Made by a program: the position numbers and the translations under genes
DNA from: Heptranchias perlo
Taxonomy: Eukaryota
Direction: 5' to 3'
Length of the DNA: 64,000 bases
NCBI RefSeq assembly: GCF_035084215.1
Contig: NC_090332.1
Coordinates: 35,030,001 to 35,094,000 of the forward strand
The notes under the pieces: generated by a model
What the model was told of the DNA's origin: nothing
Seen by the model: only the letters and a program-made list of their open reading frames with translations
Database searches by the model: none
Part shown: one piece after another, positions 1 through 64,000 of the stretch
Position numbering within the stretch: the first letter of the stretch is position 1
Layout: the number at the start of each line of letters is the position of its first letter

Positions 1-3000
1 CGAGGACACCCAGATCTTTCTGAACACCAACATTTAATAGTTTCTCACCATTTAAAAAATATTCTGCTTTTCTATTCTTCCCATCAAAATGAATAACCTC
101 ACATTTCCCTACATTATACACCATCTTCTTGCCCACTCACTTAACATGTCTATATCCCTTTGCAGACTTGGTCCCTTCACCTAAGTCATTAATATAGATT
201 ATAAATAGCTGAGGCCCCAGGACTGATCCTTGTGGCACCTCACTAGTTACAGCCTGCTAACCTGAAAATGACCCATTTATCCTTACTCTGTTTTCTGTCC
301 GTTAACCAATCCTCTATCCATGCTGATATATTACCCTCAACCCTATGAGCCCTTATTTTGCGTAGCAACCTTTTATGTGGCACCTTATTGATTGCCTTTT
401 GGAAATCCAAATATACTACATCCACTGGTTCCCCTTTATCTACCCTGCTAGTTACATCCTCAAAGAACTCTAATAAATTCGTTAAACACGATTTCCCTTT
501 CATAAAACCATGTTGACTCTGCCTAATCATATTATAATTTTCTAAGTGCCCTGTTAGTACTTCCTTAATAATGGATTCCAATATTTTCCCGATGACTGAT
601 GTCAGGCTAACTGGCCTTTAGTTCCCTGTTTTCTCTTTCCCTCCTTTCTTGAATAGCATTGTTATATTTGTTACCTTCCAATCTGCTGGGACCATTCTAG
701 AATCTAGGGAATTTTGGACGATCACAACAAATGCATCCCCTATCTCTGCAGCCACCTCTTTTAGTACCCTAGGATGTAGGCCATCAGGTCCAGGGGATTT
801 GTCCCATTACTTTGTCTAGTACGTTTTCTCTACTGATATTGTTTTGAGTTCCTCGTTCTCATTTGCCCCTTGGTTGCCCACTATTTCTAGTATGCTTTTT
901 GTGTCTTCTACTGTGAAGACAGATACAAAATATTTGTTTCACGTCTCTGCCATTTCCTTATTCCGCATTATAATTTCTCCTGTCTCAGCCTCTAAGGGAC
1001 CAACCTTTGCTACTCTCTTCCTTTCTACATACTCTTACAATCTGTTTTTATACATCTTGCAAGTTTACTCTCATGTTCTATTTTCTCCCTTTTTATCAAA
1101 TTTTTGGTCACCCTTTACTTGTTTCTAAAACTCTCCCAATCCTCAGGCTTACTACTATTCTTTGCAACATTATAAGCCTTTTCTTTTAATCTAATACTAT
1201 CCTTAACTTCTTTAGTTAGCCATGGGTGGATCGCTTTTCTCTGAGTTTTTATTTCTCAATGGAATGTATATTCATTGAGAATTCTGAAATATTTCTTTAA
1301 ATGTCTGCCACTGCTTATAGAATCATAGAAGTTTACAACATGGAAACAGGCCCTTCGGCCCAACATGTCCATGTCGCCCAGTTTATACCACTAAGCTAGT
1401 CCCAATTGCCTGCACTTGGCCCATATCCTTCTATACCCATCTTACCCATGTAACTGTCCAAATGCTTTTTCAAAGACAAAATTGTACCCGCCTCCACTAC
1501 TGCCTCTGGCAGCTCGTTCCAGACACTCACCACCCTTTGAGTGAAAAAATTGCCCCTCTGGACCCTTTTGTATCTCTCCCCTCTCACCTTAAATCTATGC
1601 CCCCTCGTTATAGACTCCCCTACCTTTGGGAAAAGATTTTGACTATCTACCTTATCTATGCCCCTCATTATTTTATAGACTTCTATAAGATCACCCCTAA
1701 ACCTCCTACTGTCCAGGGAAAAAAGTCTCAGTCTATCCAACCTCTCCCTATAAGTCAAACCATCAAGTCCCGGTAGTATCCTAGTAAATCTTTTCTGCGC
1801 TCTTTCTAGTTTAATAATATCCTTTCTATAATAGGGTGACCAGAACTGTACACAGTATTCCAAGTGTGGCCTTACTAATGTCTTGTACAACTTCAACAAG
1901 ACATCCCAACTCCTGTATTCAATGTTCTGACCAATATCTACTTATATATGCTTATCTACTGTCATACCATTTAATCTAATTTTCCAACCTACTGTAGGCA
2001 ACTCGCCCCCCCCCCCCCACCCCTTACCTATGTATTTGGCTTTATTTAAGTTTAAAACTCTAGTTTTGGATTTAAGTATGTCACTTTCAAACTCAATGTG
2101 AAATTCTATCATATTATGATCACTCTTCCTCAGAGGATCCTTTACTATGAGATTACTAATTAACCCTGTCTCATTACACAAGACCAGATTTAAAATAGCC
2201 TGTTCCCTGGTTAGTTCCACGATGTATTGTTCTAGGAAACTGTCTCGAATGCATTCCATGAACTCGTCCTCCAGGCTACCTTTGCCAATTTAATTTGCCC
2301 GGTCTGTATGAAGATTAAAGTCCTCCACGATTATTGCATTACCTTTGTTACAAGCTCCTATTATTTCTTGATTAATACTCTGTCCAATGGTATAGCTACT
2401 GTTAGGGGCCTGTAAATTACTCCCACCAGTGTTTTCTGCCCCTTGTTATTTCTTATCTCTACTTTCTGAACTTCCGAGCCAAGATCCTTTCTCACTACTG
2501 TTCTTATGTCATCCTTTGTTATCAGGGCTACCTCCCTCCCTTTCTATTCTGCCTGTCTTTCCAAAATGTCATGTACCCTGGAATATTTAGTTTCCAACCT
2601 TGTTCACCTTGCAACCACGTCTCTATAATGGCTGTTAGATCAAATCCATTTATCTCTATTTGTGCCACTAATTCGTCTATCTTGTTGCGAATACTTTGTG
2701 CATTCAGATAAAGAGCCTTTAATTTTATTTTTTTACCATTATTCCCTGCTTTGACCTTAATCGTTGATGCACTATTTCCGTGAAGCTCTCTGTCCCTTCC
2801 TGTCACACTCTGCTTATCCTTACTCATATTGCTACACAGCTCTATTGCTTTGTCTTTTCACTTTAGATTTCTAAATTTCCCCTCACCTGACCCTTCCCCC
2901 TTTTTAGTTAAAGCCCTATCTACTGCCCTAGTTATTCGATTCGCCAGGACATTGGTTCCAGCCCAGTTTAAGTGGAGCCCGTCCCAACAGAACAGCTCCC

Positions 3001-4110
3001 TCTTTCCCCAATACTGGTGCCAGTGCCCCATGAATCGAAACCGTTTCCTCTCACACCACTCTTTGAGCCACACATTTAACTCTCTGATCTTGACCCTATG
3101 CCAATTTGTGTGTAGCTCAGGTAGTAATCCAGAGATTATTACCTTTGAGGTTCTGCTTATTAATTTAGATTCTAGCTCCTCAAACTGTCTCAGCAGAACC
3201 TCATTCTTAGTTCTGCCAATGTCGTTGGTTCATACGTGGACCATGACAACTGGATCCTTCCCCTCGTGCTCCAAGTTCTTTGCTAGCCGCGAGGAGATAT
3301 CCTCAACCCTGGAATCGGGTAGGCACCACAGCCTTCGGGACTCTCGGTCGCGACTGCAGAGAACAGTATCTATCCCCCGATTATACTATCTCCTACCACT
3401 ACCACATTCCATTTTGCTCCCCCCACTTGAATGGCCTCCTGTACCACGACGCCGTAGTCAGTTTGCCCATCCTCCCTGTAGTCCTCGTTCTCATTCATAC
3501 AGGTAGCAAGTACCTCGTACCTGTTGGACAAGGTCAAGGGCTGAGGCTCCTCCATCACTACATCCTGGGTCCCCTTACCTGCCTGACTCGCAGTCACATC
3601 CTTCTCTCCCTGACCTCTGACTAACTCTAAAGTACTATTTAACCTAAGGGATGTGACTGCCTCCTGGAACAAAACGTCCAGGTAACTCTCCCCCTCCCTG
3701 ATTCATCATAATGTCTGCAGCACGGACTCTTGCTCAACAACTCTGAGCTGAAGTTCCTCGAGCTGCAGACACTTACTGCAGATGTGGTTGCTTGGGGTCT
3801 TACTGGTCTCCACCAACTCCCACATGCTGCATTTACGACACACCACCTGCCCTGCCATCTCTAACTAACCTTGTTTAATTTAATTAGTTTTTAAAAAGTT
3901 TTTATTCAATCGGTTATTTATAGTTTCATAAATCTATTTAATAATCTAGTTTAAGTTATTAATTTAATAAAGTAATTTCAGTTTTATTCTCCCAGCTCTT
4001 AATTTAGTTTAACCCACTGCCCTAAGTTTTATTCTCCGAGCTCTTAATTTTACCCACAGCCCTAACTGAGAGAGGAAACAAATGCTGTAATACTTACCAG
4101 CCAATCAAGC
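1..4110 (-). mobile_element. Long CR1 LINE retaining its 5' end (5'UTR, ORF1, endonuclease and RT part of ORF2), degenerate; continues beyond the window start
   Basis: ORF1 from ATG 3858: MAGQVVCRKCSMW...HICSKCLQLEELQLRV (zinc finger plus zipper), then SGNH esterase motifs VVGDSI and DGLHLN. ORF2 fragments include LYLNAQSIRNK, SDHNMIEF (APE) and QHGFMKGKSCLTNLLEFFE/VYLDFQKA (RT). Multiple stops and frameshifts. Confidence 0.93.
1318..1934 (-). mobile_element. 5'-truncated CR1 3' end nested inside the long CR1
   Basis: ORF 1396-1899 (LYKTLVRPHLEYCVQFWSP...TRGHRFKV) with a tail repeat at about 1318-1330. Host sequence tgcttat is repeated on both sides. Confidence 0.9.
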
Positions 4111-4392
4111 AACTGTACTTGCTACACAGTTTCTGCAGCCTATGGGAGGGGAGAGTTGGCTCCTGCCAGTATTATTCTTGGTTGAATGTGAGGAGATGTG
4201 CAAAAGTAGCTGGTGGACACTTAACATCCAATATCCCTCTTCCGTCATTTCGATAACTGGCATTCTCCAATTAACACTCCTTAGTTCTAGATGTTGATCC
4301 TTTCAAACACTGTATCATTGCATTACCCCAAGTCACTACTATAAGTTTTAAGTGTTTCATATTCTAATATGTTTACTTTTTCTTCCTTTTAG

Positions 4393-4464
4393 ATGTATTT
4401 TCACAACAGTAGATCCAGATACAGGAATTATAGACAGGAAGGAGCCACTGGAGACACTCAAGAG
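4393..4464 (+). CDS. MTARC: Penultimate coding exon of an mARC (mitochondrial amidoxime-reducing component, MOSC domain) gene
   Basis: Acceptor ttttcttccttttAG at 4391-92 and donor GT at 4465. The 72-bp exon reads (R)[23 protein letters not shown](R), matching the mARC motif [12 protein letters not shown]...KEPLETLK that includes the Moco-ligating Cys. MTARC1 vs MTARC2 cannot be resolved from this window. Confidence 0.95.
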
Positions 4465-4512
4465 GTACATGTAAAGACAAACTCATGCAACCAGTTATCA
4501 AATAAGATGCAT

Positions 4513-4715
4513 GAGCTTCCTTGATGGCTCAGTGAGCTTAGTCAGTGGATAACTGAGCCATATGGACCAGCAAGTTCCAGGTTTGATTCCTAGTCTGTGG
4601 TGAGTTAGCTGGTCTCAGATGGCTTTACAGTTGGCCTCAGTATCCCCTGTATTAGGGAGGTGAAAATTGGCCAAGGTTTCTGCTCCTGATTGTTAACCAG
4701 TAATCCCTGCTCGAA
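4513..4715 (+). mobile_element. Old tRNA-derived SINE fragment (family A)
   Basis: A-box-like tggctcagtg and B-box-like ggtttgattcc, then gtctgtggtgagttagct...tgctcctgat. The same body recurs at about 17205-17480, 45060-45245 plus 46105-46300, and probably 31280-31500 and 46650-46820. Confidence 0.6.
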
Positions 4716-4733
4716 TCCAGTCACCCTCTAGTA

Positions 4734-6528
4734 TAGTCCCCACCACTTAAACCGCCCACGTTTAAATCGGACAATCGGTTAAATTGGGCAAATAGTGCTA
4801 ACCATTTGCCATTACCGTTATTGTCAATTACAAAGTTGCTGGTTCCAGTTTGTTAAGTGTGCTGGCGATTTTGGGCAGACACAGGTGTTCAGTGAGTAGC
4901 TCGCACCTCGTTCAGTAGCTATTATGCTTCTTGGTTATGGAGCCACATGGGGAATTCAGTTGAAGAGAAGATGGGCGAAGTTGACTGATCTCTGCAAACA
5001 GCATCACAAGTGAGAAATTTGTGAATCTTTGCCATGTACCATCAGTGTGAGAATCATGCAGAACATTAAAGTAACCATGGATGTAACTGGTAGAATAGAT
5101 AAGGGAGAACCAGTGGATGTAGTGTATTTGGATTTTCAGAAGGTCTTTGATAAAATCCCACATCAGAGGTTAGTGTGCAAAATTAAAGCACATGGGATTG
5201 GTGGTAATATACTGGCATGGATTGAAAATTGGTTAACAGACAGGAAACAGATAGTAGGAATAAATGGGTCTCTTTCGGGGTGGCAGGCAGTGACTAGTGG
5301 GGTACCTCAGGGATCAGTGCTTGGGCCCCAGCTATTCACAATTTATATCAATGATTTGGATGAGGGAACCAAATGTAATATTTCCATGTTTGCTGAGGAC
5401 ACAAAACTAAGTGGGATTGTAAGTTGTGAGGAGGATGCAAAGAGGCTTCAAGGCGGTTTAGACAAGTTGAGTGAGTGGGCAAATATATGGCAGATGCAGT
5501 ATAACCTGGATAAATGTGAAGTTATCTACATTGGAAGGAAAAACAGAAAGGCAGAGTATTATTTAAATGGTGATAGATTGGGAAATGTTGATGTACAAAG
5601 GGACCTGGGTGTCCTTGTACACCAGTCACTGAAAGTAAACATGCAGGTGCAGCAAGCAGTTAGGAAGGCAAATGGTATGTTGGCCTTCATTGCAAGAGGA
5701 TTTGAGTACAGGATTAAGGATGCCTTACTGCAGTTATACAAGGCCTTGGTGACACCACACCTGGAGTATTGTGTGCAGTTTTGGTCTCCTTACCTAAGAA
5801 AGGATATATTTGCCATAGAGGGAGTGCAGCGAAGGTTCACCAGACTGATTCCTGGGATGGCAGGACTGTCGTATGAGGAGAGATTGGGTCAACTAGGCTT
5901 GTATTCACTCGAGTTTAGAAGAATGAGAGAGGATCTCATTGAAACATATAAAACTCTGACAGGGCTAGACAGACTGGATGCAGGGAGGATGTTTCCCCTG
6001 GCTGGGGGCTCCAGAACAAGGGGTCACAGTCTCAGGATACGGGTAGGGCATTTAGGACTGAGATGAGGAGAAATTTCTTCACTCAGAGGATGGTGAACCT
6101 GTGGAATTCTCTACCACAGAAGGCTGTGGAGGCCAAGTCACTGAATATACTTAAGAAGGAGATAGATGGATTTCTGGACACCAAAGGCATCAAGGGGTAT
6201 GGGGAGAGAGCGTGAATATGGTATTGAGATAGAGGATCAGCCATGATCATATTGAATGGCGGAGCAGGCTCGAAGAGCCGAATGGCCTACTCCTGCTCCT
6301 ATTTTCTATGTTTCTATGTGTTCATTGCACCAGAGAACAGTATGAGCAGGTCAGAATTATAGAACGCTGAGTTCCAGCAGCACTACCCATGTCCCTGATT
6401 AGTACAGGATAGTTCAGGTGTAACTGATGACTAGGGACATTAACGGGCTTTAAAGAGAACAATTTGAAATATAAACTTCCAACGTGTTTTGTGAGCAAAT
6501 TGCATTAGAACCAACGCGGTGGGGACTG
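4734..6528. mobile_element. Probable pogo/Tigger-like (Tc1/mariner superfamily) non-autonomous element interrupted by a CR1
   Basis: TA|tagtccccacc (4732-4744) and ggtggggactg|TA (6518-6530): an 11-bp TIR with one mismatch and a TA duplication. No transposase is recognisable. Confidence 0.5.
5077..6318 (+). mobile_element. 5'-truncated CR1 LINE (RT and C-terminus)
   Basis: ORF 5029-6066 with VYLDFQK, GVPQGSVLGP, FAEDTKL and HLEYCVQFWSP. 3' stem gagccgaatggcctactcctgctcc and (ttctatgt)n tail. Confidence 0.95.
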
Positions 6529-6789
6529 TATCTCGCCCACAACTTGCATTAGTATAGCTCCTTTAACATAGGTCTATATTTTTAGGCGAGGACATTTACT
6601 AACACTATTTGACATATGTATCTCACAATCCCACTTGTGAGGGCTAATAGTAAACGTTGGGTGTTGGACTAAGTAGATCAGTTTATTCACCGGGGCAGAA
6701 AACACTGATATAAGCTAAGCTCACTGTGGCCATTCCCGCTGGTTAGGGGTGGGGTTTAAAGTACACACTTTAGTATTTTAACTTTTTCC

Positions 6790-7400
6790 TAGATCCGTGT
6801 TGTCAATTGCCTTTGTAACCTTGAAAACATCTCAAAGTCTCTTTTCCAAAAAAAACAAGCTCAACATCCATAACCTTTTCTCAAAATATAAATTTCTGAA
6901 ACCTGGAATCATATCTGTTCTTTGCTTTTGTATCCCCCTCAAGGGCAATAATATCCATCTTACGGTTAGGTGACCGGAACTGCACAAAGTACACCAGATG
7001 GAGAATGACCAATCCCATATTCAGCAACAATATAATGTCTTTATATCTATAATCTATCCCTCTGCTAAAGCAACACGAGATCTATTTTCCCTTTTTATTG
7101 CTGCTAATTACTATACTGGTGGTTTCATAGATTTAAAACCCCATGATCTTTTTTTGTGATCAGAATGCAGCACTGTTACATTTAACACATGCTTTCTTTT
7201 GATTCCTTTTTCCCATACTAATTCATTTACATCTATCCACAGTGAGCTCATCTGTCGCTTATTTGACCTGTTTCCTAGAAGAGCTAAATCTTCTGAATCT
7301 GGTTGCTTTGTACCTCATTATTTGCCCTGTCTCCTATTTTAGTATCATCTGTATAACTTGAAGATTTTGCTTTGCTATGCCATCACACAATTTATTAATA
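6790..7400 (-). mobile_element. Highly decayed CR1 fragment
   Basis: Remnants of the conserved CR1 motifs (gaccggaactgcacaaagta; tagtatcatctgtataactt, the reverse of the FADD region). Confidence 0.55.
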
Positions 7401-9155
7401 TATCTATCTCAGTGTGTCTGATGTACCCATAGGTGTGGGAGAGTGTCCAATGTGTCTGCAAGATCAACCCATGCTGCTTGGTTGGTTGAAATGTCATATT
7501 TATTAAAAAGCAAGCAATCAAAAAATACAAACACAGCACACTTCACTAGGTCACAAAAAAATCCCATTCACAAAAAAAAATCACATCTAAGAATGTGAGA
7601 AAGAAATGGGCAGTTTTTCATTTCCTACTTATTTTCTTCTCTTTTAATTCTCAGTCCTCATTATTTTAGGTTTTCCTGGCATGGAAATGTTGATTCACCA
7701 ACTTGCTCCATCCCATTCTGCCCCCTACTGTCATTTTTTAGGAGCATCATCGGTCTTCCAACCCTGTCACAAGCCTCATTTCTTTTACCAGCTGTGGTGT
7801 TGTATTTTGCTCCCTCCTCAGAGTTGCTATTGTTGACTTAGACCTTTTGCAATTACATAATAATCATGGTCTATAACAAACTACTCAATGTCCCTTAATG
7901 TTTGTTTTCTACCCTCAATGAAGTGTTCAGCACTTTTGATGAATTCAACACCAGAGATGAGAAAACAGTTGAGCCACAGAGCAAAAAACAATAGAAGCAT
8001 CACGATTGAAGGAAGGAAGAAAGAAAGAAGGGCAAAAGTTTGGAGGAGAAAAGGAATTTATAGGAGTGAGAAAGACAAAATTCAGAGAACAAAGTGGGAT
8101 ATTTAAAAAGAATCAAGAAAGAAAATGTGGTGGTAATGAAAACAGAAAAATAGAAATACAGTACTAAGACTTCAGGGCCAAGAATCAGCAAAGTAGAAAC
8201 AAAAGCATAGAATCATTGAAAGTTACGGCACAGAAGGAGGCCATTCGGCCCATTGTGTCCGTGCCGGTCGCAAAAGATCTATCCAGCTTAATCCCACTTT
8301 CCAGCACTTGGTCCATAGCCCTGTTGGTTACGGCACTTCAAGTGCACATCCCAGTGCTTTTTAAATGAGTTGAGGGTTTTTGCCTCTACCACCCTTTCAG
8401 GCAGTGAGTTTCAGACCCCCACCACCCTCTGGGTGAAAAAATTTCTCCTCAGCTCCCCTCTAATCCTTCTACCAATTACCTTAAATCTATGTCCCCTGGT
8501 CACTGACCCCTCTGCTAAGGGAAATAGGTCCTCCCTATCCATTCTATCCACTCCCGTCATAATTTTATATACCTCAATTAAATCTCCCCTCAGGTTTCTT
8601 TGTTCCAAAGAAAACAACCCCAGCCTATCCAGTCTTTTCTCATAGCTAAAATTCTCCAGCTCTGGCAACATCCTCGTAAATGACCTCTGTGCCCTCTCTA
8701 ATGCAATCACATCTTTCCTGTAATGTGGTGACCAGAACTGTAGGCAGTACTCAAGCTGTGGCCTAACCAATGTTTTATACAGTTCTTGCATAACCTCCCT
8801 GCTCTTATATTCTGTGCCTCGGCTAATAAAGGAAAGTATCCCGTATGCCTTCTTAACCACCTTATCTACCTGTCCTGCGACCTTCAGGGATCTGTGGACA
8901 TGCACTCCAAGGCCCCTCACTTTCTCTCCACCTTTCAGTATCCTCCCATTTATTGTGTATTCCCTTGCCTTGTTTGCCCTCCCCAAATACATTGGGCCTG
9001 ATATTAGGAGGGCTGCGGGTTCTCAGTGGGGGGTCGACTGGGCGCGTGGGTAACGCGCCCGTGAAATCAGTGTGCTCCGCACGGAATCGCAGGCTAATTG
9101 GAGCCACTTACCTGTGCTTCCGGGTTTCGCGCTGGAAAGCTGCGCAGCGGGCGGA

Positions 9156-9203
9156 CTGCGCATGCGCAGCAAAGTCTGTCAGCTGGAGGAGCCCTATTTA
9201 AAA
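9156..9203 (+). promoter_or_regulatory. Candidate promoter of the Harbinger Myb gene
   Basis: Perfect palindrome CTGCGCATGCGCAG (NRF1-type site) at 9156-9169. TATA-like TATTTAAAA at 9195-9203, about 50 bp before the ATG. The TATTTAAA(A)GGGC motif is kept in copies 2 and 3. Confidence 0.5.
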
Positions 9204-9251
9204 GGGCAGTCCACCGATGCTCCTCCTGCAGCAAACAACCAATTCTGAACT

Positions 9252-11102
9252 ATGGAGCAGGCCAGAGGGAAGGCTGCCCCAAGATTTTCAAACTCCTCAC
9301 TCCGGGTGCTGCTGGATGGGATGAGGAGGAGGAGGGAAATCCTTTTCCCATCCGATGGGACGAAGTGCCCTTCCTCCACCACGAAGAAGGCCTGGCTGGA
9401 GGTGGCCGAGGAGGTCACCAGCAGCGGCAATGTGCCACGAACCTGGGTCCAGTGCAGGAAGAGTTTTAATGACCTAACCAGGTCAGCCAAAGTGAGTATA
9501 CTTACGCATTCTCCCACACTCCGTCTTCCACATCACTTCCACCACCACACAACCCTTCTGCACTGCCACCACAACGCTCTCGCATCACTCCTCACATCCA
9601 CTCAACTATCATCCTCACCTTACCTGCACGTACTCACCGCCCCTGTCCCCATTCGAACACTACCACGCAACCCAATCCTCACACAATATCATGGCTATGT
9701 TGCACATGCACCCTCCCATGCATCTCCCTCACGCTCAACCCCACCCACACCAATGCATGCAGCGGGTCACCATGCAACCATCACTCAATCACGCCTCTGT
9801 GTTTTGCCTTGATAGGAGAAGAGATGCCAGAACGCCCGGGAGAGGGCAAGGACCGGAGGGGGCCCGCCATACCAGGTAGCACTAACGGACGCAGAGCAGC
9901 AGGCATTGGAGATCACCTGCACACTGGAGTGCCTGTCCGTGGCGGGTGCCGAGGCTGGGATTGCACAAGCAGCCGGTGACAGAAAGCTAACACTCAGCAC
10001 TCATGATGGCAAATGATCTTAGCATCACTTGGCATCTGCAGCACCTCAACATCTGTCCAAATGCCTAATATTGCTTTCTGTTATCTTGCAAGCCCATCTG
10101 CGAGTGCCGTGACCGTGGATGGCGATTCCTCAGAGGACCTGCCGGCCTCACATCTCAGCCATGCATCCCCCAGTGCAGATACACACACCTCGGTGGGTCC
10201 CCGTCCTCACTTAGTTGGGCTTGCACATGGTGAGTCACCACGCACATGTGAGCTCGAGCAGACCCTGGTGGCAGTGGCAGCCGTGGAGAGTCCGCGTTGG
10301 TGGGAGCACTCTTCTCCAGGCACTGCTCAGCTGGACCCAGATGCTGAACCCTGGGGGCCAGCCGTGAAAAGGAGAGTCGTCGAGGGGCAGCAGCACATTG
10401 CCAAGGTGCTGGAACAGTTGCCACGTGCACTCTCCACAACCGCGCAGAGGATGGAGGAGTCTAACTCCTGCATGAGGGGAATGGTGGCACAGGTACAGGA
10501 GGGTATCTTCGAGATAGTGTCGCAGGGACGTGAAGGCATCTCTGAGATAGTGTCGCGGGTAGGTGCGGGAATGTCTGCGATGGAGGAAAGGCTAGCCTCC
10601 ATCGAGCGTCAAGCATGGCTCAACAATGAGTCCATTCAGGCCCTGAAAACGGCTGTTCGGATTCAGGGTGAGCAGAATTCTGCCGCCTTAAACAGACTGA
10701 CAGTACAAGTGGCCTTCCAAGGCCTCACACAAGCCCTCCAAACTGCTGTCCAGCAGGGTGGAAGGAGTGATGTGGGCCTGGGCCACGAGAGGAATGATGG
10801 TGAAAGGGGACATGGAAGTGGGGACGCCACTCAAAGCGCTCCCACGTCTCACCCGTTGCCCCCCTCTCAACCAGTACCCGCAATGCTGCCCCCTCTCCAG
10901 GTGGCCGAGTCTGCCCCTGCACAGGTGCAGGTGGAGCAGTCTTTGGAGGGGCCCTCACGGGCACCGAAACCCAGAGGGCGTCAGCTCAAAGCATCTAATC
11001 AGGGCATGGCATGGACAAGAGCAACCTGCCACTACCTCTGCTGAAGCCACAGGGGTAGCACCACGTAGGGGCTCCCGGAAACGCAAGGCTAAGGTTTTGT
11101 GA
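9252..11102 (+). pseudogene. Harbinger Myb/SANT-like DNA-binding protein gene, 3 exons (9252-9491, 9816-9975, about 10092-11102)
   Basis: Exon 1: MEQARGKAAPRFS...AWLEVAEEV...RTWVQCRKSFNDL (Myb/SANT-like trihelix). Exon 2: EKRCQNARERARTGGGPP. Exon 3 is long and low-complexity or coiled, ending RRGSRKRKAKVL. The exon-3 acceptor is CAA here versus CAG in copies 2 and 3, and there is a frameshift near 11000. Confidence 0.85.
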
Positions 11103-11296
11103 GCACAAAGGGGATGCACAAGGGTGTTTGATGATTTGTCATGTTTTATATTTATATTTCTTTTCTGCCACATGCACAATAAATATTATTATTATCACCA
11201 CTACTGCCACGTCTTGCCCATTCTTGACTGGCTTGTGGAATAGGTCCCTTTCATGGGGTTCACCATGAACATGCACACTTGATGCCACCCATTGGG

Positions 11297-11773
11297 TCAC
11301 TGCAGAGTGGGTGTAGGTGTATTTGAAGGGCTCTTTTGTGCAGATGACTGAGAGACATCGGCGATGTCCCTGGTGGCACCCTGGAAGGATGCGAAGGAGA
11401 AGTTGTTGAGGGCAGTGGTGACTTTGACAGCAACAGGTAAGAAGATGGTGCTCGGGCCAGCCGGGAGCAGCTCGGCATGAAGGAGGCTGCAGATGTCCAC
11501 GACTACATGTCGAGTGACTCTGAGCCTCCAAGTGCACTGCTGCTCAGAGAGGTCCAGGAAGCTGAGCCTCGGTCTGTAGACCCTGTGGCGAGGGTAGTGC
11601 CCCCTGCGACGCATCTCTCTCTGCGGTTTCCCTCCCTCCTGATGTGCAGGTGGATGTGTCACAGCACCGTGTTGTGGAGCTCCACGTGTCAGAGGTGGAC
11701 GGCATGGCCGGCGAGGCTGGTGATGCTGTTCGCCCTCCGAGGAGGTCATGACTGCAGCTACGGCGGCCCCCAT
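11297..11773 (-). pseudogene. N-terminal fragment of a HARBI1-like transposase (open frame, no DDE core)
   Basis: RPRLSFLDLSEQQC..RLR...LPVAVKVTTALNNF...FQGATRDIADVSQSSA, then an abrupt switch to 3'-flank-derived SPSNTPTPTLQ*. Confidence 0.85.
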
Positions 11774-12533
11774 CCGGAAGATGTACATCTGAGGGGGTCC
11801 GCAAGGTAGTTAAATGTGTCTGGACACCGGGGTAAGTGTGCAAGTTGGTGAATTTTATTGTTAGGAGGAGGGCGGTGGAGGTCAAACTCTGTCCAGAGTG
11901 GCCTCCTGCAATGAGTGAGGGTCTCCCCTCCCCACCTGTCAAATGGACCTTTGCAGCTGCCACAGGCTGATGGCTGCAACATGTCCATTTGAAATGGGAG
12001 TGTTTCCCCCAGTACGGGAAACAGTCTCAGTTCATTTCAAAATCCCACCCCTCCTAAAATATCAGGTCAATCAGATCTGTAAACGACCTGAAGTACCTGT
12101 TTAAGTGGCACCCCGCCGGCTTTAGTTGCCGGCGGGAGTCCCACTTGCGGGGGCTGCGCGCGCATGTCAGCGTGTCACTGGGGAACCCGGAAGTGGGCGG
12201 GTTGGAGCCGGGCTCCAGACCCGCCCCGGGAATCCCTGATTTTCGCAGCCCCCCGCCACAAACGCACCCGCCCGGGGGTGCGAAAATCGAGCCCATTACC
12301 TCACACTTCTCTGGATTGAATTCCATTTGCCACTTTTCTGCCCACCTGATCAGTCCATTGATATCTTCCTGCAGTCCACAGCTTTCCTCCTCTCTATCAA
12401 CCACATGGCTAATTTTTGTATCATCTGCAAATTTCTTGATCAAGCCCCTCACATTCAAGTCCAAATCATTAATAAATAATACTGAGCCTTGCGGGACCCC
12501 ACTGGAAACAGCTTTCCAGTCGCAAAAACTCCT

Positions 12534-13698
12534 GTTTTTTTTATTCGTTCATGGGACGATGAAGGAACGGCGATATATTTCCAAGTCGGGATGGTGTGTG
12601 ACTTGGAGGGGAACATGCAGGTGGTGTTGTTCCCATGTGCCTGCTGTCCTTGTCCTTCTCGGTGGTAGAGGTTTGGGAGGTGCTGTCGAAGAAGCCTTGC
12701 CGAGTTGCTGCAGTGCATCCTGTGGATGGTACACACTGCAGCCACTGTGCGCCAGTGGTGAAGGGAGTGAATGTTTACGGTGGTGGATGGGGTGCCAATC
12801 AAGTGGGCTGCTTTGTCCTGGATGCCGTCGAGCTTCTTGAGTGTTGTTGGAGTTGCACTCATCCAGGCAAGTGGAGAGTATTCCATCACACTCCTGACTT
12901 GTGCCTTGTAGATGGTGGAAAGGCTTTGGGGAGTCAGGAGGTGAGTCACTCGCCGCAGAATACCCAGCCTCTGACCTGCTCTTGTAGCCACAGTATTTAT
13001 ATGGCTGGTCCAGTTAAATTTCTGGTCAATGGTGACCCCCCAGGATGTTGATGGTGGGGGAATCGGTGATGGTAATGCCGTTGAATGTCAAGGGGAGGTG
13101 GTTAGACTCTCTCTTGTTGGAGATGGTCATTGCCTGGCACTTGTCTGGCGCAAATGTTACTTGCCACTTATCAGCCCAAGCCTGGATGTTGTCCAGGTCT
13201 TTCTACATGTGGGCTCGGACTGCTTCATTATTTGAAGGGTTGCGAATGGAACTGAACACTGTGCAATCATCAGCGCACATCCCCATTTCTGACCTTATGA
13301 TGGAGGGAAGGTCATTGATGAAGCAGCTGAAGATGGTTGGGCCTAGGACACTGCCCTGAGGTACTCCTGCAGCAATGCCCTGGGGCTGAGATGATTGGCC
13401 TCCAACAACCACCACAATCTTCCTTTGTGCTAGGTATGACTCCAGCCACTGGAGAGTTTTCCCCCTGATTCCCATTGACTTCAATTTTACTAGGGCTCCT
13501 TGGTGCCACACTCAGTCAAATGCTGCCTTGATGTCAAGGGCAGTCACTCTCACCTCACCTCTGGAATTCAGCTCTTTTGTCCATGTTTGGACCAAGGCTG
13601 TAATGAGGTCTGGAGCCGAGTGGTCCTGGCGGAACCCAAACTGAGCATCGGTGAGCAGGTTATTGGTGAGTAAGTGCCGCTTGATAGCACTGTTGACG
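12534..13698 (-). mobile_element. Second LINE family (CR1/L2 group RT), 5'-truncated, nested in CR1
   Basis: QFGFR, LDIKAAFD, GVPQGSVLGPTIF, (F)ADDCT and IYKAQVRSVMEYS. TSD aaaactcct at 12525-33 and 13699-707. Confidence 0.9.
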
Positions 13699-14236
13699 AA
13701 AACTCCTCTCAACCATTATCCTTTGCTCCTGCCACCGAGCCAATTTTGGATCCAACTAGCCACTTTCCCTTGGATCCCATAGACTTTTACTTTTTTGACC
13801 AGTCTTCCATGTGGGACCTTGTCAAAAGCCTTGCTAAAATCCATGTACAGTACATCAAACGCGTTACCCTCATCGACCTTCCCTGTTACCTGCTCAAAAA
13901 ATTCAATCAAGTTAGTCAGACATGACCTTCCCTGAACAAATCCATGCTGACTGTCCTTGATTAACCCGTGCCTTTCTAAATGACGATATATGCTGTCTCT
14001 CAGAATTGATTCCAATAATTTGCCCACCACTGAGGTTAGACTGACTGACCTATAGATACTCAGTTTATCGATTTCTCCCTTTTTAAACAACGGTACAACA
14101 TTAGCAGTCCTCCAATCCTCCAGCAACACACCTGTAGCCAGAGAGGATTGGAAAATGATGGTCAGAGCCTCCGCATTTTCCTCCCTTGCTTTTCTTAACA
14201 GCCTGGCATACATTTCATCCAGGCCTGGCGATTTAT

Positions 14237-14623
14237 TTTGGTTTTTTTTATTCATTCATAGGATGTGGGTGTCGCTGGCGAGGCCAGCATTTATTGCCCA
14301 TCCCTAATTGCCCTTGAGAAGGTGGTGGTGAGCTGCCTTCTTGAACCGCTGCAGTCCGTGTGGTGAAGATTCTCCCACAGTGCTGTTAGGAAGGGAGTTC
14401 CAGGATTTTGACCCAGCGACGATGAAGGAACGGCGTTATATTTCCAAGTCGGGATGGTGTGTGACTTGGAGGGGAATGTGCAGGTGGTGTTGTTCCCATG
14501 TGCCTGCTGCCCTTGTCCTTCTAGGTGGTAAAGGTCACTGGTTTGGGAGGTGCTGTCGAAGAAGCCTTGGCGAGTTGCTGCAGTGCATCCTGTGGATCGT
14601 ACACACTGCAGCCACAGTGCGCC
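14237..14623 (-). mobile_element. 3' end of the same second LINE family
   Basis: Near-identical to 12546-12750 and additionally carries the intact 3'UTR (catccctaattgcccttgagaaggtggtggtgagc) and an A-rich tail. Confidence 0.88.
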
Positions 14624-17204
14624 TATCTACTTTATTTATCTACTTTCAAAAATGTTAATCCCCTTAATACTTCCTCTCTCGCTATGTTTATCCCATCCAA
14701 TATTTCACACTCCTCTTCCTTAACTACAATCTCTGCATCGACCCCCTCTTTTGTGAAGACAGACACAAAGTATTCATTAAGAACCATACCCACATCTTCC
14801 ACCTCCACACATAGGTTATCTTTTTGGTCTCTAATAGGCCCTACTCTTTCCTTAGTTATCCTCTTGCTCTTTTATGTATTTATAAAACATTTTTGGGTTT
14901 TCCTTTATTTTATTTGCCAGTATTTTTACATGCCCTCTCTTTTTGCTTTCCTAACTTCCTTTTTAATTTCATCCCTGCACTTTTTATACTCCTCTAGGCT
15001 TTCTGCAGTATTGAGCTCTTGGTATCTGACATAAGCTTCACTTTTTTTCCTTATCTTACCCTGTATGCTCTTTGTCATCCAGGGGGCTCTAGTTTTGGCA
15101 GTCCCGCCCTTTTTCTTTGTGGGAAAAAGCATTAAGGAATAGTAAGAGTAGTAAGCAGATAACTTGCAAGATGATTATAAGGCTGCACATATACTGGTAC
15201 TTTTGCATCAATGCAAAACAGTTTGGGGTGTCTATTAATGTGAAAATGCCAGCAGAACTGCAGTCAGGACCCCAGTGATGTGAGACCTGCTCCAGAAGCC
15301 CATTTCCATACTGCTTGGGCTTGGCACTGAATAGATTATAAACTAGAGCACGTGATTGGTGTCTGTTGTGAACACTTGTCAATTTTCTTCTTTGAATGTC
15401 TGTCAGTTTACTTCTTTCTCACTAGTTAAGATTTCAGGAATCATTGAGGGGAGCATTGAGTGGGACCTCAGTAGGAGTGCAGTTTCAGAAAGGGAATAGG
15501 ATTCAAGGACCTCACATCACGAGCATGTTAATAATCAGAAATCACGCTCCAGACCCCTAGCTACTTGGAAGGAAGAATACAGCAAATCTATTAGCAACCA
15601 CAATCTATTACAATATAATTAAAGTAGCATTCTTGCTACTTTGGTAGAACCACTGTTTAATATATTGGTGGGCTGAAGACAATGCAGCTGTACGTTGCTG
15701 CCACCTTCTGCCTGAGCAGGTTTCTCCACACCTTCTGCCTGAGCAGGTTTCTTGGGCAGCATGTGGTGCATTGAGAAGTGGAATAAACCAACTAACATCT
15801 GTCACTATGACTGATATGGCTAGAGATGGGATCCACTGAGTTAGAAATGTGCATTCAGAAGATCCCTTTTGTTGCAGGGAGCAATAGGAGTGCATTGTGT
15901 TTTTGTTTAAAAATAGTAAACTATACTATAACTGCAAATATCTTCTAATTTTGAATCTGTTCTTTTGAGTACTGGATTATCAAACTGGGATTTCTAAATT
16001 TTCTAAACTAGAACAAATAAAGGGTGAAAAGCATAAAAAGAAATAAATAAAATAAAGATCAGAAAGGAAGAAAACAAAAAGAATGAAGGGGAAGGTTAAG
16101 GAGAGCAACCTTACTCGATGTAAATATCAGGGTTTACATATATAAATATTTCCCTTCCCTCTTTGTTTCACCCATCAGGTAGTACCCCACCACCATGCCC
16201 ATTCCCCTTTAATAATGCGTACTTGAAGATCATTACTCAGGACTGCACCAGCGCAGAAGAGTATTAACAGATTGCTATGCTGTTTCTGCTGCCATTAGCT
16301 TGGTTGTGCTGTTTTCTTAAACAAAATGATACATGTGTGAGACTTGTTAAATTGAGGGTAGGATGGATGACTGAAAGTTCCACAGTCAAGTCCATCAGTT
16401 TTCTAGCCTAGCTTCAATTTGGCGGAAGAGTCCACACAAAGTTCCTTGTTTCTTTTCAATCGCATATCCCATGATTTTACTTTTGAGTTCAAGATTTTTT
16501 CACATGACTAAATTCAGTACAGCTCACGTAGTTTTGCATCATTTTTTGCCCACTGTTTGGATTCAGTTCAACGCAGAATCATTATCAAATTACTTTCGAT
16601 CACAAATTAAAGATGTCGATTTCACATGAAGAGTTCCTTGACATTGTGACGCACACCATTTTTTTTGTAAAGTTATTAAAGCAGCATAGGGCAAGCAATT
16701 CAAAGGAATCTTTTATTTAGCAATTGTTTCTTAATTTTACAATGGCACTGAAATTTGACTTGAAAACAGATTATGCACTGTTATCAGAAAGTCACTAGAA
16801 TTCATTGTAATTTAGTATATATTTTGTAGTTTTTAATTTGCATCAGTGTGCTTAATTAAAAATTGACGAATTTCTTCAGTGTGCTGAACGTCAGTATTCT
16901 GATAAGGTGTGATGGAATAAGCAAATGTCCAAGTTTTTGTTATGAAGGGAAAGTGGGTCAGAGCTGGCAGATGGGCTGTAAAAAGACTGGCTGTTCGTCC
17001 GTTTTCCTTCTCCCTATTGTACCCAATATATGGAAATACAAAACCGACTGCTGTCCATCTATCAAAAAATTCCAACTTGAGTCTAAAGTTCAAAGCATGC
17101 TTAGTTTAAAAAAAACTTTGTAAATCAACTTCTCTGCATTTTTCATAAGAATGTTTCATATAAACTCCTGATGCCGCAGTTAGTAAAGATATACATGTCA
17201 GAAA

Positions 17205-17520
17205 ACCTCAAGTTCAAATTATGGTCTGTGCTGAGTTAGCTACAAGCGGTGGTAAGGAATCAATAATTGCCTCAGTGCTCCTGGGCTATGGGAGGGAAAA
17301 TCTGTTAAGGTTCCTGCTCCTGATCTGTTGCATGTATGGATGTTGGATGAGGATCAGATCAGCAGTGCTAAAATGTCCTTCACAATCAGATACCCTGTCA
17401 ACATCCACAGCCTAGGGTCACACACGAGGATTAGATAATTGGATGAGGTACCAGAGGGTGTTCAACTTCTGTGGAATCGTACTCCAGCAGAGGTTGACGC
17501 TTTCAGGAGAGGAAGAGGGG
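17205..17520 (+). mobile_element. SINE family A copy
   Basis: agttcaaattatggtctgtgctgagttagct...ggttcctgctcctgatc, homologous to 4513-4715. Confidence 0.55.
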
Positions 17521-20291
17521 AGAAAATTAGCCAAGAAAAATTTAATGTATATGGGCCTTAGGTGGTACTGGTGACCCAGCCATAAAGATTGTACAAAGGA
17601 TAATTCATTCATCTCATTTGAATATTGAAATTTGATTGATTGAAAGATACTTTGAGGATTGTTGAGTTTGATGATGATAATAGAAGCAATGATGGATGCA
17701 GTCACTCAGAACAATGTGAGGACAGTATGGAACACACCAGAAAGGACCTTCACTATGTCACATTAATAAGCTTATCTTGTCCGTCTCCATACCAAATATT
17801 GACTGGAAAACTAGGCCAGGCAGCAGGTAATCCTGCTGCCACTAGATGTCATTATTGGAGCTATTTGGAAAGCACAGAATAAAAACATAACAGCAACAAA
17901 AGGACTAGAAAAGCCACTTCGCCCACTGAACTCATCCCTAATTAAGCCCATTGACCTCATCCCTAAAACCCTAACTCTCTCAACCTAACATTCATTGTGA
18001 ATGCCCCTGCGATTCCACCTTGCAGATTATTCCATTATTTACCATCCTTTGAGCAAAAAAAATCGTCCTAATAATTAAAAAATGTGTTCTTCACCAACTT
18101 AAAGTTATGTTTCCTGTTTCTAATAACTTAACTTACTGTGAAATAATATTCTGGATTTACATTACCTTTATGTTCTGTATACCCGGATGCATTCTTCCCT
18201 CCTCTTAAAGACTGATGTTCCTCTGTTTTGCACCCAAGATTAAGCATTCCTGAGATGTGAAAAGAGGAAAAAGATGCAGAGACTTGTGGCATTGGGTTTC
18301 TGCCCATTATATGTTGCCTGGGGATTTCCTGGGAGTCCCCTGAGTGGGAAAGATCACTTGTGCCTACAGGAAGAGCAAGAATGGAAATTATGCCGAGGCA
18401 GAAGGACATAATAACGCCTTCTGGCTTACTGTCCTGCCTCAACCTCGGGCAGTCCAGTGCCCATAAGGAAGAGCACCTGGAAGATGTAGGCTTTGCTCCC
18501 AACCCTGCTCAGATCGTAGGATCTGAGAGGAGAAAGCAGTAAGGATATGGAGGGCCCAAAAAGATAGGTGCCTTTGGCAGTTGTTCTTGGACAGAAGCCA
18601 GAAGGCTCCTTAGCTGGTGGCAATTACCACAGCTGCAGACCTCAGATGTGTGAGTGTATTATCACAATCCTCAAGAATCTAGGTGCTAGACCCTGCCTGA
18701 AGTACTGCTGGAGTTTACCCAACTAAAACTGTGCAGTCTACCAGCACAGAGCATTGACCAGCTTCTCGTTGCTTGTCCATTCGTGACCATGCGACGCATA
18801 AAGGCATTGGTTTGCAGGGTTATTTAGAGCCAAGTGAGAAGTTATGTTCCCGCTCACCCCCCCCCCCCCCGCCTCTGCAGGAGGTACTCAACTAATTGGT
18901 CGTAAGAGGGTTGAGCCCTCACTAGGTGGACAGCAGCAACCAGGAACTCTTCATAAGTGCCCAGCATAATGTATCGTAAGATATTTAAGTGTATTATCAC
19001 CATCCTCCTAACCACAGCACGGATACACACCATACCCTTTGAATGTGGTTTCATCCATTGAGGATGCGAAGCTTCAGCAACTGCTTGTTTCTTTGCAACC
19101 CATTAATGGTTGATATCGAGCCTTGGATACATCCCTTCCTGCAACTGTTTCCACTATCTGCCACAAATCCATCTTATTTGGTCTTGAACATTGATTAAAG
19201 GATGCCCTTCCTTTAAATGCCTAGATATTCTGAACTATGAAGGAGTTGACTTGTCGAAAACTGAATCATATTTATTAGCCAATCAAATCATGATATTTGA
19301 TTGATTGATGTTTGATATTTGATTCGACTGGTTGCATCATTAAAGTGGTCAGGTTATACTTATGACATCTCTTGCAAAACATCTGGTTCTCAGATAGCTC
19401 ATGAGTTAAGGAGGCTACCCAGCAGAGCAGACACACACATAATGAGTTTTCTGATTGGTGGCACCTTAGGGGTTAAGGGGTAAATGTAGTTTGTAATTTA
19501 TTCCCCTTTCCCATGTGGCACATGTTTCCAATACCATTGGAGGGGTTTAGGAACAGGCTGTTCTCTATTAGTGTACCATGTGAAGTGCTGCCATGGAATT
19601 GTTTTTTTTTAACTTGACCCACTCAGAAGTATCAGAAAAATAGTAATATGCTGACATTCACTCTATTTAAAAACACATCTATTTGTGGACTCTTAATTCT
19701 GACCAGTTGCATTAAAAGTAACAATGTGGCCCTTTGACCTGGATGAAATAGTCCCTCTGACTTCCCATGCAGTGCAGTCCTATTCCTTTCTGGTATTTTG
19801 TTGTAATTCCTATGGTACCATTGTGAGAGTGTGCTGGAAAGGCATTTAATTTTTATCGATATTTATTTGGTGGTGCTAACTTCTGCCTCACGCTGCCAAA
19901 TAAAATACATATCTTAGTGCTATGGAACTCAGGACTGTATTCGCCTGCCATCGACAGTGCAACTGAAGTATTGCAACAAGTATGGAAAGTTCATGAGCAC
20001 ATTGCTGCGTTGGGGTTGAAGAAAGAAACATATGGTATATACATTAATTATTGTGGTTCTAGGATTTAAAACTATAACCAAAAATGGGATTGTCTTATAA
20101 ATTTGTTCCTATAACAGATGTTCATACGAGTTGCCTTTACTATTTACAGTAATGCCGTCGGGATGAATTTTGGTTGTATCTAAATATGGATTTGTGTATT
20201 TTATGTCACTCACATATTGCTCACATGTTTTTGGTATGAAAGAGTTTGTGAGTTTTGCCGATGTCAGCGACTCTCTGTTTTATTCTTTCAG

Positions 20292-20421
20292 GCACCGCCA
20301 GTGCGACCCAGCTGAGAAACACATTTACAAATCTGTCCCTGTGTTTGGATCACACTATGGGATTGACAAACAAGGAATGATTCGAGTAGGGGACCCTGTG
20401 TACATGATTGTTGAGCAGTAG
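20292..20421 (+). CDS. MTARC: Terminal coding exon of the mARC gene
   Basis: Acceptor tattctttcAG ends at 20291. Phase 2 joins the upstream exon (AG+G=Arg). Reads HRQCDPAEKHIYKSVPVFGSHYGIDKQGMIRVGDPVYMIVEQ*, matching the mARC C-terminus (RxCDP...PxFG...GxIxVGDPVY). Confidence 0.95.
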
Positions 20422-21960
20422 GAGTGAACAATGCCAGAAGGAGTGCTGTTTCTTCTGCAAAATGATTACAAGTTTAATGTCTGCACTTTTGATTACTGTG
20501 CCATTAATTGCTTGTAAAAGTAGTAAACCGAGGATTTAAAATGAAGCAAATTTTTTTTAGCTGAACACTGCCTTAACCAAATAGATAATACTACTTTCTT
20601 AAAAATGAAATAGCAAAATAGACTGGCCTATTTTACAAACTTTTATTGACATGAAGTATTTAAATCATCCTTGAAAAGAATAAAGCATTGTTGTTAGGAC
20701 TTCTCTTAAAAATCAGTTACAAGGAGTTAGTAACTTTAACATCTTTAATTTTTGTTCCCACCTGTACTTCTGATGGTTTTTTCTTAAATACTCAATTAGT
20801 TTTAATGACTTCACTGGGGAATTAGCTTTGAGGATTTATCAAGCCCATTGGACTGAAGGAGCTGAAGTAACCTATCCAGCTCACTGAAGTACTTAAGGTC
20901 AATGACTTATCTCTGCCAATATTAATTCAGTTCCCTATCATTGTATTCAACTCCAGCTGTAGTATTTTCCAATTATTTGGAGTGCACAGCAGTGCTACGT
21001 GCTTGTGTGTCTGCAGCCCAACAGCTGAGAATGGGTTGGGGGGGGGGGGGATATTTCTATAATTTTAAAGGAAGTGAAAATAGCTGATGCAAATTGTGAA
21101 AGGGGAAAAAAGCCCATAAAAGTAGGAAGTTCAACATGTATTGAGATACTTCATTAATTATTATTGCTAAACTCTCTCTGGGAAAAAAACACCATTTCTG
21201 TGAACAACCTCAGCACTTGGTTAAAATGCTGAGCAACTACCTGCCTCCAACTGCCTCACGGACAGTTAGAAATCTGCAGGGTGCTGGTTTTAAGCCTCAT
21301 CTTTCTCCCAGTCTTCCTCTTAAGTGACATGCATCCATAGCTTGTTTTTTATGTCCTTTTAAAAACTTGCATTTTTTATTCTTTAGCTTTTTATGAATTT
21401 GCTACTTAAAGAAACCCCTCTAATTCACAAGAAACCCGAGCTTCTAATGATTTTCGCAGAGGGTGCATGTCAGCTGTTGCAGGTGGTTTACACACATTCT
21501 TTGTTCTGAGGCACTTCTCCCTGATGTATATTGTATTTTTATACTGCCATTCAGTGGTTCCAGCAGTCAATTAATTTTGGTAGTCTATTTCTCCCTGGAG
21601 TCAGTGCTGGATGTACTCCCTGACTGTATTAAGCATCAGATAAACAACTTGTGAGCAGTGGTTTACTGGGAAATAAACCACATCGTGATGTTGCGATTGT
21701 GTAACCTACTCAGCCTTCAGTTTTGTGCATTGTCTCTTGAGCTTCTGCTTTTAATCCTTTCTAGGACCAATGCAAGCTTAATTTTTATTTCAAAGCTACT
21801 AAAATAAATTAATTTTTTATATGCGGTCATTTGGAGCTTATGTTGCCCTTTTTTTCGTGGAAAGGGGAAGTAGGACAGTGCCAATGCATGTTGTACAATA
21901 GCTATTATATCTGATTTTACATACACACGCGCAGTGATAACAGAAATAAATCCAAGAAAT
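20422..21960 (+). other. Probable MTARC 3' UTR with candidate polyadenylation signals
   Basis: AT-rich unique sequence after the stop codon. AATAAA at 20679-20684, about 21672 and 21945-21950. The site actually used cannot be determined. Confidence 0.5.
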
Positions 21961-23086
21961 GTGCTACAAAACAGACATTTGTTTTTGAAGGAATTGTCTT
22001 ATCGAGTTACTCAGTTTTGGGGAATGCAATTTTTTGCACTCATTGTTTAGTATCAGGCTGTCCGAGGTTAGGCATTGATATGGTTAGATAGTAGGATAGT
22101 AGTGATGTGGTCATGTCTTGGGCAAGAGAAGACCATTGGTCCATCTAACCTACCCTTCCAAACCTCCCATCGGGTTCCTTACCTGATTCTGGACTATAGC
22201 CCTGTATCGCCTTTTCTGACAGGATATCATTGAATCCTTTTTTAAACCCTGTTACACTGTTCTCTTCCAGGACCTAGAATTCTGTGCCAAAATTCTACCA
22301 TCCTATTACTAAAAAAAATTCCTAAATTTCCTGTTTTCCTTTGACACCCTGGCCATGATTTTTACCTGGAGCCGGGAGAGAGCGGGGGGATAGATTTTCA
22401 CTGGGGAAACCCGGAAGTGAAGTGAACACATTGGAATCTGTGATCGCAACTCAATTGAAGGCAATTATTTTTGCTTCTTGGTTTCACATCTCTAAGCTTC
22501 GCAGTGGGTGTTATGTGCACCCGAATGATGCAATCTGAAATCTATTATTTAAAGGGCCAGTGCAAAAATGGATTTTGGAGGAGAAAGAAGGAAATAAAGC
22601 TATGGATTCAAAGACAGCAAGGGCAGCACCCAGGTTCACAGATGCTTCACTTGAAGTAGTGCTGGGTCCAGTGAGAACCAGGAGGGAGCTAATTTACCCA
22701 AGCGAAAGGAGGAAGAAACCTGGTTCTGCCAACAAGTAGGCATGGCTGGAGGTGGCAGAAGAATTGAGCAGTAGGAGCATGGTGCCCAGGTCTTGGCTGT
22801 AGTGCAGAAGGCGCCGAAATGATTTAATGAGGTCAGGAAAAGTGAGTACAGTTGCTAATTCACCCACATCCTGTGGTGTACAACACCCCTCCTCTCACTC
22901 TGTCTTGGCAAGCCTATTCCATCACATCACTCCTCACATTCAGTTAAGTTTCAGCACCAACCATCCTTCACTTTCTATGCATTTCTTCACCTCCCCATTT
23001 GTGCACCTACCACTACCACTCATCCCAATCCTTATGCACTGTGATGCATCTGTCTGATAGTCACGCTCTGATGCATGTGTCTGACA

Positions 23087-23300
23087 TGTAATAAATTGGA
23101 TAGCCAGGTAGTGAAGGATAGAATACTAGAGCCTGGTCTTCAGTTGCTTCTAAGCCTTTATTCACACAGATCCACATTACCTACTGTGCACCCCCTAAAT
23201 AAGCTCTTATACAAATGGATACAAGAGAGTCCCTAATTGATATGCACCGCCTGAATACAATTAACACTAATTGATATAAAACATACAAATATAATTAACA
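23087..23300 (-). mobile_element. Solo LTR inserted in intron 1 of the copy 3 Myb gene
   Basis: TG...CA termini, 5-bp TSD tgaca/tgata (1 mismatch), AATAAA on the minus strand. Homologous to 55397-55605. Confidence 0.75.
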
Positions 23301-24879
23301 TGATAGCCTCACCCAAAACACTGCATCCATTGGGTGAATACGTCACCTTCAGTCACTCACAGGTCTGTTTTTTTGCCTCTTGCAGGAGAAGAGAGCACAA
23401 AACGCAAGGGAGAGGATGAGGACTGGAGGTAGCCCTCCACAAATAGTCCAGCTGACAGATGAAGAGGAGGAGGCCATGGAGATAAGTGGGACATCTGCAT
23501 CCCTATCCATCAGATATGGAGAGATTGGGAACCCGCATATGCCTGGTGACAGAACTTAATCATCTTTCACACACATGATGACTTTATTTCATCAATGACT
23601 GAATTATGAGAAACCTGAGTATGGTGATTGGCAAGATTGTTACTTTGCCATAACTAATTCATATCGCTTTCTGTTGTCTTCCAGGGCCTTCACGCGTAAA
23701 AGAAGAATGTGCGGAGATGGATGACATCGATTCCTCAGAGGACCTCATTCCTTCTGAGGGTGCACCGTCACAGGACATACAGCCATGCACCAGCGCAGAT
23801 ACTCGCACTTCAGTGGGTCCTGTTAGTGCGTTAGTTGGGTTGTCACCTGGTGATTCACAACTCACAAGTGAGCATAAGCAGACACCGGTGGCAGGGTAAG
23901 CTGTGGAGAGTCCACGTAGGAGGGCACACTCCTCTCCAAGCTCAGCTCAGCTGGACATAGATGCTGAACCCTGGGGGCCATCGTTGAAAATGAGAAAGAT
24001 TGAGGTACAGCTGCACCTTTGGAAAATGTGCCACGTACACGCTTCACAATAGCGGAGAGGATGGAGGAGTCCAACTCTAACATTAGTGGATTGATGTCGC
24101 AGGTAATTGCGAGAATGTCTGCCATGGAGAGAATGGCCGCCTCCATGGAGCTTCAAGCACGGCTCTCAAATTAGTCTGTGCAGACCATGACCATGATCAT
24201 GGCTGTGCAGGAGATGTCTGCTGCCTTGAACAGGATGACAGATATCTTATCCGCGGCTTTGCAAAGCGAAACAGATCTGCTCCAAGCTGCCGTCCAGCAG
24301 AGTGGTTGAAGTAATGTGGCGCTGGCCTGGGAGAGGGATGATGGCGAAAGGGGACATGGAAATGGGAACTCCACTCAAAGCGCTCCCATGTCTCACCGGT
24401 TGCACCCGCCCACCCCCCCCCCCCCCCCAACCAGTACCCAAAATGCTGCCTCCTCTCCCGATGGCTGAGTCTGCCCCTGAACAGGTCATGGCAGGGATCT
24501 GAGCAGCCTGCCTCAACCTCTGCTGAAGGCATGGGGGATGCATCACGTAGAAGCAGTAGGAGGCATAAGTTCAAGCAATTGTAGTTCATCAAGGGTAAGC
24601 TCAAGGGTGTTTGAAGAAATGTTATGTTGTTAAGTTCCCTTTTTTTTTTGTATTGGCACATTAAATGTATTGCTTAGCCATTGTTGCATCCCGAGTGCTA
24701 TGTCGCCCTTTCATTTGTTTCATGATGAATGCCAATACATGATGGTAGCCATTGGGCGGATGTGCAATGGGTGTGTGCATGGTTGAAGGACTGTTTTGTG
24801 CAGTGGGGTTGGGGTGGGCGGGGGGTGGTTGGTGGTGGTTGTGCCAGCCGGCTTGAGTATCTCAATGTCTCTCTTATTG

Positions 24880-26075
24880 CCACTGTTATTAAGAGAACCT
24901 GTGTAAATGAGGGCTTCCCGGGCAGCAATGTGCGCGGCTGGTCTGGTGATGGGTGCCCCAACTTCATATTCCTCCTCGTACTCCTCATCCTCTTTCTCTT
25001 TTTCCATGTTGGCCCAACACAGGATGATTGATGAGTGCCTTCTTCCTCCTCCACCTCTAAACCTCTCTGCTGCACTCTGTTGTGCAGGACCACAGCACAC
25101 CACGATTATACTGGAGACCCTCGCTGGCGAGTACTGAAGGGCACCTCCAGACCTATCCAGGCACCTGAAGCGTACCTTCAACATGCTTGCTCAATGATAC
25201 ACCTGGGGGTCATGTGACTTTGGTTGTATTACTCTTGTGTCTTGTTGGTGGGGTTCCTCAAAGGTGTCATGAATCATTGCAGGGTCTATCCCTTGTCTTC
25301 AACGAGCCAGCCCTTAAGTCTGTCTCCTGTTTGGAAGAGATCTGGAATGTTGGACTAGCGCAGAATGAACACATCATGACAGCTGCCAGGGAAGTTGGCG
25401 CACACCTGCATAAATCGCTTCTTGAGGTTGTACACCAGCTGTGCATTGATGGAGTGAAAGCCATTTCGGTTTATGAAGACTCCTGGCTGATGTGGTGGTC
25501 CTCGGATTGCCACGTGTGTGCAATCGATTGCGCCCTATACCCAAGGGAAGCCAGCTAGAGAGGCGAAACCCACTGTCCGCTCATTCTGGCTATTGTCGCC
25601 ATGGGGGACGTTCACGTATGCGGACGCCCTGGCAAACAATCCATCCATCACCTGCCTTATGTGTACACGACTGACACACACTGGAGATGTCACCAGTGGC
25701 GCACTGGAAGGATCCAGAGGCAAAGAAATTGAGGACAGTGGCTACTTTTACTGCAACGGGCAATATGTGGCCTCCAGATCCAGCAGGGAGCAACTCATCC
25801 TCAAGGAGGCTGCAAATATATGCGACTGCCTGCCGATTCAATCTGAGCCTGCGTGGGCACTGCTCCTCAGAGAGGTCCAGGAAGCTCAGCCTCTGCCTAT
25901 GTGCCCTCTCACATGGGTTGTGCCAGTTGCAACCTCTCTGCTGTGCTCCAGATCGATGTTGCGCGCCTCTCTCTTGTGCACCTGCAGATCCCAACACAGC
26001 ACGACGTGGCTATCATGGATGGTCATTTTCTTCCTCCTCAGATGTCCTCTGAAATACATCCATTGTGCCCCCCAT
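24880..26075 (-). pseudogene. HARBI1-like DDE transposase pseudogene
   Basis: Minus-strand reading [17 protein letters not shown]...[13 protein letters not shown]...FPGSCHD...GWLVEDKG*...MTPLRNP...YNQSH...IIEQA...LKVRFRCLDRSGGALQYSP. All three D/D/E motifs are present, with stops and frameshifts. Confidence 0.92.
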
Positions 26076-27301
26076 CCTGATCCAGTCAGTTTGAGAGACT
26101 CCAAAGTTTTGCTAAAGATGTCTCCACACAAGAACTTTCAGTCTCCACACAAGAACTCTCAGCCAAACATTTGCCTGAGAGAACCGAGAGACCAGCTGCA
26201 AGATGGGTCAATCACAGGTTTAAAAACCCAAATTAACTTTGGCCGAATCTCGTCTCTGTTTCACTGGTGAGATTCAGAAGTCCCAGGAAACACATGCTGG
26301 AGACGTTAAATTGGAATCAGTTTCAGAATCAATTTAAAAAAAACCTACCTCAAGTATGTCAACTAGGTAAATTGCCTCGCTAACGATCCACTCACTGGCA
26401 GTAATTGGGGCCGCGACATACGTGAATTGGCTGCGTGCACATCCAAACGCGCCAACATTAAACCCAAACTGGGCGCGTTTGTTGGAGTTGGGTTGCGGTC
26501 GCGATCGCAAAAACTAGAATTTTCTCCTCCCACCCGACTCCATTAAGTTCCCCCTCATCCTCCTTAAGAGAGTATAATTCCATGTGGACAATCTTTCAAC
26601 TCAGCCCCCTAATTTCAGGTAACAACCTATATACCTCCTCTGGACTGCATCTTGTTTTGTAATACAGAGATCATAACTGAGCACAGCATTCCAGATGTTG
26701 TCTTTAAAAGGCTAGATTCAAAATCATTTCCATTGAGTTATAAGTCACATCCCGAACTATACGTAGCAACATTTTATTTGCTTTCCTGACCCCGTGTGAA
26801 CACTGGACTGATGCTATCAATGACCTAACCACCAAATTCCTCAGATCATTTTCTTGCTCTGTTACCTCAAGCACCTGATATACTTAAAGAAAATGCATTG
26901 TGTCTGCTATATTCCTCTCATGTTCCCTCTATCTGCCTTTTATTAATTTCAAGGCATACCTCTGCTTGATTTTACAGTTCTCTCTATATTGTTCCTTGTT
27001 GGTAGATTTATACATTTTATTAGCGTTTTCTTTTCTATAATGCCTTCCCTGAGTGTGCTTTTCATCCATATCAGTTTCACTTTCCTGTTTTGTTCTCAAT
27101 TGATTTTTGGAATAAACTGCATCTGCAATGTAGAAATATCTCCTTAAAGCCCTCTCATTCCCCCACCCCCCTACATCCTTTCCTTTAAATAGTTTTTCCC
27201 CATTCTTTTCCTGGAACATGTCATCCCCTCAAAGTCTGCTCTTCTGAATTCTTAACAGTTTTTATTAACTGTTCTGTCCTCAATTGAACTTTAAAATTAA
27301 C

Positions 27302-27425
27302 GGGGGTGAAAGTGGTCTTTGGCTGTAGCACAAAACAGGCTAAAAGAAAATCGGGCGAGTGTAAAACGGGCAGCCGATTGGTTATCACCTGTTCTGTGCT
27401 ACCGCTGAAGACCAACTTCACTTCC
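27302..27425. mobile_element. Hairpin MITE (Harbinger-type)
   Basis: Imperfect inverted arms of about 39 bp (ggggtgaaagtggtctttggctgtagcacaaaacagg / cctgttctgtgctaccgctgaagaccaacttcacttcc). TSD AAC on both sides. Confidence 0.75.
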
Positions 27426-28570
27426 AACAACTTTATGATCACAAACCCCAAATGTTCTCTACTTCAGCTTGCCTTGTTATTCCCTCTTCATCACTTAGGA
27501 GCAAATCCAATATTGCCTTCACTCTTATGGGTTCCCTCATTTGCTGTTTTAAGAAAATAATCTTGAAGTACTTGAATAAACTCCGTCATGCATACAGGTT
27601 GCCCCCACTGTAAGTCCCAGCCTGTGTCAGGAAGATTACAGCTGAGGCCTTAGCATTAATGATCTCCTTCAGCAGTACACCCACTTTTTTATTTCGCAGA
27701 GTGAAGCTCCTACACTTTTTCATCCTCAAAACGTCATCTTCCAATTGCACCCATTGTGAATTTTTAACTCCTGTATCAGCCATTCTTGTGACCAGTTTGA
27801 GAGAAGCTACCAACATGCTGAATTTTGAGTAGTTTTGTGCCATAAGCTAATGACCATCGGAAACTACAAGGAAGCTAAAAGCAAAAATATTAATACTCTC
27901 TGACAGATGTACAGCCTTGGGATAATAGGATCTAGTGATGAGAAATCAAATTGCACCTTGAATAATGAACCACCATTCATTATAACATTAATTTCATTAG
28001 CTACTATTCTGAACTGCTGGGTCTGTAGATCCCCCATTACAAAGTCATCTGATTATAGTAGGATATATTTAAGAACAGATACAAATACATCCAGCCCTCA
28101 CTTTTCTACCTGTTAAAGTTGATGGGCTGAAAACCATGGCATAGCGAGTGCAGGACCAGAAAACCCCAGCCCTAATGATTATCTTTTAACGACTGCTGCT
28201 CATCTATAAGCAAGGAATGAGAGAATTTTTGTTATGATGTTGTCTTCCTGTTATCTATCTCTGTCAAACTGTAACTTGTCACCTTTACAGCTTAAAAAAG
28301 GCTTCATGTGATTTTAACCAAACTTCATAAATGTCTTTCAAGCATCAAACACTGGGTCCCATGTGGAAATATTAATGCTCAGCGCTATTCAGTGGATCAC
28401 AGTGAATATTTAGTACAAAATAAAACTCATAATTTTTCTACCTATGAACATTAAACCCCCAACATCTTGTTACAAATGTTCAAATTGATAAAACAATTTT
28501 AAAGCTGGCTTGGACTTTTTTTTAACTGATTAAGAAGATGCTACATTGAGAACAAAGGCAATGAGACATA

Positions 28571-29367
28571 GGGCTCAATTTTGAATTGGTGGCGGGTTGG
28601 CAGTTGGGGGGTGAAGGTGCGTGTGGCAAACCCGCATAAACAAAACTTACTGGTTCTGACGCGATCGCATGATGATTGCTGATGATTAACGTGCTCTCCG
28701 GGTTTCACGCCAGGCAGCCAGCCTGATTGACAGGCTGGCTGCCGTCAGGAGCTGCAACGCGAGGTGGGGGGAGAGAAAGAGAGAGAACGAGACATCATCC
28801 GGTGCTGGAACGGACGATCGGGTGGGGGGGGTGGTGGGGAGAGATGGGAAGATTGGTGGGGGGTGGGGGGGAGAGAGGGGAAGGTTGGGGGGGGAGAGGG
28901 GAAGATCAGGAGGACATCAGGGGGTTAAGAGGGGAAGATTGGGAGGACATCGGGGGGGGTGAAGAGGGGGACATCGGAGAAGGAGACATTGGAGTGAGGT
29001 GGAAAGGTAGATTGATTTTGTGTTTTAACTTCCTTCAGTGGTTTTTGATGTAATTTATTTTGTTTCTTTCTCCCTGATCCGGCCCTCCCAGGCGTGAATC
29101 AGAAGCATTAAAAATTGTTACAACCAAGTCATCTGTCACAAGTAAAGTGTCTTAAGTACCTCAATGAGGTACATTTGGCTCTTTAACTATCATCGAGCCG
29201 GCGGGACTTCCAGTTTCGAGATGCCCGCGCGCACACAGGTGCGTCCTTGGGAAACCCGGACGTCGGCAGGTTGGAGCCGGCTTCCAAAGCTGAACGGGAT
29301 TTCCGCGATTTTCGGAGCCCCTCCCCCGCCTCCAATGCACCCGCAATTTCTCTGTAAAATTGAGCCC
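28571..29367. mobile_element. Non-coding Harbinger MITE related to copies 1 and 2
   Basis: Perfect 12-bp TIR GGGCTCAATTTT and TSD ATA. The right ~200 bp aligns with 12110-12294. G-rich internal repeats. Confidence 0.9.
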
Positions 29368-30289
29368 ATAATGAGAGTTGATGGATGGGAGGCTGGGAAT
29401 GTTCTGTGAGACATTGTAAAGCTCTACAACTTCATTATATTGTGCTGTAAAATCTTGCATAGATCCCAGCCTCAGCATACTGCAATGTTAAAATATATTT
29501 TATATGTAACCTCACAGCCTCATTATACTTGTTATACTGCTCTGTAGAACACCACATAGCTTCAACTGCACAACATTGCAATGGAAAGCTATATGTAGCC
29601 TGATCATATTGCACTTTAAACCAATGTATAGCTTCCAGTCTCTCTATTTTGGTCAGCTCCACTGTACTGTATTTATTGCAGCTCCCTACTTAAATGATAT
29701 ACATATATTCACAAGACTAAGTAGATCTTGAGCTCTGCAGATAGTCTTTCACAGATAATGATATTAACTGTTTTGGATATCTCAGAGTGCTTTGCTGTGG
29801 ATGTTTGATCTCTTCGTTAGTACTGTATTAATGTTAACAGCTGATGAGCTTTAAAGCACAGGAGACTGAATAATAGTAACATAGGTGCTCAAAACTTCAA
29901 TAGGAAATACCATGTCTAACTTAGATGAATATACACATTTAGTTTGGTATGCCACTCCCTGGGTTTTAGTGAGCTTTGTCTTATAGTTAGACTTAATCAT
30001 CATTTTAAAGTTTTCATTTAAAATAAAAATCATTGTTACATAGCAAAAACATTTTGCAGATCTGTCTCTTACTGGTTTATGCCACTTTTCTGTACTTAAA
30101 TATAACATTTTAAATGCAGTAGAATTAGAAAGAAATGTGTGTGACTCGTGTGTTTTTGATGGTGCATAAAAGAGATGAGGAAAAACACTCAAAAGTTGCA
30201 CATAGGTATAAATGTTGTGCAGCTCACAGAAATCATGAGAGTTTGCAAGTCTATTTGTTCTTGAGTGAATATCCGTAAAACCTAAGAAC

Positions 30290-30680
30290 ATAAAAACATT
30301 AATTTAAGGGACAGAGAGAGGTCATAAAAGCCCTACAATGCTACCTCTTTTTGCCTGATCTCCCCCCATGTGACTGCCTTTTTAACATATCTCTCAATCT
30401 TATTTCTTTCCAGATACACTTTTGCTTGCCTCATGAACCCTTTCGTATTATTTTCTTCAGTGGCCCTGGTAATTTATTCTACAAGTATATTACCCGTGGT
30501 ATAAAAACATTCTGCCTGACTTCCCTACTCAATCCTAACTTCCTCATCTTTAAATTGAGCCCCCTGATGTTTGAACCCTTTGCCAAAGTGAACAATTTGC
30601 TTGGATCAAATTTATTACTTCCCCTTATAGTTTTGAAAACTCCAAGTCTGCTGTTTTCACTCCTTAGCCTTCCTCATAAC
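30290..30680 (-). mobile_element. Decayed CR1 3' fragment
   Basis: Tail-like taagaacataaaaacat and a degenerate reverse of the CR1 C-terminal coding region. Confidence 0.45.
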
Positions 30681-33149
30681 AATAATAGCAATATGACCGT
30701 TCCAGTGTTACAGTTGAGTGTTGTAGAAAAAGAGGACAGTAATATTGTTTGACATGCAGTCTCACAATTTCTACTAATAAGTTTATGAAATTGCCCTCCT
30801 GGACAGAAAGCCATGGTGGGTGTTGAGTGTCCAAGTTTTTGACATGAGCTCCCAGTAGGTGAGGGTCTGCGTCAGGATTGTGATTTTGTAAAATTACCCC
30901 TTTATATTGACCAAATAAAGTATATAAACATCTGGTTTAAAAAAAAGATCTCTTTTCTGTTTTCGGTTTGTGTAACATTCAGATGCCAAGAAAACTCATT
31001 TTGAAAATGTGTAGAAAAATTTTCCCAGATTGTGCTTAAAATAAAACTCTGTTTACCTACAAGAGTACATTGCACTGCACAGTACACTGAATGTATTTTA
31101 AGAATGCCCTCAAGGAATTAGTTGAAGTTTTAAAAACACAACTTAGTAATCCTTTAAACACTTTATTGAATTAGACAGTTAAGGAATCAATGAAAACCCA
31201 TATGTTCTGATAATGTTACCAGGTATGTTATCAACCAAACATTAATTAAGTGTTCATTGTAAGGTAATGGGTAGTTGGAATCCTGGCTGATTTTCCAGTG
31301 ACTCCAGCTGGAAAAGTATGTGTGGACATTGGATTACAACTGGAACGGGCTTAGATGTAATGTGCCTCAGGGTTGAAATCCCTGCAGGTGCTCACTGCTT
31401 GGGCTCGCGGTGAGGTAGTGGAAGATGGCTGAAAATCTGGAATCATATTCCAGCATGCCTTCAGAGAAAATTGGAGAGGGACAGGGGAAAAGTTGTCTTT
31501 ATAAAGGTATGAATGGATGTAGGAACAGTGATTTTTTTTGTTGAGTCTTGACATTACATCTGTGCTCATCTTACAACTGTACACCTGCTAGGCCTCAGTC
31601 ACAGTGTGTTAATTGGACCACATTGTTTATGTCAAGGTAATACCAGATTACTTATGTGCCTATTACAACTTGGGCCCAGAGACTCATGGGACAGTGCGAC
31701 AGCTGCAATCCTCCTTTTTGCTCATTTCCAATGTTCTGGCTAATGTCAATGAGGATGTGTTTCAGTAAACAAACCACCAATCGATCACCCTGCAGTCACA
31801 TGGCTACTGCGTTTCCCATCCACAAGGACTCATTTGTGAACAACTCCTGTCAGCTGAATGCCATAACACAGGAAAAATGATTATTGGTCTAGCAGATTCT
31901 GCTGTGGAGATAGCAGCGCTTTAACTGCCAAGACTAATGCAGTTATGATTTGTTAATCTCAGGCTCTCTTGTTCTGCTTAATGCGGAGCTGAATTTTCAA
32001 CAGAAATGGTACAAGTGCTGGCCTCAGTCTGCATTGTAAATTTGTTCAAAGAATTACATGAGCTTTTGCTGTACTCTAGTGTTTTAGTCAGAGTTGATGG
32101 CAGAAGAAAATCGGACGTCAGGGATAGAGAAAAAGGCTGTTGACCAAACACTCAATAATTTTTGTGGTTTTTAAAAAATAAATATATTTGTTTTTAAGCC
32201 CAAAAGAGAAAAACAAGAATATTCTAACTGGACTGGTGTCAGGCTTGAAGAGAAGACTCAATTTAAAAAAAAAGTGTTTTATACCCTTTGAATTATGGTA
32301 ATAGATCTCCCAGCTGATGTGAATTGCATAAACTTAGTTTAACCATTATTTAAAGCAGGAGATCCAGGAGCTGAATGTTCCCCTCCCCCTTACATAGCAG
32401 AACACAAACTCCCTGGTGAGAGCAAAGTACCAGCACATTGTGTTCTGGGACAACTAGTGTTTGCATTCTTGCCACACTGTAAATTCAACCCAGGCCATTT
32501 TGGCACTCTTTAAAGGGGCATGGTCTTCATGAAAAAGTTCATCTGGAAACACATACCATGTTAATGTAAATTGTGTTGAAATACATTGTTCCATTACCTC
32601 AGTGACAAAAATGACACACGAATAAAGCTGTACTTCATCCATAAACACAAAGATTTGTCAAACATCTTTACAGTTCACTTGCATTTGAAGCGGTCTGTTT
32701 ATTCCAACCAGCTTTGCCTACAAGTATTCAACTCTTGCCGAGAGTACTGGTGCTTAATAAACGATGTCTAGGTGTAGTATAACATAGGCCTATATTGCAC
32801 TCGATCATTTAAATTGGCTATTTGCCAATCTGCTGCTCATTACATTGTATTGCATTTCTTTAAAAGGAAATCTTGAAGAAGGAAATATTTTACTGACCAC
32901 CGGAAGTGATCCCATGAAGAGATCTCTTTGTGTTTGACATCTAGATGTGGGATTCATCATGTGAGTCTGGAGGTCTATCACAATTATGGAGACTGAACCT
33001 TGCCCACAACAAAAAAAAGCATCTTAATTATCCCAGTATGTCAGGCTTACTTTTTTGCACCTCACCAGACTAGAGATGAAGCAAACCAGAGTGAGTTATT
33101 TCTCGGAGTGACATCTGGGTCCTAAGAAGATTCAGTGAGAGTTCCCCTT

Positions 33150-33960
33150 TAAAACTACTGTCACATCACTTCTCAAGAAGTCCACCTTTGACTCTTAACT
33201 CCTTTCCAACTACTGACCCATTTATAACCACTTTCTAAAGTCCTTAAACATATCTCCAGCCAACTCCGCACCCATCTCTTCCACCACTCCTTTCAGCCTA
33301 GTTCCCACCTCCACCCACAACACCGAGACCAAACTGCTCAAAGTCATTATTTTCCTATGTACTATGACCAACATGTTATAGTGATCATCCTCCCTGTTCT
33401 CTCCGTGGCACAGTCAATCATTCCATCCTCTGCCATTTCTTCCCCATGGTCCACCTCCATCGCATCTCTTTATCATAGTTCCATTACTATCTGTTCAATG
33501 TGGAACATCTCCGTTAGCTTCCTCTCCTGTCCTCGTACAGTTACGTCCTGCATGCCTCAAGGCTCCATGCTTGGCTTCCTGTTTTTTCTCATCTACATTC
33601 TGCTGCACAGGAACATCATCCATAAACATGGCACAGCTTTCATATGTATGCCAATAACAATCAATTTTACCTTCCCACCACCACTGTTGGCTCCAGGACT
33701 GCTTGTCAGAACTTTCTCTGGCTTAACATTGGCACAATGCCCCCACAAACTCTGTGCCTCATGCACCAGTTTTACTTTCAGGCTGCTCACTCAGACTGAC
33801 CTTACTAAGTGCAACATCAGTGTCCTGTTCAACCATGAACCGAACTTCATATCCCATATCTGATCCCATCACCAAGATCATCAACTTCCACCTTCGTAAC
33901 ATCTCCTGCCTACATCCGCACTTCACCTGTCTTCTACAGCTTTGCCACCTAGGGGTTTGA
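33150..33960 (+). mobile_element. Decayed L2-clade LINE RT fragment
   Basis: MPQGSMLGFLFFLIYIL...IIHKHG resembles L2 VPQGSVLGP..F.IY; also cacaacaccgagacc (HSTET motif) and ttccaccttcgtaacatc (FHLRNI). Confidence 0.75.
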
Positions 33961-34264
33961 TGTCACCATTATTTTTTACACCTTTCTACAAGTATCAGTC
34001 CTGTGCTACTGATTAGGACACTGCAGAGGTAGTAAAATTGGCTGTGTTGACCTGCAATTTATTTCCTTTTGAACATTACTTTGTGCAGAAGGGGAGGATA
34101 GTAGCTATTGCCCCGGCTGTAGATTGTAGAAGGAAGAGAAAATAGAGGGAGTGAGGAGTTCACAGTTTTGGGAATGAATGAGTTGGAGTAAGAAGTGATG
34201 TGATGAGTAGGTTTCATTACAGCGAGCATGCAGGAAGGAGAAAAAGTGTATAGGAGTTTTTAAA

Positions 34265-34698
34265 TTCATCTTTGGGATGTGGATGTCAGTGGCAAGGTCA
34301 GTGTGGCGGTGATAGAGAGGGTGGATATTGAGTTCCCCTTGAGAAGGTGGTGGTGAGCCACCTTGAACCGCTGCAGTCTGCGTGGTGAAGGTACTCCCAC
34401 ATTGCTGCTTTTATAGTGGTTTGATACAGCTGAATGGTTTGCTAGGCCTCTTAAGAAGGTGGTTATGAGTCAACCACAATATGGGACTGGATTAGGATGG
34501 CAAGTTTCCTTCCCTAAAGAACATTAGTAAACCAGTTGGGGTTTTTACAATAATCCAACAGCTTCTTGGTTACTTTTACAAAACTGAATTCAAATTCTCA
34601 AACTGCCATGGTAGGATTTGAACACACGTTCTACTAGATTAATAGCCTAGACCTCTGGATTAGTAGTCCGGTAGCCTGACCACTATGCCACCGTACCC
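34265..34698 (-). mobile_element. tRNA-derived SINE sharing its 3' tail with the second LINE family
   Basis: Minus-strand head ggtacggtggcatagtgg...gtgttcaaatcc. The tail ccttgagaaggtggtggtgagcc...gaaccgctgcagtc matches 14311-14380. Confidence 0.75.
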
Positions 34699-35247
34699 AA
34701 TTTAAGGATGGTGTATTTGAAGCTTGGAACGACTGTAGGGAGAGTTTAGAATTGCAATAACCATAGTAATATGGATGAAATAGATATAGATAAGAAAAGT
34801 TGCAATGTGGAGAGATTGGAGGCTGGAGATGATAGAAGAATCATCCATCAGATGATGAGCTTTTAGGTATGTGAGAGTGGTGTTTAGGCATGTGAGAGGT
34901 GTGTTGGAAGAGGCTTCCAAGATATGAGAGCACTATGCAAGTCTTGGTCGGAGTTGGGCTTCAGAAAGTTAAGAATTGTTGAGGGGGGGGGGGGAATATT
35001 GTTTGGGATGAAAGAGAGAACCAGTGTTTTTGGAGATCGCTTTAGCAATGGAGGAGATGTGGAAATTACATCTGAGATTAGAGGAGAAAGTGAGGCCAGG
35101 AATGTTGCGAGCAGATCCAGTGAACATAAGAGTTGGTAGCAGTTGGTTAGACTTGTGAGATATATAAAGGAACTACGCCTCAAAACACTAAAAGGTTTTC
35201 ATTGCCTCATCAAAGGGCATGGAGGAGATCAAGAAATAGTGATTCAG

Positions 35248-35775
35248 ATTTTTATTATTTGTTCTTGGGATGTGGGTGATGCTGGTAAAACTACACTTGT
35301 TGCCCATCCCTACTTGTCCTTAGAAGGGGGTGGTGGGCCGACTCTTTGAACTGCTGCAGTCCTCGTGGTGATGGTGTTCCCACAATGGTATTAGTTAGGG
35401 AATTCGAGGATATTAATACAGCAATGATATATGAACAGTGATAAATATTCAAGTCAGGATGGTATGTGACTTGGAGGCGATGGTGTTCCCACAACATTTC
35501 TGCTCTTGTCCTTCTTGGTTGTAAAGGTCATAGTCGATTTAACCTTGGTGAATTGCTGCAGTGTATTTTGTAGATGGTGCATACTGCAGCCACAGTACTG
35601 CGGTGATAGAGGGGGTGGATATTAACCCTGGTAATAGAGATGCCAATTAAGCCAACTTCTCTATCCTGGATGGTGTTGAGCTTCTTTGAATGTTCTTGCA
35701 ACTGCACCCATCCAGGGTAGTGATGAGTATTTCATCATGCACCTGACTTGAGCCTTGTAAGTGGTGGAGAGGCTA
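35248..35775 (-). mobile_element. Older copy of the second LINE family 3' end
   Basis: Aligns with 14240-14620 and 12770-12920, with more divergence. Confidence 0.8.
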
Positions 35776-35944
35776 TTTTACACCAAGAGAAATGGAGGTT
35801 GTATTCTATGATGGCATGCAATGTGAAGGAAGTGAATGACTGGAGAGTAGAATCATCACCAGAAGAATGGACAGGGCTATTGTGCTCACTGAATATGGGA
35901 TGTGAGATGTGAGAGGTGGGAAACAAAACTGTTTCATTTTAGAC

Positions 35945-37300
35945 ACCTGTATTAGTATTGAGGTCTAGCACAGGCCAGAAGCAATGTAAAAGTCCCCGTA
36001 CTTCCCCAACAATGTGCTTTAAACCTTACCTTGGAAAGGCAGGCCATTTCACCAGTGTGAATCATAACCATAGAATCAAAGAAATTTACGGCACAGAAGG
36101 AGGCCATTTGGCCCATCGTTTCTGTGCCGGCCGAAAAAGAGCTATCCAGCCTAATCCCACTTTCCAGCTCTTGGTCCATGTAGTCTTGTAGGTTGCAGTA
36201 CTCCCAAGTGCAGATCCAAGTACTTTTTTAAAGTGATGAGGGTTTCTGCCTCTACCACTCTTCCAGGCAGTGAGTTCCAGATCCCCACCATCCTCTGGGT
36301 GAAAAAATTTCTCCTCAACTCCCTGCTAATTCTTCTACAAATTACTTTAAATCTATGCCCCCTGGTTTTTGACCTCTTTGCTAAGGGAAATAGGTCCTTC
36401 CTATCCACTCTATCTAGGCCCCTCATAATTTTATACACCTCAATTAAATCTCCCCTCAGCTGCCTCTGTTCCAAAGAAAACAACCCCAGCCTATCCAATC
36501 TTTCCTCATAGCTAAAATTCTCCTGTCTTGGCAACATCCTCGGAAATCTCCTCTGTGGCCTCTCTAGTGCATTCACATCTTTCCTGTAATGTGGTGACTG
36601 GAACTGTAAGCAGTACTATAGCTGTGGCCTAACTAGTGTTTTATACAGTTCTAGCATAACTTCCCTTCTCTTATATTCTATGCCTCGACTAATAAAGGAA
36701 AGTATCCTGTATGCCTTCTTAACCACCTTATCTAGCTGTCCTGCTACCTTCAGGGATCTGTAGACATGCACTCCAAGGTCCCTCTGTTAGAATCATAGAA
36801 TCATATCATAGAAAGGTTACAGCATGGAAGAGGCCATTCAGCCCATTGAGTCCATGCTAGCTCTATGCAAGAGCAATCCAGCTGGTCCTACTCCCCCGCC
36901 CTATCCCCATAGGCTCACAATTTTTTTCCTTTCAAGTACTTATCCAGTTCCTTTTTGAAGGCCATGATTGTTCCTCTACACTTCTCAGTATCCTCCCATT
37001 TATTGTGTACTGTGTATTCCCTTGCCTTGTTTGCCGTCCCCAAATGCATTACCTCACATTTCTCCGGATTGAATTCCATTTGCACTTTTCTGCCCACCTG
37101 ACCAGTCCATTGATATCTTCCTGCAGTTTTATCTGAACGTTTCCATTTCCCGCATCAGTCATCATCGTTGCCTCACAGTGTGATTACCAGTTAACGATGA
37201 ATCATGAGTAGTTTGTGCTGTTGTGTGGATTTGAACAGAGTCCAGTCTCAGTGATGAAAGGGCAAGGTGCTGACTCATGCCATCATCCAGTTCACCCCTT
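35945..37300 (-). mobile_element. LF-SINE-like element split by the CR1 (pieces about 35945-36065 and 37130-37300)
   Basis: Minus strand has a tRNA-like head gccctttcatcactgagactggactctgttcaaatcca and a 3' part ccaaggtaaggtttaaagcacattgttggggaagtac resembling the LF-SINE consensus as recalled. Not verified by alignment. Confidence 0.45.
36068..37128 (-). mobile_element. CR1 3' fragment with a further CR1 tail nested at about 36788-36970
   Basis: ORF 36151-36576 (FSYEERLDRLGLFSLEQR...TRGHRFKV). A second tail agaatcatagaatc at 36788; the RT remnant resumes to about 37128. Confidence 0.88.
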
Positions 37301-38177
37301 TGATGTGGTGGAAAACCAATATTTTTGGTTTCTTTAGTCAGCCCTTTCTGCCTTTTCTGTGTTGAGTAACAGATTTGAGTTACCTGGTTGCAAATGGTTA
37401 ACAAGCTATAGATTGATCTTTTGATGAAGTTACCATCACTTGGTTAAAAATACAAGTTAACTTTACCACCAGGTTCAGTTCTAACTGAACCATAATATTT
37501 ATCTTTGACACAAGCATACCACTAGAAGATAGTAATTCACAAGACGCAAACCATTCGATATCCTTTTGTTTATTTTGCCTATTTTTTTAACCATCTTTCT
37601 GTGATTTTCTCAAGATTACTATTAAAAAAAACAGAACTGTGTTTCCCAGCTTGTGTGGAACTGGCTGGTAAATGTGAACCCCTAAAAAATTTGCCTTGCT
37701 GTTGCGTAAAAGTGACTGTATAACTCAACTGTGAGATGCTGATCTCATTGCTGAATACAGTGGCGTGTGACCCCTCAGGGACACTGACTGTCTCAAACCT
37801 CTTGGCCTCAATACTGAGTGGAGTACTAGCGTGGTGTCAATTTGTTTAAAAAGTGCTCAGGTAATGCATTGGACCTTCTGGGCACTTTATAAATGATAGT
37901 CTTTTTTAATGTTTCAAGTAAGTGGACACTCCTGCTGTACTTAGAAATTTACTGGTCAGGAGTGGCCAGGAATAAAGCTCTGCACATGCACATAAGTGAA
38001 TTGTACTCTCTCAGACCAGTATAAGCTTATGTCTGGGGTAAAAGAAACAACTATTAGATTGCTTATTAATAACATTAACTTTTAATATTTTCTCTCATAC
38101 CATTTCTATGATCTCATGGTGCCCTGCAGTGCTTCTGATGGAAAAGCCAGTGATGCAACCTACTTCTAGGCCTCTCA

Positions 38178-38335
38178 TAGAATCATAGAAACATACAACA
38201 CAGAAGAAGGCCATTCAGTCCATCGTGCCTGTGCCGGCTCTTTGAAAGAGCTATTCCATTATTCCCACTCCCCTGCTCTTTTTCCCATAGCCCTGGAAAT
38301 TCGTCCTTTTCAAGTATATATCCAATTTCCTTTTG
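38178..38335 (-). mobile_element. CR1 3' tail fragment
   Basis: tagaatcatagaaacatacaacacagaagaaggccattcagtccatc, the conserved CR1 tail. Confidence 0.8.
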
Positions 38336-38574
38336 ATCATAAGTCCACTCTTTAACTGGCTGCTGTTGACTTTGCCCCTGATTTTCTGGCCATTCCTGTA
38401 GCGAAGTACTTGGCTTCCATGATAGCATGACTGGAAATCGATAATGCAGGAAATCACAGGCATGAACTTGCATAATACCATGTCATTACATTTCATTACT
38501 TTGACATTTGTAGTTTTTAAATCTAAAAGTTGATGCATCGCATAATTTGTATCACATTAAAAAATGTTAATAGA

Positions 38575-39340
38575 GAATTAGCTGATGTATTGGGCTAACG
38601 CACTGGGGCTAATTTTGACTTTGTGCGATAGTGTACGACGGGTCATAGTGAATTGGCAGCCCGTTTTATATCTCTCCTGAATTTTATTCCTGTGGAAATA
38701 AAAATTGGGAGAGATGTAAAACGGGCTGCAGATTTGTTATCACCCGTTTTACACTATCGCCCAAAGTCAAAATTACCCCCACTGTTCTTTCACCATTGGC
38801 ACTGAAATTTGAATCCAGGCCAGTCTCAAGCTTTTGATCACCTGTCCTAATATCTCCTTAAGTGGTTCGGTGTCAAATTTTGTTTGATAACGCTCCTTTG
38901 AAGGGCCTTGGTACGTTTTACTACATTAAAAGGCACTGTATAAATGCAAGTTGTTGTTGTTGTTGATAGATTAAAAGTCTCCTCCCTTTGTTTGTGATTA
39001 AGGACTGTGTGAAATGAATTTGGGCAGTCTCAGCCCATTCTTTGGGGGACATGATGCCAGAGAATGAGATAAAATATATGTACAAATGGCAATGGGCTTA
39101 CAGCATTAAACTGCCCTAATTCAACACTAAAATGGCATTAAATTGGTAATTTAATTCAGAAAGACAACAGGATGGCTGAGGTGGGAAATAGAATGATCAT
39201 ACTGGTACAAACAAGAATGCATCTCTAAGGCTTTGTGAAGGCACATTTTTAAGGCAGAATACAGGGACATTCATTTTCCATTTAATCTCTCCTGAAATGT
39301 TGACACTAAACACAAGAAGTGAAAAAGTGTTCCATTCTCA
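38575..39340 (+). mobile_element. LF-SINE-like element interrupted by the MITE and by an L2 3' tail (about 38830-38965)
   Basis: ctttcaccattggcactgaaatttgaatccaggccag and tgtgaaatgaatttgggcagtctcagcccattc resemble LF-SINE as recalled. The L2 tail ends ...taaatgcaag(ttg)n. Confidence 0.5.
38605..38780. mobile_element. Fully palindromic MITE
   Basis: Imperfect inverted arms of about 85 bp with a tiny loop. Termini GGGGCTAATTTTGACTTTG / CAAAGTCAAAATTACCCCC. TSD ACT. Confidence 0.9.
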
Positions 39341-39348
39341 GAGATTAT

Positions 39349-41385
39349 GGCCTAGAAATTCGTTGACACCATGCCTGTTTTACAGGTCATAAAATGGGCT
39401 TTTAAGCATCCAATATGGCGGGTGGCATGTGCTAGCACATTCCGCGCTGGAAGTGCGCTGCCCGTCATATCTGTAAAGACTCCAGTACAGGCGTCCAGGG
39501 CCTGATCTCGAAACAGGCATTAGACTCTTTGCATTGCAAATAGAGGACCAATGCCTGTTTGAGGCCCCGTTCCTGAAATTAGGCTGCCCTGGATGAAGCC
39601 GGCGCTGGGCCTGTTGTGCCCTTAAAGGGACCGCTGGAGGTCGGCACCTAAAAGGTAAATTAAAAAAAACACTTACCTAAATGTGGAGCCTGGAGGAGCG
39701 TTCCTGAGGCCACTGCTGGTCTCCTCCCTATCACCCCAACCCCCCCTGGACCTACCTGAGGACAACTATCAGGGAGACAGCTGGCCAACTTTGTCCTCAT
39801 GGAACCATAGAGCTGCCCGAAGGTAGCAAATGTAACACTGCTATTCAAGAAAGGAGGGAGAGAGAAAACAGGGAGCTAAAGGCCAGTTAGCCTAACATCA
39901 GTCATCAGGAAAATGCTGGAATCCATTATTAAGGAAGTGGTCACAGGGCACTTAGAAAATCATAATATGATTAGGCAGAGTCAACATGGTTTTATGAAAT
40001 CGTGTTTAACAAATTTATTAGAGTTCTTTGAGGAAAAAACTAGCAGGGTAAATAAAGGGGAACCAGTGGATGTAGTATATTTGGATTTCCAAAAGGCATT
40101 CAATAAGGTGCCACATAAAAGGTTGCTATGCAAGACAAGGGCTCATGGGTATGGGGGTAATATATTAGCATGGATAGAGGATTGGTTAACAGACAGAAAA
40201 CAGACAGTAGGGATAAATGGGTTATTTTCAGGTTGCCAGGCTGTAACTAGTGGGGTGCTGCAAGGATCAGTGCTGGAGCCTCAACTATTTACAATCTATA
40301 TTAATGACTTAAATGAAGGGACCGAGTGTAATGTATCCAAGTTTGCTGACGATACAAAGGTAGGTGGGAAAGTAAGCTGTGAGGAGGACAAAAAGAGTCT
40401 GCAAAGGGATCTAGACAGGTTAAGTGAGTTGGCAAGAAGGTGGCAGATGGGGGGAAATGTGAGGTTATTCACTTTGGTGGGAAGAATAGAAAAGCAGAAT
40501 ATTTTTTAAATGGTGAGAAACTATTAAATGTTGATGTCCAGAGAGATCTGGGTGTCCTCGTACAAGAAACACAGAAAGTTAGTATGCAGGTACAGTAAGC
40601 AATTAGGAAGACAAATGGCATGTCGGCCTTTATTGCAAGTGGGTTGGAGTACAAGAGTAAGAAAGTCTTGCTACATTTGTACAGAGCTTTGGTGAGATCA
40701 CACCTGGAGTACTGTGTACAGTTTTGGTCTCCTTATCTAAGGAAGGATATACTTGCCTTGGAGGCAGTACAACAAAGATTCACTAGATTGATTCCTGGGA
40801 TGAGAGGGTTGTTCTGTGAGGAGAGATTAAGAAAAAAGGGCCTATACTCTCTGGAGTTTAGAAGAATGAGAGGTGATCTCATTGAAACATATAAGATTCT
40901 GAGGGGGCTTGACAGGGTAGATGCTGAGAGGCTGTTTCACCTGGCTGGAGAGCCTAGAACTAGGGGGCATAGTCTCAGGAAAAGGGGTCAGCCATTTAAG
41001 ACTGAGATGAGGAGGAATTTCTTCACTCAGAGGGTTGTGAATCTGTGGAATTCTCTACCCAGAGGGCTGTGGCTGCTGAGTCATTGAATGTGTTCAAGAC
41101 TGAGATAGATAGATTTTTGGACTCTCGTAGAATCAAGGGATATGGGGTTTGGGTGGGAAAGTGGAGCCAAGGCCAAAGATCAGCCATGATCTTATTGAAT
41201 GGCAGAGCAGGCTCGAGGGGCCGTATGGCCTCCTCCTGCTCCTATTTCTTACGTTCTTATGTTCTTATGCCTGATTGGTATCTTCAGCTCACCGGCAATA
41301 TGCTGATGAGGCCCAAGGCCCAATATCACGCTCTCAGTGCGCCGCCTATTTCAGCGCAGACCTGATGATGGAACCTGGGTCGATA
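39349..41385. mobile_element. GC-rich non-autonomous element (family B) interrupted by CR1
   Basis: Segments shared with 44409-44995, 48160-48670, 54919-55030 and 61304-61780 (e.g. cagcggtccctttaa and the aaacaggcattag hairpin). Confidence 0.55.
39819..41268 (+). mobile_element. 5'-truncated CR1 LINE
   Basis: ORFs 39913-40509 (FADDTK) and 40620-41087. (ttcttatg)n tail. Confidence 0.95.
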
Positions 41386-42867
41386 TGGTTCAGCTACTTA
41401 TTGCATAGACTCTCAGTACCATTAAAGGGATGGCTTTCTTCTAATTTAAAGTTATCTTTAATTATTGAACACGTGACAGAAGTCAGATGACTTGAGGATA
41501 TTTTCATTATTGTCAGTGAAGCCTGGTAAATTTCAGTCTTGATAGGGACAGTATTTCAGTAAGGGTTCAGGGTGGGTCCCTGATGTTATTGAGTACTCCT
41601 CCACAGGCTGACTCAACAGAGTGTTTACACTGCAGTGACAATCTCCTCGTAAATTAAACTAAAAATACACTTTTACTTGACCCTGGTCATGGAAGATTCC
41701 TTGCTAATTCACTTAGCCGCTTAATGTGAGCTCTGCCGATTTCTTATTTATTGCAAGATATGGTTTGGAATATCACTATTCTTTTGTCTCTGACTTTTGT
41801 GTTTATTAAAACAAACACACTGCCTTAATGGACGCTGGCCCAAAAGGAGCCAGAGAATGAGAGATAAAATATAAAGATATATACAAGATGACACATGTGT
41901 GACCTGGAAATGTTTAACTTCTTTTTGTTGTCTTCTGGCTTGGTGCAATGTTTGAAAGGTAGTGAGGGGATGTTTTATACTTTATAACCTGCAAATTGGT
42001 TATTATTAATCTGTTCTTTAAAGAAAGGGAATGCCATGCGCAGTCTATGTAGACCAGACTATATGTCAAAAGTATTAAAAACAAAATATACACATTGACC
42101 CTTTAATGCAATGCAGTTTTCCTACAAAGTTCCTTTTAGTTATTTGTTTATCTCAATAATGTCTGGACCTGTGAAGAACGGTATTCTATTATTTTTATTT
42201 CTTTCCCCAAATGTTTTTCATTTCTAACAATAGATTCAGCAAAAAGATTATATTTAGAAGACATCTTTCTTTTACTTTATTTTAATTGAGGTATTTGAGT
42301 ACGTTTACCTTGTTTGTTTTGTATTTTTTGTTCCTTTTTCTCAATCCTCAGCCTAATGCCTGTGGTGAAAGTAAACACGCGATGTTTCCCTAGGTCACCA
42401 CCAATATCCTCTGCAGCCAACAGGAGGTAGCAGAGACTGCCTTGATATTCTCCCCTCCTTCACAGGGACGCTCTGTGCCCCCAAATGAGGGCTCCCCCAT
42501 TCTTTTCCCTTATATGAAAATCTAGCCCTCTAAAGTGAACATTAATTATTGTTTCTGTCATATTTTTGCAATTCCACTGTCAGAGTGCCATTGTTTTTCT
42601 GCATGTGTGATTTCACTCCATCCATCATTCCTCAGTCACAGCTGCCTTCTGTGTGCAGTCAGTTCACCCTCCTGTATCGGTGGCCATTTTTTTACAACTG
42701 AAACAATAGTGGAAAGCACAATGTGTACATTATATGAAATAAAACAAGTTGCAGGCGTTAGGTGAACACAGGGTTTTGGCTCAGAGGTAAAATCGTCCAA
42801 AACAAAAGGGGCCACAAATCTATTAGTTACTCACTTCTAACCATACTTCACTGCTGCATGATCACGT

Positions 42868-43130
42868 ATACGAACATACGGAATTGATGGGCAGGAGAAG
42901 ATCAGCTGATCCATCAAGCCTGCCCCATACCTCATGATGGCTGGAACATCTTAACTAGACACTTCCTTCCACCCCCGCAGCCATGTAATCTCCTGGGAGA
43001 GGCAAAAAAAAGGGCTCAGGGCCAGTAAGGGAAAAAATACACTGGAAAATTCCTCTCTGACCCCCCCACCCCTGCCCTCAGGCGATCAAAACAAGTCCAG
43101 GAGATCACATGGACCAAGTGTTATCTGTAA
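42868..43130 (-). mobile_element. CR1-tailed short repeat; second copy at about 61785-62005
   Basis: Both copies share gccatgtaRtctcctgggagagg...gggaaaaa...ctggaaaattcctctc and begin with a CR1-like tail. Confidence 0.65.
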
Positions 43131-45254
43131 AGTATCTCGATGGAGCCATCCTCAACCAGGATGACTGGGTGTCCCAGGCCACAGGCTTCTTCATTAATGC
43201 TTCTCCTTCACTAATCCAGTGAGAAACTTCTACTATCACTCTGTCCCATCATTGAGCCAAGAAAGAATGACAGTTCAACCATACCAAGTCTCAAAGAATT
43301 ACCTCAAAACACTTCCGATGGGTGCAAATGTTACCAGAGCATAAAATGTGAAGTCAGCACAATATTATGTTACTCATTTGGATGAGAGTGTTGCACTACC
43401 AACCCCTTCTCTTTAGCGGTAAAGTTTTATTACAGTCCTCACAACTGAAGTTTATTTGAGCTTTATTATAGCTAGCCTTTGTTTAGGACGAACACTGCCA
43501 ATATGACGCTGGTGAGCAGTGGGGATTATTCAAACCCAAATTTAGAATTGATAGCAATTTATTTTGAAAAAGTTCAGATTCCCATTTATGTGGCACTGTC
43601 TGTTTAAGAAGTGACTGCAAATGTGCAGCGAGATATGCTGGTGTATTTTTATTAGTTCCCCAGTTAAGTGTTGTTTCTGCCTCTCTGTGTCACTGAATTT
43701 GTCGGCGATTGACAGATTAATTTAATGAATAAAAATAAGAAGTTTGAAAGTGTCTTTTTGCCAATTTCCGTTTTGACCACGTGGCTGTAGTTTAGAAGGC
43801 TTAGGCAAAGTTGTCCATCTCCCAGATGATTATGCAAAGAGAGGGGTTCTTTCTGAGGCATTAGTTTCAAAGCTGGTTTGAGTCCCCACTAACTCTGCCT
43901 GCACTGGTGATATTTTCAACGGACTACAGATTTGATAATCACAATTTCAGGGTGAGCAATGGTTGAATCTGATTTCTGAATGAATTCAGGTGATTACGCC
44001 TACGGAGAAGTGGCTGATAATGTTGAATCTGAGTGTCAGACAGCACTTTCACTTCAGCTGCAAGTTTTAGATTGTCAGTTCAATGTTTCATCCAGCAAAG
44101 CAACAGATTATGATTATGAGAAGTTACTTTTGCGGTTAAATTTTAAGTCCATTTATGTGAATAATGTCGGAGACGGCAAATGGAATATTTTCCTGCTCTT
44201 GGTCAGCGTTGCTCACTCTCAGCTCAGCTATAGCCCAGGTTAGACATAGAGTAAAAATCTGCTCAAAATGCCAGACTTCAGAAGAACACCATTTACTGTA
44301 TTGGTGATTTCACAGCAGCTATCTTTGTGGTCTTCCTGAGTGAAAGTGTCAATTGGTGCACATAAGAACTATTGAATTAAATCAGTTCTGCATCTTCGTT
44401 AGTGATATGGGGGCTATTTTCACTTTGGGTGTGTTTTAGGCGGGCGGTGAGTAGAGCAATCACCATTTTGAGGGCTGGACCTCATTTATCAGGAGGGCGG
44501 GAAATCTGGTGGCTCCTCAGTGGAGTCAATCTGGAAGTGATGGGCTAAATGAGGAGGGGGAGGGGGAGGGGGAACACGAACAGGCAAGCAGTAGGTGGCG
44601 AGATTTTCGTCGGGCCATGAGGCGTATGCATGCTCCTCTTGGATCCACAAAATCAGTGGCACAGCATTTCTGTCCACGTTTTCTGAATGGCCTGCAGCGG
44701 TCCCTTTAATGACAGCTGGTTAGGCTGCTCAACGCCTGGTACCAGTGGGCAGAGTGTGCATATTGCCGCTTTGCCTATTGGTACCTCAAAATTGCATTGA
44801 ACTCCTACAACTGCCATACAACCCCGATTTGTATATTATCAGTAAGCTCCAGCCTGAAACAGGGGGTTCCTGGGCTACCCATGTCAAGGCCCCAATGAAA
44901 ATGCGAACAGGCGGATCGGGAGCAGGAACAGGGCAATAAGTGCCCTGTATGATTTTCGGGGTGCGGCTGCTGGCGGGGGAAGTTAAATTCAGACCATAGT
45001 GTTACCATGGTAAAATACCTTGCAAGATGCTTTACCATGTTTACATTGCAGATTCTCCATGGGGTTAGTGGGTAAACTGTGTGGTGTGGTACTAAGCTAA
45101 ATCAACCAAAGGTTGCCACTTTAATCCCTGGCCTATACTGAGTTAGTTGATTTTAGCCAGAGCAGCAGCACTTAGGGTGCTACAAATAGCCTCAGCAAGC
45201 CTGGGCTCGGGCAGGCAAAAAATCGGACCGAGTTCTTGTTCTTGTTTTTTTCCT

Positions 45255-46102
45255 GTTAAACCGAGGCCTCTCTGCCCCCTCAGGTGGACATAAAAGATCC
45301 CATGGCACTAATTCTCCCCGGTGTCTTGGTCAATATTCATCCCTCAACTAACACCACTAAAACAGATTATCTGGTCATTATTTGGTGTCCATACTTAAGA
45401 AAGGACATACTTGCTCTCGAGGCAGTACAAAGAAGGTTCACTCGGTTAATCCCGGGGATGAGGGGGTGGACATATGAGGAGAGGTTGAGTAGATTGGGAC
45501 TCTACTCATTGGAGTTCAGAAAAATGAGAGGCGATCTTATTGAAACATATAAGATTGTGAAGGAGCTTGATCGGGTGGATGTGGTAAGGATGTTCCCAAG
45601 GATGGGTGAAACTAGAACTAGGGGGCATAATCTTAGAATAAGGGGCTGCTCTTTCAAAACTGAGATGAGGAGAAACTTCTTCACTCAGAGGGTAGTAGGT
45701 CTGTGGAATTTGCTGCCCCAGGAAGCTGTGGAAGCTACATCATTAAATAAATTTAAAACAGAAATAGACAGTTTCCTAGAAGTAAAGGGAATTAGGGGTT
45801 ACGGGGAGCGGGCAGGAAATTGGACATGAATTTAGATTTGAGGTTAGGAGCAGATCAGCCATGATCTTATTGAATGGCGGAGCAGGCTCGAGGGGCCGAT
45901 TGGCCTACTCCTGCTCCTATTTCTTATGTTCTTATGTTCTTATCACATTGCTGTTTGTAGTAGCTTGCGGTGTGCAAATTGGCTGCCGCATTTCTTAGAT
46001 TGCAACAGTGACTACATTTCAAAAAATACTTCATTGGCTGTAAAGCACTTTGGGATGTCCTGAGATCATGAAAGGTGCGATACAAATGCAAGTCTTTCTT
46101 TT
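45255..46102 (+). mobile_element. Deu-domain SINE (AmnSINE1/SacSINE1-like) split by a CR1
   Basis: gttaaaccgaggcc...caggtggacataaaagatcccatggcacta...aacagattatctggtcatta|tcacattgctgtttgt...caaattggctgccgc...aaatgcaagtctttc: Deu core with L2-type tail. Confidence 0.8.
45381..45941 (+). mobile_element. CR1 3' fragment nested in the Deu-SINE
   Basis: WCPYLRKDILALEAVQRRFTRLIPG... and a (ttcttatg)3 tail. Confidence 0.93.
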
Positions 46103-46939
46103 TCCTGCTGGAAGCTGTGTTTGTGTGGATAGGATTGGGCTTGGCTGTCACGCTGTCCAAGGTTCAATAGTCTGCTAACACTCACTGCCTGGGCTCACAC
46201 ACGTAGAATGGTCAATTGGGTGAAGAACTGGAGAGCTACTAGCATTTGTTGGAGCCCTACCTCAGCAACAGCTAGTGCCTTTAAAAGAGAAGTTGGAAAG
46301 AGGAGGAAACTGGAGAAAAACAAACATAGTTATATACAGAAAAGGGTATAATGATCAAATTGTTTCAAAACAAACTCAGACTAGAGATGCAATAAAAACA
46401 CTTAGCTACCTAACAATGGTGATTGCATTTCAAAAGTAATTAATTGGTTGTTATGTACTTCGAGACATCCCAAGAACATGATTAAACACTATATAAATGC
46501 AAGTTCTTTCTTTAGGATAGCAGATATAGCCAGCCACAAATTTGTCATTTCAGCCATCATGGATACACTGTGGAAATGTTACCAAAGAAGCTTGCTTCCT
46601 TAACTGTCCCACAAACTGAGGCTACCCAAGAACTTCAGTAATTACTATTGGAAAATGCATTCAGTGAGGACCTGATTGAACTTGGCTGTGATGCTGCTCC
46701 ATGATCAACCAGCTCATTAATATTTACTGGATAGGTTCACACATGAAAATTGCTACTTGAGTTAGGTACCAGAAGGCTGTTGCTTCTGCCCAATGAATCA
46801 TACCCCAGCATGTTTCAGGAAAGAGAAAAAAGGATTAAATATAGGAATATAAATAGAAAAGTACCATGTGAGGTAAATGAGCTAAATTAAAATTCACTAC
46901 TCCCAGGTAATATTGGATGAGTAGACATGTGATCATCAT

Positions 46940-47068
46940 GGGGTAAATTTTCACCTTTATCACCTGGGCAGTAATCTTGCAGAGATCCATTGTACAACCA
47001 ATCTGATTGTCATCCCATTGATTTCACCAGATTATTGGCCAGACAGTGAAGGTGAAAATGCATCCCCC
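46940..47068. mobile_element. Old hairpin MITE
   Basis: ggggtaaattttcaccttt...gtaatct pairs with agatta...gaaggtgaaaatgcatcccc. TSD not clear. Confidence 0.6.
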
Positions 47069-48704
47069 AACCCTGCCCATGAATATAAAACCTGATTATT
47101 CCAAGTCCAGACTATCTTTAAAGTAGTCTATCAGCCAGATATGCAGTGACTCCTTATCCACTATCAACATGCAGCTATCCTCCCATCATTCTGCAGTAAT
47201 GTAATCAAGCTCACTGCTTAGGTTTTTATATTTCACCATGGCAGCCTTGATTTTATTTTTTGGGCCAGGAGTGCTATACTGAAGTCCAGGTTTGTGAAGA
47301 AACACATTGATACTTGTAGAGCTTTAAAGGCACAAAAGTGCCAAATTATTTTACACACAGGAGGTCTTATCAGTACCGGCCATTTTATATAAACAAAAGA
47401 AAGACAATCAGGGCAAAAAAAACATTTTTAACAAGCTTGATACAGTTATCTCTTGCCACCCACATAGGGTCAAGAGCTAACGGTGGGAGCATTTTCTTCA
47501 TTGTAATCACTAGCCAATAAAAGTATGGAATTATTATAAACAGCATGAATAGAAATTTTAAAAAAATCATACCTGCAATAATTTCAATACCATTTCCATC
47601 TGAGTTCTCTAAAGTTATATTGACCCCTGAGTATGAACAACCTATCCAGATTTTAAAAATCTGTAAATTTTCTTTTGTATAAAATTGATATATTTCTTTT
47701 TCTGGACTGTGGCATATTCAAAACTAGATTTTAAATTCAAACAAAGTTCTTCATTTCAAATTCTTCCTCAAAGGTCCCACAATAAATAAGTGCTTATTCT
47801 TGTTTTAAGTATCTGCACTGTCCCTCATCAACCAGTCTCCCAAGGCCATGTACTGATTACAGCCGAGAGGATGGGCAGATGACCTGCACCCAACCCTCTA
47901 CCAATGGAGTTCTAGATGTCAAGAGGAGCAAAAAAAGTGGCCTTGTGCTGGGGAAGACTCTATCTCTGCTTTTCAGTTACAAACATCAGCTTCTTGGCTA
48001 GATAATCACATCTAATATTTGTTAGGAAAATAAGTAGCAAAAATGGTTGAAAATGTTGGTTGCAGTGTGGGAATTCTCAATAAAGCTGAACTCTAATTAT
48101 CACCATTGGCAGCTTAGGATATAAAAACTTATGTCCATGCAGATGGAATCAAAGAGAGGGGGGGATTGTTTTTCAACTGTCGGCCTCCCATTTATCTCCT
48201 GAAGAACAGGCGGCAAGCAATTGAAAAAAGGCTGGGGGGTTGGTGGTGAGGGGAGGCATCTCAGCCGAACCATAGATGTCCAAGGTTGGGACGAGCAATC
48301 CTGCTCTTCTTATCTCCACATCTAGGTAAGTAAAATTTCAAAAACATCCCTTTTTGTTGGTTGCCGTTGGTTACGCCACAGCAAGCAATTGAAAACCTGA
48401 GCCGTGCATGCCTGGTGCATGCTCTACTCAGCATTGATGAATTTTGCTGAGGGGTCCTTAAACAGGCATTAGGCTCCTCAGTAACATATACGAGGCCTAA
48501 TGCTTGTTTCAGGTAGCTGCCAGGGACGCCTAGAAAGCTGCTTTACCAATATAGAGGTGCATGTAATGCAATCACAGATTGGGTGCAGGACATTATGCAC
48601 CCAATTGATCCTTTTGCCCTCGTTTTCCCCCCAGAAAATGGGTGCAACAAGGTCCAATTTCTTCCTCCAATGTGCTAGAATTTGTTACCATAACAGCAAC
48701 ATAT

Positions 48705-51700
48705 GGGGCTCGATTTTCAGATGTCCGAGTGGGTGCATTCGTGGCGGGGGGGGCTCCGAAAATTGGGGATTCCCGGGGCGGGTCCGGAGCCCGGTTCCAA
48801 CCCGTCCACTTCCGGGTTCCCCAATGACACAATTAGATGCGCGCGCAGCCCCCGCATGCGGGACTCCTACTGGCAATTAATGCCGGCGGGATCCCACTTA
48901 AATCAATTAATTTGATACTTCAGGTCGTTAGGAAACCTGATTTGGAGGATATTTTTGGAGGGGTGGGATTTTCAGGTCAACTGAGCGTGTTTCCCGTACT
49001 GGGGGAAACACTCCCAGTTGAAATGGATGTGTTGCAGCCACCAGCCTGTGGGAGCTGCAAAGGTCCATTTGACAGGTGCGTCAGGGGGAGACCCTCACTC
49101 ATTGCAGGAGGCCACTCTGTCACTTTGGACAAAGTTTGGCCTGCACCACCATCCTCCTGACACAAAAAATCACAAACTTGCAACCTCAACCCCGGTGTGC
49201 AGACACATTTACCTACCTTGCGGACCCCCTCAAATGTACATCTTTTGGATGGGGGCCGCCATAGCTGCAGTCATGACCTCCTCGGAGGACGAACAGCATC
49301 ACCAGTCTCGCCGGCCACGCCATCCACCTCTGATGCTTGGAGCTCCACAACACAGTGCTGTGACACATCCACCTGCACAGCAGGAGGGAGGGCAACCGCA
49401 GAGAGAGATGCGTTGCAGAAGGCACTACCTTCACCACAGAGTCTACAGACCGAGGCTCAGCTTCCTGGACCTCTGAGGAGCAGTGCATACGGAGGCTCAG
49501 AGTCACTCGACATGTAGTCGTGGACATCCGCAGCCTTCTTGATGCTGAGCTGCTCAAGGCTGGCCCGAGCACCGTCTTCTTACCTGTCACTATCAAAGTC
49601 ATCACTGCCCTCAACAACTTCTCCGGATTCTTTCAGGGTGCCACCGGGGACATCGCCGGCGTCTCTCTGTCGTCTGCACAAAAGAGCCCTGCAAATGCAC
49701 CTACACCCATTCTGCAGTGACACAATGGATGGCGTCAGATGTGGGTCTTCATGCTGATCCTCAGGAAAGGGCATTATTGCACAAACCATTGCAAAGACGT
49801 GGCAGTAGTGGCGATAACAAATTTTTATGGTTTTTTGCAAAACAAACAAAAGTAAATCAAAACCATGACATTTTGTCTTACACCATTGTGCATCCCCTTT
49901 GTGCTCACAAAACCTTTGCCTTACGTTTACGGGAACCCCTACGTGGTGCTACCCCTGTGGCTTCAGCAGAGGTAGTGGCAGATTGCTCTTGTCCATGCCC
50001 TGACCAATGAGATGCTTTGCGCGGACGCCCTCTGGGTTTTGGTGCCCGTGAGGGCCCCTCCAAAGACTGCTCCACCTGCACCTGTGCAGGGGCAGACTCG
50101 GCCACCTGGAGAGGGGGCAGTATTGCGGGTACTGGTTGAGAGGGGGGCAACGGGCGAGACGTGGGAGCGCTTTGAGTGGTGTCCCCACTTCCATGTCCTC
50201 TTTCGCCATCATCCCTCTCCTGGCCCAGGCCCACATCATTCCTTCCACCCTGCTGGACGGCAGTTTGGAGGACTTGTGTGAAGCCTTTGAAGGCCAATTG
50301 TAAAGTATCTGTCAACCTGTTTAAGGTGGCAGAATGTTGCTCACCCTGAATCTGAACGGCCGTTGTCAGGGCCTGAATGGATTCATTGTTGAGCTGTGCT
50401 TGAAGCTCGATGGAGGCTAGCCTTTCCTCCATCGCAGACATGCCCGGACCTACCCGCAACACTAGCTCAGAGATGCCTTCACGTCCCTGTGACAGTATCT
50501 CGGAGATACCCTCCTGTATCTGTGCCACCATTCCACTCATGCAGGAGTTGGACTCCTCCATCCTCTGCGCGATTGTGGAGAGTGCGCGTGGCAACTGTTT
50601 CAGTACCTCAGCAAAGTGCTGCTGCCCCTTGATGACTCTCCTTTTCATGGCTGGCCCCCGGGGTTCAGCATCTGGGTCCAGCTGAGCAGAGCCTGGAGAA
50701 GAGTGCTCCCACTGATGCGGACTCTCCACGGCTGCCCCTGCCCCTGCCACCAGGGTCTGCTCATGCTCACATGTGCGTAGTGACTCACCAACTAAGTGAG
50801 GATGGGGACCCACCGAGGTGTGTGTATCTGCGCTGGTGGATGGCTGGCTCAGATGTGACGATGCACCCTCAGAGGCCGGCAGGTCCTCTGAGGAATCGCT
50901 CTCTGCAGTCACGGCGGTCACAGATGGCCCTGCAAGAGAACAGAAAGCGATATTAAGCATGTGGACAGATGTTGAGGTGCTGCAGATGCCAAGTGATGCT
51001 AAGATCATTCGCTATCATGAGTGCTGAGTATTAGATTTCTGTCACCAGCGCTTGTGTACTCCCAGTCTCGGCATCTGCCACGGACAGGCACTCCAGCGTC
51101 TGGTGACAGAAATCTAACACTTATTCTAGTGACTGCTGCTCCGCGTCTGTTAAGACCACCTGGTGTGGCGGGCCCCCTCCGGTTCTTGCCTTCTCTTGGG
51201 CATTCTGGCATCTCTTCTCCTATCAAGGCAATGCACAGAGGCGTGATTGAGTGATGGTTGCATGGTGACCCGCTGCATGCATTGGTGTGGGTGAAGGTAA
51301 GCGTGAGGGAGATGCATGGGAGGGTGCGTGTGAGACATAGCCATGAGATTGTATGAGGATTGGATTGAGTGGTAGTGTTCGAATGGGAACTGGGGCAGTG
51401 AGTACGTGCAGGCAAGGTGAGGATGATGGTTGAGTGGTTGTGAGGAGTGATGCGAGAGCGTTGTGATGGCAGTGCAGAAGGAGTTGTGTGGTGGTGGAGG
51501 TGATGTGGAAGACAGAGTGTGGGAGAATGCGTAAGTATATTCACTTTGGCTGACCTGGTTAGGTCATTAAAGTGCTTCCTGCACTGGACCCAGGTTCTGC
51601 ACACATTGCCGCTGCTGCTGACCTCCTCGGCCACCTCCAGCCAGGCCTTCTTGGTGGCGGAGGGAGGCCACCTCCTCCCATCCGATGGAAAAAAAAATTC

Positions 51701-52028
51701 CCTCCTCCTCCTTACTCCATCGAGCAGCACCTAGAGTGAGGAGTCAGAGAACATTGGAGCAGCCTTGCCTCTGGCCTGCTCCATACTCCAAAATTGGTCC
51801 TTTGCTGCAGTTGGAGCATTGGAGCACTGCCCTTTTAAATAGGGCTCCTCCTGCTGACAGCCTGTGATGCGGGTGCGCAGTGCGCCTGCTGCACAGGTCT
51901 GGAACGGGAAACCCTGAAGCACACGTAAGTAACTTCAATTAGGCTGCGATCGCGTGCGGAGCACCCCGAATTCACTGGGCGCATCGACCCCCCCGCTGCC
52001 AACCCGCCTCCCTCCTAATATCGGGCCC
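48705..52028 (-). mobile_element. PIF/Harbinger copy 2, same deletion-derivative family as copy 1, inverted
   Basis: Termini (G)GGGCTCGATTTT / AATATCGGGCCC. TSD TAT at 48702-04 and 52029-31. Collinear with copy 1 over its whole length. Confidence 0.93.
49905..51784 (-). pseudogene. Harbinger Myb/SANT-like gene of copy 2
   Basis: Exon 1 at 51784-51545 (240 bp, one TAG at 51731-33). Exon 2 is disrupted by an inverted duplication. Exon 3 at 50929-49905 is fully open with a CAG acceptor and ends RRGSRKRKAKVL*. Confidence 0.85.
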
Positions 52029-52332
52029 TATGGTGTCACACAAAGTAGGAGTGTATATAATTTCTGAATTTCATATCCAAGCCTTTAACGATATTCACAA
52101 TCAGGTTTACACTAGAGGATGAGTTAATCACTTTTGTTAAGATCATTGGAACAAGAGAAAGCGTGCCTGGGCCAGATACATTTCCATTTTGATCAACTAT
52201 GCCTCCAGGTGAATATGCAACTGCAGTGATGGTGTACATGGAGATATCAGCAGAATGGAGTATGCTACCCTGTCACACAAGTAGGATAGCATGGTTATGG
52301 GAAGATATCTCAGAGGGCTAAAAACAGAACTA

Positions 52333-52525
52333 GAACAACAACTTGCATTTATACAGGACATTTAATGTAGAAAAGTTGCCCAAGGTGCTTCACAGAGGTA
52401 TATGGAAAAGAATGGACGTTGAACCAAAGAAGGAGATATTAGGAGGGGTCACCAAAAGTGGTCAAAAAGATGGATATAAAGGATGGTCTTAAAGGAGGAG
52501 AGGGAGGTGGAGAGGCGGAGGGAGA
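52333..52525 (-). mobile_element. L2 LINE 3' end
   Basis: aacaacaacttgcatttata...ccaaggtgcttcacagagg; reverse-complement homologue of 38830-38965. Confidence 0.75.
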
Positions 52526-52652
52526 AAATAAGGAACACATAGACAGTGGAGGTATATAAATATTTCTATTTTTCGCTTTCTTCGTTGAAAATATGTTACC
52601 TTCCAGTGAAGGGTATGTAACCCCCTTTCCCATATCTCCCCTCACGTTTCTT

Positions 52653-53118
52653 AGAGTCATAGAGTCATAGAGTCATAGAGTTATACAGCACGGATAGAGG
52701 CCCTTCGGCCCATCGTGTCCGCGCCGGCCATCAGCCCTGTCTACTCTAATCCCATATTCCAGCATTTGGTCCGTAGCCTTGTATGCTATGGCATTTCAAG
52801 TGCTCATCCAAATGCTTCTTGAATGTTGTGAGGGTTCCTGCCTCCACAACCCTTTCAGGCAGTGAGTTCCAGACTCCAACCACCCTCTGGGTGAAAAAGT
52901 TCTTTCTCAAATCCCCTCTAAACCTCCCGCCTTTTACCTTGAATCTATGTCCCCTTGTTATAGAACCCTCAACGAAGGGAAAAAGCTCCTTAGTATCCAT
53001 CTTATCTGTGCCCCTCATAATTTTGTACACCTCAATCATGTCCCCCCTCAGCCTCCTCTGCTCCAAGGAAAACAAACCCAATCTTCCCAGTCTCTCTTCA
53101 TAGCTGAAGCGCTCCAGC
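52653..53118 (-). mobile_element. Young CR1 3' fragment
   Basis: (atagagtc)n tail and an open C-terminal frame GLERFSYEERLGRLGLFSLEQRRLRGD...GYGPNAGIWD. Confidence 0.93.
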
Positions 53119-53820
53119 CCTTCTCCTTGGCTAAACACTTCTGCAACCAAGAGAACAGGGTGAACTTCCTGTTCCCAGGCAACAACTCTAGCCTGGCCAC
53201 AAGGAGTTGTGTAACAGCAGCCTGGTATGGAGACTCTAGCCAATTTTTTCTTCCTCTCTGGAGATGCTTGGCCTTCTGACACACTACTGCGAAGAATGGG
53301 TCTGAATCTGCGTTCTTCTGCTCAATGGTGCTACACTATTGGTTATTACAACACCAATTTCAGTATCTAGTAAAATATAAATTTAGCAACCTTTATTTAT
53401 CCATTTTCAGTACAATACAAGCCAACAGGGAAAAGAAAATATGTTTAATACATTACTGCATATATTGCCATTGGCAAACGTGAATGAAAAAATGGCATTT
53501 CACAATGTAACATGGATTACCAAAAATAAATCCCTGACTAACATCACATAATTCATAAGCCTGAAGAGTGGTTAATTTTCCGTTATTTATGAAGTCCTGT
53601 CTTGCTTGCACCACTTATGGACTAATTTTATGAGTATCTTTAAGATTGAGGCAATATATTCATTCTGTTGGGACTTAATTTTGTGGAGGATTGCTGAATC
53701 AAGAACTGCTGTGCGGTAATACAGTCAGGTGGCAGCTGGCAAGTTCACTGTCATGGTTGTATACATTGTGGAACAGTATAAAATAGTGGGTAGAATTTCC
53801 ATTGTCCTTTTATAATAATA

Positions 53821-54915
53821 GGCCCTGAATTTCCTCAATGTTAGTTATGCCATTGCTGCACCAGAAATTCACCAACAGAAGGAGTTACACACAGCCTGGT
53901 TTGCATCACAGATGAGCTGGATGTCCTGGGAACGGAATTCCTTCCTATTCACATACGTCAGTGACTGCATATTTGGTGTCTTCAGTGCCATGTGCGTGCC
54001 ATTGTGGCAACCTGCACCCTCGGGAATCCAGCTATCCTGCAGAAGTCCCTGGCTCTGTGCCTCTGCTGCCTGGGGGTGATGCTCATTTGAATGAATTTGG
54101 CTGCTCTATGAAACAGTGCATGGTACGCGCTCTGACAGCTCCCTGGCTAATGTTGCACAGATGTCCTGAAGCAGCCGTGAAGAATGCAAAGCCATAAAAG
54201 TTGAGGGTTGTTGTCATTTTAAATGCCACAGACAGAACACTTGTGACAGTGGAGCGAGAATGCAAATTTGTGATGAAGTTGGCAGAGATACCCATTGGTA
54301 TCCTTGGAAAGGTGCAGCCGTTGGGTGCACAGCTCCTCGGAGAGGTCCTCATAGGACTAGTGTGGTCTGTACACACGTTGGGAAGACTAATACCTGTTGA
54401 GCTGTTGACCTCAGCCATGTTGCCTGATTCATCAGGCCTGGACAAGCCGCTGCTCCACCTCTTCCTCCATTATGATGGCATAGAGTGGTATGTCCATGGG
54501 TAAAGCCATCCCTTGTCTGAAGCCAATCTGAGTGTGGATTTGGAGGTGGCGGATGTCGGAGATCATAATTTTTTTTTCCGGCAAGAGAGGAAAGCCCTAC
54601 AGTAAATGAGGTGCAGGAGTCACCAACCCCTGACTTATCTGAAGTGATAGGGGGAGCTGATAGATCATTTTTTTGGGTGTAAAGTTACTCCGATTGCAGG
54701 AGCGGCATAAACCCAGGAAACTTGAACAGTACGGATATGCAAATGAGCCTTGAGAGGCTTTGATAGTTATAACATTTGCACTGTTGAAAAAATTGAGGAA
54801 ATCTGTGTTAAGTGCAATAATGACATAAATGTACCCAAATTAGCTAAAATGCAAATTTCGTCGATCTTTTCGTAATAACAGCATAAATGCTGAAGACACA
54901 AGAAAATTCAGACCC
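53821..54915 (-). mobile_element. Old Harbinger deletion derivative carrying the transposase 5' half
   Basis: Minus strand LSVAFKMTTTLNF...SGHLCNISQGAV...RIAGFPRVQ..(N)GTHMALKTP...YVNRKEFRSQDIQLICD. TIR-like ggccctgaatttcc / gaaaattcagaccc. Confidence 0.75.
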
Positions 54916-55396
54916 AATGGCCTAGAAATGTGATTGCGCAGTATCCAATATGTCGTGTGGCGTGTTCAGTCTGCAATAGAAGTGCACCACATGCCATATT
55001 GATTAAGGCATCCTGTCGTTGTTTAGGGCACCTGGTAGTTGTAGTAGGGGCATTTATAGAACAAAAAGGTAATCAGGGTCAGCTACCACTGCTACCACTT
55101 CACTTAACAGACTGATAGTTACTTCCTTTTTTGTTACATGGAGTGCATTAATCTTACACAATTACATGATACTCCATGTACAAATAAAGAGGGCATCCTA
55201 TAAAAATATTATTTTGGGGCTGTCACAAATTTGGGTTTTGCCTTAGATATTATCTCAGGTACAGCGATGCTAGTCACTCCCATACGCAGTCTGAGAGTCT
55301 TAAGTTTAGTGGTGCGCCTAATATCTAACTATATGGTAGCGTACCCCCTTGTGATACAAATTGGATATTTGCATCTTTCACATATGCCCACATGTG

Positions 55397-55605
55397 TGTT
55401 TTAAATGGATAGCCATGTGGTAAAGGATAGAATACCAGAGCCTGGTCTTTAGTTGTTTCCAAGCCTTTATTATAGAGATTCCTCTTACACACACACACCA
55501 TACCCTAGATAAGCTCTCCTATAAAAGGGATACAAGAGAGTCCCCTATTGATACCCACCACCTGAATACAATCAACACTCATTGATATAAATCATAAAAT
55601 TAACA
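55397..55605 (-). mobile_element. Solo LTR
   Basis: TGTT...AACA termini, perfect 5-bp TSD ATGTG (55392-96, 55606-10), minus-strand AATAAA. Homologous to 23087-23300. Confidence 0.85.
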
Positions 55606-57339
55606 ATGTGTGCTTCTCCAATCTTTTTGAAGGGGGCCAAGAAAACACTTCGTAAGACAAGACCAAATATGAATCATTAAGTTGTTTTATTTCACAGCAA
55701 GTAACAGCAAGTACAGAGTAACAGTTATGGACGTGTTATATTTCCCCACATTAGTGGGCTCTCCTGCTTGACTGAAACAAGAATTGCTTCTATCTATCCT
55801 CCTGCATTCTAACTTCCTAAGCCTGGTGGAAGTTGATCCTACCAGCTTTGTGTTTGAAAGCCTCAACCTCACTTTGTGTTTTTGTCTCTGTTTTTATCTC
55901 CCCGTGCTCACAACCAGAGGGGAGGCTCTGTGCCCCTGCTCTGCTGGCAGGGCCTCAAATGCAACCAACAGGAATCGGAAAATCAGATGCCTGACCTAAC
56001 ATGCCCAATATTCCAACTGAGAATTTGAGCCAAAGAAATAAGGCGAACATGCTGCATGTGTGACCTCATTTTAATACTTGAATAACTAGATTTTGGTCCC
56101 TCATCAAATTCTCTGACTTTGGGTTAGGCTCTACCCACATCATGAGCCTTACCCACAAAAAACCTCCTGAAAGCAGTGAAGCATACACGCCAACCTAGAA
56201 AACTAGCAATTGCTGACCAATAATTTCAAAAAAAAGCCGACACAATTCAAAAAACAACTCTGAATATAGACCTATGACATGTAAAGGAGTTAGACCAAGA
56301 GTGTAGTGGAACATGAGCTTGTCATAACCTTCAGGTGTACTCAACATTCCATCACTTTCATTGTAGCAATGGTGAGTGAGAAATTACTGAAGAGGGATGT
56401 GAGTGTTGAAGGCACGAGAATTATTCTCTATGGGGGCTTGCCAGAATATTTAGATTTTTGGTGCCTGATTTGGTGCATTTATAGGCATTTTGGAGCCTAC
56501 TGAAATTCTGAGTGTGAATGTCAATATAATTTTTTTAACTTAAGTAAAATGCATCATTATTCCAATTCCACTCCCTACTTTATTATCAAGCCTAGGTAAT
56601 TCCACAAATACAGTGACAGGAATTGTCAAATAAAGCCAATTAATACCAGGGAATCATCACTTATTTCAAAAAAGCAGCGGCAACTAGTATTGAAGAAAAT
56701 AAATCATCAGATAAAACAATAGCCAAGCATGCTCCAGAAAGTTCCTTTTGAAAAAATGTATTTAGAATGTAAATTTTAGCAGCATATTTGTTATATATAA
56801 TTATTTGAGGATAAACACTAAATAGACACACCTGTAAGTGGGATTCTCATAAATTTTATGCCATTTTAAAGTTTTCTGCTTAAGTTTGTACACAAAAAAA
56901 GTGGGAAGAAGATTGGTTCAAGTCCCGATCTCTAACCTATCTGGTTTTGACAGGCTTCAGTCCCGTCTTCCAAATGATTCCAAAGCCAATGTAAAAGCTG
57001 ATTTTCTTGTAAAACATTAACAAGCTGACACATGGTTTGAAAAACTGACTCTCAGCTTCAGAAACTGGCAGTTGGCTTGTATAAGTGAAGCCTGTTTAGT
57101 AGGCCTTCTTAAAAGTAATTTTTGTTTTTATGCTTTCAAATACCGTTGGCTCATTTTGATGCTTGTATTAGTTGGTGTCTACTGGCTTTGACATTGCAAC
57201 TTACTAAGAGGTGAGAATGGTTATTTCTTCAGAGGATCAAGTGTGCTACATAACTTATATGAGAAGAATTCATGACGAACTAACAAATGCAGGTGCAAAT
57301 GATCCATGAGTTGTTTTGGCCACATCCATCACTACCCTG

Positions 57340-57950
57340 GAACCTGCAACTGGACATATCAGAGGAGACCCGTTTCTCCATTTCCACTTCGCAAGACAGA
57401 CTGCCGCAGAGTTGTACTTTCTCCTGCCCAACAGCTCGATTAGGGAGGGTTGTTGCCAAGGAAGTGAATATTACCGCAGCGTGAAGCTTTTGTGACACCT
57501 CTTCCTCACAAGGTACCCCAGAAGATATCTGTCACATCAAGCAGTCTACAGTGCACTTACGTCAGCAAAGTGACAACCATTATATTTGGAAGGACAACAT
57601 CATAATTTTTCCTTTGGATGGAGGCCTCAGATGGACAGGATGTTCAGCTTTCAAGTGCCAAGGTTACATGTGAAACTATGTGTGCATCAGGGTTCATCAT
57701 ATTAACACCATGGCCTTCATGTAGCCAGGGTTTGCACTCAATTAATGTTCAGAAAGTATCTGGCAATAGAAGTATCATTATACATATCAGTGGCAGTTAT
57801 CCAGGAGGTAGCCATGATGCCATCTATATGCAGTAGTCCACAGTGGTTGCATTTCAGGAAGGAGCAGAAACACTGAGAAGGTTGGTTCTTAGGATACCAA
57901 GACTAAACTCTGTACCCATGGCTGCTGACCCCACTAAGAAACCCCCAACA
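57340..57950 (+). pseudogene. Ancient HARBI1-like transposase fossil
   Basis: LDISEE; LPKEVNITAA*SF...SQGTPEDICHIKQSTVH; QGLHSINVQ...YPGGSHDA; GWFLG...YPWLLTPLRNP. Confidence 0.8.
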
Positions 57951-58619
57951 GCAGAAGAGGCATTTTTTGCTCGTTAGTGAATTCTGCTTCCTACCATTTT
58001 ATTTTATTCTAGCTCCCTGCAATAAATTCCCTGCTATGGAGATCTAGGAGGCCCTTTGTTCCTTATTCCTTTTGTGTTTTTAAACATTTCTGAGAGCCCC
58101 TTACCTCCTCTCTCCTTTTTATTTTCCATTTTTAATGCTATTCCTGACCTCCTTCTCTCCTTTGTGAAACAAATTCAAAGGCAACTAAAAAAATATGTTG
58201 CGCCCCTTATCTTGATATTATATCTGCATTGATTTCTTTTCATACACCAGGGGATTCAAGTTGAAAATTGGGAAGTTGGGAATAAGAAGTGCAGTCAGGC
58301 AGCACTTTTGAAACCAAAGTGTAACAGACTTGTGAAATAATTTACCAGGGAGGGCCAATGAAGCAGACAGTGTAGCTCCAATTTTCTGAGTCTGACTAAA
58401 ATGGGGCTATGTGTCGTGCAGCACAGAAGGCTAGCTTGGGTCAATCTTCTGATGGGAGTCTCTCTCCCTAATTTGAATGGGCCACAGGCACAGCAAAGGC
58501 TTGCTCAGAAAGCTTGGCCTTGTCTGGGGATTGAAAATTTGGCCAGAGAGCGGCTCTTAAAGATCAAGTTATCGTGAGGACAGAAAATGGAGTCATTGAC
58601 CATAATGGTATAGCGGTGA

Positions 58620-58755
58620 CAAGTGGGCAACACTTCTTTCCTGTTGAAAGGTTGGAAGTCTTGCTGCAGGAGCTGTACCAAAGGAGGATGGCCCTATTTG
58701 GGGCTGAAGACCACACTTCGGTAAAAGCACAGGTACCAGCTGCATGGAAGGCTGG
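58620..58755 (+). pseudogene. Myb/SANT-like exon fossil (Harbinger ORF type)
   Basis: HFFPVERLEVLLQELYQRRMALFG...AAW resembles RF...LEVLL..V..RR..LF...AW of the copy 1 and 3 Myb proteins. Confidence 0.5.
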
Positions 58756-58989
58756 GAACCTAAGCATTTCTTTGATGTGCCACATCTGCCACCTCCACCA
58801 GCAGGAGAAGTGTGCCACGTAGCTCCATTTGGAAAATGAGCGATTGAGTGTAAATGTTAGCAAAAACTTTCTTCTCCACAAAATAGTTGGGGCTGAGATG
58901 ATTAAATCCTTTTAAAAAAAGAGCTGGATAAATATCTAGTTGGGAATGGGATTGATGGTTACAGAGATAGGTATAGACAGAGATGATCA

Positions 58990-59572
58990 AAGAATCATAG
59001 AATGATACAGCACAGAAAGAAGCCACTCGGCTTATCGTGCCTGTGCCTGCTCTTTGAAAGAGCTATCCAACTAGTCCCACTCCCCTGCTCTTTCCCCATT
59101 GCTCTGCAAATTTTTCCCCTTCAAGTATTTATCCAATTCCCTTTTGAAAGTTATTATTGAATCTGCTTCCACCACCCATCCCAGATCATAACAACTCGCT
59201 GCATAATTTTTTTCCCTCATGTCACCTCTGATTCTTTTGCCAATTACCTTAAATCTGTGTCCTCTGGTTACCGACCCTTCTGCTATTGAAAACAGTTTCT
59301 CCTTAATTACGCTTATCAAAACCCTTCATGACTTTGAACACCTCTATCAAATCTCCCCTTAGCCCTTGCTGCTCTAAGGAGAACAGCCCCAGTTTCTCTA
59401 TTCTCTCCACGTAACTGAATTCTTTTATCCCTGGTACCATTCTAGTAAATCTCCTCTGCACCCTCTCTAAGGCCTTGGCATCCTTCCTAAAGCGTGGTGC
59501 CCAGAATTAAACACAATTCTCAAGCTGGGGCCTAACCAGTGTTTTATAAAGATTTGGCATAACTTCCTTGCT
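58990..59572 (-). mobile_element. CR1 3' fragment
   Basis: Tail agaatcatagaatg and ORF 59071-59319 (SVTRGHRFKVIGKR). Confidence 0.9.
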
Positions 59573-59579
59573 TCAAATA

Positions 59580-60860
59580 CTCCACGGGTCACAATAGTTC
59601 CTGCAGTAGTCCAGAATAGTGGAGGTAGCTTGAATTATAAAAACGCTGGCGCTTTTCTTGATTACTTTTGGCGATTGGAAAGTTTTTAATGTAAAACTTT
59701 CCCTCAGATGATTGAAGAGTGGTGGAGTATCCATGATTAGGTAGATTTTACATGGTTCGTGGAAGAAATGGATTTGGTGGGCTAAATTACCTTCTCTTGT
59801 TCCAAGCTTTCTTACTTTCTTGTTACATTTAACATAATAAAAATAGTTTATAGGGCACGTGTGACTTTGGACAAAAGGAGGTCTGATGCGAGAAGCTAGA
59901 TGCTGAAGGAACAATTGTCATATGATATGGGGATGTCCAGATTTGGAAGGGTAATGAAAGAGCTTTCATGATACATTTTATGGCCTGAAGGAACATATTT
60001 TGGAAAAGGTTCAAAACATCAGATTTTTGCTAGTCATCCAGTTGGCAAAGCACACTGCTCTGTCCTGGAAAAATCAGATGCGCCAAGATTCCGACAATAG
60101 AAGACTGTATTTATGGTGTGGCTCACCTGGAAAGAATTACAAGGCAACACCAGGGAGAATGAAGATTTATAATAGGATGCAGGCTGAAATGTGGGAGGCA
60201 GTAAAGAAGGATGCCTTCATAGGAGAAAGGCCCAAGATAAAGAATACAAATGTAAAAACTTTGGAATGTAAGCTCAGAATCTTGTTGGATGATTTTCTTT
60301 GTTTTGAATAAGAAATAAAGTTGGAGGAAGAGATACATAACATGACTAGAGTTGTTGAAATGTTGGATGTGCTTATATGGGCAATTTGTGTCTCAAAAGG
60401 GTCTTGCCATTATACATTATATTTGTCAGAAAAAGTTAAGGACAAGAAAAAAACACTTGACCCATCAAAGCTATCCTTCCAGTACGATAATTCTCCCACA
60501 ATATCATCCAGATGCATTTTGAGCAGCTGTAATGTTTTTGTCTCCACTGCTTTGTCTGGAGAATATTCCATAACATTGATCACACTTTTCACTGAAGAAG
60601 TTCTCCCTAAGATCTGTTTTAAACTTACTTCTCACTAATTTAAATTTATGTCTTCTGGTCCTACTCTTCTGGCTAATATTTGGAGTTACCTTCTCTATAG
60701 TATTTAATATTTTATATACCTCAATGAAGTCCCTATTAATTACCTTTTTTTGAGACGGTAGAGCTTGAACTCTGATGTTTCCTGATAGCTCATTTACTTT
60801 GCACTCAGGATCATTCTTGTTGCTTTTCTCTGCATCCTCTCCAACGCTATGTTTCTGCCT
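59580..60860. mobile_element. Decayed LINE (CR1-like) fragments, + strand at about 59580-60330 and - strand at about 60450-60860
   Basis: LERMQRKATRMI on the minus strand. The + part is only weakly CR1-like. Confidence 0.4.
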
Positions 60861-62607
60861 GGAACAGAACCTTTCTGAAGCCTTTGTGAAATAGTTTCAT
60901 AAGATCTACCTATCAATGGCACTTTTACTGGTTCTGATTTTAATTGTAAGGAGTTAGACAGCTTTAATTGCAAGTTGATGTAAAAACAATCAAATTTATA
61001 AATGTAAAGAAACTCATACAATTGCAGTGCCTACCTTTGTTTTTTTTAGATGGTAGTCTGCAATTGTAGGATATTGCAATGCCAGTGTTGCAGATAGTAT
61101 TTCTTCACTGGAGGGAGGGGGCAATGTGCTGGAGATGTACCTTGGACAGTACTAAAGCATGTGCAAAATAATACTTTGCTTTTCACTAAGCAACTTATAG
61201 AAGCTGCACTAACTTACAGATGTTTCTTTGAAGACTAAAATTACACCTGAGTACACTGTAGTCCACTGTTTTAGAATACTTTCCTAGGTTCTATAAAGAT
61301 TACGGGGCAGAAGTTGGTTCGCGTTGGCAGGCCAGCGCGAACTGGGTGCAGGAAACTATCCCTACGCCGAAACAGGTAGACCCGAAGCCTGATCAATATC
61401 GAGCTTCGGACTTTGTTTTAACGAGACCAGCAAGCTTCAGACCCAAGCCGCACATCCCCAGGCAGTTCACTGAAGAAGTCAGGATGAATGTCGGGTTGCT
61501 GCTACACTGGCAGCAGCCCTCAGGTAGGTTCTGAGGGGGAGGAAGTGATCGGGAGGTGGGCCAAGCGTGGGCTGGCAGCAGCCCCCAGTAGTTCTATGGA
61601 GCTGGGAGGAGCACTCCTTCTCCTCCCGGCTCCACATTAGGTTAACCACTTAAAAAAAACTTACCATTTTGGCAGCAGTCTCCAGCGGTCCCTTTAAGGA
61701 CCATTGGTTGGGTCATATGTAGATCAAGTAACCCTGATTGGAGCAGGCCCTACATTCAGGGCAAACAAATTTCCGGAATACGGACATACAAAAACATCGG
61801 ACATGAAAAGACCACCTGGTCCATCTAGCCTGTCCCATTCAGTTGTGATGCCTTATGCATAATGTCAAGCGACTCCTTACCCTTTAGGTGCCATGTAGTC
61901 TCCTGGGAGAGGTGAAAAACCAGAACAAAAACCCAAAGCCAATTAGGGAAAAATATCTGGAAAATTCCTCTCCCACCCCTCTAGGCAGTCAAAATTAGTC
62001 CAGCAGACACTTTCAGTGTGAAATGATGTCATCTCATCACAAATCATGTGAGCCCTGACCACATTTAACAAATTCGACTAAAATTGGCAACTACTGGAAT
62101 ATGTACATCATGTCAGATGTGCTTTAGGTTGTTATTAAATGTTTCATGAAAGAAGTCAGCCTGCACAAAACCTCCCAAAGAAGACATCAAAACCCCTTTA
62201 AAGTGGCTTAAGTCAGGAAACCATTTGGTGTGGCATGAGCATTAGTAGAAGTGGAGACTATTGTGAATATGGTAATTATGGATTTGTAGTTCTGGAAGTC
62301 GCAACATTTGGGATTTAATTTGATTCAGGTATCCTGCAGGATATTTCGGCAACGTTGATGGAAAATAAGAATGTGGTTTTATGCAGGCCAAAAACAGCAG
62401 GAGGAAAAGAGCATTATTTAACTACCAGACTGGCACAAACCTTGAGTGTTCTGCAAGAAAAAAAATCTTTCCAGAGTTGCATTGACCTGGAATTCCATTT
62501 GTGCCAGTAAATTTCAATATTTTTGTATAGAAAGCAACATTATGACCTCTCGATGCTGTATCTGTAAAAACATATAGGTCAAACAATAGCAATGTCTTCA
62601 GTTTTAA

Positions 62608-63270
62608 GGGTGAGTGCGATATTTGGGGGTATCAGTGTCATTTATTTTTGAGGGTATCAGTGAGTGTTATTTTTTGGGTATAGTAGTGAGTGTTATTTTA
62701 TGGGTACATCAATAATTGTTATTTTATAGGTATATCAGTGAGCGTTTCATTTTTCGGGTATCGGTGAGTGTTATTTTGGGGATATTAGTGTGTGTTATAT
62801 TTTAGGGTTTCAGTGAGTCCTTTCTTTAGAGTATTACCGTATATTATTTTATGAGCATATTAGTGAGTGTTATTTTTTAGGTTATCGGTATATATTATTT
62901 TTGAGAATATCAGTGAGTGTTGTTTTATGGGACTATCAGTGAGTGTTATTTTATGGGTATATCAGTGAGTATTATTTTATGGGTATATCAGTAAGTTGTT
63001 TTATGGGACTATCAGTGAATGTTATTTTTCGAGGTGTCAGTGTGTGTTATTTTATGGATATATCAGTGAGGGTTCTTTTTGGGCTCTTATTTTATCAGTG
63101 TATGTTTTTGGAGGGGTACCAGTGTATGTTATTTTTGGAGTTATCACTGAATGTTATTTTGAGGTTTCAGTGTATTGTTTTATGGGGTACAAATATGTTC
63201 TTTTTGGGGTTATCAGTGCATTTTATTTATGCATTTATGCATTTATCAGTGAGTGTGATTTTATTGGGAA
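62608..63270 (+). repeat. Degenerate minisatellite, unit about 28-30 bp (consensus approximately gggtatatcagtgagtgttattttat)
   Basis: About 20 tandem head-to-tail units, each containing a tatcagtg(agtgt)tatttt-like core. Strongly T/G-skewed. Confidence 0.9.
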
Positions 63271-63273
63271 TTA

Positions 63274-64000
63274 TAGAATCAGAGAATCATAGAAAATTTA
63301 TGGCACAGAAGGAGGCCATTTGGCCCATCGTGTCCACGCCAGCTGAAAACGAGCCACCCAGCCTAATCCCACTTTCCAGCACTTGGTCCGTAGCCTTGTA
63401 GGTCACGGCATTTCAGGTGCATATCCAAGTATATTTTAAATGAGTTGAGGGTTTCTGCCTCTACCACCCTTTCAGGCAGTGACTTCCAGACCCCCACCAC
63501 CCTCTCGGTGAAATTTTTTTTTCTCAGCTCCCATCTAATCCTTCTACCAATCACTTTAAATCTATGCCCCCTGGTTATTGACCTCTCTGCTAAGAGAAAT
63601 AGGTCCTTCCTATCCACTCTATCTAGGCCTCTCATAATTTTGTACATCTCAATTAAATCACCCCTCAGCCTCCTCTGTTCCAAAGAGAAACAACCCAGCC
63701 CATCCAATTTTTCTTCATAGCTAAAATTCTCCAGTCCTGGCAACATCCTCGTAAATCTTCTCTGTACCCTCTCCAGTGCAATTACATCTTTCCTGTAATG
63801 TGGTGACCAGAACTGTACACAGTACTCAAGCTGTGGCCTAACCAATGTTTTATACAGTTCCAGCATAACCTTCCTGCCCTTATATTCTATGCTTAGGCTA
63901 ATAAAGGAAAGTATTCCATATGCCTTCTTAACCACCTTATCTACATGTCCTGCTATCTTCAGGGATCTGTGGACATGCACTCCAAGGTCCTTCACGTCCT
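63274..64000 (-). mobile_element. CR1 3' portion, runs off the window end
   Basis: ORF 63363-63995 (DLGVHVHRSLK...YKTLVRPQLEYCVQFWSP) and tail tagaatcagagaatcatag. Confidence 0.95.

Follow-up and report, generated by a model that had tools for sequence, protein, structure and literature searches.

Non-autonomous DNA transposons are usually viewed as terminal parasites of their helpers. In Drosophila, KP is an abundant internal deletion that keeps an open N-terminal transposase frame and an intact DNA-binding domain. LTRs are swapped between autonomous and non-autonomous retrotransposons in soybean, and Tc1 copies exchange sequence through gap repair. In zebrafish Harbinger3_DR, the Myb interaction has been mapped to the transposase N-terminus, and Harbinger3N_DR is a non-coding derivative. 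According to the accessible sections of the sources, Harbinger3_DR itself has two convergent genes, encoding a Myb-like protein and a DDE_Tnp_4 transposase, a target-site duplication (TSD) of 3 bp and an extended target preference (PMC2836001, PMC13668399, PMC3158080), and both Harbinger proteins are required for transposition (PMC2836001). The class of Myb-only Harbingers is already described: as far as the available text goes, Harbinger-1M_cIno of Caenorhabditis inopinata is a MADF-only PIF/Harbinger with about 20-25 MADF loci, active now and expressed, with one DDE-only source (Sato et al. 2026, PMC13668399). In maize Mutator, recombination between clades uncouples ends from genes, as stated in the open part of Hunter et al. 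(2023, PMC10401008), and SDSA is described in PMC3878927, again in its accessible portion. Harbingers were reported absent from the elephant shark, one species being examined (PMC9179366), and a Pleurodeles paper deals with ordinary Myb-carrying Harbingers.

Here we analysed a window of 64,000 nucleotides from the shark Heptranchias perlo (NC_090332.1, positions 35,030,001 to 35,094,000), which holds two deleted Harbinger copies and a decayed two-gene relative (Table 1). An initial annotation held that the two copies had inserted independently. Indeed, their TSDs differ, that of copy 2 having one additional A on the left side, and the TSD of copy 1 is proven by a paralogous empty site. The copies are 85.6% identical across 3.3 kb, with terminal inverted repeats (TIRs) at 8994/12283 in copy 1 and 48706/52017 in copy 2, and they have a common TGTGCAG junction at the positions claimed. 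The missing segment had been put at about 860 bp relative to copy 3. The corresponding interval of copy 3 (24794-25658, 864 bp) does contain all three catalytic motifs, AIDCTH (25531), VEDKG (25303) and IIEQ (25198), but copy 3, with which a right end near 29200-29367 was noted, is an older relative with 64-76% identity and was ruled out as the parent. The true parent family, P, is 91-95% identical to the copy-1 subfamily consensus. Relative to P the deletion amounts to 853 bp, and each breakpoint has TGTGCAG as a perfect 7-bp match, which bears out the proposed microhomology. With these 853 bp go the recognition helix, the three catalytic motifs and the transposase stop codon; the annotated jump from SQSSA into 3'-flank sequence is present and is followed by 13 further codons to a stop (158 aa). 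Loss through splicing was ruled out, the deleted segment having no GT-AG ends on either strand.

Table 1. Features of the Harbinger copies in the window
Feature	Position	Strand	Remarks
Copy 1	8994..12294	+	deleted Harbinger, subfamily A1
TSD ATT of copy 1	left 8991..8993, right 12295-12297	+	single ATT at paralogous empty site
Left TIR, copy 1	8994..9005	+	consensus ends
Right TIR, copy 1	12283..12294	-	
Left subterminal region, copy 1	9006..9251	+	putative promoter and Myb-binding sites; presumed function
Myb-like gene exon 1, copy 1	9252..9491	+	Myb/SANT DNA-binding domain; PF13873 E=9e-11, above cut-off
Myb-like gene exon 2, copy 1	9816..9975	+	GT-AG boundaries, consensus frame open
Myb-like gene exon 3, copy 1	10092..11102	+	helical middle region, basic C-terminal tail
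Deletion cassette	11295..11532	.	allele block around junction, common to A1, A2 and B; full-length elements lack it
Deletion junction TGTGCAG, copy 1	11337..11343	+	853 bp of parent gone
Transposase stub, copy 1	11297..11773	-	158 aa, 145 parental and 13 new; frame open
Copy 2	48706..52028	-	older A2 subfamily; junction 49674-49680; TSD CAT
Empty paralogous site, interspersed repeat hit by copy 1	36971..37127	+	target portion 37016-37090
Copy 3	22600..25930	.	decayed two-gene Harbinger, older family, catalytic motifs present

By sequence, the deleted elements belong, as non-autonomous members, to the PIF/Harbinger superfamily. Exact 3-bp TSDs were found in 26 of 36 A copies, 38 of 59 B copies and 9 of 11 P copies; they are A/T-rich, not strictly TWA, and the score of 0/16 for family Y was obtained with a consensus that had no right end. 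The TIRs are 12-bp and imperfect, and the flanks of 73 exact-TSD rows give a palindromic consensus, GACAC-NNN-GTGTC, indicating an extended target preference. The Myb/SANT-like gene matches PF13873 above cut-off with an open consensus, and the full-length copy L060 has DDE_Tnp_4 (PF13359, E=4e-38), which the deleted element lacks. The closest named relatives of the parent transposase are shark HARBI1-like proteins. Its structure was modelled with a pLDDT of 91 from an alignment and of 35 from the single sequence; a Foldseek search with the alignment-based model returned nothing at E<=0.001, just weak transposase and integrase rows, and a PDB sequence search gave no match. A repeat search for subterminal Myb-binding motifs yielded nothing convincing.

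The exact junction 19-mer occurs 7,367 times in the shark genome (reversed control, 0), and 40/40 scored hits span the junction, with 96-98% identity apart from the query itself. The junction thus lies far beyond the two copies; confinement to them is what the initial annotation had named as fatal to its proposal, and local duplication is ruled out. Copy numbers are about 1,600 for Myb-keeping elements and about 10,000 for doubly deleted ones, in which most of Myb is gone too; about 86% of junction copies lack most of Myb, and of 70 junction copies sampled by position, just 10 keep exons 2-3. Since the most abundant form is devoid of exons 2-3, Myb is dispensable in cis, and since a second, independent Myb-keeping deletion family, Z, was amplified with most of the stub gone, both parts are unnecessary in cis. 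The DDE side is retained at 45 of 70 positional Myb exon-3 loci. P-era full-length copies are rare (0 P-type and 3 later-type versus 12 deleted, 70 positional loci). DDE-positive copies without Myb exons exist singly (L040, L036), and no amplified transposase-only family was seen in the copies sampled. An intact-breakpoint pattern was counted 3,841 times, which provides no clean ratio of deleted to full-length copies because merely 9 of 24 full-length loci match it exactly. Non-CpG divergence has a median of 2.6 in A1 and 3.0 in A2, so that deleted and P copies are similar in age (2.6-3.0%), and it is 0.8 in Y. No near-identical, currently mobile deleted copies were found, the lowest divergence being 1.5% in A1 and 1.8% in A2. 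The deleted family is thus apparently a large fossil burst, now extinct.

The Myb consensus genes of both subfamilies (476 and 465 aa) are open over three exons and have canonical splice sites, which settles the earlier concern that the consensus might already be broken. An intact Myb/MADF gene without DDE was therefore amplified as a unit. Individual genes without stop or frameshift were found in 6 of 59 A1 and 0 of 28 A2 copies scored. Copy 1 has an AA intron-2 acceptor and one frameshift near the end of exon 3, copy 2 has three frameshifts and one stop, and 7 A1 and 6 A2 copies have a recurrent 2-bp deletion in exon 3. Copies decay neutrally after insertion. At the subfamily level, amino-acid changes in Myb are depleted (43N/30S versus 1660/613 for private changes, p=0.011), suggesting modest purifying selection with a dN/dS of about 0.5 pooled across subfamilies, a signal that could include alleles imported from full-length elements; in the A1 phase alone, 16N/8S gives a ratio of 0.73, not significant (p=0.49). 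During the same phase, the left subterminal region changed at 13 of 247 sites and the introns at 1 of 415 (p=2e-5). Intron-2-skipping contigs were present in two runs guessed to be RNA, from one sample, and are not assignable to deleted copies; there were no intron-1-skipping contigs among the joints listed, and no run was recorded as RNA among the matches listed.

The proposal that the deletion is older than the amplification was upheld by the stub tree, in which 98/98 deleted rows form one clade (support 100/99). Deleted copies are also monophyletic right of the junction (support 99; 42 rows). AU tests on the 42 rows reject their monophyly for other regions, with p-AU of 8e-85 for the left arm, 0.004 for exon 3 and 0.007 for the right end. 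The trees show a single origin of the deletion cassette, and allele painting shows a mosaic structure with switch points on either side of the core. Thus A1 is P-type to position 2308, A2-type over 2324-3414 and then mostly P-type. Copies L188, L271 and L274 match late A1 up to about 2110, P over 2214-3484 and, from about 3740, largely A1 again. In P, both arms are A2-type and the stretch 2157-3414 is mostly D-type; the core dS between P and D is 0.03, but their introns are 15-17% different. In F+, both arms carry late-A1 alleles that flank a P-type core. The B consensus excludes six B copies with insertions and the P consensus excludes L268 and L279.

We consider it probable that the catalytic core was lost once, that ends and Myb were then swapped with full-length relatives by recombination, and that the core was likely regained at least once. 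One microhomology-bounded loss would have created the non-autonomous family, for whose copies rarer full-length relatives likely provided mobility in trans; while active, these copies may have supplied part of the Myb pool. The order suggested by the mosaics is D (full) > A2 (deleted, copy 2) > P (full) > A1 (deleted, copy 1) > F+ (full) > Y, with the young, open-framed Y as its end point, and the exchanges may have occurred by double-strand gap repair from a non-allelic copy. Deleted copies thereby likely recaptured a catalytic core and founded the lineage to which the youngest intact family sampled belongs. Support is good for the A1 > F+ step and weaker for A2 > P; no intermediates were sampled on the long D-A2 branch, and changes specific to A2 would likewise make P appear D-type in the painting. 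A fuller version, which is tentative and for which we would give slightly less than even odds, is that the lineage alternates between autonomous and non-autonomous states, Myb and ends evolving fast under selection in transposase-less copies and an older core being recaptured twice, which founded the youngest intact family.

The main evidence for recapture is a ladder of 36 arm alleles that separate P from F+. Between 8 and 25 of them are carried, in nested order, by 46 of 62 deleted copies; 11 copies lacking the junction region were left out here. Such an intermediate state was found in 3 of 62 full-length copies, all placed later by the trees, towards Y, and all 36 mutations occur together, with the older core, in later full-length elements. 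The sites were defined from P and F+, and only the intermediate class is informative. Junction-blind searches gave only deleted copies as informative best hits (26/26 with a mid-A1 arm, 18/18 with the copy-2 arm), and a prediction was borne out in that 20/20 further full-length copies fished with the A1-type Myb end have the late alleles. Most copies were chosen as best hits to selected queries, which leaves room for a rare master element of full length with few surviving copies. Such a lineage would have evolved the arms itself and repeatedly acquired the cassette through gene conversion, each time starting off a burst of deleted copies with Myb as a passenger. The entry of the cassette into a P background at least once, the dispensability of Myb in cis, the A1-phase dN/dS not significantly under 1 and the rarity of P-era full-length copies fit this account, which we nonetheless find unlikely: it requires many conversions and no master copy left at any intermediate step, full-length copies come up readily on either side of the A1 phase, 28 before it and 30 or more after it, and the F+ arms are late-A1 on both sides of a P-type core. 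A stable two-part system as in C. inopinata, where Myb-only and transposase-only elements would complement each other with no return to two-gene elements, is very improbable. Helpers are mostly two-gene at the positional loci, no amplified transposase-only family was seen among the copies sampled and arms return to two-gene elements, even though two independent Myb-keeping deletion families and single DDE-positive copies without Myb exons exist.

The stub was thought to retain exactly the interaction module and possibly to act as a KP-like repressor. Copy 1 and all three consensus sequences have the stub frame open, no shared stop or frameshift was seen in it, and it has no Pfam match. In the structure model, the cut at about 84 falls inside a predicted helix (80-100), so that most of the recognition helix would be gone. 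Three replacements are fixed in the stub: F>N, at a position conserved in 35 of 36 homologues, A>S (31 of 36) and G>A (36 of 36). Its changes (17.5N/2.5S relative to the parent, 18N/2S among subfamilies) correspond to a dN/dS of about 1 or above, versus 0.20 between full-length P and Y. These counts show a truncated product evolving without constraint, and together with the predicted cut in the binding domain they leave both earlier claims unsupported. That the stub is a dominant-negative factor, titrating Myb or poisoning the complex and retained for that, is hence extremely doubtful despite its open frame and the Myb-transposase interaction established, in the available text, for Harbinger3_DR: family Z amplified without most of it and, as the trunk has just about 20-25 substitutions, finding the frame open would be no surprise in itself.

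Overall, a dated fossil series of thousands of copies appears to record a reverse flow, from deleted to complete elements. If true, non-autonomous elements can be ancestors of autonomous ones and not dead ends. This would offer a two-gene transposon a route to persistence, numerous deleted copies exploring variants of ends and Myb while the slow core is recycled. It also cautions that, for such elements, family trees built on consensus sequences vary with the region chosen. The Myb-only configuration, reported in 2026 from one nematode as new to the superfamily, is extended to a vertebrate at roughly hundredfold higher copy number, in a group whose single examined species, the elephant shark, was reported to lack Harbingers. 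No published description of the shark family or of catalytic-core recapture, and no use of "Myb-Harbinger" as a term, was found in the literature searched, which left most subscription journals, Repbase, Dfam and supplements outside.

Among known systems, the shark elements share with Harbinger3_DR, as its accessible descriptions present it, two convergent genes for a Myb-like protein and a DDE_Tnp_4 transposase, a 3-bp TSD and an extended target preference. As with KP, an internally deleted form is abundant and still has the N-terminal part of the transposase frame open; unlike the intact KP binding domain, that of the shark stub is cut within the helix-turn-helix, and the stub is unconstrained. 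Harbinger-1M_cIno, in the available part of its report, is similarly an internal-deletion derivative that keeps Myb/MADF, lacks DDE and was amplified in trans, with shorter derivatives more numerous and two independent MADF-keeping families in one genome. The shark differs in its copy numbers, fossil burst and two-gene helpers, and in that its arms seem to pass back to full-length elements, whereas that part of the C. inopinata account contains neither recombination back nor a selection test. Mutator, from the sections at hand, likewise has dispersed two-gene DNA transposons that recombine into new gene combinations in cycles; there the cycle concerns matching and mismatching TIRs, and here the presence or absence of the catalytic core, with a stepwise ladder. 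Finally, in LTR swapping and Tc1 exchange, non-autonomous partners follow the cis sequences of the autonomous partner through recombination, whereas the shark elements, which are of the cut-and-paste kind, apparently also pass sequence from non-autonomous copies to autonomous ones.

The two core-deleted Harbingers of the window, copy 1 (A1 subfamily) and copy 2 (A2 subfamily), are as initially described, with 12-bp TIRs, differing TSDs and a common TGTGCAG junction. The family sharing this junction is real and larger than the initial annotation had it, the exact junction 19-mer occurring 7,367 times in the 3.25-Gb genome (reversed control, 0). That annotation had also measured the loss against copy 3, which keeps the catalytic motifs, as the full-length element; copy 3 proved to be an older relative, and the true parent is family P, located by searching with the deleted core. 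Relative to the P consensus, 853 bp are missing and TGTGCAG stands at both breakpoints, which would fit an origin by microhomology-mediated repair. Harbingers are very abundant here (34,316 first-look candidates for PF13359), and open frames of about 500 codons are numerous among the 150 candidates scored. The closest named relatives of both proteins, Myb and transposase, are shark proteins, chiefly from Heptranchias perlo, which makes a shark very likely as the host. The flanks of 73 insertions give a palindromic target consensus, GACAC-NNN-GTGTC, with a duplication that is A/T-rich and not strictly TWA. Copy 1 is inserted into one of several window copies of an interspersed repeat, which from its resemblance we take to be probably a LINE, and the right end of copy 3 appears displaced to ~29200-29367.

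Features of the window (window positions) and sampled loci of the forms and families discussed
Feature	Position or loci	Remark
Copy 1	8994-12294 (+)	A1, core-deleted
Copy 2	48706-52028 (-)	A2, core-deleted
Copy 3	22600-25930	keeps catalytic motifs
Interspersed repeat copies	8196-8993, 12295-12375, 36056-37127, 52659-53121, 58987-59572, 63265-63995	
200-bp repeat in copy 3 intron 1	23094-23291	second window copy 55403-55602, 81% identical
Degenerate tandem array	62610-63230	25-26-bp units
Regions behind the exon-versus-intron dS excess	homologues of 9252-9491 and 9816-9975	Myb gene
Form B (also without Myb exons 2-3)	L081-L110, L141-L180, L201-L230	
Family Z (separate deleted family)	L481-L510	
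Family Y (full-length)	L281-L286, L382-L420	

Thirty-six non-CpG alleles separating P from F+, a later full-length group, segregate in A1 in nested order. Of 62 deleted copies, 46 have a ladder score of 8-25 (scaled to 36); the 42 full-length copies score below 8 (28 copies), at least 27 (11 copies) or in between (three copies, which are later descendants towards Y); this count omits 11 copies without a readable junction. In searches blind to the junction, all 26 informative matches to a mid-A1 arm and all 18 matches to the copy-2 arm were deleted; a P arm retrieved 21 full-length and 8 deleted copies, the corresponding counts for an F+ arm being 8 and 14. As a test, 20 new full-length copies with an F+-like Myb end were scored (two only partly covered): late alleles were present in 20/20, with a lowest scaled score of 26. 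The simplest reading of these sequences is that the P-to-F+ stretch lived in deleted copies, one of which would have regained a P core. It is also possible that a rare full-length master carried the lineage instead, because copies were sampled by best hits. Changes of the A1 phase are concentrated in the left subterminal region (13/247) and exons 1-2 (16/400), as compared to introns (1/415) and exon 3 (8/1,030); Myb-site co-evolution, escape from silencing and biased repair are candidate causes.

The segments of these elements have different histories. In a tree of the stub, the 158-aa transposase remnant, 98/98 deleted rows group together, with P-like elements as their sister. In the left arm (96 rows), the branching order is a ladder that runs from the full-length family D through A2, full-length intermediates, P, A1 and F+ to Y. 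With 42 rows, the deleted clade holds just right of the junction (support 99), while AU tests reject it in the left arm (p=8e-85), in exon 3 (p=0.004) and at the right end (p=0.007). Site painting resolves A1 as P with an A2 junction cassette at element positions 2324-3414, F+ copies as a P core between late-A1 arms, and P as a mostly D-type core between A2-type arms; between P and D, core dS is 0.03 and intron divergence 15-17%. The left-arm trunk from D to Y totals ~0.74 changes per site and terminal branches drop only from ~0.06 to 0.01, so that either the active lineage evolved ~10 times faster than resting copies, or sequence was imported from unsampled donors.

Synthesis-dependent repair offers a possible route. 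As presented in PMC3878927, an excision break is repaired by copying (SDSA), and a non-allelic relative is usable as template; if copying switched template once in the 3' flank of Myb and once within the stub, the cassette would be exchanged for the core, or the reverse. Since Harbinger transposition requires both proteins, according to PMC2836001, deleted copies would have depended on a helper's transposase and could have supplied Myb. Myb is not needed in cis, as shown by form B, in which a second common deletion removes Myb exons 2-3. Among 70 junction loci sampled in positional order for Myb content, 60 were form B (2.05 kb) and 10 form A (3.3 kb, exons 2-3 present). Genome-wide there are 7,399 occurrences of the B junction, and capture-recapture (18/28; 37/60) gives ~10,000-11,000 copies of B and ~1,600 of A (range 800-2,800). 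In family Z (2,823 genome-wide matches at ≤1 mismatch), the same left TGTGCAG is joined to a TGTGCAG ~310 bp further on and most of the stub is gone; Z is a second, independent core deletion, derived from the older D lineage, that reused the left motif. Myb exons 2-3 are retained largely or in part in ~11 of 30 Z copies, and ~17 have the same Myb deletion as B. Because this deletion is common to both, B is likely chimeric, with a left arm that is Myb-deleted and of D/Z type and a right arm of A type. A similar Myb deletion (copy-1 positions ~853 to 1787, at GGAGAGGG microhomology) is found in both deleted and full-length copies (L157, L040, L310), and would be either recurrent or transferred.

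The Myb consensus is open over three exons (476 aa in A1, 465 aa in A2). Individual copies decay neutrally, with 2.7 non-synonymous per synonymous private change and an uninterrupted Myb in only 6/59 A1 and 0/28 A2 copies. Subfamily-common changes are depleted for amino-acid changes (pooled 43N/30S, ratio 0.53, p=0.011; A2 17N/16S, p=0.01; A1 26N/14S, p=0.28) and include no stop. This depletion is not found in the orphan Myb exon 1 of form B (13N/4S), which evolves without constraint. Between subfamilies, synonymous divergence in exons 1-2 exceeds that of adjacent introns (A1-A2 dS 0.27 and 0.38 versus 0.03 and 0.02, for example). About 70 residues of an annotated shark cyclin-dependent kinase 2-like isoform are 88% identical to the exon 3 product, possibly by exonisation or annotation error. 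None of the sequencing runs listed is on record as RNA. In runs guessed to be RNA, introns are retained in many contigs and intron 2 is skipped exactly in a few contigs of one sample, which are not assignable to deleted copies.

The stub had been proposed to be a retained functional module, which does not hold. It differs from its parent by 17.5N/2.5S, as compared to a ratio of 0.20 between full-length P and Y over the same region, and its subfamily-common changes are not depleted for amino-acid changes (18N/2S). A structure model places most of the predicted recognition helix outside it, and conserved positions have changed (F>N, conserved in 35/36 homologues; A>S, 31/36; G>A, 36/36). The stub is most readily interpreted as a leftover, retained because of where it sits, between breakpoint and right end.

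Median non-CpG divergence from the own consensus is 4.5% for D, 3.0% for A2 and P, 2.6% for A1 and 0.8% for Y, and no A copy is below 1.5%. Y, a young two-gene family 73-78% identical to the deleted one, has copies 0.3-1% from consensus, open transposase frames and an uninterrupted Myb in 12/18 copies; it is possibly still active. Amplification of the deleted family ran parallel to that of P, and in the copies sampled the family is not mobilised by Y.

Core-deleted, Myb-keeping Harbingers are an already known class of element: MADF-only Harbingers mobilised in trans in C. inopinata are presented in PMC13668399 as new for the superfamily. Recombination cycles are likewise known from Mutator clades, as outlined in PMC10401008. 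Within the limited library of literature searched, no non-autonomous DNA transposon was found described as having recaptured a core; what is new is the likely return of deleted elements to completeness.
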